Positions 1-56,111 of a stretch of DNA of 56,111 bases are shown here, piece after piece. A model generated the notes under the pieces. That model saw only the letters and a program-made list of their open reading frames with translations, was not told the DNA's origin and ran no database searches. Made by a program: the position numbers and the translations under genes. Position 1 is the stretch's first letter; each line of letters opens with the position of its first letter. The stretch is from a virus. Taxonomy: Duplodnaviria > Caudoviricetes. The stretch is taken from positions 1 through 56,111 of IMG/VR virus record IMGVR_UViG_3300025771_000033, one strand, 5' to 3'.

Positions 1-64
1 AAACGCTAGTGCAATGCGTGAAGATGCCGTTTGGAATGCAACCAATAGTCAAATGGAGGACTAA

Positions 65-733
65 ATGTTTCACATCACGCCCAAATCAAAGAATGCCAAA
101 GTAGGCAAGATGGCGGTGACCACTAGTACTGCGACAACATGTCCCAGCGCATGTCCATTCAAAGATAATGGATGCTATGCGGAGAGTGGACCGCTGAAGC
201 TGCACTGGCTCAAAGTCACCGAAGGTGAGCGTGGCGATGATTGGTCTACATTTCTTGACAAGATCAAAGACATGCCGGAGGGTAGCAAGTGGCGACACAA
301 TCAAGCTGGCGACCTGCCGGGTGACACAAAAGACCTTGACAGCGCTAAGTGCGCTGATCTTGCCAAAGCTAATGAGGGCAAGCGTGGGTTTACATACACA
401 CACTATGACGTACTGGACAACTTCCAGAATGCCATAACTGTCAATATTATGAATCACTTAGGCTTCACTGTTAATGTGTCGGCTAATAATCTTGATCATG
501 CAGACCAGCTATGCGATCTTGACATAGCTCCGGTGGCAACTGTATTGCCGATTGAGCAGACAACCAACACTGTGACACCAAAAGGCAGGAAGGTTGTGGT
601 ATGTCCCGCCACCTACAAAGATGAAGTATCGTGTGCAGATTGTATGCTGTGCGAGAAGCGTGATCGTAAGGTTATCGTAGGCTTCCCGGCTCACGGTACA
701 AGCAAGAGGAAAGCATCAGCAATTGCCGCTTGA
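65..733 (+). CDS. Cys-rich phage protein, GP88-like (possible Fe-S/Zn binding)
   Basis: GGAGG RBS; motifs TCPSACP..GCYA, RHNQAGD, GFTYTH, CPA..CADCMLC. Confidence 0.6.
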   Translation: MFHITPKSKNAKVGKMAVTTSTATTCPSACPFKDNGCYAESGPLKLHWLKVTEGERGDDWSTFLDKIKDMPEGSKWRHNQAGDLPGDTKDLDSAKCADLAKANEGKRGFTYTHYDVLDNFQNAITVNIMNHLGFTVNVSANNLDHADQLCDLDIAPVATVLPIEQTTNTVTPKGRKVVVCPATYKDEVSCADCMLCEKRDRKVIVGFPAHGTSKRKASAIAA

Positions 734-734
734 C

Positions 735-787
735 TTAATAGGTGTTATGTAGTAGAGTATCTAACGATACTACATAACGCCTATTAA
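735..787 (+). repeat. Conserved bulged hairpin, copy A
   Basis: TTAATAGGTGTTATGTA-GTAGA-GTATC-TAAC-GATAC-TACATAACGCCTATTAA. Confidence 0.9.
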
Positions 788-822
788 TTATTCCATTATA
801 GGACTGTTTTTTGGAGATTGAC

Positions 823-1044
823 ATGAAGAAAGTTATCCACATAAACCAGCATGTTATCAAGAGTAACGCCAAGAGTGGCGAACGTGAGCCAGTGATAACC
901 GTAAAGACATACAAAGATAATAACTATGCTCACGAAGTTTATGTTGACGGACCATGTAAAATAGTATATAGTCCTGACAAGCCACTGAGTTGTGGTGCTA
1001 AAGTGTGGATCGAAACCGAAGCAGAGGTAAAGATAAATGAGTAA
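823..1044 (+). CDS. hypothetical phage protein
   Basis: GGAG RBS before ATG 823; KKVIHINQH...PLSCGAKVWIET resembles a common small phage family. Confidence 0.75.
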   Translation: MKKVIHINQHVIKSNAKSGEREPVITVKTYKDNNYAHEVYVDGPCKIVYSPDKPLSCGAKVWIETEAEVKINE

Positions 1045-1186
1045 CCATGAAAACGAAGCGATAAAAGAAGACATCTTTGATATGTGGCTGGAGCATCTGT
1101 GGCTGGATGGATGGGATAAAGACGATCTTGAAACCTACAAAGAAGCTGCACGTAGAACTGAATCAGAATGGCTGGAGATGAACTAA
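1037..1186 (+). CDS. small acidic hypothetical protein (49 aa, not in ORF track)
   Basis: MSNHENEAIKEDIF...EMN*; GAGG RBS; TAATG overlap with next gene. Confidence 0.65.
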   Translation: MSNHENEAIKEDIFDMWLEHLWLDGWDKDDLETYKEAARRTESEWLEMN

Positions 1187-1365
1187 TGAACGCACTACAC
1201 ATACACGGCGTAGAGAATATCAAAGTAAGGCAAGATAGCAGCTTTGATACCTTCACAACTGTAACCGTGACTGTTACGGATAGAGATAACAAACGCTTTG
1301 AATTACAGTTATTTACAGATAAAAACTTTGTACCTAACATGGAGGTAGAGCATGTCGATGATTGA
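1186..1365 (+). CDS. hypothetical protein
   Basis: GGAG RBS, start coupled to upstream stop. Confidence 0.65.
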   Translation: MNALHIHGVENIKVRQDSSFDTFTTVTVTVTDRDNKRFELQLFTDKNFVPNMEVEHVDD

Positions 1366-1567
1366 TTTCGTAGAGATAGAGCTTGGTGGTGACAAGTGGA
1401 AGATATCGTGGGACACTAGAACCCGTAAGAAGATTAAGACTAGAGGCGAAGAGGCTGGTCTTATGTATACGATATACTCTCTAAAAGACTTGACGCCAGC
1501 ACAGGCGTATGATATAGCTATGCTTCAACTTGAGTGGCTGAAAAAGGATCAGGTCTATGTTATCTAA
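1352..1567 (+). CDS. hypothetical protein
   Basis: GGAGG RBS, tightly packed early gene. Confidence 0.65.
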   Translation: MSMIDFVEIELGGDKWKISWDTRTRKKIKTRGEEAGLMYTIYSLKDLTPAQAYDIAMLQLEWLKKDQVYVI

Positions 1568-1739
1568 ACAAGAGTGGGACGAACTGCAACAGTTATCCTA
1601 CAATGTGATGCCACAGTGGTGGTATAATCTTGACGAGCGTGATGCTATGTATAAAGCATATGTAAAAGGACATCAGGAATGGGAGAAAAAAGAAAGCGTA
1701 AAGGTTCTGTGGGGAACTCCAAGCGTGGACATGGAGTGA
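1557..1739 (+). CDS. hypothetical protein
   Basis: Overlapping gene packing. Confidence 0.55.
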   Translation: MLSKQEWDELQQLSYNVMPQWWYNLDERDAMYKAYVKGHQEWEKKESVKVLWGTPSVDME

Positions 1740-1832
1740 AACGCAATCCCCATGCAAAGGTATTAGAGCAATACCTGTACCGCAATCGCATCCTTCCCAA
1801 TAAAAAGAAGGATGTTAAACCGGAGATAACTG

Positions 1833-2078
1833 ATGAGTAATGAAGCGAAGAAATACAACTGGTTTTATGGTGATAGTGTACAATACACTGTAGAAGAATA
1901 TATTAGTAAGATACACGAACTTATATCTAGTGCTACTAACCAAATGCAGGAATGTGATGGTGATCTATTCATGTCTGAGTATCAAAAACTTATACAGGGC
2001 GCACATAAGTTAAGCTACCTTAACGATCAAATGGGACAAGAAAAAGTAAGCCATCTTAAACTTCAACCAAAGGAATAA
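1833..2078 (+). CDS. hypothetical protein
   Basis: GGAG RBS. Confidence 0.65.
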   Translation: MSNEAKKYNWFYGDSVQYTVEEYISKIHELISSATNQMQECDGDLFMSEYQKLIQGAHKLSYLNDQMGQEKVSHLKLQPKE

Positions 2079-2080
2079 GA

Positions 2081-2617
2081 ATGAATATATTCTATCTACA
2101 TAAAAACCCAAAGACCTGTGCTGAGATGCACTGCGACAAGCATGTGGTCAAGATGATCTTGGAATATGCACAGCTACTTAGCACAGCGCATCGTGTACTG
2201 GATGGCGACGAGTGGGCAGATCGTGTAGGCTTATATAAAGCAACGCACAAGAACCATCCGTCTGCTGTGTGGGCCAGAGAGTCGGCAGGTAATTATTTCT
2301 GGTTGAATAAATTGTTTCAAGAACTATGTAAGGAGTACACCAAACGCTATGATAAAATACATGGCAGTCAAATCAGATTGGGCGACTACTTATATGTATT
2401 GCCAAGCTCTTTGAATGAAGGCTTTGAAGGCATTGAGACAGGCTTAACAGAGCCGCCGCAGTGTATGCCTGATTACTGTAAAGCAGAAGGTGATGCCGTC
2501 ATGGGGTATCGTAACTACTATATCAGAGAGAAGTCATACATGGCACATTGGAACTTTACACCGGAGCCGGTATGGTATACCATTGGCATGGCAGCAGAGG
2601 TGGCGAAGGTAGCATGA
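2081..2617 (+). CDS. pyrimidine-dimer DNA glycosylase / endonuclease V-like protein
   Basis: MNIFYL..CDKHVVKMILEYAQLLSTAH, YKATHKNHPSAVWAR, PPQCMPD, YRNYY motifs. Confidence 0.75.
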   Translation: MNIFYLHKNPKTCAEMHCDKHVVKMILEYAQLLSTAHRVLDGDEWADRVGLYKATHKNHPSAVWARESAGNYFWLNKLFQELCKEYTKRYDKIHGSQIRLGDYLYVLPSSLNEGFEGIETGLTEPPQCMPDYCKAEGDAVMGYRNYYIREKSYMAHWNFTPEPVWYTIGMAAEVAKVA

Positions 2618-2650
2618 ACGCATTGTATGATATAATAGAGGAACAAGAAT

Positions 2651-2872
2651 ATGGAAATGAAAGTGTTCGATCAGGTCTACAACGAACTAACACTGCTACA
2701 ACAGGAGGACGTGGACGACCTAAGCATAGCCGAGCAGTCCCTGATGGCGGCTATGGTTTTTACTATGACTAATGCACCGTCCGTGCTAAACGGATTGTGC
2801 TTGATTTCTAACACCTTTAATGGTATACTAGCAGATTATACATTAAAAGATATCCAACTTGGAGGAGAGTAA
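2651..2872 (+). CDS. hypothetical protein
   Basis: GAGG RBS. Confidence 0.6.
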   Translation: MEMKVFDQVYNELTLLQQEDVDDLSIAEQSLMAAMVFTMTNAPSVLNGLCLISNTFNGILADYTLKDIQLGGE

Positions 2873-2873
2873 C

Positions 2874-3092
2874 ATGAATATTCCTGCGTTTAAAGACATC
2901 GAAGATGTTCAGAAGTTTCTTCGCTATGGTGGTGATGAGTGGTGTCGCCCTATGGTAGAGGAGTATATGGAACTTATTGCCTTTGATGCAAAGCCAGAGG
3001 ACATTGATATTGAAGAACTCAATGGCTGGCTTGAGCATGAACTGGTGTCTGTGACCGACGGCTACAGGGGTTGGGGCGATGAACACTGTTGA
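2874..3092 (+). CDS. hypothetical acidic protein
   Basis: GGAGAG RBS before ATG 2874. Confidence 0.6.
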   Translation: MNIPAFKDIEDVQKFLRYGGDEWCRPMVEEYMELIAFDAKPEDIDIEELNGWLEHELVSVTDGYRGWGDEHC

Positions 3093-3240
3093 AGCAATAG
3101 AGGAGACGCTAGAGATACTGAGCCAGCTTCAACTGAATGGCTCAGTAACGATGGAAGACAGTGACAAAGTGTCACAGTGCATCCAACAACTACATCAAAT
3201 CCGTTTCAACCTAAAGATGAGAGATAATCAAAATGTTTGA
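3079..3240 (+). CDS. small hypothetical protein (53 aa, not in ORF track)
   Basis: MNTVEAIEETLEIL...QNV*; fills the gap and overlaps both neighbours. Confidence 0.55.
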   Translation: MNTVEAIEETLEILSQLQLNGSVTMEDSDKVSQCIQQLHQIRFNLKMRDNQNV

Positions 3241-4093
3241 CCATGACAAACTTAACTTTTCTGTAGAGAAGTTTGACCTGCAAGACGTACCGACTGACAT
3301 TGGTGTGGGCTTGCGTCGTGTAGATACTGGACAGACACTAGCTATTGTATCTGATAGCTACGAACCTGTACAATATCTTGATATTGTGGAGAACCTTGAA
3401 CAGTCAATCAATATGTCAGGCATTGATCTAGAGGCTGCTAAATTTGAAACCAACGTCATCAATGATGGTATGCAGCTAGAGCTTACTGCTAAGTTCTTTG
3501 CGGAGTCCACAACCATTGATGGCAGGAACGATATGGTCACGCCGCAGTTCAAGTTTCGTACCAGCCACAACAGGACATGGGCTAACAACGGGATGATGGG
3601 ATACTTTCGTTCCGCATGTTATAATACTCTGGTTGACGGCAACAAGCTGGCGTATGTCTATGGCCGTCACTCTAAGAACTTCTCTGTGCCGAGCTTTGCA
3701 GGTAAGATCAGGGCAGCATCGGACTATATCTCCAACGCTGGTATAAATAAGATGCACCGCTGGTATCAGACCCCCGTGTCCAGAGATCAGGCTATCAATT
3801 TGTTTAGCCGTACACTGGCAAAGCGTCTGGACAACGTGACCAAAGCACAGGTACCTAACAAGGTGATGCTCTCCAACCTGATGAAAACATTTGACGAGGA
3901 GAACCGTCACATTATTGGGCGTGGCAACTATGAGAAGTATGGGGAGCGTACTGAAGGCACACTCTGGACTGCATATCAGGCTGCTACGGCATGGTCTACG
4001 CACGTACCAAAAGAGAACACCAGAGTCCTGCGTGAAGATAAAGTACGGAAGATGATGGACTCAACCCACTGGAAGGAACTGGAGAATGTCTAA
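3233..4093 (+). CDS. DUF932-like phage protein
   Basis: RVDTGQTLAIVSDSYEPVQ, SHN, R..CYN, GTLWTAYQAATAWSTH motifs. Confidence 0.7.
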   Translation: MFDHDKLNFSVEKFDLQDVPTDIGVGLRRVDTGQTLAIVSDSYEPVQYLDIVENLEQSINMSGIDLEAAKFETNVINDGMQLELTAKFFAESTTIDGRNDMVTPQFKFRTSHNRTWANNGMMGYFRSACYNTLVDGNKLAYVYGRHSKNFSVPSFAGKIRAASDYISNAGINKMHRWYQTPVSRDQAINLFSRTLAKRLDNVTKAQVPNKVMLSNLMKTFDEENRHIIGRGNYEKYGERTEGTLWTAYQAATAWSTHVPKENTRVLREDKVRKMMDSTHWKELENV

Positions 4094-4229
4094 GAAATCT
4101 GACGGCAAGTACGACCCGACACTACATCGAATCAAGAAGCGTACATCAATAGGGGCGGGAAATTTATCCCGTCCCAAAAACAAACACAAGAAACTTAACT
4201 GGAAAAAGTATAGAGGACAAGGTCGATGA
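4086..4229 (+). CDS. small basic protein ending YRGQGR (47 aa, not in ORF track)
   Basis: KKRTSIG..PKNKHKK..KKYRGQGR* resembles a common marine phage small-protein family. Confidence 0.7.
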   Translation: MSKKSDGKYDPTLHRIKKRTSIGAGNLSRPKNKHKKLNWKKYRGQGR

Positions 4230-4281
4230 ACTTAGACTTGATAAGAATACTTATTGATATATTGTTCGCAGGAGTAACGTA

Positions 4282-4479
4282 ATGTCCTACATCATAACTC
4301 AATCTGAAGACGACACAGTTACTGACATAGATAACTTTGATGTTATGATAGATCAGGAGAAGGAAGAAGTATATATCTTCGATCATTATGAGGATGCTGT
4401 CGCCTATCTTATGTGTCATGGTATACGAGAATTGTCTACAGGTTTTCCCTTCAATATAAAGATAGAGAAGTTACAATGA
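4282..4479 (+). CDS. hypothetical protein
   Basis: AGGAG RBS. Confidence 0.65.
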   Translation: MSYIITQSEDDTVTDIDNFDVMIDQEKEEVYIFDHYEDAVAYLMCHGIRELSTGFPFNIKIEKLQ

Positions 4480-4958
4480 AGTACATTGGTATTTTTCTAC
4501 TAGCTACCTTATTAGTAACTCTTAAAAGTGTAACTGTAAAAGCTGATGAACTATCATGTCTCGCAGAAGCAGTTTATTTTGAGGCACGTTCAGAACCGTT
4601 TGTTGCGCAGCTTGCGGTAGCTAATGTTATCCTTGCACGAGTAGAGTCGCATCGTTATCCAGATAACATCTGTGATGTAGTACATCAAGGAAAGAAGTGG
4701 AAAGGTAAACTTGTACGAAACAAATGTCAGTTCTCCTACTGGTGTGACGGTAAGCCGGAAACCATAGCCAATGTTGATGCTTATCGAGAGTCGGTCAGCG
4801 CAGCAGAGCTTGCTCTAAAAGGTGCTATTCTGAGTCAGACGGGAGGTGCTACTCATTACCATGCCGCCTACGTTACCCCTTATTGGGCAACCGATGAGGA
4901 CTTCATGGTGCTAGGGCAGGTTGGTAGTCACATCTTTTATCTTGACACTCGCAATTAA
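4476..4958 (+). CDS. cell wall hydrolase, SleB/Hydrolase_2 family, with N-terminal signal or TM segment
   Basis: CLAEAVYFEARSE, VANVILARV, CQFSYWCDG, GATHYHA, HIFY. Confidence 0.9.
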   Translation: MKYIGIFLLATLLVTLKSVTVKADELSCLAEAVYFEARSEPFVAQLAVANVILARVESHRYPDNICDVVHQGKKWKGKLVRNKCQFSYWCDGKPETIANVDAYRESVSAAELALKGAILSQTGGATHYHAAYVTPYWATDEDFMVLGQVGSHIFYLDTRN

Positions 4959-4970
4959 CAGGAGTATAAT
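4942..4970 (+). promoter_or_regulatory. sigma70-type promoter
   Basis: TTGACA-N17-TATAAT exact consensus. Confidence 0.7.
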
Positions 4971-5153
4971 ATGTCTGACAAACAGCTACAGTCCGCTTGG
5001 GAGACTCTAAACACCCATGTTAAACAACTGAAAGGTAGGGTAAGAGAACAGGAAAATACAATTAAACAATTAAGAGAAGAGTTAGCAAAAATAAAACAAA
5101 CAGAGGCAAATACCACATGGGTAGAACACGATGACAAAGGTGTACGACTTTGA
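4971..5153 (+). CDS. coiled-coil hypothetical protein
   Basis: AGGAG RBS; heptad pattern. Confidence 0.65.
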   Translation: MSDKQLQSAWETLNTHVKQLKGRVREQENTIKQLREELAKIKQTEANTTWVEHDDKGVRL

Positions 5154-5301
5154 TTGGCACCGACTACAGAAAGAAGATGTTCTAAGAAAAAGTCTTGGAT
5201 ATTCTGTAGAAGTCTGGCAGCTAATGAAAGAGTCAGGCTATAATGTTAATAGTGTTGAAGACAGGAACCAATTTTTCAAAGACCTAGAGGATTTAGACTG
5301 A
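5131..5301 (+). CDS. small hypothetical protein (56 aa, not in ORF track)
   Basis: MTKVYDFDWHRL...DLD*; TGATG coupling to next gene. Confidence 0.6.
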   Translation: MTKVYDFDWHRLQKEDVLRKSLGYSVEVWQLMKESGYNVNSVEDRNQFFKDLEDLD

Positions 5302-5486
5302 TGAGCAGAAACCTTTGGCAGAAAGAACGAAAAGAATTGTTTCGTTCACTGGTGGGACAGTACAAGTCCGAAGGCTATAACGACAAAGAAGCAAAGAGGC
5401 TGGCCCGACTAGAGGCTGACGAGATTATGGACGACAAAGAAAGTTTCATAGAAAATATCTGGGAGGAAGCCTACGATGACAGTTGA
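5301..5486 (+). CDS. hypothetical protein
   Basis: GAGG RBS, coupled start. Confidence 0.65.
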   Translation: MSRNLWQKERKELFRSLVGQYKSEGYNDKEAKRLARLEADEIMDDKESFIENIWEEAYDDS

Positions 5487-6108
5487 ACTGATTGATCACA
5501 TGGGTAGTGATCTATCTGTGGTTAACGCAGCAAGAGTTAGCTTCAATAAGGAGAGCAAGGAACTGTCAGACGGAGACACTAAACTAATACAGTATCTAGC
5601 AAAGCATAATCACTGGACACCCTTTGGTCATGCCTCCGCACAGTTCAGGATTAAAGCTCCTGTCTTTGTAGCACGTCAGTTGATGAAGCATCAGGTAGGT
5701 CTGGTCTGGAACGAGGTCAGCCGCCGCTACATTAAGACAGAGCCAGAGTTCTGGAAGCCTGACTACTGGCGGCAAGCGTCCGACGATATCAAGCAGGGTT
5801 CGCTCAGAAAGAGAGTGGCCTCGCAGTCTGTGATGGATCATATGTTCAGTGATGCGGAACGCCACTGTGCCGATGCTTACAAAGCTATGATTGACTCCGG
5901 TGTATGTGCAGAACAAGCCAGAGCAATACTACCACAAAGTCTATTGACAGAGTGGTACTGGTCTGGTACACTTATGGCTTTCGCTAGAGTTGTTAAGTTA
6001 CGCAACGCCAAAGATGCACAGCTAGAGACGAGAGAGATTGCAAAGGAGATTGATACTCACATGAATGAACTTTTTCCTGTATCATGGAGTGCGTTATGTG
6101 GAAGCTAA
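5476..6108 (+). CDS. thyX: flavin-dependent thymidylate synthase
   Basis: VNAARVS, HWTPF, APVFVARQLMKH, NEVSRRY, EQARAILP, AQLETRE. Confidence 0.95.
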   Translation: MTVELIDHMGSDLSVVNAARVSFNKESKELSDGDTKLIQYLAKHNHWTPFGHASAQFRIKAPVFVARQLMKHQVGLVWNEVSRRYIKTEPEFWKPDYWRQASDDIKQGSLRKRVASQSVMDHMFSDAERHCADAYKAMIDSGVCAEQARAILPQSLLTEWYWSGTLMAFARVVKLRNAKDAQLETREIAKEIDTHMNELFPVSWSALCGS

Positions 6109-6254
6109 TATTGAAGAAGGAGTTTGGTGATGTGGTTGTCAAGAATTTTCGCACGAAAAAAGAAGCCGAGGAAGAGCTTCGAAACAGAGACAACCTCACT
6201 CAACATCTTACCCACAAATCTGCAAGAGGAGTATATGAAATCCAAAAAGGATAA
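6096..6254 (+). CDS. small hypothetical protein (52 aa, not in ORF track)
   Basis: GGAG RBS; MWKLILKKEF...QKG*. Confidence 0.5.
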   Translation: MWKLILKKEFGDVVVKNFRTKKEAEEELRNRDNLTQHLTHKSARGVYEIQKG

Positions 6255-6258
6255 AGAG

Positions 6259-6447
6259 ATGGAAGTTCTTATTGAAGTATATAAACCAAAGACACGAGGT
6301 AAAATGCAAACATCTTTCAAAGCAGCATGGCGTAAGCTTGAAAGAGTTGACCAGATTGAAACGCTGATATCACTGGAGAAGGAGTTAGCAGCAGAGCGAA
6401 GAGAAATATCTTTGGAACTGTATCAAAATAGCAAAGGTAAATGGTAA
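6259..6447 (+). CDS. hypothetical protein
   Basis: C-terminal part of track ORF 6124..6447, start moved to ATG 6259. Confidence 0.5.
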   Translation: MEVLIEVYKPKTRGKMQTSFKAAWRKLERVDQIETLISLEKELAAERREISLELYQNSKGKW

Positions 6448-6449
6448 AC

Positions 6450-6501
6450 TTAATTGAGTCTTAGTAGTGAAGTTTCTACGAAACTACTAAGGCTCAATTA
6501 A
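6450..6501 (+). repeat. Conserved bulged hairpin, copy B
   Basis: TTAATTGAGTCTTAGTA-GTGAA-GTTTC-TAC-GAAAC-TACTAAGGCTCAATTAA. Confidence 0.9.
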
Positions 6502-6514
6502 TTTGGAGAAGTTT

Positions 6515-8140
6515 ATGGAAAACAAAACGCACCAACCCTGCCCCGACTGCGGATCATCCGACGCACTAGCGTACTACGATTGGGGTACAAAATGTTTTAG
6601 CTGCGATGAAGCGAAACCCTACAAGAATGGAAACCAAATGCAACACACACCTGCACCCAAAAAGATTGTTAACATGAACCAGCAAGCTAAGAACTTTATT
6701 GTTTCTGATATTCCTGATCGTAAGATTACTTTAGATACCTGTAAGCGTTATGGTGTGTCGGTTGTCAAGGACGGCAACATGGTCACCGAACACATGTACA
6801 AGTATTACGACAAGAACAGCAACCACATCGGAACTAAGTTCCGCCGCACCAGCGACAAGCAGTTCTGGTCGGAGGGCAACTTGTCAGATGCAGGACTGTT
6901 TGGTCAGAACATCTTTGGTCAGGCAGGTAAGTTCATTACCGTATGTGAGGGCGAGCTTGATGCGATGAGTGCGTATCAGCTTCTTGGGTCGAAGTGGCCG
7001 GTCGTATCTATCAAGAATGGCGCACAGTCTGCGCTGAAGAACTGCCGTCAGGCGCTGGACTATCTCAATAAGTTTGATACGATTGTTCTGTGCTTTGACA
7101 ACGACCAGCAAGGTAAAGATGCACAGCAGGCTGTGGCAAAGCTGTTCGAGCCTAACAAGTGTAAGATCATGAGCCTCGAACTGAAGGATGCTAACGAGTA
7201 TCTGAAGGTCGGTCAGCGTGAGAAGTTCGTGCAGACATGGTGGAACGCACAGACCTACACACCAGCAGGTATTATCAACCTTGCTGATCTTGGTCGCAGC
7301 TTGTACGAAGAGACGCACAATCAGACCTGTCCTTACCCGTGGTCAAAGCTGAACGAGAAGACGTATGGTATGCGTACCGGAGAGCTTATCACGTTTACTT
7401 CTGGCGCTGGTATGGGCAAGTCCAGTATCATGCGTGAGCTAATGTATCACCTGATGCACAATACTGAGGAGAACATTGGCGTCCTTGCAATGGAGGAGAA
7501 CACTAAGCAGACTGCGTTCAATCTCATGAGTGTGGAAGCTAATGCACGTCTGTACATCAAGGAGATTCGTGAACAGTACACACAAGAACAGCTTGATGAG
7601 TGGCAAGAAAAGACGCTCGGCACCGGCAGGTTCTATGTGTTCGATCACTTCGGAAGCATGGACAACGATGAGATTCTCAACCGTGTACGGTACATGGCAA
7701 AGGCTCTCAACACCAAGTGGATTATTCTTGACCATCTTTCTATTCTTGTGTCCGGTCAGGAAGACAACGGCGACGAGCGTAAGTCTATTGATATTCTCAT
7801 GACCAAGCTACGCTCTCTGGTTGAGGAGACGCAGATTGGTTTGCTTCTTGTCTCACACCTACGTCGCCCCGCCGGTGATCGTGGGCATGAGGATGGTCGT
7901 GAGATTACTCTGTCACATCTACGTGGGTCTGCATCCATTGCACATCTGTCTGATGCTGTGCTTGCTCTGGAGCGTAACCAACAGGCAGAGGATGAGGTAG
8001 AGGCAAACACTACTACGATTCGCATTCTCAAGAACAGGTATACTGGTGAGACGGGCATTGCTTGCTACTTGCATTACGACTCCAACACTGGTAGAATGAC
8101 GCAGGTAGATAACCCATTCGTGGAGGACGAAGATGAATAA
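6515..8140 (+). CDS. T7 gp4-like DNA primase-helicase
   Basis: Zn finger CPDC..CFSC, TOPRIM EGELDA and FDND, Walker A GAGMGKS, ILDHL, LRGS, KNRYTG. Confidence 0.97.
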   Translation: MENKTHQPCPDCGSSDALAYYDWGTKCFSCDEAKPYKNGNQMQHTPAPKKIVNMNQQAKNFIVSDIPDRKITLDTCKRYGVSVVKDGNMVTEHMYKYYDKNSNHIGTKFRRTSDKQFWSEGNLSDAGLFGQNIFGQAGKFITVCEGELDAMSAYQLLGSKWPVVSIKNGAQSALKNCRQALDYLNKFDTIVLCFDNDQQGKDAQQAVAKLFEPNKCKIMSLELKDANEYLKVGQREKFVQTWWNAQTYTPAGIINLADLGRSLYEETHNQTCPYPWSKLNEKTYGMRTGELITFTSGAGMGKSSIMRELMYHLMHNTEENIGVLAMEENTKQTAFNLMSVEANARLYIKEIREQYTQEQLDEWQEKTLGTGRFYVFDHFGSMDNDEILNRVRYMAKALNTKWIILDHLSILVSGQEDNGDERKSIDILMTKLRSLVEETQIGLLLVSHLRRPAGDRGHEDGREITLSHLRGSASIAHLSDAVLALERNQQAEDEVEANTTTIRILKNRYTGETGIACYLHYDSNTGRMTQVDNPFVEDEDE

Positions 8141-8414
8141 ACAAGATAATCTAGAGCCACTTTGGAATAGACATAATAAAGACTACGGATTTGAAGAAGA
8201 GTCTTATGTTCTAACAATCAAACTGGTAGGTACAGTTATGGGTACAGGAATATCAGAAGAACATGCTCTTTCTAAAATACAGAAAATGTTCTATTCTCAA
8301 CTAGGAGGAAAAGATATAATTGATTTGTTTACTAAACTAAATGAAAGTGAAGTAGGCATTGGATTTGAAGCGAAACACTTCCCACATGAAGATTGGATGG
8401 ACGAAGATGTCTGA
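8133..8414 (+). CDS. hypothetical protein
   Basis: GGAGG RBS, overlaps neighbours. Confidence 0.6.
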   Translation: MNKQDNLEPLWNRHNKDYGFEEESYVLTIKLVGTVMGTGISEEHALSKIQKMFYSQLGGKDIIDLFTKLNESEVGIGFEAKHFPHEDWMDEDV

Positions 8415-8895
8415 GGTTAAAAAGAAGTTTGACAAAGCATTGTATGATGTAGCCGATAAGGCTGCGAAAGATGCTATGGTTACGTGGTTAAAACAAAATG
8501 ATCACAACAATATAGATACTAATGAAACAACTTACTTTGATATTGTCAGCACTGTGTCACCCGACTTACCCCGACATTTGTACGAGGTAGAGGTAAAGTA
8601 TTCATGGAAAACTCCTTGGCCCGACTCGTGGGCTGAGATACGAATACCATATAGAAAGAAAAGATTGCTTGACAAATGGAAGAAAGAATGCGATAATGAT
8701 CTCCTTACATTCGTGGTCTTTCGTAACGACTGCACACAGGCATGGTTCATTGACGGCGACACTGTGCTAAACTCAGAAGTTAAGGAAGTTTCCAACCGCA
8801 ACATCAGGAAGGGCGAACAATTCTTTCACATACCAACAGCAGATGCATACCTAGTGGATATGAAAAATGAAAGCAGTAGTGGACATAGAGACTGA
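8407..8895 (+). CDS. putative PD-(D/E)XK-fold protein
   Basis: FDIV...YEVEVK pattern. Confidence 0.5.
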   Translation: MSEVKKKFDKALYDVADKAAKDAMVTWLKQNDHNNIDTNETTYFDIVSTVSPDLPRHLYEVEVKYSWKTPWPDSWAEIRIPYRKKRLLDKWKKECDNDLLTFVVFRNDCTQAWFIDGDTVLNSEVKEVSNRNIRKGEQFFHIPTADAYLVDMKNESSSGHRD

Positions 8896-10498
8896 TGCTA
8901 TCAATGCAAAGAAAATACATTGCATAGTCGCACAGCATTATGAGACGGGCGAGATACGTAAGTGGGTAGGTGACGAGTGTAAAGAGTTTGGTGACTGGTC
9001 CAAGAAGATTGACCAGTTCATTATGCACAATGGCATTAGCTTTGACGCACCATTGCTAAACAAATTCACCGGCTCATCTATCACACCGCTACAGGTTCGA
9101 GACACGCTGCTTGAGTCGCAGTTATTTAATCCGGTGCGAGAGGGTGGTCACTCACTGGAGTCGTGGGGAGAAAGACTTGGTTTTGCAAAGCTTGACTTCC
9201 ATGACTTCAGTGAGTTCTCTCCTCTCATGTTGGAGTACTGTCAGCGTGATGTCGAACTGACACGCAAGCTTGCACAAACTTTAGAAAAGGAAAAGAAAAG
9301 GTTTTCTAATCAGTGCTATGATCTTGAACGAAACATCCGTATTATAATCGACAGACAGCAGGACAATGGCTTTGCTTTTGATCTTATGAAAGCACAGCTA
9401 CTGCTTGCTAAACTTGAGGACGAGCAACACGAACTCGAACGAAATGCACAGGAAGAGTTTGAGCCTACGATTGTAGAGTTAAAGACAAAGACTAAAGAGA
9501 TACCATTTAATATTGCTAGTCGTAAGCAGATAGCTGACCGACTGATGCAGCGTGGATGGGAGCCGGATAAACTCACGGACAAAGGCAATGTGATTGTCAA
9601 TGAGGATGTTCTCTCCAAGATTGATATGCCAGAAGCACAGATGTTTAGTAGATACTTTCTGCTACAGAAAAGAACAGGACTGCTCAAGGCATGGATCAAA
9701 GAGTGTGGAGAGGACATGCGTGTTCGTGGTAGAGTGTTAACGCTCAAGACTATTACAGGACGCATGGCACATCATAGCCCCAACATGGCACAGGTTCCCG
9801 CTGTGTACAGCCCCTATGGAAAAGAGTGTCGTGAGCTATGGACTATCTCTAACCCTGACACCCATCAGCTTGTAGGTACGGATGCCAGTGGTCTTGAACT
9901 TAGATGCCTCGCTCACTACATGAACAACGCTGACTTCACTAACGAAGTTCTTACAGGCGATGTTCATACCGCCAATCAACGTGCAGCAGGACTGTCCAAC
10001 AGAGATCAGGCAAAGACTTTTATCTATGCTTTTCTTTATGGTGCAGGTCCAGCAAAGATTGGTAAGATAGTTGGAGGCGGTACTGGCAAGGGGCAGAAGT
10101 TAATATCTAAGTTCCTTGCTAACATGCCAGCACTGCGTACACTGCGATCTAATATACAAGAAGCTGCACAGCAAGGCAGTATTCCCGGCCTTGATGGTAG
10201 GCGTCTTATGATTAGGTCAGAACATGCAGCACTTAATACTTTGCTTCAAGGTGCTGGCGCTATTGTCTGTAAGCAGTGGCTTGTAGAGATAGACAAACGG
10301 GTAAGGAAGTCTGGCCTAGATGCCAAGCTGGTAGCGTCTGTACATGACGAATACCAGTTCGAGGTAGCGAAGCCAGACATAAATAGGTTCACTAAGATAA
10401 CTAAGGAGGCTATGTATCAAACACAGAAAGTATTTAACTTCAAGTGTGATTTAGATTCTGATTATAAAGTTGGAAATAATTGGGCAGAAACACACTAA
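8867..10498 (+). CDS. family A DNA polymerase with 3'-5' exonuclease
   Basis: DIETD, HNGISFD, YCQRDV, TITGR, DASGLELR, KTFIYAFLYG, VHDEYQ. Confidence 0.97.
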   Translation: MKAVVDIETDAINAKKIHCIVAQHYETGEIRKWVGDECKEFGDWSKKIDQFIMHNGISFDAPLLNKFTGSSITPLQVRDTLLESQLFNPVREGGHSLESWGERLGFAKLDFHDFSEFSPLMLEYCQRDVELTRKLAQTLEKEKKRFSNQCYDLERNIRIIIDRQQDNGFAFDLMKAQLLLAKLEDEQHELERNAQEEFEPTIVELKTKTKEIPFNIASRKQIADRLMQRGWEPDKLTDKGNVIVNEDVLSKIDMPEAQMFSRYFLLQKRTGLLKAWIKECGEDMRVRGRVLTLKTITGRMAHHSPNMAQVPAVYSPYGKECRELWTISNPDTHQLVGTDASGLELRCLAHYMNNADFTNEVLTGDVHTANQRAAGLSNRDQAKTFIYAFLYGAGPAKIGKIVGGGTGKGQKLISKFLANMPALRTLRSNIQEAAQQGSIPGLDGRRLMIRSEHAALNTLLQGAGAIVCKQWLVEIDKRVRKSGLDAKLVASVHDEYQFEVAKPDINRFTKITKEAMYQTQKVFNFKCDLDSDYKVGNNWAETH

Positions 10499-10503
10499 AG
10501 CTA

Positions 10504-10532
10504 TTGACTACCACAAACTCATGTGGTATAAT
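10504..10532 (+). promoter_or_regulatory. sigma70-type promoter with overlapping inverted repeat
   Basis: TTGACT-N17-TATAAT with extended TG; TACCACA-N6-TGTGGTA. Confidence 0.8.
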
Positions 10533-10617
10533 ATATGCTGTTGTTTTGTAGTAGACAGCACCGGGGAATGATCCCCATTCATGGCCGCAATGGTGCGGTA
10601 TTTAAAAGGAGAAAGAA

Positions 10618-11076
10618 ATGAACGATCCTATTTACATTACTGGTAAGTGCCACTATGCTTCTATCACTGAGCCGAACACCAAGTTTGACCCGGTATGGAG
10701 CATTCAGGTAGAGGTGGACGATGACAATCGCTCTGTCATTGAAAGCGCAGGACTGCCCATCGCCAACAAGGGTGATGATCGTGGCGACTTTGTAACCATC
10801 AAGCGCAAGGTACTGCGTAAGGATGGTACGCAACGTGCAGCGCCTATTGTAAAAGACTCACAGAATAATCTGTGGAATGGTAAGCTGGTAGCCAACGGTA
10901 GTAAAGTAAATGTTAAGGCTATTCCTTACGAATGGAATTATGCTGGTAAATCTGGTATCTCTGCTGACCTTGCAGCAGTTCAGATTGTTGACTTCATTGA
11001 GTATAGTGACAGCCGAGAAGACTTTGCTCCGGTCGATGGTGGTTACGTTCAGAACTCTGAAGCCGTTCCCTTTTAA
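10618..11076 (+). CDS. single-stranded DNA-binding protein (T7 gp2.5-like)
   Basis: Position after polymerase; ANGSKVNV..L.AVQIVDFIEY; acidic tail ending PF. Confidence 0.75.
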   Translation: MNDPIYITGKCHYASITEPNTKFDPVWSIQVEVDDDNRSVIESAGLPIANKGDDRGDFVTIKRKVLRKDGTQRAAPIVKDSQNNLWNGKLVANGSKVNVKAIPYEWNYAGKSGISADLAAVQIVDFIEYSDSREDFAPVDGGYVQNSEAVPF

Positions 11077-11090
11077 CTAGCATAGAAAGG

Positions 11091-11131
11091 AAGAGGGAGG
11101 GAGTTTCTGAGTCAGCTTCCTCCCTCTTTTT
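11091..11131 (+). terminator. intrinsic terminator
   Basis: AGAGGGAGG...CCTCCCTCT stem followed by T run. Confidence 0.75.
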
Positions 11132-11134
11132 ATT

Positions 11135-11995
11135 ATGAAAACAATAGACACTCTCGTTGAAGATATATATAGTCTGTTCTCACTTGATCCTATAGATATG
11201 GACGAGAGTGAAGTAGACAAACACATCGACACCTTTGGTGAAATGCTGAAGGTTCACATTAAAGACTTTATGTATGACACGCCCAAAGATCGTGGTAATC
11301 TAAGGCTCTCTGCTATTGGAAAGCCAGACCGCCGCATCTGGTACGATGTCAATCAGCCGCTTGATCAGGCCGACCTAACTCCAGCCACACGTATCAAGTT
11401 TCTATATGGTTATATTCTTGAAGAGCTTTTGCTTCTATGTTCTACCATATCAGGACACGAGGTGAAAGATCAGCAGAAAGAAGTGGAGGTAGAAGGTGTT
11501 ACCGGACATCAAGATTGTATTATTGATGGCGTCGTTGTGGATTGTAAGTCTGCTAGTGGTATTGGCTTCGACAAGTTTAAGCACAACAAGTTAGCAGAGG
11601 ACGATCCCTTTGGTTATATCGCACAGATATCTGCTTACGCAGAAGCTAATGGTATTAATGAGGCGGCGTTTCTTGCGATCAACAAATCAACAGGAGAGAT
11701 ATGTCTTACCAAACTACATCATATGGATATGATCAATGCCAAGCAGCGAATCTCTCACCTTAAAGGATTGGTTTCACAGGATTCTCTACCTGATAGGTGC
11801 TACTCCGATCTACCTGATGGTAAGTCTGGCAACCGTAAGCTTCCTGTTAGTTGTGTTTATTGTGGCTATAAGCGAGACTGTTGGGCTGATGCTAATCAAG
11901 GTAAAGGTATTCGTGTCTTCAAGTATGCACATGGTCGCAGGTATCTTACCAACGTGGCTAAAGAACCTGATGTGGAGGAAGTGACTGACTGGTGA
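11135..11995 (+). CDS. PD-(D/E)XK (Cas4/RecB-like) exonuclease
   Basis: LRLSAIGKP, GHQD, VVDCKS, YIAQISAY, CVYCGYKRDC. Confidence 0.75.
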   Translation: MKTIDTLVEDIYSLFSLDPIDMDESEVDKHIDTFGEMLKVHIKDFMYDTPKDRGNLRLSAIGKPDRRIWYDVNQPLDQADLTPATRIKFLYGYILEELLLLCSTISGHEVKDQQKEVEVEGVTGHQDCIIDGVVVDCKSASGIGFDKFKHNKLAEDDPFGYIAQISAYAEANGINEAAFLAINKSTGEICLTKLHHMDMINAKQRISHLKGLVSQDSLPDRCYSDLPDGKSGNRKLPVSCVYCGYKRDCWADANQGKGIRVFKYAHGRRYLTNVAKEPDVEEVTDW

Positions 11996-12387
11996 CACAT
12001 TGGGAGTATCATAAAGAGTTTGACACAAAGAATAACTTTGGCTTTGTTTATCGAATAACCAATAAGAAAACTAAGAAAGCTTACATTGGTTGTAAACAAT
12101 ATTATGTAACACGTAAAGGTAAGAAAGTAGAATCTAATTGGAGAATATATACAGGCTCTAGTAAATACCTTAACGAAGACATCAAGAAGATTGGCAAGAA
12201 ACATTTCCGGTTTCAAGTTGTCGGTGAGTATAAAAACAAAAGAAGTCTTCGGTACTATGAGTGTTATTTTCAAATGATCTACAAAGTTCTTACAGCAAAG
12301 TTAGAAGGTACGGATGAACCCGCCTACTACAATAACTATGTGGGCGGGAAATTTTATCGCCCCGTTCAGGAGGCTGAAGATGAGTGA
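11992..12387 (+). CDS. GIY-YIG endonuclease
   Basis: GFVYRITN...YIGCKQ, YTGSS, YYNNYVGG. Confidence 0.8.
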   Translation: MTHWEYHKEFDTKNNFGFVYRITNKKTKKAYIGCKQYYVTRKGKKVESNWRIYTGSSKYLNEDIKKIGKKHFRFQVVGEYKNKRSLRYYECYFQMIYKVLTAKLEGTDEPAYYNNYVGGKFYRPVQEAEDE

Positions 12388-12700
12388 CATCCTTGACTTC
12401 GATAGTCTTTATGACCTAACTCAAAAAGACCCAGACAGAACTCTTAATCTAGCTATTATACTTCAGGCGTTGCTAGATATGAGTAAGCCAAAAGAACCTA
12501 ATGAAACTAATGAGACTGCTCTTCAGAGAGATCAGGCATCAGCATGGGTGTTTGCTTCAGTTGGTGTTACCTGTGAGAACTTCGAAAGCACATGTCATAT
12601 GGCCGGACTAGAGCCAGACACTGTTAGAAACTTTGCAATTAAAGCTGTAACCTCGGAGAATGTAAATGAAATCAGACGAAAGCTTAACTCGTTCCTATGA
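12380..12700 (+). CDS. hypothetical protein
   Basis: AGGAGG RBS; LAIILQALLD..A..W pattern. Confidence 0.65.
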   Translation: MSDILDFDSLYDLTQKDPDRTLNLAIILQALLDMSKPKEPNETNETALQRDQASAWVFASVGVTCENFESTCHMAGLEPDTVRNFAIKAVTSENVNEIRRKLNSFL

Positions 12701-12974
12701 CGAAGCAAACTACCCAAAAGAGGAACGCAACTATGATTATTATCTTAGACGCATGAAAGAAGAAAGAGCATTAGAACAACAGGTGGGAGGACAACACTAC
12801 AAGGGATGCAAGATACAACCAGTTGAATATATTCACGCCAATGGGCTTGACTATCTGGAGGGCAATGTGATAAAATACATTACTCGACATCGCACTAAGG
12901 GGGAGGGAAGAAAGGATATTGAGAAAGCAATCCACTATGCCCAACTCATATTGGAAATGGAATACGATAAGTAG
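12666..12974 (+). CDS. DUF3310 / T7 gp1.7-like nucleotide kinase
   Basis: QVGGQHY, IQPVEYI, GNVIKYITR, DIEKAIHY. Confidence 0.85.
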   Translation: MKSDESLTRSYDEANYPKEERNYDYYLRRMKEERALEQQVGGQHYKGCKIQPVEYIHANGLDYLEGNVIKYITRHRTKGEGRKDIEKAIHYAQLILEMEYDK

Positions 12975-12989
12975 AAAGGGAACAAAGCT

Positions 12990-14675
12990 ATGCCACAATT
13001 TCGATCTAATGAAAATCCTATGTTTCGCTCCAAGTTTAGCGAAGACATATTCAAACATAAGTATGCCCACCATGGGTGTGAGACATGGGATGCACTAGCG
13101 GCCACACTGGTAGATGATGTGTGTCAGGACTACCTACCGAAGGAAGACAAGGACGAACTGAAGCGTATGATCACCGACCTGAAGTTTATTCCCGGTGGTC
13201 GTTATCTTTATTATGCTGGACGTGATAACAAGTTCTTTAATAACTGTTATCTGCTACGTGCAGAGGAAGATACTAGAGAAGATTGGGCTGACATCTCTTG
13301 GAAGTCTGAGTCCTGCCTGATGACAGGCGGTGGTATTGGTATCGACTACTCCGTGTATCGTGAAGAGGGACGTATACTTAACGGCACTGGTGGTCTTGCC
13401 TCCGGCCCTATTCCAAAGATGCAGATGATCAATGAGATTGGTCGTCGTGTTATGCAGGGTGGTAGTCGTAGGTCTGCTATCTATGCCAGCCTTAACTGGA
13501 AACATCCCGACGTTGATAAGTTTCTTGCCAGTAAGAACTGGTATGATATGCCCGTAGGAGAGACAGGTTTCTCTGTTGGTCAGATCAAAGAGCAGGACTT
13601 TAACTTCAATGCTCCACTGGATATGACAAACATCAGCGTTAACTACGATACTGAATGGTTACTTAACTACTGGAAGACAGGAGATGTTGGGGATACTTTT
13701 AAGCAGAATGTTAGACAAGCCCTATCTACCGCCGAGCCGGGGTTCTCTTTCAATTTCTTTGAGAAGGAAAATGAGACACTACGTAACGCTTGTACGGAGG
13801 TTACATCCGAAGATGATTCTGATGTTTGTAATCTTGGCTCTATTAATATGGGGCGCATTGACGATCTAAAAGAGTTTGCAGATGTAGTCGAGCTTGGCAC
13901 TAAGTTTCTTCTGTGCGGCACACTCAGAGCCAAGCTACCCTATGACAAAGTTTACAAGACAAGAGAAAAGAATCGTAGGCTTGGTCTTGGTCTTATGGGT
14001 ATGCACGAATGGTTGATTAAAGGAGGACAGAAGTATGAAGTTACCGAAGGACTTCACAAGTGGTTGGCAGTCTATAAAGGAGTTAGTGACCACGTTAGCG
14101 CCGACTTTAGTAGTACTCTTGGGTGTAGTCGCCCTGTCGCAAATCGTGCCATTGCTCCTACCGGCTCAATAGGTATTCTAGCTGGAACCTCTACGGGTGT
14201 TGAACCTATCTTTGCAGTTGCCTATAAGCGTAGGTATCTAAAAGGTGGCAACCGTTGGCACTATCAGTATGTGGTGGACAGCGCAGCACAGGAGATCATT
14301 GATCTGTACGGCGTAGACCCAGCAAACATTGAGTCTGCTCTTGATCTTGCAGAAGACTACAAAAGGCGTATGAAGTTTCAGGCAGATGTACAAGACTACG
14401 TTGATATGTCCATTAGTAGTACTATCAATCTGCCCAAGTGGGGGAGTAAACTTAACAATGAAGATACAGTTGATGAGTTTACCAATACTCTTGCTTCTTA
14501 TGCTCACAGGCTGCGAGGTTTCACGGTGTACCCTGACGGGTGTAGGGGAGGACAGCCTCTTTCTTCGGTGCCGTATTCTGAAGCTGTAGAAAAGCTTGGT
14601 GAAGAGTTTGAAGAAGGACTAGAGACACACGACATCTGCGATATTACTGGACATGGTGGTAGCTGTGGCGTGTAA
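12990..14675 (+). CDS. nrdJ: ribonucleotide reductase, probably class II (B12-dependent)
   Basis: FIPGGR, NCYLL, RRSA, NACTE, CNLGSIN, APTGSI, C-terminal Cys pair; no beta-subunit gene recognised. Confidence 0.85.
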   Translation: MPQFRSNENPMFRSKFSEDIFKHKYAHHGCETWDALAATLVDDVCQDYLPKEDKDELKRMITDLKFIPGGRYLYYAGRDNKFFNNCYLLRAEEDTREDWADISWKSESCLMTGGGIGIDYSVYREEGRILNGTGGLASGPIPKMQMINEIGRRVMQGGSRRSAIYASLNWKHPDVDKFLASKNWYDMPVGETGFSVGQIKEQDFNFNAPLDMTNISVNYDTEWLLNYWKTGDVGDTFKQNVRQALSTAEPGFSFNFFEKENETLRNACTEVTSEDDSDVCNLGSINMGRIDDLKEFADVVELGTKFLLCGTLRAKLPYDKVYKTREKNRRLGLGLMGMHEWLIKGGQKYEVTEGLHKWLAVYKGVSDHVSADFSSTLGCSRPVANRAIAPTGSIGILAGTSTGVEPIFAVAYKRRYLKGGNRWHYQYVVDSAAQEIIDLYGVDPANIESALDLAEDYKRRMKFQADVQDYVDMSISSTINLPKWGSKLNNEDTVDEFTNTLASYAHRLRGFTVYPDGCRGGQPLSSVPYSEAVEKLGEEFEEGLETHDICDITGHGGSCGV

Positions 14676-14787
14676 AAAGATGTGTAAACTAGATGAAGAT
14701 AACCGTTACTGCATTGGTTGCGGTAGAACTATAGAAGAAATAATACAGAAAGGTAAAAAAGTCCTTGACAAAATACCTAACAGGTAG
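14665..14787 (+). CDS. DUF1289-like 4-Cys miniprotein (not in ORF track; start uncertain)
   Basis: CKKMCKLDEDNRYCIGCGRTIEEI. Confidence 0.55.
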   Translation: MACKKMCKLDEDNRYCIGCGRTIEEIIQKGKKVLDKIPNR

Positions 14788-14793
14788 TATAAT
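14765..14793 (+). promoter_or_regulatory. sigma70-type promoter for hsp20
   Basis: TTGACA-N17-TATAAT exact consensus. Confidence 0.85.
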
Positions 14794-14798
14794 ATATG

Positions 14799-14854
14799 TG
14801 TGATGCCAATAATGGGTCACGTTATATCAACTTGCTATAAGGAGAAATGATATG
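14799..14854 (+). promoter_or_regulatory. ROSE-like RNA thermometer in hsp20 5' UTR
   Basis: CUUGCU pairs with the AGGAG SD with a bulged G; UAUAUCA pairs with UGAUAUG, covering the start codon; upstream GUGA..UCAC hairpin. Confidence 0.7.
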
Positions 14855-15295
14855 AACGCATATAGGACGGCGAGCGATGATCCCTTCTTTTCCAAGTTCT
14901 GTTCTTGGACTGTGGGGCATGAGCAACTCTTTAGAGATATGCTAAAGATGAAGAATGAAGTAGGTGGTTATGTTTATAATGCCTACCCACCGCATAATCT
15001 AGTAGAAGAAGGTGATGGGAAATATACGATTGAGTTAGCCACTGCTGGTTTCACCAAAGAGGAGTTGGAAGTAAAAACAGAACACAGCAAGCTAACTATC
15101 AGCGGCAAGAAAGTCGAAGAAGAAGACGATGAAAAGATCGTACATAAAGGCATAGCGAAGCGACCCTTCTCAAAGTCTTTTACTCTTGCCGAAGACGTGG
15201 TTGTAGATGATGTTTCTTTTAAAGATGGTTTGCTTACCATCAAGCTTCAAAAGGTAGTACCTGAAGACAAGAAAGAAAAGATTTACAGCCTGTAA
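14852..15295 (+). CDS. small heat shock protein Hsp20 (IbpA-like)
   Basis: YPPHNL, IELATAGF, HKGIAKRPF, FKDGLLTI. Confidence 0.95.
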   Translation: MNAYRTASDDPFFSKFCSWTVGHEQLFRDMLKMKNEVGGYVYNAYPPHNLVEEGDGKYTIELATAGFTKEELEVKTEHSKLTISGKKVEEEDDEKIVHKGIAKRPFSKSFTLAEDVVVDDVSFKDGLLTIKLQKVVPEDKKEKIYSL

Positions 15296-15302
15296 CTAAA
15301 CT

Positions 15303-15335
15303 TGGGGGAGTGCGTAGCGTTTGCTCCCCCATTTT
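15303..15335 (+). terminator. probable intrinsic terminator after hsp20
   Basis: GGGGGAG...CTCCCCC followed by ATTTT. Confidence 0.6.
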
Positions 15336-15349
15336 ACATAGGAGATATC

Positions 15350-16120
15350 ATGAGAAAGTCACCCAACACAGTTTATATTGGCTACGATCCCAGAGAAGAA
15401 GTAGCTTATGAAGTATTGAAGTTTACTATTGAACGTATTGCAGTTGACAACGTAACTATTAAACCAATTCGTAAAGATGTTGTAGAACGTATGGGTCTGT
15501 ATAATCGTAAGCACACCGTTAAAGATGGGCAGATGATTGATGACATAGATGGCAAACCGTTCTCTACAGACTTTAGCTTCACACGTTTTCTTGTCCCTGC
15601 CTTGAACATGTATCAGGGATGGGCTTTGTATATGGATTGCGACATGTATCTTCGCACAGACATCAATGAATTGTTTGAAGAATACAACATGGATTACTAT
15701 CCATTATACTGCGTTAAGCATCAATATGAACCTACCGAAGAATATAAGATGGATGGACGAAAGCAGGAAACTTATCGGCGCAAGAACTGGTCAAGCCTTA
15801 TTCTTTGGAACTGCGGTCACGAGCTTAACAAACGACTAACGCCTCTGGAGGTAAACACCCAGACAGGTTCTTGGCTTCATGGTTTTCAGTGGCTTCCAGA
15901 TAAAGAGGGCGACATTGGCAGTATGCATCAGGAGTGGAACTGGCTTGATGGTCATTCTCCAGCGGAAGTAGAAGCAAAGAATGTTCACTTCACTACAGGA
16001 GGGCCGTGGTTTAGACAGTGGAAATGTGCAAGAGACATTGACGGAAGATACGCTTCCGAGTGGAATGGAGACTACACCTACCTTGCCGGAAAAGGAATTA
16101 TCAAACCCTATGACATATAA
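15350..16120 (+). CDS. glycosyltransferase, GT-A fold (GT8-like)
   Basis: YIGYDPRE, STDFSFTRFLVP, DCD (DxD), RKNWSS, HFTTGGPW; AGGAG RBS before ATG 15350. Confidence 0.85.
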   Translation: MRKSPNTVYIGYDPREEVAYEVLKFTIERIAVDNVTIKPIRKDVVERMGLYNRKHTVKDGQMIDDIDGKPFSTDFSFTRFLVPALNMYQGWALYMDCDMYLRTDINELFEEYNMDYYPLYCVKHQYEPTEEYKMDGRKQETYRRKNWSSLILWNCGHELNKRLTPLEVNTQTGSWLHGFQWLPDKEGDIGSMHQEWNWLDGHSPAEVEAKNVHFTTGGPWFRQWKCARDIDGRYASEWNGDYTYLAGKGIIKPYDI

Positions 16121-18464
16121 AATTGTAACATGCTTTGACGAGAAGAAGCTCAAGAAAAATGGCTTCAAACTTCTGAATGAGTTCAAAGAAAACTGGCAAC
16201 CTAATATAGAGTTTCACTGTTACTATTATAATCTAGATATTAGTAACTATTCTCTGCCCAAAGCGAAGAACATTCACTACCACAATCTTAACGACGTTCC
16301 TGAGTATGTTACGTTTGTAGAAGAGAACCCCACCCACGATGGTACTGAAGATGGTATGGTGCAGTACACAGAACTTCTGGATGCGCTGTCATCGGGGCCA
16401 GATGTTTTCGCTATTACTGAGTGTGCGTTCAACAATGAGGGTGGTTGGCTGATCTGGGTTGACCCCATGTGCGCTACAGTTAAAGACATTAGGTCTTCCA
16501 CTCTTGATCATTACTTCCCTGATCCCGTCTATAACGTAGACTTTATCTATACGCCTGAGACATCGTACATCATGGCGTTTAATCTGAAACGTCAGACTGC
16601 TGTAGATATCATGGGCGATTGGCGTGGCTCTTACATGTCAGGCGAGTTTACAAATTATCGTGAATGGACCGCTGCTTTTATTCTTAGCAGACTTGTTACT
16701 ATCTATACAGCACATGGTATGAACGTCCATGAGTTTACTGGTATAGAAAATCTAGTAGTAAACATCAATGATAAAAGTTCTATGAATGTCAGGGATAGCT
16801 CTGGTAAACGAGTGATTGAACTTTCAGAAACAGAAACCACTCCAGACATTCTTCCCGGTAGGTATAAACAGCTTGCCGACACTATTCGTTTTTATAAGCC
16901 TAGTACTATTCTGGAAACAGGGACGTGGAATGGTGGCCGTGCTATTGAGATGGCGCTTGCTGCATTTGATAGAACAGATTCAGTTCATTACATTGGCTAC
17001 GATCTGTTCGAAGATGCAACAGTAGAGACGGATAAGGAAGAGTTTAATGCCAAGCCTCACAACACAAAGAGTGCTGTTGCGAAAAGGTTTGATGAGTTCA
17101 CCCAATACATAAAGAAAGAAAAGGGTAAAGAGTTTACCTATGAGTTACATAAAGGTAATGTAAGAGATACTCTTAACTCTATCTATATTGATGAAGTAGA
17201 CTTTGCTTTGATAGGCAGTGGAAACAGTATCGAAACTGTCCAACACGAATATAATATTCTAAAGAATGTTCCCGTTGTCATGGGTGATCACTTCTTTACG
17301 AAGGACGACGAGGACAAAATCCCTGAAGAAAAATATCAGGGTATGAAAAATCTTTTTGATTCTATCGCTACCAAAAAGATTAATGAAGAGAAGACAACAG
17401 AAGATGGCTGGACATCGTTCGATGAAAAGTCTACAGTGCGTAAGTATGTTCTGCCTTCAGATGACAGAGTACTTGGTGGTGGTCGCACACACCTTGTTGT
17501 CTTCCTTCATGACGAAAAGCTAGAGGATATTCCAGCGGAACTGAAACAGGTTCCTATTGTTGTACATCCCAGAGACTCTGTGCCGAAGGAATATATTCGA
17601 AGTAATATTAAAAGAAACCTTCAGCACATTGATAAAGACAGGTGGGTACGGAAGCATCCTGCACACAGAGGCCGAGCGGCTATCGTATCTGCTGGTCCGT
17701 ATTTGGACTATGCGAAGCTTGAAGAGTTTCTTGCATTTAATCCTGACTGTAAAGTTCTTACAGTTAAACATGCATTGCCGGGTCTAATTAAGAATGGCAT
17801 AACTCCATGGGGTTGTATTGTTCTTGATCCCAGACCTATCACTGGTAAAAGCACACACAACATCACACGCAAAGACTTGTTCAAAGACTTTGATCCTGAC
17901 ATGAACTTCTTTGTTGCGTCTATGACAGACCCATCTGTTACAGAGCATCTCATAGAACGTAATGCAAAAATCTGGGGATGGCATGCCTTCACTGATTCTC
18001 TACGTGAAGAGGATGAGCAGGGTAAGGCTATTGAAAACCAGCAGGTTAAACTAAGCAATGAGCTTGGTATTCCACAGGGAGCTACGCTTATTACTGGTGG
18101 TACCTGTGCTGCTATGCGTGGCATTGGTATGCTGCACACTATGGGCTTCAGAGATATACATCTCTTTGGTTTTGATTGTTGTAGAGACGAGCCAACTGAC
18201 GAAGAAAAGACTGAGACTACTGGTGATCTGGAAGGCGGAGAAGTTCCTAAGCCAAAGTATATACAAGTTAATGTAAAGGAAAAAACATACTGGACTACAG
18301 GAGAGTTGCTTGCTATGGCGCAAGACTGTGAGAAAGTATTTAATGATCCCGGTCTTGAGGGTGTACTCTGCTATCATGGTAAAGACACTATGGTTGCAGA
18401 CTTGTGGGACATCAAAGTAGAACAGGAAACAAGGCCACAGTTTAAAGGATATTACGATGACTAA
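16110..18464 (+). CDS. multidomain protein: GT-like domain + class I SAM-MTase-like domain + Maf/DUF115 (MptE-like) domain
   Basis: LIWVD; ILETGTWNGG..YIGYDLFE; AIVSAGPYL, IVLDPRP, GGTCAAMR..GFRDIHLFGFDC. Confidence 0.7.
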   Translation: MTYKIVTCFDEKKLKKNGFKLLNEFKENWQPNIEFHCYYYNLDISNYSLPKAKNIHYHNLNDVPEYVTFVEENPTHDGTEDGMVQYTELLDALSSGPDVFAITECAFNNEGGWLIWVDPMCATVKDIRSSTLDHYFPDPVYNVDFIYTPETSYIMAFNLKRQTAVDIMGDWRGSYMSGEFTNYREWTAAFILSRLVTIYTAHGMNVHEFTGIENLVVNINDKSSMNVRDSSGKRVIELSETETTPDILPGRYKQLADTIRFYKPSTILETGTWNGGRAIEMALAAFDRTDSVHYIGYDLFEDATVETDKEEFNAKPHNTKSAVAKRFDEFTQYIKKEKGKEFTYELHKGNVRDTLNSIYIDEVDFALIGSGNSIETVQHEYNILKNVPVVMGDHFFTKDDEDKIPEEKYQGMKNLFDSIATKKINEEKTTEDGWTSFDEKSTVRKYVLPSDDRVLGGGRTHLVVFLHDEKLEDIPAELKQVPIVVHPRDSVPKEYIRSNIKRNLQHIDKDRWVRKHPAHRGRAAIVSAGPYLDYAKLEEFLAFNPDCKVLTVKHALPGLIKNGITPWGCIVLDPRPITGKSTHNITRKDLFKDFDPDMNFFVASMTDPSVTEHLIERNAKIWGWHAFTDSLREEDEQGKAIENQQVKLSNELGIPQGATLITGGTCAAMRGIGMLHTMGFRDIHLFGFDCCRDEPTDEEKTETTGDLEGGEVPKPKYIQVNVKEKTYWTTGELLAMAQDCEKVFNDPGLEGVLCYHGKDTMVADLWDIKVEQETRPQFKGYYDD

Positions 18465-19146
18465 TATTAATGTAGAGAACACAAATAGTAGGCATAATCC
18501 TTCTGATGATTATGGTAATCTTATTAAGATGTATGAACAAAAGCATGATCAGGCAGCAGGTATGTTTAATGGTCGTAGCCTTTTAAAGTTTGTTGACATA
18601 ATCAAGGCTTATCTTGAACAGCATAAGTGTAAATCTATTCTTGATTATGGTTGTGGCAAGGGTATTCTTTATAGCGAAGACTACCATACATTAACTAACG
18701 AAATTGACTGCCCTCTTCCTGAGTACTGGAGCCTTGACGAGCATGAACTTTTTGATCCCGGCTACGAGAAGTATAATAAACTTCCTATCCACAAAAAAGA
18801 TGCAGTAATTTGTACAGATGTTCTTGAACATGTAGCAGAGGAAGACTTGTCTTGGGTGGTAGATGAAATATTTTCTTATGCAAAGAAGATGGTCTTTCTA
18901 AACATAGCTTGCTTTGAAGCAGTGAAGACGCTACCAGATGGACGCAATGCTCATATCTCAATCTTCTCTCCAGAGGATTGGATTCAGATGCTGGCTGAGA
19001 AAAGCAGAAACTTTAAACACTTGACTATCTATATGTTTGCTGATACAATGGTAACAGAAAATCCAAAGACCTATCAAACGCAAGGCTATCGCATTGATCA
19101 GTATCCACGTATAATTAAAATGAAAAATGTAAAGGAGTCAGAATAA
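18457..19146 (+). CDS. class I SAM-dependent methyltransferase
   Basis: ILDYGCGKG, VICTDVLEHV, NAHIS. Confidence 0.85.
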   Translation: MTNINVENTNSRHNPSDDYGNLIKMYEQKHDQAAGMFNGRSLLKFVDIIKAYLEQHKCKSILDYGCGKGILYSEDYHTLTNEIDCPLPEYWSLDEHELFDPGYEKYNKLPIHKKDAVICTDVLEHVAEEDLSWVVDEIFSYAKKMVFLNIACFEAVKTLPDGRNAHISIFSPEDWIQMLAEKSRNFKHLTIYMFADTMVTENPKTYQTQGYRIDQYPRIIKMKNVKESE

Positions 19147-19319
19147 TGTTTACTCTTGTGGTTGTGGCAATGATGTGGACCAAAGCCGGTGCAGATGTTG
19201 AGGTAACATATAAAGATTTTAAATCATCTGTTGCCTGTCAGAGCGCTGTGTCATCCCTTGCAAAGATTGATAAACTAAGTAAAGGCATGAAGATATATGC
19301 CTTCTGTAATAGGAGTTAG
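19146..19319 (+). CDS. small protein with N-terminal hydrophobic segment (57 aa, not in ORF track)
   Basis: AAGGAG RBS; MFTLVVVAMMW..F.S..AC..C. Confidence 0.6.
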   Translation: MFTLVVVAMMWTKAGADVEVTYKDFKSSVACQSAVSSLAKIDKLSKGMKIYAFCNRS

Positions 19320-19321
19320 AC

Positions 19322-19723
19322 ATGCTAGGTATTGCAGACTCTGTAATTGGAGTAGCAGGTAAAGTTCTTGACAAGTTTGTAGAGGACAAAGACCTTAAGA
19401 AAAAACTGGAGCATGAGCTTCAGACACAGATGATATCACTAGACCTTGCTCAAGCACAGGCGAACATAGAACAGGCAAAGCATCCTTCTATCTTTGTGAG
19501 CGGAGCTAGGCCAGCTATCATGTGGGTATGCTGCTTTGCTTTGGCATGGCAGTTTATTCTTGCACCCATTCTATCTTGGGTTATTATCACTTGGTATCCT
19601 ACGGTAACACTCCCCGCCCTAGAGACAGGAGAGTTGATCAGCTTGATCATGGCCCTTCTTGGTCTTGGTGGTATGCGTACAGCAGAAAAGTGGAAAGGTG
19701 TTGCCAGAAACAACATGAAATAA
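19322..19723 (+). CDS. holin, GTA-type 3TM family
   Basis: IFVSGARPAIMWVC, LLGLGGMRTAEKWKGV. Confidence 0.85.
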   Translation: MLGIADSVIGVAGKVLDKFVEDKDLKKKLEHELQTQMISLDLAQAQANIEQAKHPSIFVSGARPAIMWVCCFALAWQFILAPILSWVIITWYPTVTLPALETGELISLIMALLGLGGMRTAEKWKGVARNNMK

Positions 19724-20215
19724 ATGTTAAACGAAAAGCAAGAAAAGTTTGCACAGGCTTATGTGCTACACCGTAATGCAACTGAGGCTGCAAAGTCTGC
19801 TGGCTACGCAGAAGCCTCTGCATATAATCAAGGTTATCGACTACTTCAAAGTCAAGAAGTAATTGATAGGGTACATGAACTAGAACAGCAACTTGAAACT
19901 GATGTTAATGTAATAGAAGAGATTGAAAATCAGTACGAGTTTGCCAAAGCAAACGGACATACTAATAGTGCCATTAAAGCACTGGAGTTATTATCCCGCA
20001 TTCGTGGTGCTAATAGTAATACTGGTATGTCTATGGATAAGGATACATTAGAGACAGCCATCGTTGGTTGCCTCAATGTACTAGGAGAAGAGAAGGTTGT
20101 ACAACTTTTATCTAAGTGTGACTTTGCTGACTCATTATTTGAAGAAATTGATAGCGACGATGCAGAAGAGCCGTCTGAAGTTAGTAAAGAAGAGAATATC
20201 GTACTGGTAGAGTAA
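19724..20215 (+). CDS. terminase small subunit
   Basis: LNEKQEKFAQAY..NATEAAKSAGY..RLL; IKALELL. Confidence 0.8.
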   Translation: MLNEKQEKFAQAYVLHRNATEAAKSAGYAEASAYNQGYRLLQSQEVIDRVHELEQQLETDVNVIEEIENQYEFAKANGHTNSAIKALELLSRIRGANSNTGMSMDKDTLETAIVGCLNVLGEEKVVQLLSKCDFADSLFEEIDSDDAEEPSEVSKEENIVLVE

Positions 20216-20217
20216 AT

Positions 20218-20550
20218 ATGGAAAATAATACAAAACTAGCAGCGAAGAAAGTTGGAGATTTATTAGAGCTTAAAGCTGTATGCTGGCTCCTTGAGCAGGG
20301 ATATGAAGTCTTTCGTAATGATTGTTCCACTGGCCCTATTGATATAATAGCTTTAAATTTAGAAACAAATGAAATATTAAAAATAGATGTTAAAACTGTT
20401 TCTATAAGTTCAGATGGAAAACGGATGTGCTTTCCAAAATTAAGAGACAATCAAGTAAGCTTGGGGGTAAAACTATTAGGTTTTAATAAAAAGACTAATA
20501 CTTGGATTTTAATTGATGGAAAACCAGAATCACAACAAATTTCTTTTTAA
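20218..20550 (+). CDS. PD-(D/E)XK endonuclease (AT-rich)
   Basis: GDLLE..A...L...GYEVF, GPIDIIA, KIDVK. Confidence 0.7.
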   Translation: MENNTKLAAKKVGDLLELKAVCWLLEQGYEVFRNDCSTGPIDIIALNLETNEILKIDVKTVSISSDGKRMCFPKLRDNQVSLGVKLLGFNKKTNTWILIDGKPESQQISF

Positions 20551-20556
20551 TTCTGT

Positions 20557-20601
20557 AAAAAAAAGGGCCAGAGAAGAGCGGTGAGTAGCCTTCTCTAGCC
20601 C
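20557..20601 (-). terminator. terminator at the convergence of the two arms
   Basis: A8 then GGGC.AGAGAAG...CTTCTCT.GCCC stem; reads as stem plus U8 on the - strand. Confidence 0.55.
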
Positions 20602-20671
20602 GTTAGGTATGTACCTAGCCGAAAGGTACTGATTCTTCTGCAACCTAGCTCCTAGCTCGATACAGAGCGTT

Positions 20672-20902
20672 TTACTTTTTTATGGTCCTTTTAGCGGACT
20701 GAAATGCAGTTGCTCCAAAGTATGCAGCTACAAGACCCGATAATGCCAGATATGCCATCTCCATTACGTTAGCATTCTGGTATCTCTCCGGCCATCCAAT
20801 GATCGCTACAGTCATAGCAGCCATCATTGCAAGAACAACCCAACACATTCTACGTCTGTTGACTTGATATGTTTCTTTATCAGGAATATTATCTTGACTC
20901 AT
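20672..20902 (-). CDS. small two-TM membrane protein (holin-like)
   Basis: Two hydrophobic helices, basic C-terminus, near endolysin. Confidence 0.6.
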   Translation of the reverse strand: MSQDNIPDKETYQVNRRRMCWVVLAMMAAMTVAIIGWPERYQNANVMEMAYLALSGLVAAYFGATAFQSAKRTIKK

Positions 20903-21261
20903 GTTGCTTTCCTTTCACTAGCTACTGGTGGGTGTGAGCCATTATGCATGGCATATAGTCTATCACAATCTTTTTGTAGTCTTTCTATGTGAGTAACCAT
21001 CTCTGCTAGTTGCATATGATCTCGTCTGAGATTCTCTGGACTTGCCATCTTAGCAAGAATGCTTATCCTTTGTTCTTGCGTTTCAGTTGCAGTTATTAGC
21101 TTATCACTTCTAGCATCCATCTTACGAAGACGTTGCTCAACATCTTCTAGTTTTTCTACTAGTTGTTTAATCTGCATCTTGGCTACGGCACTAGCTCCCG
21201 CCACACTAAAGAGTATACCAGCCAGAGTAACGACCAAGCGTATATCTATCGCTCCCTCCAT
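20899..21261 (-). CDS. TM-anchored coiled-coil protein (lysis region)
   Basis: N-terminal TM plus coiled coil; AGGAGG RBS. Confidence 0.6.
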   Translation of the reverse strand: MEGAIDIRLVVTLAGILFSVAGASAVAKMQIKQLVEKLEDVEQRLRKMDARSDKLITATETQEQRISILAKMASPENLRRDHMQLAEMVTHIERLQKDCDRLYAMHNGSHPPVASERKAT

Positions 21262-21338
21262 ACACTCCTCCTATGTAAAATGAATTATAGCAGTGACTAT
21301 TACCGCAAAATAAAAAAGACCAAGAGCATAGCCTATGT

Positions 21339-21722
21339 TCACTTGTAGCTCCACACCCATGGACGAGGATGGTGATCTCCATCTTCCATTGTATCCAGAT
21401 GTATGAACCTACGCTCAAACATGCCTCGTTGAGAAATACCGATACCTGTAAACTCATGTACAATCGCCAGACGTAAAAGTCGATAAGCATCATGCCCACC
21501 CACTACAATATCAGCAGCCATACCATAGATATGTGCAGAGTTAGGAGAGCCTCCTATTGTAGTGTTATATGCAATGTCTCTGTATCCTGAAGAAACAATC
21601 ATAGGTTTGCCATAATCTTCTCTTAGACGTATGAGCCGTGCCATGAACTCTTCGTCCATATGACACTCACCTGTACCTTTACAGGCCATCTCTTCTTCAG
21701 TAAAGTATTCCCAATCAGCCAC
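21339..21722 (-). CDS. endolysin, peptidase M15A family
   Basis: YFTEEEMAC, SSGYR, SAHIYGMAADI, FIHLD. Confidence 0.9.
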   Translation of the reverse strand: MADWEYFTEEEMACKGTGECHMDEEFMARLIRLREDYGKPMIVSSGYRDIAYNTTIGGSPNSAHIYGMAADIVVGGHDAYRLLRLAIVHEFTGIGISQRGMFERRFIHLDTMEDGDHHPRPWVWSYK

Positions 21723-21734
21723 GTTTACTCCTTT

Positions 21735-24700
21735 CTACTCATCAACATCAGTTAAGCTAAATTCTCTACGAACATCCTGAAGTCTTCTCAACAATCCCAT
21801 TGGGTCTTTGTCCGCAAACTTTTCTGTAAATAGATTTATTACCCTTCTATCAGTAGGATCAATAGGAATAAACCTACCCTGTGATGCGGTAACTAAATCA
21901 TTATCCGGCTTTCCTAAAAGACCATTGTCTGTGACGGCTCTAAATACACGATTGGTATCGCTAAAAGTTTTTTCAATTCCCTTTTTATCTGTATATGTGA
22001 TGTTATTAAAGATATCAAACTTATCACGTATTTTGCGAGTTACATTTAGTTTGTCTTCCATACGTGAACGATACTCATCTACAATCTGATTAGCAAGGTC
22101 TTCTGTAACTGCTTGTGGTTTAATCTGACGTAAGTAATTAAAGAACTCACTATCGCTTGCTTTCAGCTGTCTAAGGTCTGTACTAAGACTTGATCTAATT
22201 GCTTTATCAACATCAACAGTCTGCGGTCTAATACCTGTAGCCATCCAAGTTTCAAGATCATCAGGCGATAGCGGATAACCATTGGCCTGTCTAGCTACTT
22301 CGTCTACCTCTTCAGCACTTAGCTGATCCAGATACTTTCTAACAATCTCAACAGTTCCCGGCTCAAATGCGCTTGCTAATTCTAACGCACCACGTTTTAT
22401 ATTTTCTATATTAACGCCGGGACGTGATGGATCATATGTATCTTTTGACGCAATGTTCAAAAGAGAATCAGTTAAGAACTTTGGATTAACATAAGGTCCA
22501 AAGATGGAAGATGCTACGTTCTTTCCTAACTGCTCAAACTCAAACTCAGCCAAAGGTTCACCAGCCAAGGCTCTGCCTATAAGCTGTCTAATAGGAACCT
22601 TCAGATAATCTTGAGCATCATAAGCAGCAGAGCTTACATATCTGGTAGTAATTGTACCATCTTTATTTTCTTCAAACCCTTGTAGAAAAATTCTACCACC
22701 GCCTTGGCCCCATGGTGGAGACGAAGCATCCAATGCTCTTTGATTATCAGATGTAATTCCATATGCTTCGTTATTAGATTCTTCGTATGCTGCAAGGCCA
22801 CCAGCAGTTACGGTAAGACCTCCTAGACGAGCAAGACCTGTTTTCATTTGTTCTACATTTCCAGTACGAATACCTTCAATTAAATCTTTACCGCCAATCT
22901 TGATTACGTTTTTGGTTGTTCTTGCCATTTCAGAAGGAAACAAAGCATACGTACCAATCGGCAACCTAGAAAGCTGACGAGCAAAAGGACTTGCAACTGT
23001 ATAGGATGGCATAGTATCTCGTACACGTTGCGATGCTCTACTAAATATTTCATCTTCGTCTAAATCAGGATATATTTTCTTGAGACGTTTCATCTCTAGA
23101 TTGTGAGCAACTAGTTTTGCATACGTATCTGGTGTACCATACGCCTGACTAAGAGCATCCATACTTTTTCTATAGCCTTTTGAGAAAGCATTAGAAGCTT
23201 CCCTACCATACAGATTTATATTCTTTCTTATAATTTCTGCTGACAGATCACTATCAATAACACCCTGCTCTTTCAACTTTGTTAGACGTTTTAGTCCAGC
23301 ATCGCTCAATCCAGAAACATCAAAGTATTCTTTGTATAAATCTTGTCCAGCTTGTTTAATTGCTTTGGCACCTCTAATAGGTCTAAACAGATAGCCGTTT
23401 GTTGCCAAGCCCTGAACAGCACCCCATGTATTGATAAGATATGCAGGTAAGTCAAAGATTGTTTGAGTAGCCTGACCAAGTGCAGCTAGATTACCAAAGG
23501 TCTGTCCTGTAAACTTTCCGCCGACACTATTAGGATTAGACCAATAGTCTATACCATTGTTAATAAATTTATAGAACTGTGGAGAAGTGTACAAATCTTT
23601 AAGCAGAGGCGTTTTACCCCCAATACTTGCACCTAAAACTTCTGCGGTTAAATCCTCAAAGGATTTTGATGCATCTACAATAGGAGCTTTTTTCTGAACA
23701 ATAGTAGCTGTTTGTTTTGGAAGAAAAGAAACAAGACCACCAAGCTGAACAGTAGCTCTATCTGAAGCACTATCTTTCAAAGCCTGTCGTGCAAACTTAT
23801 CAACATCTGCTAAGAACTCAACTTCATTAAGAAGCTGCTTCTGTTTTGTCAATGTCGTTGACAGGCGACTTATAGCTCCACGCTCTTCACCAAGAAGTTC
23901 AAGGATTGGTTTAGCAAGATTCTTTTTTTGTTTAAGAGACTGCTTTGCAACAGAACTAGCGACCTCTTTACCAACAACACTTCCAAGCAGGTCCATAGGA
24001 TTAATTGTAATTACTGTTTCTTTCTCAGCAGGTTTAGCCAATCGTTGAACCATAGCCAAAATCATGCCGTCTACGGTCTCATCGTCTAGCTGCTTATTAG
24101 CTTTACGAGCCTCTTCTTTTATAAAGGCACGAGCGTTATCTACTTTTGTAAGAAACTCACCGCTAACCTTACCCTTTAAAGCGTCCTCAATTCTATTTAA
24201 ATATTGCACATTATTATTAGCTTCAAAGGTTCTGGTAATATAAGTACCATCACCCTCTCTACGATAACCAATACGCTGTTTTCCTTCCAAGCCCAAGACA
24301 TTGTTTAGTTCGTCTTCATTCTTTGTTATAACATCACGAGCAGACTGAAGCCTCTCAAGGGTTTTTGTTCCCTGTAGATTTTCAGATACAACCCCACTGT
24401 CAAAGAAATCATTAACTTGATCATCAGTTATCTTAGCACCAGCTTTATTATCTCTTTTAATTTCTTTATTAATACCACGAATGGTTCTTTTAATCTCCAG
24501 AGCAAGAGCGTTCTGTCCCCTAGACCTTTTTAAAGCAGCATCAAACATTTCTTTAGGCAGTCCAGCAGTAGAAGAAAACAGCCTACCAGCACCAGTGTTA
24601 ATTCCTGCAAGTATTTCAGTTATTTTAGACCTTGCACTGTCTCCAACAACTTCTGTATCTACTTTTACATTAGGAGTAGATGCTATTTCAGATGCTTCTT

Positions 24701-25733
24701 TAGCAGCCTTCTCAACAATCTTATCTCCAGCTACTGCACGTCCAATCTTTTCACCAAACGAAGGTATAAATCTACCGCCAATACCAGCAGTGATGCCGCC
24801 AATAGTAGCCATACCCGCAGTTTGTAAAGGATCAACTGATGCTTCAACAATATATTGCTGAGAAACATCAAAGGCGCCACTATAAGCAGCACCACTAGGA
24901 ACAGCAACAGCAGCAGTATACCTACCTGCTGTCTTAGCAGCTTTTTTTCTAGCTTTTTTTACAGCCTCTTTTACAAATAGACTGTCAGCATTTTTCTCAA
25001 TAACCTCTTTAGTTAAACCGTTTTGAGCTAACTGCTTCTTTAGCTGCTCTTTAAAAGAAAAACGTGCAGCAGCGCTAGCGGCCTTTCCACCAAGTAATCT
25101 AGCAACACCTGCAATACCTCCAGTTAAAACAATACTACCAAGTGTAGTTGGATCGTATAGAGTATTCTTTACAGCACGTAAAAAACTTTCCATATTTGGA
25201 TCAGCTTTTTCATACAGGTCTAAAGAATCCAGCCACGCATCTTGAACATCGTTCGGCATATCATCAATGTTCAATGCAGTCATGCCCATGCTAACAAGAT
25301 TGTTTCCTAACTTTGAGTGACGGTTCTTAAACCAATCTCCTAGATTATCATACCCTGCCTCTTCTGGATCAAAAGGTTTACCCTCTTCATATTCGTAAAT
25401 CTTTTTTCCAAGATTAATCCAGTCTTCATTTTTTTCCAAGTCATCCATTGAAATACTGGTTACAGTTTCTTCCATAGCTGGTTGACTAGTTACTTCCTTT
25501 GGATCAACAGGCGGCTGCTGTTCTTTAAGAAATTTAATATCATCTTCTAATGTAAAGGTATTAGAAGAAGGAGTAATAGGAACTATTAATCTACCGTCTT
25601 CATCAAACTGATCTGCTGAAGAAGGCGCAACAACAGGTTCCTCTGAAACAGGTTCAGAAGTTTGAACATTCTCTGTAGCAGCTTCTCTTTGTTTAAGAAG
25701 CTCTAAATCTTCTTGAAGAGTAAATGTAGCCAT
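21735..25733 (-). CDS. large internal virion / ejection protein (putative)
   Basis: 1332 aa, helical with Gly/Ala-rich hydrophobic stretches, at end of structural arm. Confidence 0.6.
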   Translation of the reverse strand: MATFTLQEDLELLKQREAATENVQTSEPVSEEPVVAPSSADQFDEDGRLIVPITPSSNTFTLEDDIKFLKEQQPPVDPKEVTSQPAMEETVTSISMDDLEKNEDWINLGKKIYEYEEGKPFDPEEAGYDNLGDWFKNRHSKLGNNLVSMGMTALNIDDMPNDVQDAWLDSLDLYEKADPNMESFLRAVKNTLYDPTTLGSIVLTGGIAGVARLLGGKAASAAARFSFKEQLKKQLAQNGLTKEVIEKNADSLFVKEAVKKARKKAAKTAGRYTAAVAVPSGAAYSGAFDVSQQYIVEASVDPLQTAGMATIGGITAGIGGRFIPSFGEKIGRAVAGDKIVEKAAKEASEIASTPNVKVDTEVVGDSARSKITEILAGINTGAGRLFSSTAGLPKEMFDAALKRSRGQNALALEIKRTIRGINKEIKRDNKAGAKITDDQVNDFFDSGVVSENLQGTKTLERLQSARDVITKNEDELNNVLGLEGKQRIGYRREGDGTYITRTFEANNNVQYLNRIEDALKGKVSGEFLTKVDNARAFIKEEARKANKQLDDETVDGMILAMVQRLAKPAEKETVITINPMDLLGSVVGKEVASSVAKQSLKQKKNLAKPILELLGEERGAISRLSTTLTKQKQLLNEVEFLADVDKFARQALKDSASDRATVQLGGLVSFLPKQTATIVQKKAPIVDASKSFEDLTAEVLGASIGGKTPLLKDLYTSPQFYKFINNGIDYWSNPNSVGGKFTGQTFGNLAALGQATQTIFDLPAYLINTWGAVQGLATNGYLFRPIRGAKAIKQAGQDLYKEYFDVSGLSDAGLKRLTKLKEQGVIDSDLSAEIIRKNINLYGREASNAFSKGYRKSMDALSQAYGTPDTYAKLVAHNLEMKRLKKIYPDLDEDEIFSRASQRVRDTMPSYTVASPFARQLSRLPIGTYALFPSEMARTTKNVIKIGGKDLIEGIRTGNVEQMKTGLARLGGLTVTAGGLAAYEESNNEAYGITSDNQRALDASSPPWGQGGGRIFLQGFEENKDGTITTRYVSSAAYDAQDYLKVPIRQLIGRALAGEPLAEFEFEQLGKNVASSIFGPYVNPKFLTDSLLNIASKDTYDPSRPGVNIENIKRGALELASAFEPGTVEIVRKYLDQLSAEEVDEVARQANGYPLSPDDLETWMATGIRPQTVDVDKAIRSSLSTDLRQLKASDSEFFNYLRQIKPQAVTEDLANQIVDEYRSRMEDKLNVTRKIRDKFDIFNNITYTDKKGIEKTFSDTNRVFRAVTDNGLLGKPDNDLVTASQGRFIPIDPTDRRVINLFTEKFADKDPMGLLRRLQDVRREFSLTDVDE

Positions 25734-25735
25734 CT

Positions 25736-27829
25736 TTATTCTACAGATTCAAATTTGCCATTACCCATGTATCTACCAAAACGACCGCTAGGTAGTTTAT
25801 AAATTGTGCCTTTTTTAGGTTCTTGCTTTACAGTCTTTGCATTTCTTCCTCGACCTCTCGTAACAGAAATTTTACCGTCACTGCCAAGAGTCTGAACATT
25901 TCCACTTTCAATAAGCGCCTTTGCTTGCCTTTCTTCAGATATTACTCTTGCTTCTTTTTGAACCTTATTATAATCTTTACCAGTGTCTCTCAACTTATCT
26001 AACAATCTTTCAGCAACCCGTTCAAATTCAACAAGACGTGGATCAGTACTATCCAGAACATCACCACCAATCTTTAGACCTTCGTCATCAAAGACGTAGC
26101 CAAACTGACCAGCAACAATTTGCCGAACTGTTTTTGCATCATTGCGATCTATCTTACCAAGCTTTGCCCTATCTGTTAGAGCTTTGATATTTTCTGTTTC
26201 AGCCTCCAACATGCTGTTATAAATATCTGTAGCTGTTTTAATAGCATTTAGATCAGCAGTAGCCATTCTTAATTCGTAGGTTGCATCTTCCTTTTCAGCT
26301 TTTGTAGTTGCTGCGTCTATTTTTTCTTGTGCATTGCTTAGTTTATCAGCTAATTTATTTTCTTGTTCAACAGTAGCCAAGCTTGCTGCTCTTTGCAAAG
26401 CAATGTTTTCGGATTCAATCGTAGCTTCTTTAGTTTTTCTTTCCTGCTGCATCTTTGATCTTTCAGACATAAACGCTGGAAGCGCCACATTCAACGCACC
26501 AACCAAACCTTTAGTCTCCACATCCGGAGCATACAAAGCTTTCATTGCTTCACCTGTAGGACCAGAGAAAGTATCAACACCTTCAAACTGTTTCATCAAA
26601 GCTGCTTTTTGATTTGCAATACTTTCTTGTGCTATTCTATCTGCATCAGTTATATATTTTCTTCCTGCTTGCTCAATAGCCTTTCTCCTAGCTACGTCTC
26701 TTGCTATAGCCGCTTGATCAAGTTTACGTTGTCCTTCAAGACCTCCTGTTGGACGAGGAAGACCCCTCTGCATTGTTCTTGCAACCAACGGCGAAACACC
26801 AACTCTTGTACCGGCTTGACGCTTAACAACAGGCAAGGAAGCTAGACCACCAGCAACAGAGCCTCCACCCCTTCTAAATATATTACCAAGAGAGAAATCA
26901 GAAAGATTAAAACTACCTTTAGTACCTGCACCAAAAGTAGATAAGCCTGTAAGACCCAGACCAAGAAGCTGCTGTCCCATAGAAGTTGTAGGCTGCAATA
27001 CCCCAGTTGTTGCCTGAGTTGTATCAGGAGTTCTCAAGAATGGATTACCATAAACAAAACTAGAGTACTGAGCAAGAGTACTTTCAGGGAACTGCTCACG
27101 CTCAAGAAACTCTGCATACTGTTCGTTTATCAGAGCCTGTGCTTCAGCACGATCTTCCTGACCAAGCTGCTGCTGTAGTCCTCGTTCAGCCAATCCAATA
27201 TTAAATCGCTGCGTACCAATATCACCAATATCAAAAGCTCTCTGACGTTGGGTTGCGGTTTCATCTCCAAACTGCCTATAAGCCTGTTCAAAGGCACGTT
27301 GCTGTCCCTTGGCTTCTATATCAGCAAGCAACTGACTTTGCGCTCTCTGAGCCTCTGCGGCCTGTACAGCAGCCCTCGTACCTAGACCAGACATTCCTCC
27401 AGCTTGTATGGCCCTTGCCTCTAGTGCTGGCTGTACGTCACGTTCAAATGCCCTCTGAGCTTCTCGCTTTTCTATGTCTGTTACAGCACGTTGATAGGGA
27501 CTCATCAGACGCTGCGCTTCTTCAGCAGTAAACTGAGTAGGCGTTGTCCTAATCATTTGTTCAGCTTCAGCACGATAAGGTTCTTGAGTCCCTACAAGAC
27601 TACGCAACCCTTCCATTGCTGCCAACTCTTCAGCAGTTCTAGGCGCAACAGTTTCACCGGGAAACTCTTTATATCCTTCTCCTTTGCGCTGCTCATAAAG
27701 CTGCTGCGCCTCACCAAGAACTTCTTTAACAAACGGAGCTATCTCTTCTGGAAGCTTAGAAGTTGTTACCTGAGTGGTTGTAGTTGGCGTTGGTTTACTT
27801 CTGCCAAACAAAAAATCTAAAACAGACAT
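25736..27829 (-). CDS. internal virion / DNA pilot protein (putative)
   Basis: Q/A-rich coiled coil, MSPYQ..V, GGMSGLGTR, TM-like LLGLGLTGL. Confidence 0.6.
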   Translation of the reverse strand: MSVLDFLFGRSKPTPTTTTQVTTSKLPEEIAPFVKEVLGEAQQLYEQRKGEGYKEFPGETVAPRTAEELAAMEGLRSLVGTQEPYRAEAEQMIRTTPTQFTAEEAQRLMSPYQRAVTDIEKREAQRAFERDVQPALEARAIQAGGMSGLGTRAAVQAAEAQRAQSQLLADIEAKGQQRAFEQAYRQFGDETATQRQRAFDIGDIGTQRFNIGLAERGLQQQLGQEDRAEAQALINEQYAEFLEREQFPESTLAQYSSFVYGNPFLRTPDTTQATTGVLQPTTSMGQQLLGLGLTGLSTFGAGTKGSFNLSDFSLGNIFRRGGGSVAGGLASLPVVKRQAGTRVGVSPLVARTMQRGLPRPTGGLEGQRKLDQAAIARDVARRKAIEQAGRKYITDADRIAQESIANQKAALMKQFEGVDTFSGPTGEAMKALYAPDVETKGLVGALNVALPAFMSERSKMQQERKTKEATIESENIALQRAASLATVEQENKLADKLSNAQEKIDAATTKAEKEDATYELRMATADLNAIKTATDIYNSMLEAETENIKALTDRAKLGKIDRNDAKTVRQIVAGQFGYVFDDEGLKIGGDVLDSTDPRLVEFERVAERLLDKLRDTGKDYNKVQKEARVISEERQAKALIESGNVQTLGSDGKISVTRGRGRNAKTVKQEPKKGTIYKLPSGRFGRYMGNGKFESVE

Positions 27830-27839
27830 TATGCTTTCC

Positions 27840-28466
27840 TTATCCTATATTTGATTCTAGAGCCTGTTGCAACGAGGCAAGGCCATTAATTTGATTCGGC
27901 TGTTTGGTTGTACCAAATGCTTCTTGCCGTATATCTTTAATTGTTTTGTCTAGTACTTTTGCACCAGCATCAGAACTTCCATTTCCAAGAGCAGCTACTG
28001 TAGCAGCATCTACAATATACTCATCAGGGCTAACAGCAAGTGTAGCAACCTGTTGTCCTTCAGCCCTATCTACTATTGGCATGTAAACATTATCCTCCAT
28101 ACCATGACCTTCGCCGGGAACCATACCAGAGTATCCACTATACACCATACCACCTTCTTTGGCCTGACGCATCTTCATCATAGCAAGATTATCTAACTGT
28201 GACTCAGTTCTCAATGCATTTTGAATTGCTTTTACTCGTGCCATTCTTTGAGGGTCAGAAGGCATTGGCTGTGCTGGAGCGGGAGACATTGGAGCCATTG
28301 GAGGTGGTTGCATCTGCCCCATCTCTCTTTCCATAGCATCTTGATTAGATGTACTTAGTACTCTTTTAGCATTGTCTACTTGTTCACGAGTAATCCCAGC
28401 CCTTGCAGCTAAGTTATCAAGCGCACTCAATCTAACAGTTTCTTTGATATCTTGATTTATATTCAT
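27840..28466 (-). CDS. virion-associated protein
   Basis: GG.V.G.G.G.ED...SPDEYIV.A..V..LGNGSSDAGA motif block. Confidence 0.6.
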   Translation of the reverse strand: MNINQDIKETVRLSALDNLAARAGITREQVDNAKRVLSTSNQDAMEREMGQMQPPPMAPMSPAPAQPMPSDPQRMARVKAIQNALRTESQLDNLAMMKMRQAKEGGMVYSGYSGMVPGEGHGMEDNVYMPIVDRAEGQQVATLAVSPDEYIVDAATVAALGNGSSDAGAKVLDKTIKDIRQEAFGTTKQPNQINGLASLQQALESNIG

Positions 28467-28669
28467 TTTATTCGCCCATAATTAGATTGAGAAAAGGTTT
28501 GATCTGCAATAAAGTTACTATTATTATTATACACCGAATCCTTGATTTTCCCAAATTCTTTTATTTTCTGGTCCATGCGAAATCTACTGTGATCTATAAA
28601 CTGACCAGTGTTTAGGTTACCAAAAAAAGTGCTGCTATTAATAAGATTGATGCGATCTCTATTATCCAT
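28463..28669 (-). CDS. hypothetical protein
   Basis: Coupled between neighbours. Confidence 0.5.
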   Translation of the reverse strand: MDNRDRINLINSSTFFGNLNTGQFIDHSRFRMDQKIKEFGKIKDSVYNNNSNFIADQTFSQSNYGRIK

Positions 28670-28944
28670 TAGTTTAAGTCCTGCCAAGATGTTTCAATAC
28701 CAAGACTTACATATCCTTTAAACTTCCCCGTGCTTGCTGAATATGCTATGTCTCCCTTCTGTGGTCGTCCAATACTTGTAACAGTTACCACACGATAAAT
28801 ATTACTTGCTGGTGTACTATCTACCACAGTATCTCTATTGTTTAGTTCACTAATTAGTATTGATCCCCATCGTTGTATTTCATTATACATCCGTCTGATG
28901 TCATCCGTAGACATATTCTGCGGAAGGGTTGGGTATCTTGCCAT
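28669..28944 (-). CDS. small tail-associated protein
   Basis: Coupled start after tail protein. Confidence 0.55.
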   Translation of the reverse strand: MARYPTLPQNMSTDDIRRMYNEIQRWGSILISELNNRDTVVDSTPASNIYRVVTVTSIGRPQKGDIAYSASTGKFKGYVSLGIETSWQDLN

Positions 28945-30791
28945 TACCTTGCTCCATCACCTTGTATGCCAAGCCGAATCGATCCCCAACGCCAGCTTGC
29001 ATTATTTGAAGCACAAGATACCCGTACCTTCGCTTGCCTTCCTCTACTCCTGAAGTTTACTTTTTCTGTTGTATTCGTAATATCAAACTCTTTTGTTACT
29101 GACTCGGTGCTTTCTGGATACTGCTTGGTTGTAAACTTCATCTTTATCTTACCACCAGACAAATCATAGTCAGGAATAATCCTATTCATAAACATGATAG
29201 CGTTACCATCATCAATGTCAAAATCGCCAGACTCAATAAAAGATGTAATCGCTTCACCACTACCCGTGAAGACAGATACAGGTTCATTGTTATAAATATT
29301 ATTACCAGCAGCAGTAACGCCTGTTGTAATTGTGTTTCCAAAAACTTCCTTATCTGCAAAAGTTGTAAAGATCATTTCGCCGTATATCCAATAGTCATCT
29401 ACTGGATTATATATTACATATTTATTACATTCAGTATTATTACCAGAAGGGTACAACCAAACTATCTCATTGAACTCTGAGTTCAGTCCTGCGTATACTT
29501 TATCATAATACTCTCTATTGATATCATCAAAGATATAACGACGTACCGTACATCGTACATCTTCTACTTGACCAGTAAATTTATGAAAGTTATCAAAACC
29601 CATCCAATATGTAACACCACCAAAGTCAATACCAGCATGTTGGCCCACCATACCACAGTTTGTACCAGCCTGTGTAAATCTAAAGGTAAATGGAGGCCCA
29701 GCAAACTCCATTAGCCACAATGCATTATCTGTCCAAATGTTAATAGCATTCTTAGAGCGAACTGCCCCTACAATTTCTGTGCCATCAGTAAGAACAACCT
29801 CGCCAGAAGTAGAACTTACAGAAGGAACCCAGTTAGTTCTATCATCTTGGTCTGACCAACGCACCAGCATAGGATTAAAGGTGCCACTTACAGTAGCAGA
29901 AGGTGAGTATTGATTAGTACCCAGACAAATAAGATGCCTATCATTTGGCGACACAATAATAGAATTAGAACTTACTGGAGAAGTAGTAACAGACGTTGCT
30001 CTTGTAGGTATAGTAGATGCATCACTATCAAAGTAGAATATATTGCTACCTTTACGATTGGCTATAACATCTTCACCCCAGTTATCAAGACTCCACTGCG
30101 TAATATCAAATACAATACCAGATGATCCAGCAGATGCAGGTTGGTTCCATGCCCTTGTGTTTGACGCACAGACAGTAGCTTGATATCTAGCGGCACCGTA
30201 TCCAAGACCAGCAGCGGCTATGGAGTTACCAGTAGGTATGTAATAATTAAAGGTTGCTTTACCTACGCCAGTTTCTGTGGTATCTGCTGCCGCTGTAACA
30301 TTAATAGTAAATACATTTGTATTCTCAACAGATACAATTGGATATGTATTATTAGCAAGACTAACATTACTTGATCCTATAGCAGAAGTAGACGTAAAGA
30401 AAACATAATCACCAACAGATCGGTTATGAGCAGTATCAGAACAACATACTCGCACACTACCAGACGAAGTGCCAAAGCAAGCCGTAAGAGTTACCGCTGT
30501 AGTAATAGGAGTAATGTCATATAGCTGATCACCCTCATGTGCATATAGCTTATCAGGAGTTCCAAAGATAGCTCTTTTCTTGCTTTGAGAATCAGACCAC
30601 ACAATCAAGTCTCTGGCAGAGCCATCAAAGGTTTCTCCCAAAGCTCTTGTCTCATAGCCACGCATGTTCTCTGGACGACCTGCACGAAAGCGTACATAGT
30701 TACCATCAAACCAACGCTGACCTTCAGCATAAGGCGTAGTTTCTCTATGAAACCCCTGCTGAAATTCAAACTTTGCTAGTTTAGTCGCCAT
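28944..30791 (-). CDS. tail tubular / nozzle-like stabilisation protein (P22 gp10-like)
   Basis: Beta-rich; WSLDNWGED, VRWSDQ, FNEIVWLYP, RGRQ. Confidence 0.7.
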   Translation of the reverse strand: MATKLAKFEFQQGFHRETTPYAEGQRWFDGNYVRFRAGRPENMRGYETRALGETFDGSARDLIVWSDSQSKKRAIFGTPDKLYAHEGDQLYDITPITTAVTLTACFGTSSGSVRVCCSDTAHNRSVGDYVFFTSTSAIGSSNVSLANNTYPIVSVENTNVFTINVTAAADTTETGVGKATFNYYIPTGNSIAAAGLGYGAARYQATVCASNTRAWNQPASAGSSGIVFDITQWSLDNWGEDVIANRKGSNIFYFDSDASTIPTRATSVTTSPVSSNSIIVSPNDRHLICLGTNQYSPSATVSGTFNPMLVRWSDQDDRTNWVPSVSSTSGEVVLTDGTEIVGAVRSKNAINIWTDNALWLMEFAGPPFTFRFTQAGTNCGMVGQHAGIDFGGVTYWMGFDNFHKFTGQVEDVRCTVRRYIFDDINREYYDKVYAGLNSEFNEIVWLYPSGNNTECNKYVIYNPVDDYWIYGEMIFTTFADKEVFGNTITTGVTAAGNNIYNNEPVSVFTGSGEAITSFIESGDFDIDDGNAIMFMNRIIPDYDLSGGKIKMKFTTKQYPESTESVTKEFDITNTTEKVNFRSRGRQAKVRVSCASNNASWRWGSIRLGIQGDGAR

Positions 30792-31753
30792 TATCGTGTA
30801 AAGTTCTTTATAAGAATTGAATCAACTTTAGTGGTAGTTCTAACTGCATAGAACAGAATATCTACCGCAGCAGCACTAGATGTAAGAGTTGGAACAGTTC
30901 CATCAGGAAACTGATAAGCTGTATTATAACTTAGTGTACGATTTCCGGTAGCATCTTGAATAACAAAAATATGTCCAGTAGCTCCAATATTTGTAGATGT
31001 ATTAGTAGGAGCAGCTAATGTTCTATTACCAGCTAGAGTAACAGCAAAGACATTGCTAGTATTTAGATCAGGCACTACAGACGTTGCATCTGCAAGAGTA
31101 ACAACTGGAGCAAAAGCACCTGTCATAAATTTACCCTTACCAGAAACAGTTACGGTGCTACCGAAGTATGCAGCCCCTCCAACACTCAAAGTAGAAGCAA
31201 GACTTACCGCCCCCGCTACAGTAAGAGTACCGCTTATATTTGCATTTCCGCCTATATTTGTATTTCCGCTTACGCTTGCATTGCCTTTTACATCAAGATT
31301 ACCAGTTGCTGTGATGTTAGTAAAAGTAGTTTGTGCTACAGGAAGAACAGTTGTTCCATTTGTAACATACATTGCAGTAGAATCATCAGTAATAGTTACG
31401 CCAGTATTACCAGCCACCTTCAGAACAATAGCATCACTACTATCATTATAGGAAACAGAGTTTCTTACAACATATGCTTTTGAATTATTAGGTATAAGAA
31501 CATTAATAGTATTATGCGCTCCACCCACACTACCTTTAAATTCAAGAATAGCAGAACGTGACTGATCACCAGAACCCTGATTTTCACTCAAAGTAACAGT
31601 TGCAGCACTGCCAAGAGATACAGTAGTATACCCAGCAATGGCATCATCAACAAGACTGATAACTCCATTATTAAGGATTTGACCCCAACTATTTGGATTT
31701 TCTCCGTCTGCTTGTTTTGTCAGTCGAAGATTGGTTGTGTATGTGCTTGCCAT
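30791..31753 (-). CDS. tail fibre / fibre-adaptor protein
   Basis: MASTYT..L.L...GEN..WG N-terminus; TVAGAVSLASTLSVGG repeat; QDATGNRTL..PTL C-domain. Confidence 0.7.
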   Translation of the reverse strand: MASTYTTNLRLTKQADGENPNSWGQILNNGVISLVDDAIAGYTTVSLGSAATVTLSENQGSGDQSRSAILEFKGSVGGAHNTINVLIPNNSKAYVVRNSVSYNDSSDAIVLKVAGNTGVTITDDSTAMYVTNGTTVLPVAQTTFTNITATGNLDVKGNASVSGNTNIGGNANISGTLTVAGAVSLASTLSVGGAAYFGSTVTVSGKGKFMTGAFAPVVTLADATSVVPDLNTSNVFAVTLAGNRTLAAPTNTSTNIGATGHIFVIQDATGNRTLSYNTAYQFPDGTVPTLTSSAAAVDILFYAVRTTTKVDSILIKNFTR

Positions 31754-31956
31754 TAGACTGTCTTTCCTTTATCTTTCTTTCTACATTCTGAGTCTATTAT
31801 ATTAGTTTCTTCTGTTTGTCTAGCTATATCATAAATTATATTACTATATATAGCACAATCTTCTTTACTTAGAAAAGGACCAGTAACAGAACGTTCTAAA
31901 AGAGGTTCTCCTGTCGGGAGCATTGAAATCATAATTACAGAAATAAAATAATACAT
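31753..31956 (-). CDS. small protein with hydrophobic N-terminus
   Basis: GPF.S.EDC..C pattern, AT-rich. Confidence 0.55.
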   Translation of the reverse strand: MYYFISVIMISMLPTGEPLLERSVTGPFLSKEDCAIYSNIIYDIARQTEETNIIDSECRKKDKGKTV

Positions 31957-32528
31957 TATTCTTCTAACTCAGGCCAATCATAAAGAATGCCAGATTTAGT
32001 TATGCTGCCATCATCTTCTTCAGTATACGTTACGAATAAAGCAGCGATTGCATCTGTATCAGCAGCACCATCAATAGCTGTTTCCATTTCAGTTGCTTTA
32101 GTACGAATAGCATCACGCCATGTCTGAATGTTAGTAGGTACCGCTGTATTATTATCAGTTTTACGTACAATAGCCCAATCAGTTTGAGAAAGAAGGCTGG
32201 CTTGCTGGTTTTTTACTTCTTGTTTTAAATTCCATTTAACTCCACGAGTAACAAGCTGATTACCATTTTCATCTAGAACAGGATTACCATCTCTATCAAC
32301 TTCATTTACATCATCTAAACTTTTAGCTGTAGATGTAATTGTACCATTAGAGTTTTGTGACCACTTATAAAGACGACTATCTGGAGGAGTTTCATTTATT
32401 ACTTCAACAAGACCAACAGCAGTTTTTTCTTCAGCAGACCAAACATGCCAATTAGCAGGATGCTGCACACCGTTATCATCGGTCCATGCTTTACCTGTTC
32501 TAATTGTTCTGTTTCTATATTGCCACAT
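31956..32528 (-). CDS. tail fibre assembly / chaperone-like protein
   Basis: GVQHPANW, LLSQTDW.IVRK, WRDAIR; follows fibre gene. Confidence 0.65.
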   Translation of the reverse strand: MWQYRNRTIRTGKAWTDDNGVQHPANWHVWSAEEKTAVGLVEVINETPPDSRLYKWSQNSNGTITSTAKSLDDVNEVDRDGNPVLDENGNQLVTRGVKWNLKQEVKNQQASLLSQTDWAIVRKTDNNTAVPTNIQTWRDAIRTKATEMETAIDGAADTDAIAALFVTYTEEDDGSITKSGILYDWPELEE

Positions 32529-32541
32529 AATTTATTTCTCC

Positions 32542-35500
32542 TTATCGGGCTGTTGCTGTTTTGAATGGTGATTCGGCAAATGCCATATAGATAAATGTTC
32601 CCCCGCTTGCATTCATGGTCGAATTGCTGCTGCGAAACTTAAATCCGTTAGAAACAAAATCTACATTTCTAGTTCCTGCTCTTCCATCAAACTCAGCGTT
32701 GGCAATGTCAGTACGAAGTGTGCGACCGGCTACGTTGATCGGATCACGTGCTGAATCGTATATAAGCCAATCATTAACCGCATTAGACTGTTTTAGTATA
32801 ATTAGGTTGGGACGGAATCCGGTGTAAACAAAAGTCCCATCAGTCGCACCATTACCAGTGTAGCTGCTAAACTTGCTGAAGCCTTCTACTTCTGCAAACG
32901 AATACATAACATGAGAAGAAGAACTTGTGTTAATGCCAGCGCTATTACCTATCGTGAACACTGTAGAAGTTGGAGCAGCGTCAAATATATTCGTTGCTGC
33001 TATAGCGGCATTGGTACCATCAAGTATGAGCCTTTGCGTATAACCTAAAGAAGCATGATAAACTTGCCATGAATAACTAGAGCTATCTAATTCTTTGAAC
33101 ATCACTAAAGAGGGTGTCTGTCCTAATCCATGCCCAATAGTTTGCGAAGATGTGGCATTCCCGGTATATGTTGCTATACTAAAACCACTCGTAGTATTGG
33201 CTAACACCGTTGACGTAATATCGCCATCAGCGTTGCTGCTTGTTGACAGGCTATCGTTGAGCCACTGCCATGCGACGTAACTTTCAGCACTGGTGTTTAC
33301 CTCTGCATCATTGCTAACTTCGAAACCATTTTTGAGGAAGCGAGTTAGTGTATTTGCATTGGTAACTTCAGCAGCAGTTGAATTTGAATGTATGTCTTTG
33401 GTAACGCCACGCACTGCATCAAAGAGCATGTGATTGTCTGCGGCGTCACGGTTCTTGATCCAGACAAATGCAGATAGGTCGCCGTTGCTTAATGGGAGGT
33501 TGTCGTTATTAAGATAATCAAATCCAGTTGGAGGGGCTATGCCATCCCCATTAGAACCAAACCTAACTATTGTCTTGGATCGGTCTGTCGAAATAGCAAA
33601 ATACTGATTATTCTCTGACATAGTATAAGTTGGAGATGTACCCGCTTCTGGATCACCGCCGCCAACCCATGTCCACGAACTATCCGTTGACTGGGCGTAA
33701 CCAAGCCAAAGTTCTTTGGTATCAGCATCGTATGCGACAATACCTTTATCACCAGCATTTCTAAGCTGGGCTGCGGTTATCTGATCGGCATTATCTTTTT
33801 TCGTAAACCCGTTGTAAAAATCTAAACCAGCATTTTCTTGGTTAGTCGTTTGACCAATCTTTGAACCAGATGTTACGTCTGTATTATTAGTATATGGGTC
33901 TGAGATAATTCCTATTGAAGATATACTGTCGGTGCCAGCAAGAGTAGAACTAACTGCCTCAATTTGAAATGTCCATTTACCACTGTTGGGCATACCAATT
34001 GTTGAAAAGGCTCTAGTGCTTGCAGAACCAGAGCCGCAATCCGCTACAAGGTTCCCATCGCTAAGAGTTACGTCTGACCCTTTTCGTAAAGGATTTAATG
34101 TAGCAAAATTTTCAGTAGGACTATCAGTTACCTGATCTGCCGCAGCAAGACCTGACTCAGTAAAGTTATTGCCGTTGCCCGAGGAGTCAGTACCAGCACC
34201 ACTTCCAGTACCCGGTGCAGTCTCCATGTCAAGGTAAAAGCCATTCGTACCAAACGTCAGACCACTAGCGTCTTTCGGAATCCAACGGTTTGTTGATGCG
34301 TCTAGTTGACCGAAGCTGTCCGGACCTAATGCTTGACCGTCGATGAAATATGTTTCAGCTAAGTAACCGTCAAAATAACCGTTTGCGCTGTAGGCACCAC
34401 GTGAGATGTTGTGTGCTAGGTTATTATTTACGGCGCTGTCATAATTCAAGGACGGATAGCTTTCTGTGCCAAAAATTGTTACTTGTGCGCCGTTGACATA
34501 CAACTTCATACGATCAGAGGAAGTCGCTTGTGTGGTGTCGTACTGAAGGACAAAGTGATACCAAGAGGAAGTATCACGAAATAGCTGTGTCGTTATAAGG
34601 TTTGAAGCAGTACCGCTGGAATAATCACTTATTCTCAACGTGTCATCCGACTGCCCAAACTGCATAATAAAGTCTAGTGTGCTTCCGTTTGCGGCACTAA
34701 AGACGATCTGCGGGACCGATCCATTAAACAGGCTTGCTCTTTTGACCCATGAAGAAAATGTCCAAGTTTTACGATTACCAGCACTGCCCGGAGTACGACT
34801 CAAATACGCCGAGTCATCGTCATTAAAGATAACACTATTAGGCACAGTGTAAGTTTCAGTGATAGGCTGGAATCCACCTACACGCTGTCCGCCGCCGTTT
34901 CCTTCATACAGTACAGTGTTGAAGTACTTCTCAGGTAGGGCAATGGTTGGGTCGGGGAGGTTGGCGGTAGTCAGTTCCTCAAAGCCTGTCGTTGGCGTAC
35001 CGCTAAGTGGCGAAAAAGTAGCAGTGATTACGGTGCCGGAACCATAAGGTGCACAACCAAAGTGCAGGCTGTCATGTCCCGTAAGTCCTACCGTATCACT
35101 GACACCTGTTGCCGCTGGGAAAATTTCTGTGCCGTCGTCAAAGATTGTAATGGTGTCGGCGCTGCTGTCATACTCAATTCGCATCAGTGAGTTGGCTGGC
35201 GCTGTCAACGTGGTCAGGACGCTCGCCGTTGGGTTTGCTTTAAAAACCTCACCATTTCCTAGATTAATTCCAAACATATTGGAATTGCCGGTTTTGTTTG
35301 TATGGTTTCCGTTTTGCATTATGCCAATCAAGCCAAATGTGCCTGACGATTTTTGAAACTCACAGACGTGTTTGCCACCGTCATCAATCGCAAACGTGCT
35401 GAAGGCTCGCTGGTAACTGTTACCGCTAGCCGTGGCTACAAGGTTGCCATCCGATAGAGTAACTCCAGAGAACAACGGGTTGAGAGTCGCTTGGTTATCA

Positions 35501-36258
35501 GTCGGGCTATCCGTAACCTGATCATCCGCAGTCAAGCCACTGCTGGTAAAGTCGTTCCCGTTGCCACTGTCGTCAGCACCTAAGTCAGCACTGTCAGCGC
35601 CTGTGATGTAAAAGCCGTTGGTTCCATAAGAGCCAGTGTAGGCAATCGGCACCCACTCTCCGGTGTCAGCGTTGGTTTCACCGAAGTCTGTGGGTGCTAA
35701 CTGCTGACCATCAACAAAGTTAATTTCTGCGAGATAGCCGTCATAATAGTTAGTACTTGCTGGGTGACGACCAATACGATGCACGACGTTATTGTTTATG
35801 TCGCCGCTTGCATTTTGAGAACCAGTTGCGTATTTAGTTGAGTAGTCAGTTACTTCTGAACCATTAACATAAAACCGCATTCTGCTATCGGCAGTTGCAT
35901 TGGTAGTGTCAAATGCCCAAACCAAATGATACCACGCTGATGGGTCTCTATATTTTGCAGCCGTTTCCCAATACCAGCCAGCATTATAAAGATTGAAAAA
36001 GGCTGAACCAGTGGCGTTTTCATTAATAGAGATATAACTAGGGCCACCCGCTGCACCAAAAATAATTTGCCGTGCAGTGCTTCCGGATAATTTAATCCAA
36101 GCACTCCAAGTCCATATCTGCCTATTTCCAGCACTGGCAAAGGTTTTTTCCAGATACGCCGAGTCATTGTCATTAAACCGGATTGACTGGTCGATGGTGT
36201 AACCAGCTCCAGCAGCAGCACCAGCGGCACCCATCAGAAGATTATTACTAAATACCAT
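32542..36258 (-). CDS. receptor-binding protein with duplicated LamG/ConA-like modules
   Basis: Two copies of S..FND.DSAYL...AGNR..WT.S.W.K / RD.S.WYH / DGYLAE..F.DGQ / GTNGFY / DSSGNGN.FT / DSPT.N.ATLNP. Confidence 0.8.
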   Translation of the reverse strand: MVFSNNLLMGAAGAAAGAGYTIDQSIRFNDNDSAYLEKTFASAGNRQIWTWSAWIKLSGSTARQIIFGAAGGPSYISINENATGSAFFNLYNAGWYWETAAKYRDPSAWYHLVWAFDTTNATADSRMRFYVNGSEVTDYSTKYATGSQNASGDINNNVVHRIGRHPASTNYYDGYLAEINFVDGQQLAPTDFGETNADTGEWVPIAYTGSYGTNGFYITGADSADLGADDSGNGNDFTSSGLTADDQVTDSPTDNQATLNPLFSGVTLSDGNLVATASGNSYQRAFSTFAIDDGGKHVCEFQKSSGTFGLIGIMQNGNHTNKTGNSNMFGINLGNGEVFKANPTASVLTTLTAPANSLMRIEYDSSADTITIFDDGTEIFPAATGVSDTVGLTGHDSLHFGCAPYGSGTVITATFSPLSGTPTTGFEELTTANLPDPTIALPEKYFNTVLYEGNGGGQRVGGFQPITETYTVPNSVIFNDDDSAYLSRTPGSAGNRKTWTFSSWVKRASLFNGSVPQIVFSAANGSTLDFIMQFGQSDDTLRISDYSSGTASNLITTQLFRDTSSWYHFVLQYDTTQATSSDRMKLYVNGAQVTIFGTESYPSLNYDSAVNNNLAHNISRGAYSANGYFDGYLAETYFIDGQALGPDSFGQLDASTNRWIPKDASGLTFGTNGFYLDMETAPGTGSGAGTDSSGNGNNFTESGLAAADQVTDSPTENFATLNPLRKGSDVTLSDGNLVADCGSGSASTRAFSTIGMPNSGKWTFQIEAVSSTLAGTDSISSIGIISDPYTNNTDVTSGSKIGQTTNQENAGLDFYNGFTKKDNADQITAAQLRNAGDKGIVAYDADTKELWLGYAQSTDSSWTWVGGGDPEAGTSPTYTMSENNQYFAISTDRSKTIVRFGSNGDGIAPPTGFDYLNNDNLPLSNGDLSAFVWIKNRDAADNHMLFDAVRGVTKDIHSNSTAAEVTNANTLTRFLKNGFEVSNDAEVNTSAESYVAWQWLNDSLSTSSNADGDITSTVLANTTSGFSIATYTGNATSSQTIGHGLGQTPSLVMFKELDSSSYSWQVYHASLGYTQRLILDGTNAAIAATNIFDAAPTSTVFTIGNSAGINTSSSSHVMYSFAEVEGFSKFSSYTGNGATDGTFVYTGFRPNLIILKQSNAVNDWLIYDSARDPINVAGRTLRTDIANAEFDGRAGTRNVDFVSNGFKFRSSNSTMNASGGTFIYMAFAESPFKTATAR

Positions 36259-36269
36259 TCTTATTAATC

Positions 36270-38699
36270 CTAACTATAAGCTTGTGTCATTACTGCTTGA
36301 ATATTCTCAGCAGTATTATCAGAAGAAACAGATACAACAATATAATCTAACCTATCCACTGCATTATCAGCCGTTGATAGTGTTGGCGCTGTACCACCAA
36401 TAAACTTAAAACATGCATTATAAGACAGTGTACCAGACCCGCCATCCTGCATTAGCAGAATACTACCAACCTGTCCTACTCTTGCATTAGTAGGACGTGC
36501 CAGAGTATGTGCAGCAGTAACAGAAGTAAAGAAGTTCTGCGCTATACCGAAGTTAAGAGATACAGACGTTACACCATTAATAGCTGTGGTATGTACAGCA
36601 GCAGCCGCTGACTCAGTTAGCTGTAGCTGCCCCTCTAGTGAAGTGTTGCCAGACACTCGCACAGTGCCAAGGAAGCCAGCATTACCAGCAGCCGTTACTG
36701 TGCTAAGAAGATTGGTTGCCCCACCAACGCTAAGAGTAGATGCTAGAGAAACCGCTCCTGCTACTGTAACAGTGCTACCAAAGTTAGCTGCACCACCTAC
36801 TGACAGTGTAGAGGCTAATGAGACTGCACCAGCAACTGTTACAGTTCCACCAAGATTGGTATTACCACTTACAGAAACATTTGTTTTAAATGTAGCATTG
36901 CCAGATACAGTTACTGTGCTATTAAATATAGCAGCACCAACAGCAGTTACCGTTCCACCAACATGCAGGTTTCCACCAACTGTTGCATTGTTAACGGATA
37001 TATTTCCACTAATTGGCACATTCGTAAGATTAGAGCCGTCTCCGTAATATGCACTAGCGCAAACACGAGCATTGGTTGCTTGTAAATTTGTACCAGCAAT
37101 AGTCACCGTACTTGCAAAGTTTGCCGCTCCACCTACACTTAGAGTTGATGCAAGGCTTACCGCACCAGCAACTGTAACTGTTCCTCCAAGATTAACATTC
37201 CCACTAACAGAAACGTCATCTTTAAATGTAGCAGCGCCAACGGCAGTTACTGTTCCACCTACATGTAGATTTCCACCAACTGTTGCATTGTTAACGGAAA
37301 TGTTTCCAGATATAGCGGCACCGCTAATATTTGTAAGATTAGAACCATCTCCATAATAAGCACTAGCACATACCTGTGCATTAGTTGCTTGTAGATTTGT
37401 GCCAGCAATAGTTACTGTACTTGCAAAGTTAGCGGCACCACCAACACTCAAAGTTGATGCAAGACTAACTGCACCAGCAACTGTTACAGTACTTCCAAAG
37501 TTAGCTGTCCCACCAACTACAAGATCAGTTACAGATATGTTACCCTCTACCGTTGTGCTGATCCCGGTAAGGTTTGATCCATCTCCATAGTAAGCGCTTG
37601 CACAAACTCTTGCATTAGTTGCTTGAATATTAGCACCAGCTATAGTTACTGTGCTTGCAAAATTTGCTGCACCTCCAACAGATAGCGTAGAAGCCAGCGA
37701 TACCGCTCCTGCTACTGTAACTGTATTTGCAAAGTTAGCTGCGCCACCTACACTAAGACTAGAAGCAAGACTCACCGCACCGCCAACTGTAACGGTTCCT
37801 GTAAAGTTTGAATTGCCGCTTACAGAAACATTGCTTTTAAAGGTGGCCGCACCTACAACATTGAAAGGCCCACTAACTGATACACTACCACCAGCATGTA
37901 TAAATCCTGATACAGAGATGTTTGTGGCAACACCAAGTTCAGCTTCCACATTTGTAAGATTAGAACCATCGCCATAGAAAAACGCAGCAGTTACATTATT
38001 AACTACATTTAGATTACCGCTTACAGACACATCGCTCGCAAACTTTGCAATACCACCTACGCAAACAGAAGAAGCAACATCCAAACGTCCACTAACTGAA
38101 ACATCATTATCAAACTCCGTCTTTGAAGTAAAGGTAGCTGCACCAGCCGCTGCAAACGTACCGCCAACTGATACATTATTTTTTAGTATCGCTGCATTCT
38201 CTACTGTAACTGTAGACTTAAATGTTGCAGCACCTACAGCCGTTACCGTACTCTGAAGCTGTGCAGCACCTGATACAGTTACCGTAGAACCAAACTGTGC
38301 AGCCCCTCCAACTGATACGGTACTTTGTAGATGTGTAGCACCAGCTACTGTGGCAGTACCACCTACATAAAGATTACCACCTACCGTAGCATTGCTAACA
38401 GAAATATTACCACCAACAGAGGCGGTTACACCAGAAAGATTTGAACCATCTCCATAGAAGGCACTTGCACAAACTTTATCATCTACATGAAGATTTGCAT
38501 CTAATGATACATTGCCAGTAACTCCCAAGGCTCCAGTAATCTGAACAGCATTGGTTGCTACCTTCAGTGCAGTGTTCGTTCCATCACCCGTCTGCACAGC
38601 TTTGAGTGAAGTATTAACGCCAGTATTACTGGTAGAAGAACTAACAAGTATTACCTGCTTATATGTATTTGATATTAGCTGTCCGGTTAAATCACTCAT
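36270..38699 (-). CDS. long repetitive tail fibre
   Basis: G/A/V/S/T-rich repeats; six [FY]YGDGSNL motifs. Confidence 0.75.
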   Translation of the reverse strand: MSDLTGQLISNTYKQVILVSSSTSNTGVNTSLKAVQTGDGTNTALKVATNAVQITGALGVTGNVSLDANLHVDDKVCASAFYGDGSNLSGVTASVGGNISVSNATVGGNLYVGGTATVAGATHLQSTVSVGGAAQFGSTVTVSGAAQLQSTVTAVGAATFKSTVTVENAAILKNNVSVGGTFAAAGAATFTSKTEFDNDVSVSGRLDVASSVCVGGIAKFASDVSVSGNLNVVNNVTAAFFYGDGSNLTNVEAELGVATNISVSGFIHAGGSVSVSGPFNVVGAATFKSNVSVSGNSNFTGTVTVGGAVSLASSLSVGGAANFANTVTVAGAVSLASTLSVGGAANFASTVTIAGANIQATNARVCASAYYGDGSNLTGISTTVEGNISVTDLVVGGTANFGSTVTVAGAVSLASTLSVGGAANFASTVTIAGTNLQATNAQVCASAYYGDGSNLTNISGAAISGNISVNNATVGGNLHVGGTVTAVGAATFKDDVSVSGNVNLGGTVTVAGAVSLASTLSVGGAANFASTVTIAGTNLQATNARVCASAYYGDGSNLTNVPISGNISVNNATVGGNLHVGGTVTAVGAAIFNSTVTVSGNATFKTNVSVSGNTNLGGTVTVAGAVSLASTLSVGGAANFGSTVTVAGAVSLASTLSVGGATNLLSTVTAAGNAGFLGTVRVSGNTSLEGQLQLTESAAAAVHTTAINGVTSVSLNFGIAQNFFTSVTAAHTLARPTNARVGQVGSILLMQDGGSGTLSYNACFKFIGGTAPTLSTADNAVDRLDYIVVSVSSDNTAENIQAVMTQAYS

Positions 38700-38971
38700 A
38701 TTAGATTCCAATATTTATCTGTTGATCCCCAAGTACTTGAAGCCTCGCTCCATGTAATATTTCTACCGCCCGTATCTGGACGAGGATTGAGAATAGCTGG
38801 ATTATCTCTTACATCAGGTACTTGATTTTGAGGGTGGTTTTTCAGATCAAACGCTCCTTCAAAGTCCTCTGGGCATACCAGCATCCCATAGCTATTCATT
38901 CTCATAGTGCGATGCGGATATACAAATCCACAGGTGTCGCACATAGCTAGTGCATTTTTATTACTAGCCAC
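38696..38971 (-). CDS. small Cys-containing virion-region protein
   Basis: CDTCGF..VCPED..HPQ...PRPD. Confidence 0.65.
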   Translation of the reverse strand: MASNKNALAMCDTCGFVYPHRTMRMNSYGMLVCPEDFEGAFDLKNHPQNQVPDVRDNPAILNPRPDTGGRNITWSEASSTWGSTDKYWNLI

Positions 38972-39645
38972 TAGATATACCTTAGTCTGGGACGAAGATA
39001 CATAGAAGCCCTTTCACGATCTTCCTCCATAGCTCTCATAAGAAGTTCTTCATAGTTTGCCTTCAACATCATGATCCTATTTTCAGGAACAAGAGGACGT
39101 TTCATTGCCATGTAATAAGCAAGACCGCAGGTTAGGCACGGCAAAAATCTTTTCGGCAAGTCTGCATTTTGTATGGCAGATTTGTTTACATCTTGAAGTT
39201 CAGATATAATCTCCATCTTCAAAACGTCTGTAGAATTTTCAGGAATAGGCCACACAGATAGAGTGGGATTGTCCCGTCCTCTGCGAATAGAATACTGAGT
39301 AGGACGACCTGTCTGAGTTTTGTTAGGAATAAGAAGATATTCTTCAGGAGTTATACGCTCAAGCTGTATATCAGTATCATCCCTATTAAGAACAACTTCC
39401 AAAGCATCTACAGTAGAAGACGCAAGCGAGTATGCTGTAACACTTGCTGCTACAGTTACGCTGGAAACAGAAGTACTCCATAGAAGGACACCCCTGTTCT
39501 GCCAATCTTTAAGCATAAGATTAATAGAACGACGTGCAGAAGCAGGTTCATGACCAAGAGTATCTTCACCCCCAATCATTTCTGTGGCTTCTTGTATAAC
39601 CTCGTCTATATCAAGGTTAAAGTCATATGTACCTGAAACTGCCAT
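38971..39645 (-). CDS. head-tail adaptor / tail tubular protein (putative)
   Basis: ARRSINLML.DWQNRG..LW, GRPTQY, RFLPCL..GLAYY. Confidence 0.65.
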   Translation of the reverse strand: MAVSGTYDFNLDIDEVIQEATEMIGGEDTLGHEPASARRSINLMLKDWQNRGVLLWSTSVSSVTVAASVTAYSLASSTVDALEVVLNRDDTDIQLERITPEEYLLIPNKTQTGRPTQYSIRRGRDNPTLSVWPIPENSTDVLKMEIISELQDVNKSAIQNADLPKRFLPCLTCGLAYYMAMKRPLVPENRIMMLKANYEELLMRAMEEDRERASMYLRPRLRYI

Positions 39646-40397
39646 TAACTAACCTCATAAGGATTTTTAATATACACCATAGAAAAGTTTGCAGAAATTA
39701 AGTTATTAGAGCCAGAAGATTCTGCCCGTACTTCTAAGTCTGTTTTTTCAGATACTGAAATCGGATAACGTAGAAGAAAATCTGCAACACCGCCTGAACC
39801 AAGGGTCTGTTTCATCATAACTCGAAACACACCGCCCTGTGTACGTTGCACAATTTGAGCAGTAACGTACTGGTTAGAGTTAGTCGTACCAGTAGCAATG
39901 TTGACATGATCTAAAAATCCTGTGTACCCAGCAGGAACAGTCCACAGAGCCATCAGTGTCTGATTCTCACCAAGAGTAATACGAGCATATGTCGTCCCAC
40001 CGTTGGTAATGTTCAGGTTGCCAGTAGGTGCTTGTGATCCGCTGACATAGGCACGAAAGACACGAAGAAATGTCTGTGTAGTTGTAGCTGTACCAGCACC
40101 AGCAAGAGTTACTTCCTGATTAACTTCGTTGTAATCTTCATCCAAACCAAAGACTATTACCTTTACACCATTATCGTTTGCTGGTGTACCGGCATCTGTT
40201 GTTACAGTCATAGCAACGGCAGAACTAGGATAGGCATAAATACCACCTACATCCCAGATAGTTTCTTCTGTACCGTTTACGTCTGGATTAAAGCCAAACT
40301 TAAAAACTGTTTCATGTTCTAGAATTTGACCCCTAGCTACCTGAAGATAGAAAGGCTCGTGAATGCCTCTAGCAGTTATGGAGGGAATTGTAACCAT
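39645..40397 (-). CDS. structural protein (putative)
   Basis: LQVARG, KFGFNPDV..ETIWD; beta-rich. Confidence 0.6.
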   Translation of the reverse strand: MVTIPSITARGIHEPFYLQVARGQILEHETVFKFGFNPDVNGTEETIWDVGGIYAYPSSAVAMTVTTDAGTPANDNGVKVIVFGLDEDYNEVNQEVTLAGAGTATTTQTFLRVFRAYVSGSQAPTGNLNITNGGTTYARITLGENQTLMALWTVPAGYTGFLDHVNIATGTTNSNQYVTAQIVQRTQGGVFRVMMKQTLGSGGVADFLLRYPISVSEKTDLEVRAESSGSNNLISANFSMVYIKNPYEVS

Positions 40398-40735
40398 TAT
40401 GTTCTATACCTTTCATAAGCATAAGCAAGAAATCCTGCCATAATACCTGTAGCTAATGCTTCATAAAAAAAGTCACCAAAGTGTGTTGGATGTACAATAT
40501 AATCACTTATTGATGTAAATAAACCAACTATCCATGCTACTATAAAAGGAGACATATTTTTATTAAGCTTTACTAAGAATAAACCTGTTGCTATTCCTGT
40601 TATTGTAGCTGTTTTAGAAGCAACAAAAGCATGATTTAAAGATAAAGATAAAAAGTTACCTTGTACCATCATAGTACAACAAGATATAAAAGCTTGTATC
40701 CATGCTTCTGAAAATTTATTTAAAAACTTTTTCAA
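40397..40735 (-). CDS. small multi-TM membrane protein (AT-rich)
   Basis: Several hydrophobic helices; D..VHPTHFG. Confidence 0.65.
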   Translation of the reverse strand: MKKFLNKFSEAWIQAFISCCTMMVQGNFLSLSLNHAFVASKTATITGIATGLFLVKLNKNMSPFIVAWIVGLFTSISDYIVHPTHFGDFFYEALATGIMAGFLAYAYERYRT

Positions 40736-40736
40736 C

Positions 40737-41135
40737 TTACACTCTATATTTTTTAGTTTTGCGTGCTATCTTTTTGGGCTGCTTCACGAACTGCTTTCCG
40801 GCAGCAGTCCCTTTTCTCTTTGCTTTGGTGGTCGCTGCATATTCCTTTGCCGACAAAGCTTTGATTGCTTTCTCCGGTAGGTAACGCTCTCCGGTTTTGC
40901 CAGAGGGTTTGCCTGATTTCGTGCGCCATTTCTGCTTGCTCCATTTCGACAGTTTATTGGTAGACTTCTTCTTACCTTTATAAGTTCCACCGGCATCCTT
41001 GTAATACTTAACAGCAAGCTGCATAGCTCTGGCAGAGTGTTTACCACCCATCTTACGTTTTGCTTTGGCCTTTGCCGCTGCCCACTTCTTTGGGTCACGC
41101 TTAGTAGCTGTGCCACCTTTCTTACGCTTAATCAT
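40737..41135 (-). CDS. basic Lys-rich protein (DUF5872-like)
   Basis: HSARAMQLAVK.YK..GG.Y, KWSKQKW, RYLPEKA. Confidence 0.7.
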   Translation of the reverse strand: MIKRKKGGTATKRDPKKWAAAKAKAKRKMGGKHSARAMQLAVKYYKDAGGTYKGKKKSTNKLSKWSKQKWRTKSGKPSGKTGERYLPEKAIKALSAKEYAATTKAKRKGTAAGKQFVKQPKKIARKTKKYRV

Positions 41136-41284
41136 TTCTTGTGTATCTTCTGAACTTCAAAGCTGGCTTTCTTGGAAGCACCCTTATGCGGCACATAGCC
41201 ACCTCTAGGATTCTTCATAAGCTTAAAGCTTTTACCAGACTTCATCCAGTGATATCCTTTCGGAGCATCTACAGATTTTTTCAT
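41132..41284 (-). CDS. small basic protein (50 aa, not in ORF track)
   Basis: MKKSVDAPKGYHWMK...HKK*; coupled to both neighbours. Confidence 0.65.
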   Translation of the reverse strand: MKKSVDAPKGYHWMKSGKSFKLMKNPRGGYVPHKGASKKASFEVQKIHKK

Positions 41285-41583
41285 TAACATCTCCACCGCT
41301 TACGAGCTTGCCTTAGACGGCTATTCGGATTCTTAGCAGCCTTCGGAAACTTCTTCATTTGTCCAGCAGACCTAGCGCAATATGATTTACGTCTTGCGGC
41401 CCTTTTCTTAGACGGGCTTTTCTCAGTAACAGCAGTTTGTAGTTTAGAGCCGGGGTTCTGTCTACGATACTTAGCAACACCCTTCTTAGTCATACCAGCA
41501 CCAGCTTTGGTAGGACGCTTCATGCCCCGACCAATGGTAATGCCTTTCATGTTGCTAGGCTTTCTTTTTCGCTTTACTGCCAT
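41284..41583 (-). CDS. basic protein (DUF6321-like)
   Basis: NPGSKL, RRKSYCARS, PNSRLRQARKRWRC. Confidence 0.7.
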   Translation of the reverse strand: MAVKRKRKPSNMKGITIGRGMKRPTKAGAGMTKKGVAKYRRQNPGSKLQTAVTEKSPSKKRAARRKSYCARSAGQMKKFPKAAKNPNSRLRQARKRWRC

Positions 41584-41744
41584 ATGTATACCTAAATTTG
41601 TTTCCTATATATTCACATAGATCGTTGATATACTCTTGAAAGTCTTCGTAGTCATTCTTATCTGGTTTAGTTCCTGAGAAGTCAATAAGACTATAGTCAT
41701 CGTATCCTTCTTCTACAGACTTATTGTACCTCTCAAGAAACTCC

Positions 41745-42383
41745 TTAGTAACCACGCAGAGCTTTACCGTAGCCTCGTACCTTACCACCCATGCGACGTT
41801 TTACCTTGCCACCATACTTCTTAATTTCAAAACCAGAGGCAATAAGATCATCAAGCTCTTTACCCGTAGGCATCATTTCAGAACCACGCCTTGCGCCCAT
41901 TGCTTCCTCAACCATTTCACGAGGAGGAGCATACTCACCACGTTTAAGCATACCAGACTTACCAAGACGGCGACGTGCGGCAGGAGACATTTCTTCTTTA
42001 CGTGGGGTGGGAACTTTTGAAAGAAGCGGACCTTGTTCTACTTCCTGTCCTTTAGGTCCAGTGGCACGACGCTTAGGAAGAATATCTGACGATCCTTCTC
42101 GCATCTCTCTCTGCTGTTCACGCCTTAACTTTGCAAGCTCTTTATTTTCAGCAGGAGTTCGTTTCACTCTAGGCTGTTTTTTCTCTTTAGGCGTCTCTGC
42201 TTCTTTAGCTTCTTTGATAAACCTCTTCTGCTTTTCTTCAGGAAGTTTTTTAAACTCCCTAAGAGACATGCCAGCCTGTTTAGCACCAGCCCTTTGAGCA
42301 GGAGTTGCGGCTTTGGCACCACGAGGCCTGCGCTGACGGCCAACACGCTTTGTAACCTCAGTTGCTACTTTTCTTGATGACAT
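41745..42383 (-). CDS. basic protein with GG motifs
   Basis: K/R-rich; KYGGKV, RMGGKV, RGYGKALRG. Confidence 0.65.
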   Translation of the reverse strand: MSSRKVATEVTKRVGRQRRPRGAKAATPAQRAGAKQAGMSLREFKKLPEEKQKRFIKEAKEAETPKEKKQPRVKRTPAENKELAKLRREQQREMREGSSDILPKRRATGPKGQEVEQGPLLSKVPTPRKEEMSPAARRRLGKSGMLKRGEYAPPREMVEEAMGARRGSEMMPTGKELDDLIASGFEIKKYGGKVKRRMGGKVRGYGKALRGY

Positions 42384-42386
42384 AAT

Positions 42387-42575
42387 TTAACCCTCTACTT
42401 TAAAGGCTTTGCCCTCGTTGTAGTCTTCGTCAACTACAACATCTTGAGGCGGTCCCATTACCTGCGGCCCTTTACGTGCAGCACCATAGCCCTGTCCAGT
42501 AGGACGGCCCACAATTTTATTAAGATCATGAGGACGATTAATCAACGTCGTTCGCATTTGCGGTGAGTCAGACAT
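42387..42575 (-). CDS. small hypothetical protein
   Basis: AGGAG RBS; GQGYGAARKG. Confidence 0.6.
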   Translation of the reverse strand: MSDSPQMRTTLINRPHDLNKIVGRPTGQGYGAARKGPQVMGPPQDVVVDEDYNEGKAFKVEG

Positions 42576-42758
42576 TTACTTTCTCCTTTTGCGTTTCTTA
42601 CGCCGTGCCTCGCTAAGTGCAATGGCTACAGCCTGTTTCCTATTTGTAACTTTTCTGCCAGAGCTACTTTTAAGTTTACCCCGTTTGTATTCGCCCATTA
42701 CTTTCTTTACTTTACCGGGGCGAGTGACTTGTTTTCGTATGCTAGAGCGATTAGTCAT
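42576..42758 (-). CDS. small basic protein (DUF6496-like)
   Basis: KVKKVMGEYKRGKLKSSSG.KV..RKQAVAIALSEAR. Confidence 0.75.
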   Translation of the reverse strand: MTNRSSIRKQVTRPGKVKKVMGEYKRGKLKSSSGRKVTNRKQAVAIALSEARRKKRKRRK

Positions 42759-43476
42759 AACAAGCGTTTACAAGGTCTTGTCCGCTCATATTATTTTTAA
42801 TAACCTTACCGCTATGTTTGCGTTTGTAAACTTTACCACCACCCATTTTCTTTTTCTTTTTAGCCTGAGCTTGTGCAGAAAGTTCTTTCGGAACAGAAGT
42901 ATAATCTTCCATCATGCTTTCGCTAACTTTCTTTCCTTTTTTAGCAAATCCCATTCTATTACGAACAGGCTTAGGAAGTTCAGCAACGCCCGGATTTTTA
43001 GCTTTGTCTACAGGTTTTAGTGCGCCACCACCAGCCATTTTCTTTTTCATGTAGCCACCACTCTTCATTGGGGTCATTCCCCTATCTTTAAAGACAGAGT
43101 AAAACTTACTTTTATTACCTTTTAGTCGTTCGGCTCTTTTAGCACCTGCGGTTAGCCCATCATATTCTTCAGCTAGTTTTGCCTTTTTACTTTTAAGAGA
43201 AGACTCTCTCTTAACCATACCAGCAGCCTGCGGCTTATTAGGTTCAAACTGTTTAGCATCCATATTATAATTTCTTTTGGGTTTGCCATTACTTTTTGGC
43301 GCAGCCTTTTTAGCTCTTTTCCCAGCAGCCTGCATATCTTCAAGTTTTTTTGGGTCAGTTTTAGGACCAGTTTGAAGTTTTCTCTTGCGTCCTTTTAGTC
43401 TTTTAGCTGCATCTTCTGGACTAATAATTTTACCTATTTGTTTACCAACAGTAGATGCGATTTTTCTTCCAGCCAT
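42751..43476 (-). CDS. basic Lys-rich protein with GG motifs
   Basis: MKSGG, MAGGG, MGGGKV; NPG...LP..VRNRMG. Confidence 0.65.
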   Translation of the reverse strand: MAGRKIASTVGKQIGKIISPEDAAKRLKGRKRKLQTGPKTDPKKLEDMQAAGKRAKKAAPKSNGKPKRNYNMDAKQFEPNKPQAAGMVKRESSLKSKKAKLAEEYDGLTAGAKRAERLKGNKSKFYSVFKDRGMTPMKSGGYMKKKMAGGGALKPVDKAKNPGVAELPKPVRNRMGFAKKGKKVSESMMEDYTSVPKELSAQAQAKKKKKMGGGKVYKRKHSGKVIKNNMSGQDLVNACYD

Positions 43477-44156
43477 TAACTTGCTCCTTGTATAATTGTG
43501 TTAGGTCCACCAGCAGGAGAGCCAGCAACTGCCATATCATCCTGTCTGCTGCGACGTGCTTGATTTCTAAGTTGATCTATTGCGGTCTGATACTGCTGCT
43601 GCCAAACAGGAAGGGTATTCCAATCTTTCATATACATGGTTGCCTCTACCATGCAGCCAGCAAAGAGAGCATCATAACAATATTCGCTAAAGTAGTTTGT
43701 AGTTGTCACGCTAGTTCCCGTAGCAGAAGCAAGGGCAAGCGGCTGTGATTGTGATTCAACTTCTACTGTAAGAACCGACACTGGTGTAGGCACTATACGA
43801 ATAGAAGAATTAGTTCTGCGACTATAATACCGAGGCGTTCCAGTAGAGGCGCTCACCGGCCAGTAGTCATTTACATATTCATTTGTTCTTTGAAGAAGAT
43901 TAGTCGTACTTGTACCGCTGCTAACTACAAAGTTAACATTACGGATAATAAGAGTACGATCATTCAAAGAAACGGCACCAGCATTTCCAGCCGATACCGA
44001 TACATTGGCATATTCGCTCAGACCTACATCGTCCAAGTCTTTCACCAATCGAAACTCTGTTTTCTTTACAAAAGCAGATACCTGCGTAGAAAACTCCGTA
44101 GAGTCATTCTCCGTTGTATTAATCAGGTCTGTCTTTAGATAAGCATAATTAGGCAT
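43476..44156 (-). CDS. head-tail adaptor (putative)
   Basis: GTPRYY, I.PTP, DALF.G...EA..YMK; position after capsid genes. Confidence 0.6.
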   Translation of the reverse strand: MPNYAYLKTDLINTTENDSTEFSTQVSAFVKKTEFRLVKDLDDVGLSEYANVSVSAGNAGAVSLNDRTLIIRNVNFVVSSGTSTTNLLQRTNEYVNDYWPVSASTGTPRYYSRRTNSSIRIVPTPVSVLTVEVESQSQPLALASATGTSVTTTNYFSEYCYDALFAGCMVEATMYMKDWNTLPVWQQQYQTAIDQLRNQARRSRQDDMAVAGSPAGGPNTIIQGAS

Positions 44157-44158
44157 AA

Positions 44159-44500
44159 TTAATTAAGCATTACGGTAAGAACGGAACCATCAGTGGGCGC
44201 TGAAACGCTAACCACACCATAGACGGCAACTCCCAAGTCACCCATATAAATATCAGTAGATTCGCTGGCTACCACCTGAAACTTAATTGCAGTACCTTCT
44301 GCTGTCTTATTTGTAATCTGCCTCTGACCTTTAATAGCAAAAGAGCCGCCAAGAGTTGCCACAGCATGTACCGCAACAATCCGAGAGACGCTAGGAATAT
44401 TACTATCAGCAGTTCCATTACTGCCAACAGTCGTATCGTCTTCTACATATTTAAGAACTGAGTCACCTGTGGCTATCGCAACTTTAATATTTGAAGCCAT
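44159..44500 (-). CDS. small structural protein
   Basis: AAGGAG RBS before MASNIK. Confidence 0.6.
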   Translation of the reverse strand: MASNIKVAIATGDSVLKYVEDDTTVGSNGTADSNIPSVSRIVAVHAVATLGGSFAIKGQRQITNKTAEGTAIKFQVVASESTDIYMGDLGVAVYGVVSVSAPTDGSVLTVMLN

Positions 44501-44522
44501 ATGTATCTCCTTTAAGAATGAA

Positions 44523-44550
44523 GAGAGAGTGGCCGAAGCCACCCTCCCTC
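44523..44550 (-). terminator. cUUCGg hairpin after the major capsid gene (probably leaky terminator)
   Basis: GAGGGTGGC-TTCG-GCCACTCTC on - strand, with a weak U tract. Confidence 0.6.
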
Positions 44551-44559
44551 ATTTGCTGA

Positions 44560-45477
44560 TTAACCAGCGCTACCAAACCAGCCACGCCAATCCGAGACGC
44601 CGAAGCTATAACGCTCACGAGCCTTGAATCGAAGGTTGCCGGTGTCGAAGTCCGGTTCCATCTTGGTCTGAAGCGGCGACCGCACAAACATCTTCGTGCC
44701 GTTCGGAACGTCCGTCTTAACAAACCATGCGTCCGTGTCAGTGAAGCGACGGTTAATGAAGAAGCCTTCAGGAACCATGCCCATGTGACGGGTCGCATTG
44801 ATGGCGTTCGTATTCGGGTTCGCACCGCCAGCACTCGCCTGAGTGTTGCCCGGCGACGAAAGAACACGATCCGCAACCGCCCAGTAATCAACCGGGATAT
44901 GCAGAGAAATCGCACTAGCACCAACCAGAATACCACGATCATCTTTGATCTTCTGAATGGCGGTAAGCGCAGTTTCAAGCGTAGCTTCCGACAGGTCAGC
45001 CGCACCAAGAAGGTTAGACTGAAGACCATCAGAAATCGTCGGATGAGCCGCAGAGAAGAACGGAGCGCCATCACCAATGGTATCAGTGAAACCATTATTG
45101 TAGATGTTAGCAGCCTTCACCTGCTTGGTGTTCGCCATTGCACGGGCAAGACCCCTTGCACGAAGTTTAGCGAACGTGTCATAAAGATTGTCTTCCATCG
45201 CTTCTTCGGTGACAGCAAAAGCAAGCGCAACGGTTTCCGCCGTGTAGCGAGCCGTGTAGCTTTCCTGTGCGTCATCATAAGAAACCGATGCACCCTCTCC
45301 CTTAGTAGGGGCGGTGCCGAAGCCCGTGAAGAGAACTTCTTCTTCAAAGGCACGGTCAGAATTTTCAATCTCATAGAGAGCCTCATGTTCGTTATTGACC
45401 TCTCCATACTCCATCCCAAAAACGGCGTTAAGACCGGGAAGGAGTTCTTTAGCAATACTAGCTCTATTAATAGCCAT
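44560..45477 (-). CDS. major capsid protein
   Basis: MAINRASIAKELLPGLNAVFG, S.RAFEEE, KARERYSFG.SDWRG; biased codons; AGGGAGG RBS. Confidence 0.85.
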   Translation of the reverse strand: MAINRASIAKELLPGLNAVFGMEYGEVNNEHEALYEIENSDRAFEEEVLFTGFGTAPTKGEGASVSYDDAQESYTARYTAETVALAFAVTEEAMEDNLYDTFAKLRARGLARAMANTKQVKAANIYNNGFTDTIGDGAPFFSAAHPTISDGLQSNLLGAADLSEATLETALTAIQKIKDDRGILVGASAISLHIPVDYWAVADRVLSSPGNTQASAGGANPNTNAINATRHMGMVPEGFFINRRFTDTDAWFVKTDVPNGTKMFVRSPLQTKMEPDFDTGNLRFKARERYSFGVSDWRGWFGSAG

Positions 45478-45492
45478 GATAAATCCTCCCTA

Positions 45493-46107
45493 TTAAGCCG
45501 TTGACGCCGTAGCCGTTACAAAACGGTCACGGTGATGGTTGAGCCATACTTCCACAATCGGATAAGCATCAGAGTCCTTTTCATCAGGGAACTGAGCTTT
45601 ACCAATCACACGAACGGCAGCAGCAGCTTCCGTGCCGGACGCACCGTCCAGATAGTAGCTCGACTGACCCGTAGTCGTGCTGCCCGAAGAGGCAGTGGAG
45701 CTAACGGTTACGTTGTAGTTTTTGACAATAGCCAACTCAGCCGCCGAAAGCGACAGAGAAGCCTGAATGTAATACGTCTGATCGGGATCAGTGATCACAA
45801 AGAATTTAATATCCGTGGCACTCGTTCCGCCCGGCCAATACCGAGAGAACTTCTGCTCGCCATTTTCAACATACTGACAACCCATGAACACTCCAGACGG
45901 CTTGAGCGTCGCAGCGATATACGGAGAAATCGTCGCAAAGTTCGCACCGGGAAGCACCACCGGATCGCCGGTAAAGATGCTATTGGAGGGCGTCTGAGCC
46001 TGACCCGAAGAGGTCAGAGTAATCATGTCGGTCACGGCTTCGTTGTTGTAGCCGCCACCTTTTTTACGAGCAGGAATGAAACCACGAAATGCTTTAGTAG
46101 TAGACAT
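45493..46107 (-). CDS. capsid decoration / minor capsid protein (putative)
   Basis: IFTGDPV, GVFMGCQY, DPDQ.Y.IQ, TTGQS; directly upstream of MCP. Confidence 0.6.
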   Translation of the reverse strand: MSTTKAFRGFIPARKKGGGYNNEAVTDMITLTSSGQAQTPSNSIFTGDPVVLPGANFATISPYIAATLKPSGVFMGCQYVENGEQKFSRYWPGGTSATDIKFFVITDPDQTYYIQASLSLSAAELAIVKNYNVTVSSTASSGSTTTGQSSYYLDGASGTEAAAAVRVIGKAQFPDEKDSDAYPIVEVWLNHHRDRFVTATASTA

Positions 46108-46132
46108 GTTTCATCTCCTTAATTATGGGAGG

Positions 46133-46621
46133 CTAGTCCTGAAAGGACGGTTGCCTTCCCTTGGTTGTAACAGAACGACTCGTGTTGGAAATAGGAAAAC
46201 GTGAATCAGAGTTTTTCATCAACTGAGAGTTGACAGCTTCCATCTGATCGTTTGATTTACCTTCATAGAATTTCCTACGAGCATTCACTTTTCCGGCTGG
46301 CATTTTAACCAAGGCTACATCACCTCGACACACAGAGCCTTGATACCTGCCTTCATCCCTCACGAAGGATGTAAGAGACATTTCGGGAACTTCATCTGGA
46401 GTTACAAACACCCATCCTGCTTGCAGCTTTTTGCCAACATTCGTGATGTCATCCTGACCCTGAAGGGAGATTCGTATCCAACGTAGCGCCATGCCCTCAT
46501 TATCAAAACGTGCTTTCACACTTTCTGGAATGTCCAGAGCATTCGGCTCTTCAAAAGTCCACTCTTCTTCTCTAGTATTCTGTTCCCGCATACTCTCAGT
46601 ACGTGATTCATTTCGTGTCAT
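46133..46621 (-). CDS. head-region hypothetical protein
   Basis: RWIR..G.DD..NV...GW.FV; GGAGG RBS. Confidence 0.65.
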   Translation of the reverse strand: MTRNESRTESMREQNTREEEWTFEEPNALDIPESVKARFDNEGMALRWIRISLQGQDDITNVGKKLQAGWVFVTPDEVPEMSLTSFVRDEGRYQGSVCRGDVALVKMPAGKVNARRKFYEGKSNDQMEAVNSQLMKNSDSRFPISNTSRSVTTKGRQPSFQD

Positions 46622-46637
46622 ATTCTTTCCTCCACGC

Positions 46638-47600
46638 CTACATGTTTATGTTAGTATATTCACCATCAGCCGAAGTTACCTTCAGCTTCTCGGCGGCATA
46701 CTGTTCAAGTGGGATGCCCCATTTATTAGCAAGCCTTACGTCTTCTTTGGAAAGCTTTACTTTTTTATTAGAGTTCGGAGACGAGCGTGAAGCCCCCGAA
46801 ACCACTTGAGCAGGTTGTGACGTGCCTGAGTTACTTTGTCTCTCAGTTTCCTGCACACGGTTTGAAGTTTGACCAAAGGCCATTTCAAGGCGCTTGTCAA
46901 TTTCTTCATAAAATTCGTCATCACTGGGATCATATCCTTCTCCCTTCAGTTCAGCATCTATTGCAAGAGCGGCTGCGGTTTTAACTGTATCTTGTCCAAA
47001 CCAATCATTTCGCTGCGCCCATTCATTTGCTTTTGGATCATAAGCCTGAGTCTGCGATACAAGCTCTGGTTCCTTTTCTACTTCTTTTGAAGCTTCTTCC
47101 ATTCGCTTTGCAATATTAGCTTTATAGTTTTGAACGGTTTTAAGATCAGCTTGAGCAGCATTTAGAATTTCCTGCGCTGCCAAAACCTTTTCTTTATCTC
47201 CTTCGTCAAATGCCTGAAGATAAGCTTGACGTGCCAGTTCAATATTTTGAGTTAGCTGCTTCTCACTTGATCCAACGCTACGAGAAGCAATATTATTTAC
47301 TTCTTCTTCTTTTTTATTTAGGTTTTGTTTAAGCTCTTCATTCTGTCGAATAAGCTCATCAATCTTTTCTTCACGTTCTTTGCGCTGTCGAATCAGTTGC
47401 CTAATTCTTTTTTCAGCGCCTTTAGTTTCAATACCTTCTAGTTCTTTCGGCTGTTCAGGCTCAACTTTTTGTTCCGGCTGTTCTTGAACAACCTCTTCTT
47501 TTGCCTGTACTGGTTGTTCTTCTTCTTCAATTTCAAATTCAACTTCTTTACTATCTTCTGAAACCTCAATGGTTTCCCATCCATCATTTTCGTTACTCAT
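46638..47600 (-). CDS. scaffolding protein (putative)
   Basis: Acidic coiled coil; W..RN.WFG; KLS.E...A.K.G..LE.YA. Confidence 0.7.
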   Translation of the reverse strand: MSNENDGWETIEVSEDSKEVEFEIEEEEQPVQAKEEVVQEQPEQKVEPEQPKELEGIETKGAEKRIRQLIRQRKEREEKIDELIRQNEELKQNLNKKEEEVNNIASRSVGSSEKQLTQNIELARQAYLQAFDEGDKEKVLAAQEILNAAQADLKTVQNYKANIAKRMEEASKEVEKEPELVSQTQAYDPKANEWAQRNDWFGQDTVKTAAALAIDAELKGEGYDPSDDEFYEEIDKRLEMAFGQTSNRVQETERQSNSGTSQPAQVVSGASRSSPNSNKKVKLSKEDVRLANKWGIPLEQYAAEKLKVTSADGEYTNINM

Positions 47601-47643
47601 TTTACTCTCCGTTGTTAACGACACAAACGATTACGTTTATATT

Positions 47644-47672
47644 ATTATATCACAAAAGTCTTAATTTCCCAA
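47644..47672 (-). promoter_or_regulatory. promoter upstream of scaffold/capsid genes
   Basis: TTGGGA-N17-TATAAT with extended TG. Confidence 0.65.
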
Positions 47673-47673
47673 A

Positions 47674-48099
47674 TCAGTTAGAACCTTTTCCTAAATTAAA
47701 TGTGGGGTCAAGGTCTTTAGGGTCTTCTACTTTCATAATAATCTGATCATCAAACAAGAGTATTAGACGTACACCCTTGTAAAATAGTTTAGTTCCTGCG
47801 TGTTTGCCATAGCATACATAGTCGCCTACATTACACCAAGCCCCGCCGGGAAACTTCTCTTTATCCATATATGCCAAGTCTCCTAACGCTAGAACCTGTG
47901 CGACAGTCGTGAGATATGCCATATCGTCTTTGGTTGAATCCGGTAGAAAGATACCACCTTTAGTTACACTCTTTACTGAAACGGGTCGCACTAGAACGTG
48001 AAATCCCGGTAGAGTGGGGAGTGGGCTGGGATCGGGTGCGTCGTCCTCAGTTATCCACAAATCATTTTTCATTGCGCCACCTAAACCTACTTGCTGCAT
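47674..48099 (-). CDS. groES: co-chaperonin GroES-like protein
   Basis: VLVRP..TKGGIFLP, VLALG, VGDYV.YGKHAG, L.DDQI. Confidence 0.85.
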   Translation of the reverse strand: MQQVGLGGAMKNDLWITEDDAPDPSPLPTLPGFHVLVRPVSVKSVTKGGIFLPDSTKDDMAYLTTVAQVLALGDLAYMDKEKFPGGAWCNVGDYVCYGKHAGTKLFYKGVRLILLFDDQIIMKVEDPKDLDPTFNLGKGSN

Positions 48100-48101
48100 T
48101 A

Positions 48102-48299
48102 CTACTCGTCGTCCTCCATATAAATACGTTTCTTTACTATATCAGTTAAATTATCTCTGGCCCACTCTAGGCTGGAGATAGAACCAACAATCTGACGATA
48201 GTGAGGATAGTCCTCCGCAGAGCCATTACCCAATGCTATCCTCAGATTGTTAATCTCTTTATTGTACTCGCTTACTACTTCGTCCCAAATGTCAGGCAC
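48102..48299 (-). CDS. hypothetical protein
   Basis: G.AEDY..YRQIVG pattern between portal and GroES. Confidence 0.6.
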   Translation of the reverse strand: MPDIWDEVVSEYNKEINNLRIALGNGSAEDYPHYRQIVGSISSLEWARDNLTDIVKKRIYMEDDE

Positions 48300-48463
48300 T
48301 ACTTCTTTTCACCTTTGTCGGAAGACTTCCAAGAGTAGTCATCCCATTTGTTCAGTGCAGAGCGAATATTACGGCCACCCGTGATGTCCTGTGCATAAGG
48401 GTCGCCAAAGCTTTTGTCGGTATCCTTTACATGTTCAGGATAACCTTTACCTTTCGTCATCAT
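48299..48463 (-). CDS. small hypothetical protein (54 aa, not in ORF track)
   Basis: AAGGAG RBS; MMTKGKGYPEH...GEKK*. Confidence 0.55.
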   Translation of the reverse strand: MMTKGKGYPEHVKDTDKSFGDPYAQDITGGRNIRSALNKWDDYSWKSSDKGEKK

Positions 48464-50963
48464 CGTTTATCTCCTTCATTTGTTCATTAGCAAGCTGCGT
48501 AAGATTTTGTAACGCAGCCATATCCATTTCTTTATCGTCTTCCATTTGTTTCTTTAACATATCAGCGGCAATTTTTGCCTCTTCAATTTCTTTTCGTGTA
48601 GCTAGTTCAGCTTCTTTCATCGCCTCTTTAGATTCACGATTAAGCTGAGATTGAGTTTCTCTTGAGTTAGCTGTTGCAGATGCTTTGAGCATTTCAATAA
48701 TCTGTGCAGTTTCTTTGATCTCAAGCTCTTTGTTTTTAATCTCAAGCTCTGCTGCGTCAGTTGCAGTCTCAGACTGAAGCTTCTGTTTCTCCAGTTCAAC
48801 CTTTGCCTGTTCCAGAGCAACAAGCTGTTGTTCAGGTGACTGCGCCTGACCCATGGCTTTATTGGCGTTCATTACCTGTTGCGCTGCTTGCGCCATAGCC
48901 ATCTCAACTACCGCAGGATTATTAGCCTGATCAGGCGTTTCTTTCATAAGCTCTTCAGAAATACCAACCATTTGTTCTTGGTATTTCATTACAGAGTGTT
49001 CTTGAATGTTTGCCTGAAGTATTGGAGAAATCCGCTGCATGATAGGATTAGCACCGTTCACTGGGTCTTGAAGATAAGCCATCTTTACCTGAATATGTGC
49101 ATCATGATTCTGACCGGGGAATGCTGCAATCGGAATACCTTTCGTTACAGCCATAATATCAGATACTGGATCAAGCGGTTGCGGTTCAATCTTAGGCGGA
49201 AGTATCTTTTCAATGTTAGGCATATTAGCCGCATTGAGAATAGTTCTATTTAGTTCTTCTAGATTAAACATTCCGGGTGGCGACTGCTGCGCCATCTGTA
49301 GCGCCATGTTTGCCATCATCATGCGATGTGCGTTGCTAGGAATGTTTGGATCAGATACTGGAATAATATCTATGCGACCGTCAAAGTCTGATTTGAAAAT
49401 GCTACGGTCTTCATAGGGAACATCATAAGGATATTCGTCTGGAAGATAGTCATAGTCAATACGAGCTAGAATACGGAACTCGTCTTTCTGAGACTTGTGC
49501 ATCCTTTTATGAATTGCTGTGAAGAATTTACTACTTGCTTCAAGCAAAGCCATAGTGGTGCCAACGGGTCCATAGGAGGCAGCGTCAGAGATAACTTGCT
49601 CCGTGCTGTCCGCAAACTTCTGACCAGCAGTAGCTACGAAGTTCAGCATCTGGAATAGAGTAGAGGAAGGCTCTTTGTAGGGAAGGGGAATAATAGCCTT
49701 TGATAAATCTACACCAGTTGCCTCAACCTCCTTGAACTCGCCGGGAGCGATAGGATCATTGTCGCCAACCATCCTGACTCCCTTAGCCTTAAACCCTCCC
49801 GGCAAATTGGCAAACTGTCCAGCATCTATGAGGGAACGCATAGCTGCCGTTGCACTCATTGTTAGATTGCCAAGGAAGTGAATAAGACCTAGGCCGTAAA
49901 AACCAAAGCCGGGAACAAATCTATAATGCACAAAGTGATTTACTTTTTCTTTGTTCGGGTCATCTTGCTTATAGTTTCTACGGATACTTAGAACCTGCCT
50001 AGACTGCTGTTCAACAGTCACGATATAGGGACAGGCTTCGTCTTCATCTTCAATATTAAGATAGCAGTGCTGTTCCAGCAGAACATACTGAGGATCATGA
50101 TCTGACGTGGGAGACAAACCAATAATCGTATCCATCTTTTCGCTAAAGGAAGTGCTGGGATAAGAAGACGGAGTTCCAAGCTCAACATCTCCATATACTC
50201 CAGCCCTCATATCCCGCTGCATTTCTACGGGGCTGCGATAGATAACATGCGTATAACGATCTGCATTGGAAAGATCAGTTGCATAGTATGACACGTAGAA
50301 CTGATCAATAGGAATAAACTCTGACTTAGGACGCTTCACGGTAGCATCATAGTACAGCTTTTTAAATGCAGAACCAATTAACGGCAGATGGAACAGCATT
50401 CTTTCAAACTCATCGAAGTACTCAGGCATCTGTTCAGTAAGCTGATAGTTCATGAAGTTCTGAACACGATTAGCCTGTAGTTCTTTTTCTGGTGTGGACT
50501 TACCCATTAACTGAGCTTTAACTGGTCCGTTGGCAGGGAATAGTTCGCCCGAAGCTTTAGACTGAAACTTAACTGCCGACTCAATCAGCAGAGGGTGTAC
50601 AGCGGTGCAAGCACCCTCAAAGGGTTCTGATCCCTGTTCAAGCTTTAGTCCTAGCAGATCAAAGCCACGCTCAAACATAGACTCCCACTCAGCACGAGAA
50701 TCTTTATCTGCTTCAAAGTTTTCTATTACGTCGTTGGCAATATCATCTAGATCATCTTCGTTCATATCCTCTGCCATATTGCCATACCATTCAGCAATAT
50801 CTTCAGAGGCTTCCATCGCTACATTTTCAGAAAAGTCTACAATAACACCACCGTCGTCGTCAATTTCAAAAGTAGCATCAATGTCCTCAACTTCAGGAGC
50901 AAGAGGAACTACGTTTGTTTCTTCTTCAGGTATACGATCAAAAGGATTACGTTCTGTTGCCAT
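48447..50963 (-). CDS. portal protein (P22-like) with long C-terminal coiled coil
   Basis: HPLLIES..FQ, L.GSAFKK, PGFGFYGLG, DAG..ANLPGG, PVGTT.AL. Confidence 0.9.
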   Translation of the reverse strand: MATERNPFDRIPEEETNVVPLAPEVEDIDATFEIDDDGGVIVDFSENVAMEASEDIAEWYGNMAEDMNEDDLDDIANDVIENFEADKDSRAEWESMFERGFDLLGLKLEQGSEPFEGACTAVHPLLIESAVKFQSKASGELFPANGPVKAQLMGKSTPEKELQANRVQNFMNYQLTEQMPEYFDEFERMLFHLPLIGSAFKKLYYDATVKRPKSEFIPIDQFYVSYYATDLSNADRYTHVIYRSPVEMQRDMRAGVYGDVELGTPSSYPSTSFSEKMDTIIGLSPTSDHDPQYVLLEQHCYLNIEDEDEACPYIVTVEQQSRQVLSIRRNYKQDDPNKEKVNHFVHYRFVPGFGFYGLGLIHFLGNLTMSATAAMRSLIDAGQFANLPGGFKAKGVRMVGDNDPIAPGEFKEVEATGVDLSKAIIPLPYKEPSSTLFQMLNFVATAGQKFADSTEQVISDAASYGPVGTTMALLEASSKFFTAIHKRMHKSQKDEFRILARIDYDYLPDEYPYDVPYEDRSIFKSDFDGRIDIIPVSDPNIPSNAHRMMMANMALQMAQQSPPGMFNLEELNRTILNAANMPNIEKILPPKIEPQPLDPVSDIMAVTKGIPIAAFPGQNHDAHIQVKMAYLQDPVNGANPIMQRISPILQANIQEHSVMKYQEQMVGISEELMKETPDQANNPAVVEMAMAQAAQQVMNANKAMGQAQSPEQQLVALEQAKVELEKQKLQSETATDAAELEIKNKELEIKETAQIIEMLKASATANSRETQSQLNRESKEAMKEAELATRKEIEEAKIAADMLKKQMEDDKEMDMAALQNLTQLANEQMKEINDDDER

Positions 50964-52309
50964 TATACGATTCCTAACATTCTTTTAGCAGCATCTTCAT
51001 CAATGCCATAAATATTTGCAATACGACTTACCCTTGATGGCGGTGTAGTTGCACGTCCTAAGTTAAAAGGAATAGCCGGAGTTTCTTCTACAGCAGCAGC
51101 AACTTCTAGAGGCTGTGGTTGAGGGGTTGGTCTGGGCTGTCTATAACGTCTGCTATAATCAGTAGGGTCTTCATATTCAACATAGCCTACCTGTTCATTT
51201 GTAGGGGGAGAGAAGTCTAAATCAAAAGACTGAATACCAAAAGTATCTTCAAGACTAAACGCTTCTGGTTCACTGGTTATACCAAAAGAAGAGAGGTCCA
51301 TAGTATCTTCTTCAGGACCAACAAGACCAACGGCCATCTCCTCATAAGAGGGAATACCAATATCAGGTGCCTCTGGAAGATCAACGCCTGTTGCTTCTTC
51401 AAACATATCTGCCATGTGACCCATGACACCCTTACCTGTTCCTGACAATGCAATATCGGTTAATGCACCCAGAGGACTCCCAGTAGCTATTGTTTGCGCT
51501 ACAAGGCCAAGACCCTGTGCAAGTCCTCTATCTCTTTCAGCCTCATTAAAAGATGCTTGCGGTCCAACAGGAGCATTCAAATCATAACCCATATTTTGAA
51601 CATCTTGCACTGAAACTTTTGAGTCTACAGGCGATATAGCATTATATTGAGTTAAAGCTTCTACTGTTGTAAGATTAGGATTTTGTAAAGCAAATTCTGT
51701 AAACTGATATTTTGCTGTCGTTGCTAGATCGGGAGAAGCAAAGGTTACATTGTTAGGATCATATGTTTGTCTAGTTTGTGGTTGAGCAAACCGTGCTTCA
51801 TATGGACCTCTATAGCCTAGACCAAAAGTTCTAAGACCTAGCTCCTCTAATTTGTTCATTTCCTCTGGATTATAAATACCATATTTAGCAGTATTTATAC
51901 TTCTTGCATCTAGTAAGTTTTGAGCAAGGCCGGGGTCAACTGCGGCAACATCAGCAAGCATACCAAAATAGTTTGCTGACAACTCGTTCATAACAGAGGG
52001 ATCAACCATACTGGGATCAAGACTAAAGGCTACATCTAGAGTAGGATCAGACAAAGCCATCGCATTTGCTGCGTCTACTTCTGCTTGACTTAGTGCGTTT
52101 GCCTGCGCTTGAGAGGCCGCTTCTGCTGCTGCCATTGACGATACCATATCAGGATTTGAAAGAGAAAAATCGTAGTCGCCACCAGCATCACCATCAGCGT
52201 CGCCATCACCCTCACCAAAACAAAAATGTTTCTGTTCGTAGGGGTTCACACCTAGAAACTCTAAGTTATCATAAATATTGTATCTGGATTTTTTATAGCC
52301 ATGTAACAT
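50963..52309 (-). CDS. acidic low-complexity protein (possibly virion-associated)
   Basis: EQKHFCFGEGDGDADGDAGG N-terminus; hydrophobic GLGLVAQ..PLGAL segment. Confidence 0.6.
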   Translation of the reverse strand: MLHGYKKSRYNIYDNLEFLGVNPYEQKHFCFGEGDGDADGDAGGDYDFSLSNPDMVSSMAAAEAASQAQANALSQAEVDAANAMALSDPTLDVAFSLDPSMVDPSVMNELSANYFGMLADVAAVDPGLAQNLLDARSINTAKYGIYNPEEMNKLEELGLRTFGLGYRGPYEARFAQPQTRQTYDPNNVTFASPDLATTAKYQFTEFALQNPNLTTVEALTQYNAISPVDSKVSVQDVQNMGYDLNAPVGPQASFNEAERDRGLAQGLGLVAQTIATGSPLGALTDIALSGTGKGVMGHMADMFEEATGVDLPEAPDIGIPSYEEMAVGLVGPEEDTMDLSSFGITSEPEAFSLEDTFGIQSFDLDFSPPTNEQVGYVEYEDPTDYSRRYRQPRPTPQPQPLEVAAAVEETPAIPFNLGRATTPPSRVSRIANIYGIDEDAAKRMLGIV

Positions 52310-52691
52310 GATGTAACTCTTTCTTCCCCTTTTTAGTTCTAAAGAATTTTATTTTTCCTTTGACACCTAGATGTCTAGGAACTTTCTTTAGCTCTTTGAT
52401 TCCCTCTGCGGTTCCACCCATGGGACAGACAATATCCATAATCCATGGTACATGTCCACTATTCCAATCACTTGCATGAATGTTTCTTTTTGAAAACTCT
52501 CTTGCGTCTGATGCTTCCTGATTCATAAAAGCCCATGAGGCATAGAATAGTGGAACCTTTTCATTTGAAATAAAAATATATTGTTTAAGTTGTAGCGGCG
52601 GTAAAATTCTATGTACTATATCTTTGACGGTCCAGCTTCTATGTACCTCTGATAAACTTAAAGTATATATTATTTTTTCTAATTCAATCAC
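52293..52691 (-). CDS. HlyC-like (RTX-toxin-activating) acyltransferase
   Basis: SEVHRSW (compare HlyC SPLHRNW), ILPPL..KQY, YASWA, DWNSG..PWIMDIVCPMG. Confidence 0.8.
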   Translation of the reverse strand: MIELEKIIYTLSLSEVHRSWTVKDIVHRILPPLQLKQYIFISNEKVPLFYASWAFMNQEASDAREFSKRNIHASDWNSGHVPWIMDIVCPMGGTAEGIKELKKVPRHLGVKGKIKFFRTKKGKKELHHVTWL

Positions 52692-53305
52692 TACTTAATA
52701 CCTTTTGCGTGTTCTTCTCCTAACTCCTCACCGTTCCAACTATTAGCAATAGACTCTCCAGCCTTACCACTTAACCATTTTTGAACAGAGAAGAAACATG
52801 CTCCATTAGGACCAGACTCTGCGCCATGTACCGTATTTGGCTTTAGTCTTATCTTTCTCATATATGCAGAAGCTTTTCCATTTTTTTCTACATAGTGTCC
52901 TTCTTGTTTACTAAGAACTTCTTTTCCTTTAAACCTAAAATTTGTTCCATAAAGGTAGACAACATAACTATCTACATCAGGATGATTGTGATCGTAAGTT
53001 ACTGTATCAGGTTGCATATAAACAAGTTCTACCTGATACGGTCCATGTCTAAATAAAGTACAAGCAGTATGGCCTTCAATAAATAAAAGTGGATTATCAA
53101 AAGGAACTTGAAACTTATTTGGACACTCCTCAAAGTACCATCGCATAAACCCAGTTAGATCGTCATAAAACTCATAACCCAGATCATCTTTGATATAGGC
53201 CGATGGAAAAAGTTTTACTTCCGGCTTTTTATTTTTTTGAAGAGCAGAGATAAGAGCATTTAACTTATTATCTAGCTCGTTTACTTTTTTTTCTAAATTA
53301 ACCAT
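52691..53305 (-). CDS. cupin-fold protein
   Basis: DHNHPDVDSY..YL.G ... PNTVHG...GACFFSVQKW. Confidence 0.6.
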   Translation of the reverse strand: MVNLEKKVNELDNKLNALISALQKNKKPEVKLFPSAYIKDDLGYEFYDDLTGFMRWYFEECPNKFQVPFDNPLLFIEGHTACTLFRHGPYQVELVYMQPDTVTYDHNHPDVDSYVVYLYGTNFRFKGKEVLSKQEGHYVEKNGKASAYMRKIRLKPNTVHGAESGPNGACFFSVQKWLSGKAGESIANSWNGEELGEEHAKGIK

Positions 53306-53311
53306 GTTATT

Positions 53312-53340
53312 ATTATAGCATACTTTTTCCGTTTTCCCAA
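53312..53340 (-). promoter_or_regulatory. promoter, probably leaderless, for the cupin/acyltransferase unit
   Basis: TTGGGA-N17-TATAAT-N6-ATG. Confidence 0.65.
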
Positions 53341-53341
53341 A

Positions 53342-54880
53342 TCATACATTCCAGTATGTCGCAGTTTTCTGTCTAGGCTCGTCATCATACTCAGGATCAT
53401 CAGGGTGCGTCAGGTGCCATGAGTCCTTCAGATAGTGGATTGCCATCGTTAAGGCATCCACTTGGTCATCATGTGCTGCATTAGGAAAGCGTATCAGTTC
53501 TTCTATTAGATCGTCTGCCCACTTCTTGCCCTTGGGAATCCAGAGACGACCAGCCTCCATTATAGGAGTAGCCGCATAAACTCTGGAGGTCTTGTCTCTA
53601 TCTGGCAGATACTCCATTACAGGTAGGCCACCTCTACGCATATCCTGTATTAGAGATTGGCCCGAAGCTTTCTTTTCCACCATGCAGACATCAGGTCTAT
53701 GTTGGTTATACAGCTTCTGCGCCAGCCGCCTCAGTTCTGGATATTCAAAGCGGCCCTTGATGTTACCCAGTAGTATCAGGTGAGGAGCAAAGTCTTCATA
53801 GCCTTGCTCATCCTGATTGTACATGTAGAAGATACCCCATGTCTGTATTACGCTGTAGTCAGCAGTACTTGCTGTGGAGAATGCAGTATCAAATGTTTGT
53901 ATGACAAAATCACATGTGGGTGGATCACCATACTCCCAATCCTTGATCCAGCGTTTCTTTATGATGCCGCCTTCTTCCGGTGTGGGGTCTTGCATGTACA
54001 AGGCATTCCAGTACCTGCTACCGTTGCTGGCCTTGATCTCGTTCTCGTCTACCTTCAGCACATGGTCTGGTTTCCACTCAGGAAAGTAGCTGGTGCCTAC
54101 AGGTAGATCAAGAAGTTCTGCTGCATCTTCGTCAACCCATGCAGGTATCTTCACTACCTCCCAAGGTATCGTCTCATAGTCAGGCATGTTCTCCTGTTGC
54201 TTAAGAAGCCAGCCGCAGAGATCGTCATAGTGATATCGGGTGTTGATTATTACAATGGCCCCGTCAGGCATGATACGTGTGCGTAGACCTGCGGGATACC
54301 ATTCCTTGATGAAGCGTCTACCTGCGCTGGAGATTGCATCCTCTTCCGACATTGCATCGTCTAGGATTGCTACATGTGCGCCTCGACCAGCAATCTGAGA
54401 GCGGACACCAGCAGCATAGTAGGTTCCATTCTGGTTTGTCTTCCACTTACCTGCTGCCCTGACATCGCTACGTAGGGCCACTCCTCTGAATACCTTTGAG
54501 AACTCTTCGGTGTTAACAATATCTCTGACTGATCTACCAAAGTCACTGGCAAGCTGATCACTATGAGATATTGTCAGTAGTTCGTGTTCAGGGTTTCTAC
54601 CTATGTACCATGCAGGAAACAACTTAGAACAGACAACAGACTTAGAAGAACGTGGTGGTAGAAAGACCATCAGTCTTTTTATCTCACCATTTTCTACTTG
54701 TTGTAGTTTCTCTGATATAACTTCAATGTGCCGCCCCATTCTAAAGTCAGACACAATTGAAGGTGCCATCAATCTAACAAAAGACAAGAAGTCAGTGTTA
54801 CATTGATCATTAACTTGTTGAGACAACAAACCTTGAAGGTTTATATACGAATCTATGTAGTTACTATTTAAATTCTCCAT
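53342..54880 (-). CDS. terminase large subunit
   Basis: PPRSSKS, AILDD, TRYH.DDL.G, DTAF, VEKKASG, HDDQVDA; start reassigned to MENLNS. Confidence 0.95.
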   Translation of the reverse strand: MENLNSNYIDSYINLQGLLSQQVNDQCNTDFLSFVRLMAPSIVSDFRMGRHIEVISEKLQQVENGEIKRLMVFLPPRSSKSVVCSKLFPAWYIGRNPEHELLTISHSDQLASDFGRSVRDIVNTEEFSKVFRGVALRSDVRAAGKWKTNQNGTYYAAGVRSQIAGRGAHVAILDDAMSEEDAISSAGRRFIKEWYPAGLRTRIMPDGAIVIINTRYHYDDLCGWLLKQQENMPDYETIPWEVVKIPAWVDEDAAELLDLPVGTSYFPEWKPDHVLKVDENEIKASNGSRYWNALYMQDPTPEEGGIIKKRWIKDWEYGDPPTCDFVIQTFDTAFSTASTADYSVIQTWGIFYMYNQDEQGYEDFAPHLILLGNIKGRFEYPELRRLAQKLYNQHRPDVCMVEKKASGQSLIQDMRRGGLPVMEYLPDRDKTSRVYAATPIMEAGRLWIPKGKKWADDLIEELIRFPNAAHDDQVDALTMAIHYLKDSWHLTHPDDPEYDDEPRQKTATYWNV

Positions 54881-54886
54881 AGTAAT

Positions 54887-54915
54887 ATTATACACTATAC
54901 TGTAAAGTTCTACAA
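54887..54915 (-). promoter_or_regulatory. promoter, probably leaderless, for terL
   Basis: TTGTAG-N17-TATAAT-N6-ATG. Confidence 0.55.
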
Positions 54916-55139
54916 TAGAGATATTAAAAAAATAATAATAAAATACTATTAAGTAGTTAATTAGTACCGCCTTGTGGTATTTATGCAACAGTTATAGATA
55001 TCTTTTTTATATTGATGACAAGTCCGTAGTTTTTTGTAAATATCTGGGGGTGTTGTTTATATATATACATGCGTGTATGCATTTGCGCCCACCCCCACGC
55101 ATTATGCAACCCTCCCGACCAAGTTCTGAACAAGGAAAC

Positions 55140-55192
55140 CTAATTAATCCCTTCATAGTAGTAACGAAGTGTTACTATGAAGGGTTAATTAG
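55140..55192 (+). repeat. Conserved bulged hairpin, copy C
   Basis: CTAATTAATCCCTTCATA-GTA-GTAAC-GAAGT-GTTAC-TATGAAGGGTTAATTAG. Confidence 0.85.
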
Positions 55193-55397
55193 TTATTATA
55201 TTACAAACCCTCCCTGCCAAATTCATCCAGAGGATGCTTTGTAGTCAGCTTTCTACTACTTCGTAGTAATTCCAGAAACCTAGTTAAGCCCTTGACAAAG
55301 CGTAGCTTTTCCATGCTATGCAGTCTTTGCAAGACTGTCATGCAGGTGATGATATGCCAGAGGGCTTGACGAGGCTTGACAACCCCAAATGATGAGG

Positions 55398-55449
55398 TTA
55401 ATTAATCCCTATAGAACGAACTCTATGAGTTCTATAGGGTATTAATTAA
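55398..55449 (+). repeat. Conserved bulged hairpin, copy D
   Basis: TTAATTAATCCCTATA-GAAC-GAACTC-TAT-GAGTTC-TATAGGGTATTAATTAA. Confidence 0.85.
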
Positions 55450-55465
55450 ACCAAGGAGATTGACC

Positions 55466-55642
55466 ATGACAAACATCACCGTTCTTCAATCAGAGATTGA
55501 CGAGTTTCTTGATAGCAGCTTTCAGGTTCACACATCTGTGAACGGCGGAGCCGTCGATCTGCATGATGCGAATGGCGTATGGATCGCCACGTTGGACACA
55601 GACGAAGCAACGCTGGAAAACATCTTCCAGTTTCAGCGTTAA
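55466..55642 (+). CDS. small early hypothetical protein
   Basis: AAGGAG RBS before ATG 55466. Confidence 0.65.
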   Translation: MTNITVLQSEIDEFLDSSFQVHTSVNGGAVDLHDANGVWIATLDTDEATLENIFQFQR

Positions 55643-55652
55643 ATCGGCATAC

Positions 55653-55704
55653 CTAATTAGCCCTTTATAGTAGAGTATCTACGATACTATAAAGGGTTAA
55701 TTAG
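55653..55704 (+). repeat. Conserved bulged hairpin, copy E
   Basis: CTAATTAGCCCTTTATA-GTAGA-GTATC-TAC-GATAC-TATAAAGGGTTAATTAG. Confidence 0.9.
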
Positions 55705-55944
55705 TTTTCGGAATCATTTTTCATGGATGAACGGCAGAAATATCCATTTTCAGAGCCAGTTATCGTTTTTCATGAGCAGTGAAAGTTTGATTAAGCTATT
55801 CGACGGGTTTGGGTTCGATTCCCTTATGCCTTTACGGAGGTAGCCCGGATGCTACATTGGATGCATACGATGCAGTATCACGAAGCGGGACATGGCAAAG
55901 TCGGATAGCTTAATTAAATTTTCGCAACTTAATCGGAGATTAAA

Positions 55945-56028
55945 ATGTTTGAGCCTCTTGTCGGTGCTATGGTTGGTGCCTTTGGCTATGTCATAGTATG
56001 GGCTATGTTTTATCTTTTATCCAAATAA
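55945..56028 (+). CDS. 27-aa single-TM peptide
   Basis: GGAG RBS; MFEPLVGAMVGAFGYVIVWAMFYLLSK*. Confidence 0.5.
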   Translation: MFEPLVGAMVGAFGYVIVWAMFYLLSK

Positions 56029-56040
56029 CCGGAGGTTATT

Positions 56041-56111
56041 ATGGCGACGATCCAAGTTTTCCAAAGTAGTAGTGGCTATACCACTATTGCGTTGGTTTGC
56101 CCTAAGAGTGG
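56041..56111 (+). CDS. hypothetical protein, runs off window end
   Basis: GGAGG RBS; MATIQVFQ... Confidence 0.55.
   Translation, partial: MATIQVFQSSSGYTTIALVCPKS

What the first reader, a model, noticed from the sequence alone, without database searches (positions are those of the whole stretch)
735..787. Family of five dispersed, structure-conserved bulged hairpins (735-787, 6450-6501, 55140-55192, 55398-55449, 55653-55704)
Seen: each ~52-nt intergenic element has a 16-17 bp outer stem, a 3-5 nt bulge always on the left arm, a 5-6 bp inner stem (G...C) and a 3-5 nt loop. The right arm is always 17 nt, starting TA and ending ATTAR. Stem sequences differ widely between copies but pairing is kept (covariation). 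In copies A, B and E the single stem mismatch is G.U on the + strand and would be A.C on the - strand, which favours a + strand RNA structure. The bulge repeats the first bases of the inner stem (GTA/GTA, GT/GT, GAAC/GAAC), so two pairing registers are possible. All copies lie in or just before the early/replication arm, and A, B and D sit shortly upstream of an RBS, including that of the primase-helicase. There is no U tract. Inference: either a set of RNA processing or regulatory sites (by analogy with T7 RNase III sites), a binding site for a phage protein, extruded-hairpin promoter/origin elements, or a miniature mobile element with TTAA/CTAA ends.
Basis: partly seen in the sequence, partly recalled or inferred. 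Interest (0 to 1): 0.85.

Follow-up and report, generated by a model that had tools for sequence, protein, structure and literature searches.

The report
Bulged hairpins between phage early genes
A family of strand-specific 52-nt hairpins, conserved in shape but not in sequence, sits between the early genes of an uncultured aquatic phage lineage; it most likely marks where the early messenger RNA is cut or stabilised, as in phage T7 but in a new form.

Summary
All five elements fold as described: a 17-nt right arm, a 5' bulge, a 5-6 bp inner stem and a 3-5 nt loop. RNA free energies are -25 to -29 kcal/mol, z -7 to -8.7. They are the only matches to their covariance model in the 56-kb window.

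The family is lineage-wide. An architecture scan found 160 places in 70 related viral loci and none in shuffled sequence. Copies are never in mixed orientation. They always lie on the sense strand of the early/replication arm (207 of 207 gene matches).

Eighty-four distinct copies show strong covariation: 86% of cells paired against 35-42% in slid controls, and 0 of 500 shuffles reach the observed score. Stem mismatches are G.U (21) and never A.C (0). The functional form is therefore a single strand, not a duplex palindrome.

Orthologous copies keep their position while their stems are rewritten. There is no Rfam family, no copy in cultured phages or 185,579 species genomes, and no phage RNA polymerase.

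Best reading, confidence 0.4: intercistronic RNA processing or stability sites of the host-transcribed early mRNA, analogous to T7 RNase III sites. Cleavage is inferred, not shown. Rivals are a lineage-specific protein-binding RNA and an extruded DNA hairpin.

The parts
735..787 (+). Hairpin A. Left arm 735-751, bulge GTAGA 752-756, inner stem 757-761 with 766-770, loop TAAC, right arm 771-787. It follows the stop of the DUF7227 gene (65-733) and precedes the gene at 823-1044.
   Evidence: Orthologues in L011, L089, L133, L097 and L128 carry compensatory stem changes: GT..AC becomes AC..GT.
6450..6501 (+). Hairpin B. Left arm 6450-6466, bulge GTGAA, inner stem GTTTC/GAAAC, loop TAC, right arm 6485-6501. 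It lies between the stop at 6445-6447 and the GGAG at 6505-6508 of the primase-helicase gene.
   Evidence: An orthologous hairpin with a wholly different stem is present in L020 and L021, whose primase-helicase is 76% identical.
55140..55192 (+). Hairpin C. Apex class 2: bulge GTA, inner stem GTAAC/GTTAC, loop GAAGT. It lies between the terminase start and the early control region.
   Evidence: It is present in all 8 aligned relatives, with a compensatory change in the base: CTAATTA..TAATTAG against CCAATTA..TAATTGG.
55366..55397 (+). Conserved promoter-like box just before hairpin D: TTGACG, then CTTGACAA, then a TGAYGA box.
   Evidence: TTGACA lies 13-16 nt before the stem in 9 of 12 distinct copies at this position and 27 nt before it in the other 3.
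55398..55449 (+). Hairpin D. Bulge GAAC, inner stem GAACTC/GAGTTC, loop TAT. It lies directly before the Shine-Dalgarno sequence of the first early gene (ATG at 55466).
55653..55704 (+). Hairpin E. Bulge GTAGA, inner stem GTATC/GATAC, loop TAC. It begins 10 nt after the stop of the first early gene.

Best explanation
The elements are cis-acting RNA hairpins on the sense strand of the early and middle polycistronic transcripts, which this phage must make with host RNA polymerase. Each fills an intercistronic gap: stop codon, 0-10 nt, hairpin, 0-12 nt, Shine-Dalgarno sequence. With 17 + 5 bp, or 20 bp in the second register, each offers about two turns of duplex broken by a 5' bulge and a mid-stem non-Watson-Crick pair.

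The most likely action is endonucleolytic processing by host RNase III, as at the five early R sites of T7. This would leave the upstream message with a hairpin-capped 3' end and free the ribosome site of the next cistron. Uncut hairpins would still act as barriers to exonucleases and as translational insulators.

Shown: the structure, the strand, the placement, the conservation and the absence of a phage RNA polymerase. Inferred: that they are transcribed as part of mRNA, that RNase III is the agent, and the consequences for stability and translation.
For: Covariation. Across 84 distinct copies 86% of cells are paired, against 35-42% when partners are slid. There are 356 double-change cells against 81-134. 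None of 500 shuffles reaches the observed score. Both helices covary.

Strand specificity. Among 75 copies picked by apex motif alone, the first 16 stem positions hold 21 G.U or U.G pairs and 0 A.C or C.A pairs. They hold 41 purine-purine and 3 pyrimidine-pyrimidine mismatches. The bulge is always on the 5' arm.

Orientation. None of 70 loci or 85 loci has mixed orientation. Copies lie on the same strand as early-arm genes in 207 of 207 matches and opposite structural genes in 73 of 73, over 49 loci.

Placement, for 85 distinct copies. Fifty-four lie within 30 nt after the stop of an ORF of 40 aa or more. Sixty-four have an ORF start within 60 nt downstream. Sixty-one have a Shine-Dalgarno-like tetramer within 20 nt. 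Only 8 lie inside a same-strand ORF.

Other points. Position is conserved over terminase identities of 69-91% while stems change. No U tract follows, and true terminators exist elsewhere. No RNA polymerase was found by Pfam or PHROGs in the window, nor by a Pfam RNA_pol search in 5 near-complete relatives, so the host enzyme makes long early transcripts. T7 R1.1 is likewise a roughly 60-nt irregular hairpin with an asymmetric internal loop between early genes (passages of PMC6121014).
Against: No RNA ends or cleavage were seen. The only RNA runs found are low-depth contigs, and none crosses A or B.

The apex (GUAGA GUAUC UURC GAUAC) and the base (YUAAUUA) are sequence-conserved across the lineage. 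RNase III alone would not require that.

Copy C lies upstream of the conserved TTGACA boxes, so its sense transcription needs a further promoter that I could not establish.

Copy D starts 13-16 nt after a conserved TTGACA in 9 of 12 variants. A -10 element would then fall in its left arm, and transcripts from that promoter would lack part of the hairpin.

No copy was found in the late arm, whereas T7 also has late RNase III sites (recalled, not looked up).
Confidence: 0.4

Rival explanations
1. The hairpins are RNA binding sites for a lineage-specific phage protein. It would read the conserved apex and base, and the hairpin may switch between two registers. The protein would regulate the early genes, for example by translational repression, timed shut-off or antitermination.
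For: Apex and base are sequence-conserved while the middle stem is free to vary. Both pairing registers are kept. Register 1 inner stem is 96% paired. The three register 2 pairs hold in 82 of 84, 73 of 84 and 58 of 76 cells. Several apex classes covary as units. Middle stems are somewhat more alike within a genome: 4.31 against 5.16 differences out of 8, with 0 of 2000 permutations as low.
Against: No RNA-binding protein was recognised among the early-arm ORFs scanned. The first early protein is acidic. No partner could be tested.
Confidence: 0.2
2. The elements act as DNA. Supercoiling extrudes a strand-specific hairpin or cruciform that serves as an early promoter, a promoter modulator or a replication start. 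This is the logic of N4 early promoters, but here the reader would be the host polymerase or an unrecognised enzyme.
For: The left arm is 17 nt, A+T-rich at its base, ends in TA and is followed by G. Copy D sits at a fixed short distance from a conserved TTGACA. Copy C flanks the control region on the other side. Copies cluster in the first 3-5 kb of the early arm. In N4 promoters the conserved and variable stem bases behave in the same way (passages of PMC4496689). G.T is also the best-tolerated DNA mismatch (established knowledge).
Against: No T7-like or N4-like polymerase was found. The Pfam RNA_pol search was negative in the window and 5 relatives, although its control genomes were also silent. 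The 1332-aa ejection-type protein has homologues carrying SLT (3 of 58) and LysM (2 of 58), and its profile matches no polymerase in the PDB. The stems are 22 bp and A+T-rich, unlike N4's 5-7 bp stem around a G+C-rich heptamer. Most copies abut a stop codon and a Shine-Dalgarno sequence rather than a promoter.
Confidence: 0.15
3. The elements are miniature mobile palindromes, or cassette-boundary recombination sites that shuffle small early genes. The comparison is with REP or MITE elements, or with the promoter-early stem-loops of T4-type phages (recalled).
For: Gene content differs on either side of hairpin A in L011 and L133. Copies within a genome are somewhat more alike. The ends are TTAA-like.
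Against: Copies are positionally orthologous across relatives with diverged, compensated stems. Other synteny breaks in the same comparisons carry no hairpin. All 16 apex-motif matches in species genomes lack the hairpin context and are no more than chance would give. No transposase was seen in the Pfam scans of the ORFs tested. A 5' bulge kept on one strand is not what palindrome-copying processes would produce.
Confidence: 0.07
4. The elements are factor-dependent terminators or pause sites for host RNA polymerase between early genes.
For: They are stable hairpins at gene ends. E is followed by GTTTTC.
Against: Four of the five have no T tract. The stems are A+T-rich. The same genome uses canonical G+C-rich terminators with T tracts. 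B sits inside an operon directly before an essential replication gene.
Confidence: 0.05

Closest known systems
T7 early RNase III processing sites (R0.3-R1.3; model substrate R1.1)
   Same: Irregular hairpin of 50-60 nt with two helical segments. It lies between cistrons of a host-transcribed early operon, in the sense orientation, with no U tract and several copies per genome.
   Different: Here the interruption is a 3-5 nt bulge on the 5' strand only, plus a mid-stem non-Watson-Crick pair. R1.1 has a 4/5-nt internal loop. Apex and base are sequence-conserved. No copies lie in the late arm. There is no sequence similarity. Cleavage is untested.
N4 virion-polymerase hairpin promoters
   Same: Strand-specific hairpins at the start of the early region. 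Some stem bases are conserved while others need only pair.
   Different: N4 has a 5-7 bp stem and a 3-nt loop around a G+C-rich heptamer, read by a roughly 3500-aa injected polymerase. Here the stems are 22 bp and A+T-rich, and no polymerase was found.
Bacterial REP/BIME extragenic palindromes
   Same: Intercistronic imperfect palindromes that can protect upstream mRNA from 3' exonucleases (established knowledge, recalled).
   Different: REPs are near-identical chromosomal repeats mobilised by RAYT transposases and occur in both orientations. These are phage-borne, co-oriented and divergent in sequence, and they are absent from the species genomes searched.
Promoter-early stem-loops (PeSL) of T4-type phages (recalled, not looked up)
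   Same: Repeated stem-loop cassettes that flank small early ORFs in a plastic region.
   Different: A PeSL pairs a stem-loop with an early promoter at each copy. Here only the copy at position D has an adjacent TTGACA box.
Rfam families
   Same: Below threshold there is only generic resemblance to long hairpins: miRNA precursors and an S. pyogenes antisense RNA, at 14-28 bits against cut-offs of 47-140.
   Different: No match reaches gathering score in the whole window.

Membership tests
T7-type RNase III processing site | Irregular hairpin giving about two turns of duplex, interrupted by an asymmetric loop or bulge | tested here: met
   The helix is 17 bp + bulge + 5-6 bp, or 20 bp in register 2. 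The interruption differs in form from that of R1.1.
T7-type RNase III processing site | Lies between cistrons of a polycistronic transcript, in the sense orientation | tested here: met
   Placement and orientation are met. The transcript itself was not observed.
T7-type RNase III processing site | Cut by RNase III at a defined site in vivo and in vitro | not testable with these tools
   No raw RNA reads were available. Only contigs were found.
N4-type hairpin promoter | 5-7 bp stem and 3-nt loop around a G+C-rich heptamer centred at -11 | tested here: not met
   Stems are 22 bp with about 30% G+C, and loops are 3-5 nt. The N4 features come from passages of PMC4496689.
N4-type hairpin promoter | A phage-encoded or injected T7-like RNA polymerase | tested here: not met
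   Pfam and PHROGs scans were negative for 8 large late ORFs and for the early ORFs tested. PF00940 was absent from the window and 5 relatives, though the controls were silent. A profile of the 1332-aa protein against the PDB found no polymerase. A very divergent enzyme is not excluded.
Intrinsic terminator | G+C-rich stem followed by a U tract | tested here: not met
REP/MITE-like mobile palindrome | Near-identical dispersed copies with presence/absence polymorphism, target duplications and a cognate transposase | tested here: not met
   Copies are divergent and positionally orthologous. None occurs in 185,579 species genomes. No transposase domain appeared in the ORFs scanned. Target duplications were not searched for systematically.
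Any Rfam 15 family | Score at or above the gathering threshold | tested here: not met
   There were 0 matches in 56111 bases on both strands. The best sub-threshold match was 28.3 bits against a cut-off of 47.

The most novel reading that the evidence does not exclude
The hairpins are two-state, strand-specific nucleic-acid switches that a factor unique to this lineage reads. One form of this reading is supercoil-extruded DNA hairpins that gate or constitute early promoters without any N4-type virion polymerase. In that case the A+T-rich base of copy D would double as the -10 region of the conserved TTGACA promoter. The other form is an RNA operator set through which one early protein controls the whole early arm.
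Probability: 0.15. Interest if true: 0.85.

Novelty: new variant of a known kind. Interest (0 to 1): 0.6.

Why it matters
This is a well-supported new structured element with enough natural covariation to define an RNA family: 84 distinct copies and two covarying helices. It occurs in an uncultured aquatic podophage lineage whose nearest cultured relatives are the abundant HTVC023P-type pelagiphages, at about 40% terminase identity.

If the hairpins are RNase III-type sites, they show that T7-style early-mRNA processing exists in polymerase-less phages, with a different substrate design. They would also be ready-made insulator parts. If instead a phage factor or DNA extrusion reads them, they expose an unknown layer of early-gene control.

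They also give a sequence-independent marker for the early arm and strand of such genomes in metagenomes.

Tried and rejected
Phage RNA polymerase. Pfam and PHROGs scans of large ORFs were negative. A PF00940 search of the window and five near-complete relatives found nothing, but the tool's control genomes were also silent, so the negative is weak. For the 1332-aa late protein, phmmer and a 22-sequence profile against the PDB found nothing relevant. The atlas pointed to polyvalent-protein domains. Homologues carry SLT or LysM domains. I read it as an ejection protein. No structure was predicted.

RNA evidence. One search found 4 RNA libraries, kept as contigs only. Laid on 1-8200 they give scattered 150-330 nt pieces at depth 2-7, and none bridges A or B. 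This says nothing either way.

Cultured relatives. The R2 model found no copy in HTVC027P, HTVC023P, HTVC115P, DSL-LC04 or MQM1. The same model found copies in all 5 near-complete uncultured relatives. A blastn of hairpin E against 50,697 phage records gave only chance-level partial hits, with E about 6 and none covering 80% of the query. A blastn of 54900-56111 found nothing.

Sigma-70 promoter reading of every copy. The scanner's hits inside A and E are not conserved in orthologues, so I rejected it.

K-turn, CRISPR-repeat mimic and self-cleaving ribozyme readings were considered by eye and by Rfam and dropped.

Literature. Searches found no description of these hairpins. Term look-ups in PMC9599517 and PMC12753301 gave 0 occurrences of hairpin or stem-loop. 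This is not proof that none exists.

Rows dropped before counts. Three architecture-scan hits without the family's base and apex were dropped (L133:7133-7186, L143:1355-1411, L093:7410-7466). One near-duplicate (L005) was left out of alignment A2, leaving 84 of 88. Two of 77 apex-motif segments without a stem were excluded.

Full report
WHAT THE WINDOW IS. The 56,111-base window is a whole IMG/VR virus record, estimated 95% complete. Plus-strand genes run from about 55,460, across the record ends, to 20,550. They are small early ORFs, DUF7227, DUF932, a cell-wall hydrolase, ThyX, a T7-type primase-helicase, family A DNA polymerase, a Gp2.5-like SSB, a Cas4-like exonuclease, ribonucleotide reductase, a holin and the small terminase. 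Minus-strand genes from 54,988 down to 20,672 are large terminase, portal, virion and fibre proteins, ending with a 208/697/1332-aa trio. The nearest cultured phages are distant: primase-helicase 45-48% identical to Pelagibacter phage HTVC115P and others, and terminase about 40% identical to HTVC027P and HTVC023P. No RNA polymerase was found, so the host enzyme must transcribe the genome.

Energies are -25 to -29 kcal/mol and z-scores -7 to -8.7, and the + strand always folds better than the - strand. They are among the nine most stable 60-nt windows of the + strand. They are the only matches to their own covariance model in the window. Canonical G+C-rich terminators with T tracts occur elsewhere, so these are a separate class. 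Rfam has no family for them.

THE FAMILY IS LINEAGE-WIDE. Relatives were fetched through the primase-helicase, giving 61 loci. They carry the orthologue of B at 93-99% protein identity. At 76% identity (L020, L021) they carry a hairpin of the same architecture with a completely different stem. A relative at 71% identity has eight copies. The conserved apex pattern retrieved 68 more viral stretches. Of these, 65 encode relatives of window proteins, and 84 of 86 distinct motif occurrences sit in the full hairpin. An architecture-only scan required the inner stem, a 5' bulge, 8 paired bases and a basal stem of at least 5. It gave 318 parses, collapsing to 160 places in 70 loci, against 0 in shuffled sequence. 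A sequence profile found 209 places in 85 loci. Five near-complete relatives have 3 to 8 copies each, all on one strand and mostly within about 3-5 kb at the start of the early arm. The motif is absent, in hairpin form, from 185,579 species genomes: 16 bare matches, none with a stem. It is also absent from cultured phages.

ANATOMY OF THE FAMILY.
- A basal stem of 7-8 bp, A+T-rich, consensus YTAATTA paired with TAATTAR. It covaries where it departs from the consensus.
- A helix defect 8-10 pairs below the bulge. It is an A.G pair in 23 of 75 copies, otherwise U.G, G.U or A.A, or a one-base bulge on either side.
- A hypervariable, Watson-Crick-paired middle stem of 8-9 bp, usually closing with T-A and A-T.
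- A 3-5 nt bulge on the 5' strand only: GTAGA, GTGAA, GTGGA, GTA, GAAC or ACTTA.
- A 5-6 bp inner stem: GTATC, GTTTC, GTTAC, GTAAC, GAACTC or GCTTTC, each with its complement.
- A 3-5 nt loop.
The first bases of the bulge repeat those of the inner stem, so the 3' strand can pair in two registers. Both registers are kept across the family.

COVARIATION AND STRAND. On a MAFFT alignment of 84 distinct copies, not fitted to any structure, 86% of cells pair, against 35-42% with slid partners. There are 356 cells with changes on both sides, against 81-134. Twenty-one of 22 pairs show double changes. None of 500 shuffles reaches the observed score. Among 75 copies chosen by apex alone, stem mismatches in the first 16 positions are 21 G.U or U.G and 0 A.C or C.A. 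There are 41 purine-purine and 3 pyrimidine-pyrimidine mismatches. A duplex palindrome or a symmetric cruciform would show no such bias. The selected form is therefore a single strand of + polarity. The copies lie on the strand of the early-arm genes in every case (207 of 207 and 73 of 73 gene matches in 49 loci).

PLACEMENT. Of 85 distinct copies, 54 lie within 30 nt after an ORF stop, and the TAA is often part of the stem base. Sixty-four lie within 60 nt before an ORF start. Sixty-one have a Shine-Dalgarno-like tetramer within 20 nt. Eight lie inside a same-strand ORF. Maps of 22 loci show a conserved order: terminase (divergent), hairpin, first early gene, hairpin, (genes, hairpins), DUF7227, hairpin, and further on, hairpin, primase-helicase. 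Orthologous copies show compensatory changes. A reads GT..AC in the window and AC..GT in L011. The base of C reads T..A against C..G. The apex class at position D differs between relatives.

HOW IT MOST LIKELY WORKS. The hairpin is sense-strand and intercistronic, about two turns long, has no U tract, and lies in an operon made by host polymerase. That is what T7 uses for RNase III processing of its early RNA. R1.1 is a 60-nt hairpin with an asymmetric internal loop between genes 1.0 and 1.1 (passages of PMC6121014). I take this as the best explanation at confidence 0.4. RNase III cleavage and its effects on stability and translation are inferred.

The points against are as follows.
- Apex and base are sequence-conserved.
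- Copy C lies upstream of the conserved TTGACA boxes.
- Copy D starts 13-16 nt after a conserved TTGACA in 9 of 12 variants and 27 nt after it in 3. A -10 element would then lie in its left arm.
- No copies lie in the late arm.
- There is no RNA-end evidence.

RIVALS.
- A lineage-specific protein that reads apex and base, possibly using the two registers as a switch (0.2).
- An extruded DNA hairpin acting as a promoter, modulator or origin by N4-like logic (0.15). The 17-nt A+T-based arm ending in TA and followed by G, and the tie of D to a TTGACA box, keep this alive. In N4, conserved and merely-paired stem bases coexist in the same way (PMC4496689). But no polymerase is found, and the hairpins differ in size and composition.
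- A mobile or recombination element (0.07). Positional orthology and absence elsewhere speak against it, although copies within a genome are slightly more alike and gene content varies beside hairpin A.
- A terminator or pause site (0.05).

NOVELTY AND VERDICT. The element is real, abundant within its lineage and strongly supported by covariation. It is not in Rfam, in the phage collections searched or in the papers I could search. In kind it is closest to phage intercistronic processing hairpins but differs in design, so I rate it a new variant of a known kind. Interest is 0.6. It is a clean new structured-RNA candidate with an open mechanism, and testable in E. coli even though the phage is uncultured.

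Noticed in passing
window 50878-53391 (- strand genes 50963-52309, 52293-52691, 52691-53305): About 2.4 kb lies between portal and terminase here. All 9 relatives that span this junction lack it and bridge it in about 150-230 nt. It encodes an HlyC-family (RTX-toxin-activating type) acyltransferase, PF02794 at E 2e-22, flanked by 448-aa and 204-aa proteins with no family.
   Followed up: partly
window 55195-55397: The early control region is conserved in 8 relatives. It holds further small hairpins: CATCC-AGA-GGATG at 55224-55236, TACTAC-TTC-GTAGTA at 55254-55268, and CAGTCTT-TGC-AAGACTG at 55321-55337, which covaries in L137. It also holds TGAYGA boxes on both sides of a conserved CTTGACAA.
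   Followed up: partly
window 55045-55098: A G+C-rich inverted repeat (GGGGGTG ... CACCCCC) encloses a (TA)n run between the terminase start and hairpin C. The 60-nt window fold is -21.9 kcal/mol. The TA run and flanks are conserved in relatives. It could be an origin, a packaging site or a late-promoter feature.
   Followed up: no
window 11992-12387 (+): A SegE-like GIY-YIG homing endonuclease gene (PF19835, E 7e-30) lies in the replication module. Only 2 of the related loci searched have a match.
   Followed up: no
window 21735-28466 (-): The late arm ends with proteins of 208, 697 and 1332 aa with no Pfam or PHROG family. Their sizes and order recall the T7 internal core proteins (recalled). 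Of 58 homologues of the largest, 3 carry SLT and 2 carry LysM.
   Followed up: partly
window 15981-18464 (+): An 827-aa protein combines an MptE-like domain (PF01973, E 2e-14) with a weak methyltransferase match. A separate methyltransferase follows at 18457-19146. This is possibly a DNA or glycan modification module.
   Followed up: no
window 55653-55704 and relatives with a TAC loop: When the loop is TAC, the apex is nearly symmetric. The bulge GTAGA can pair with TCTAC, which spans the inner stem and the loop. The minus strand can then adopt the same bulge-plus-stem layout. This applies to 4 of 160 places.
   Followed up: partly
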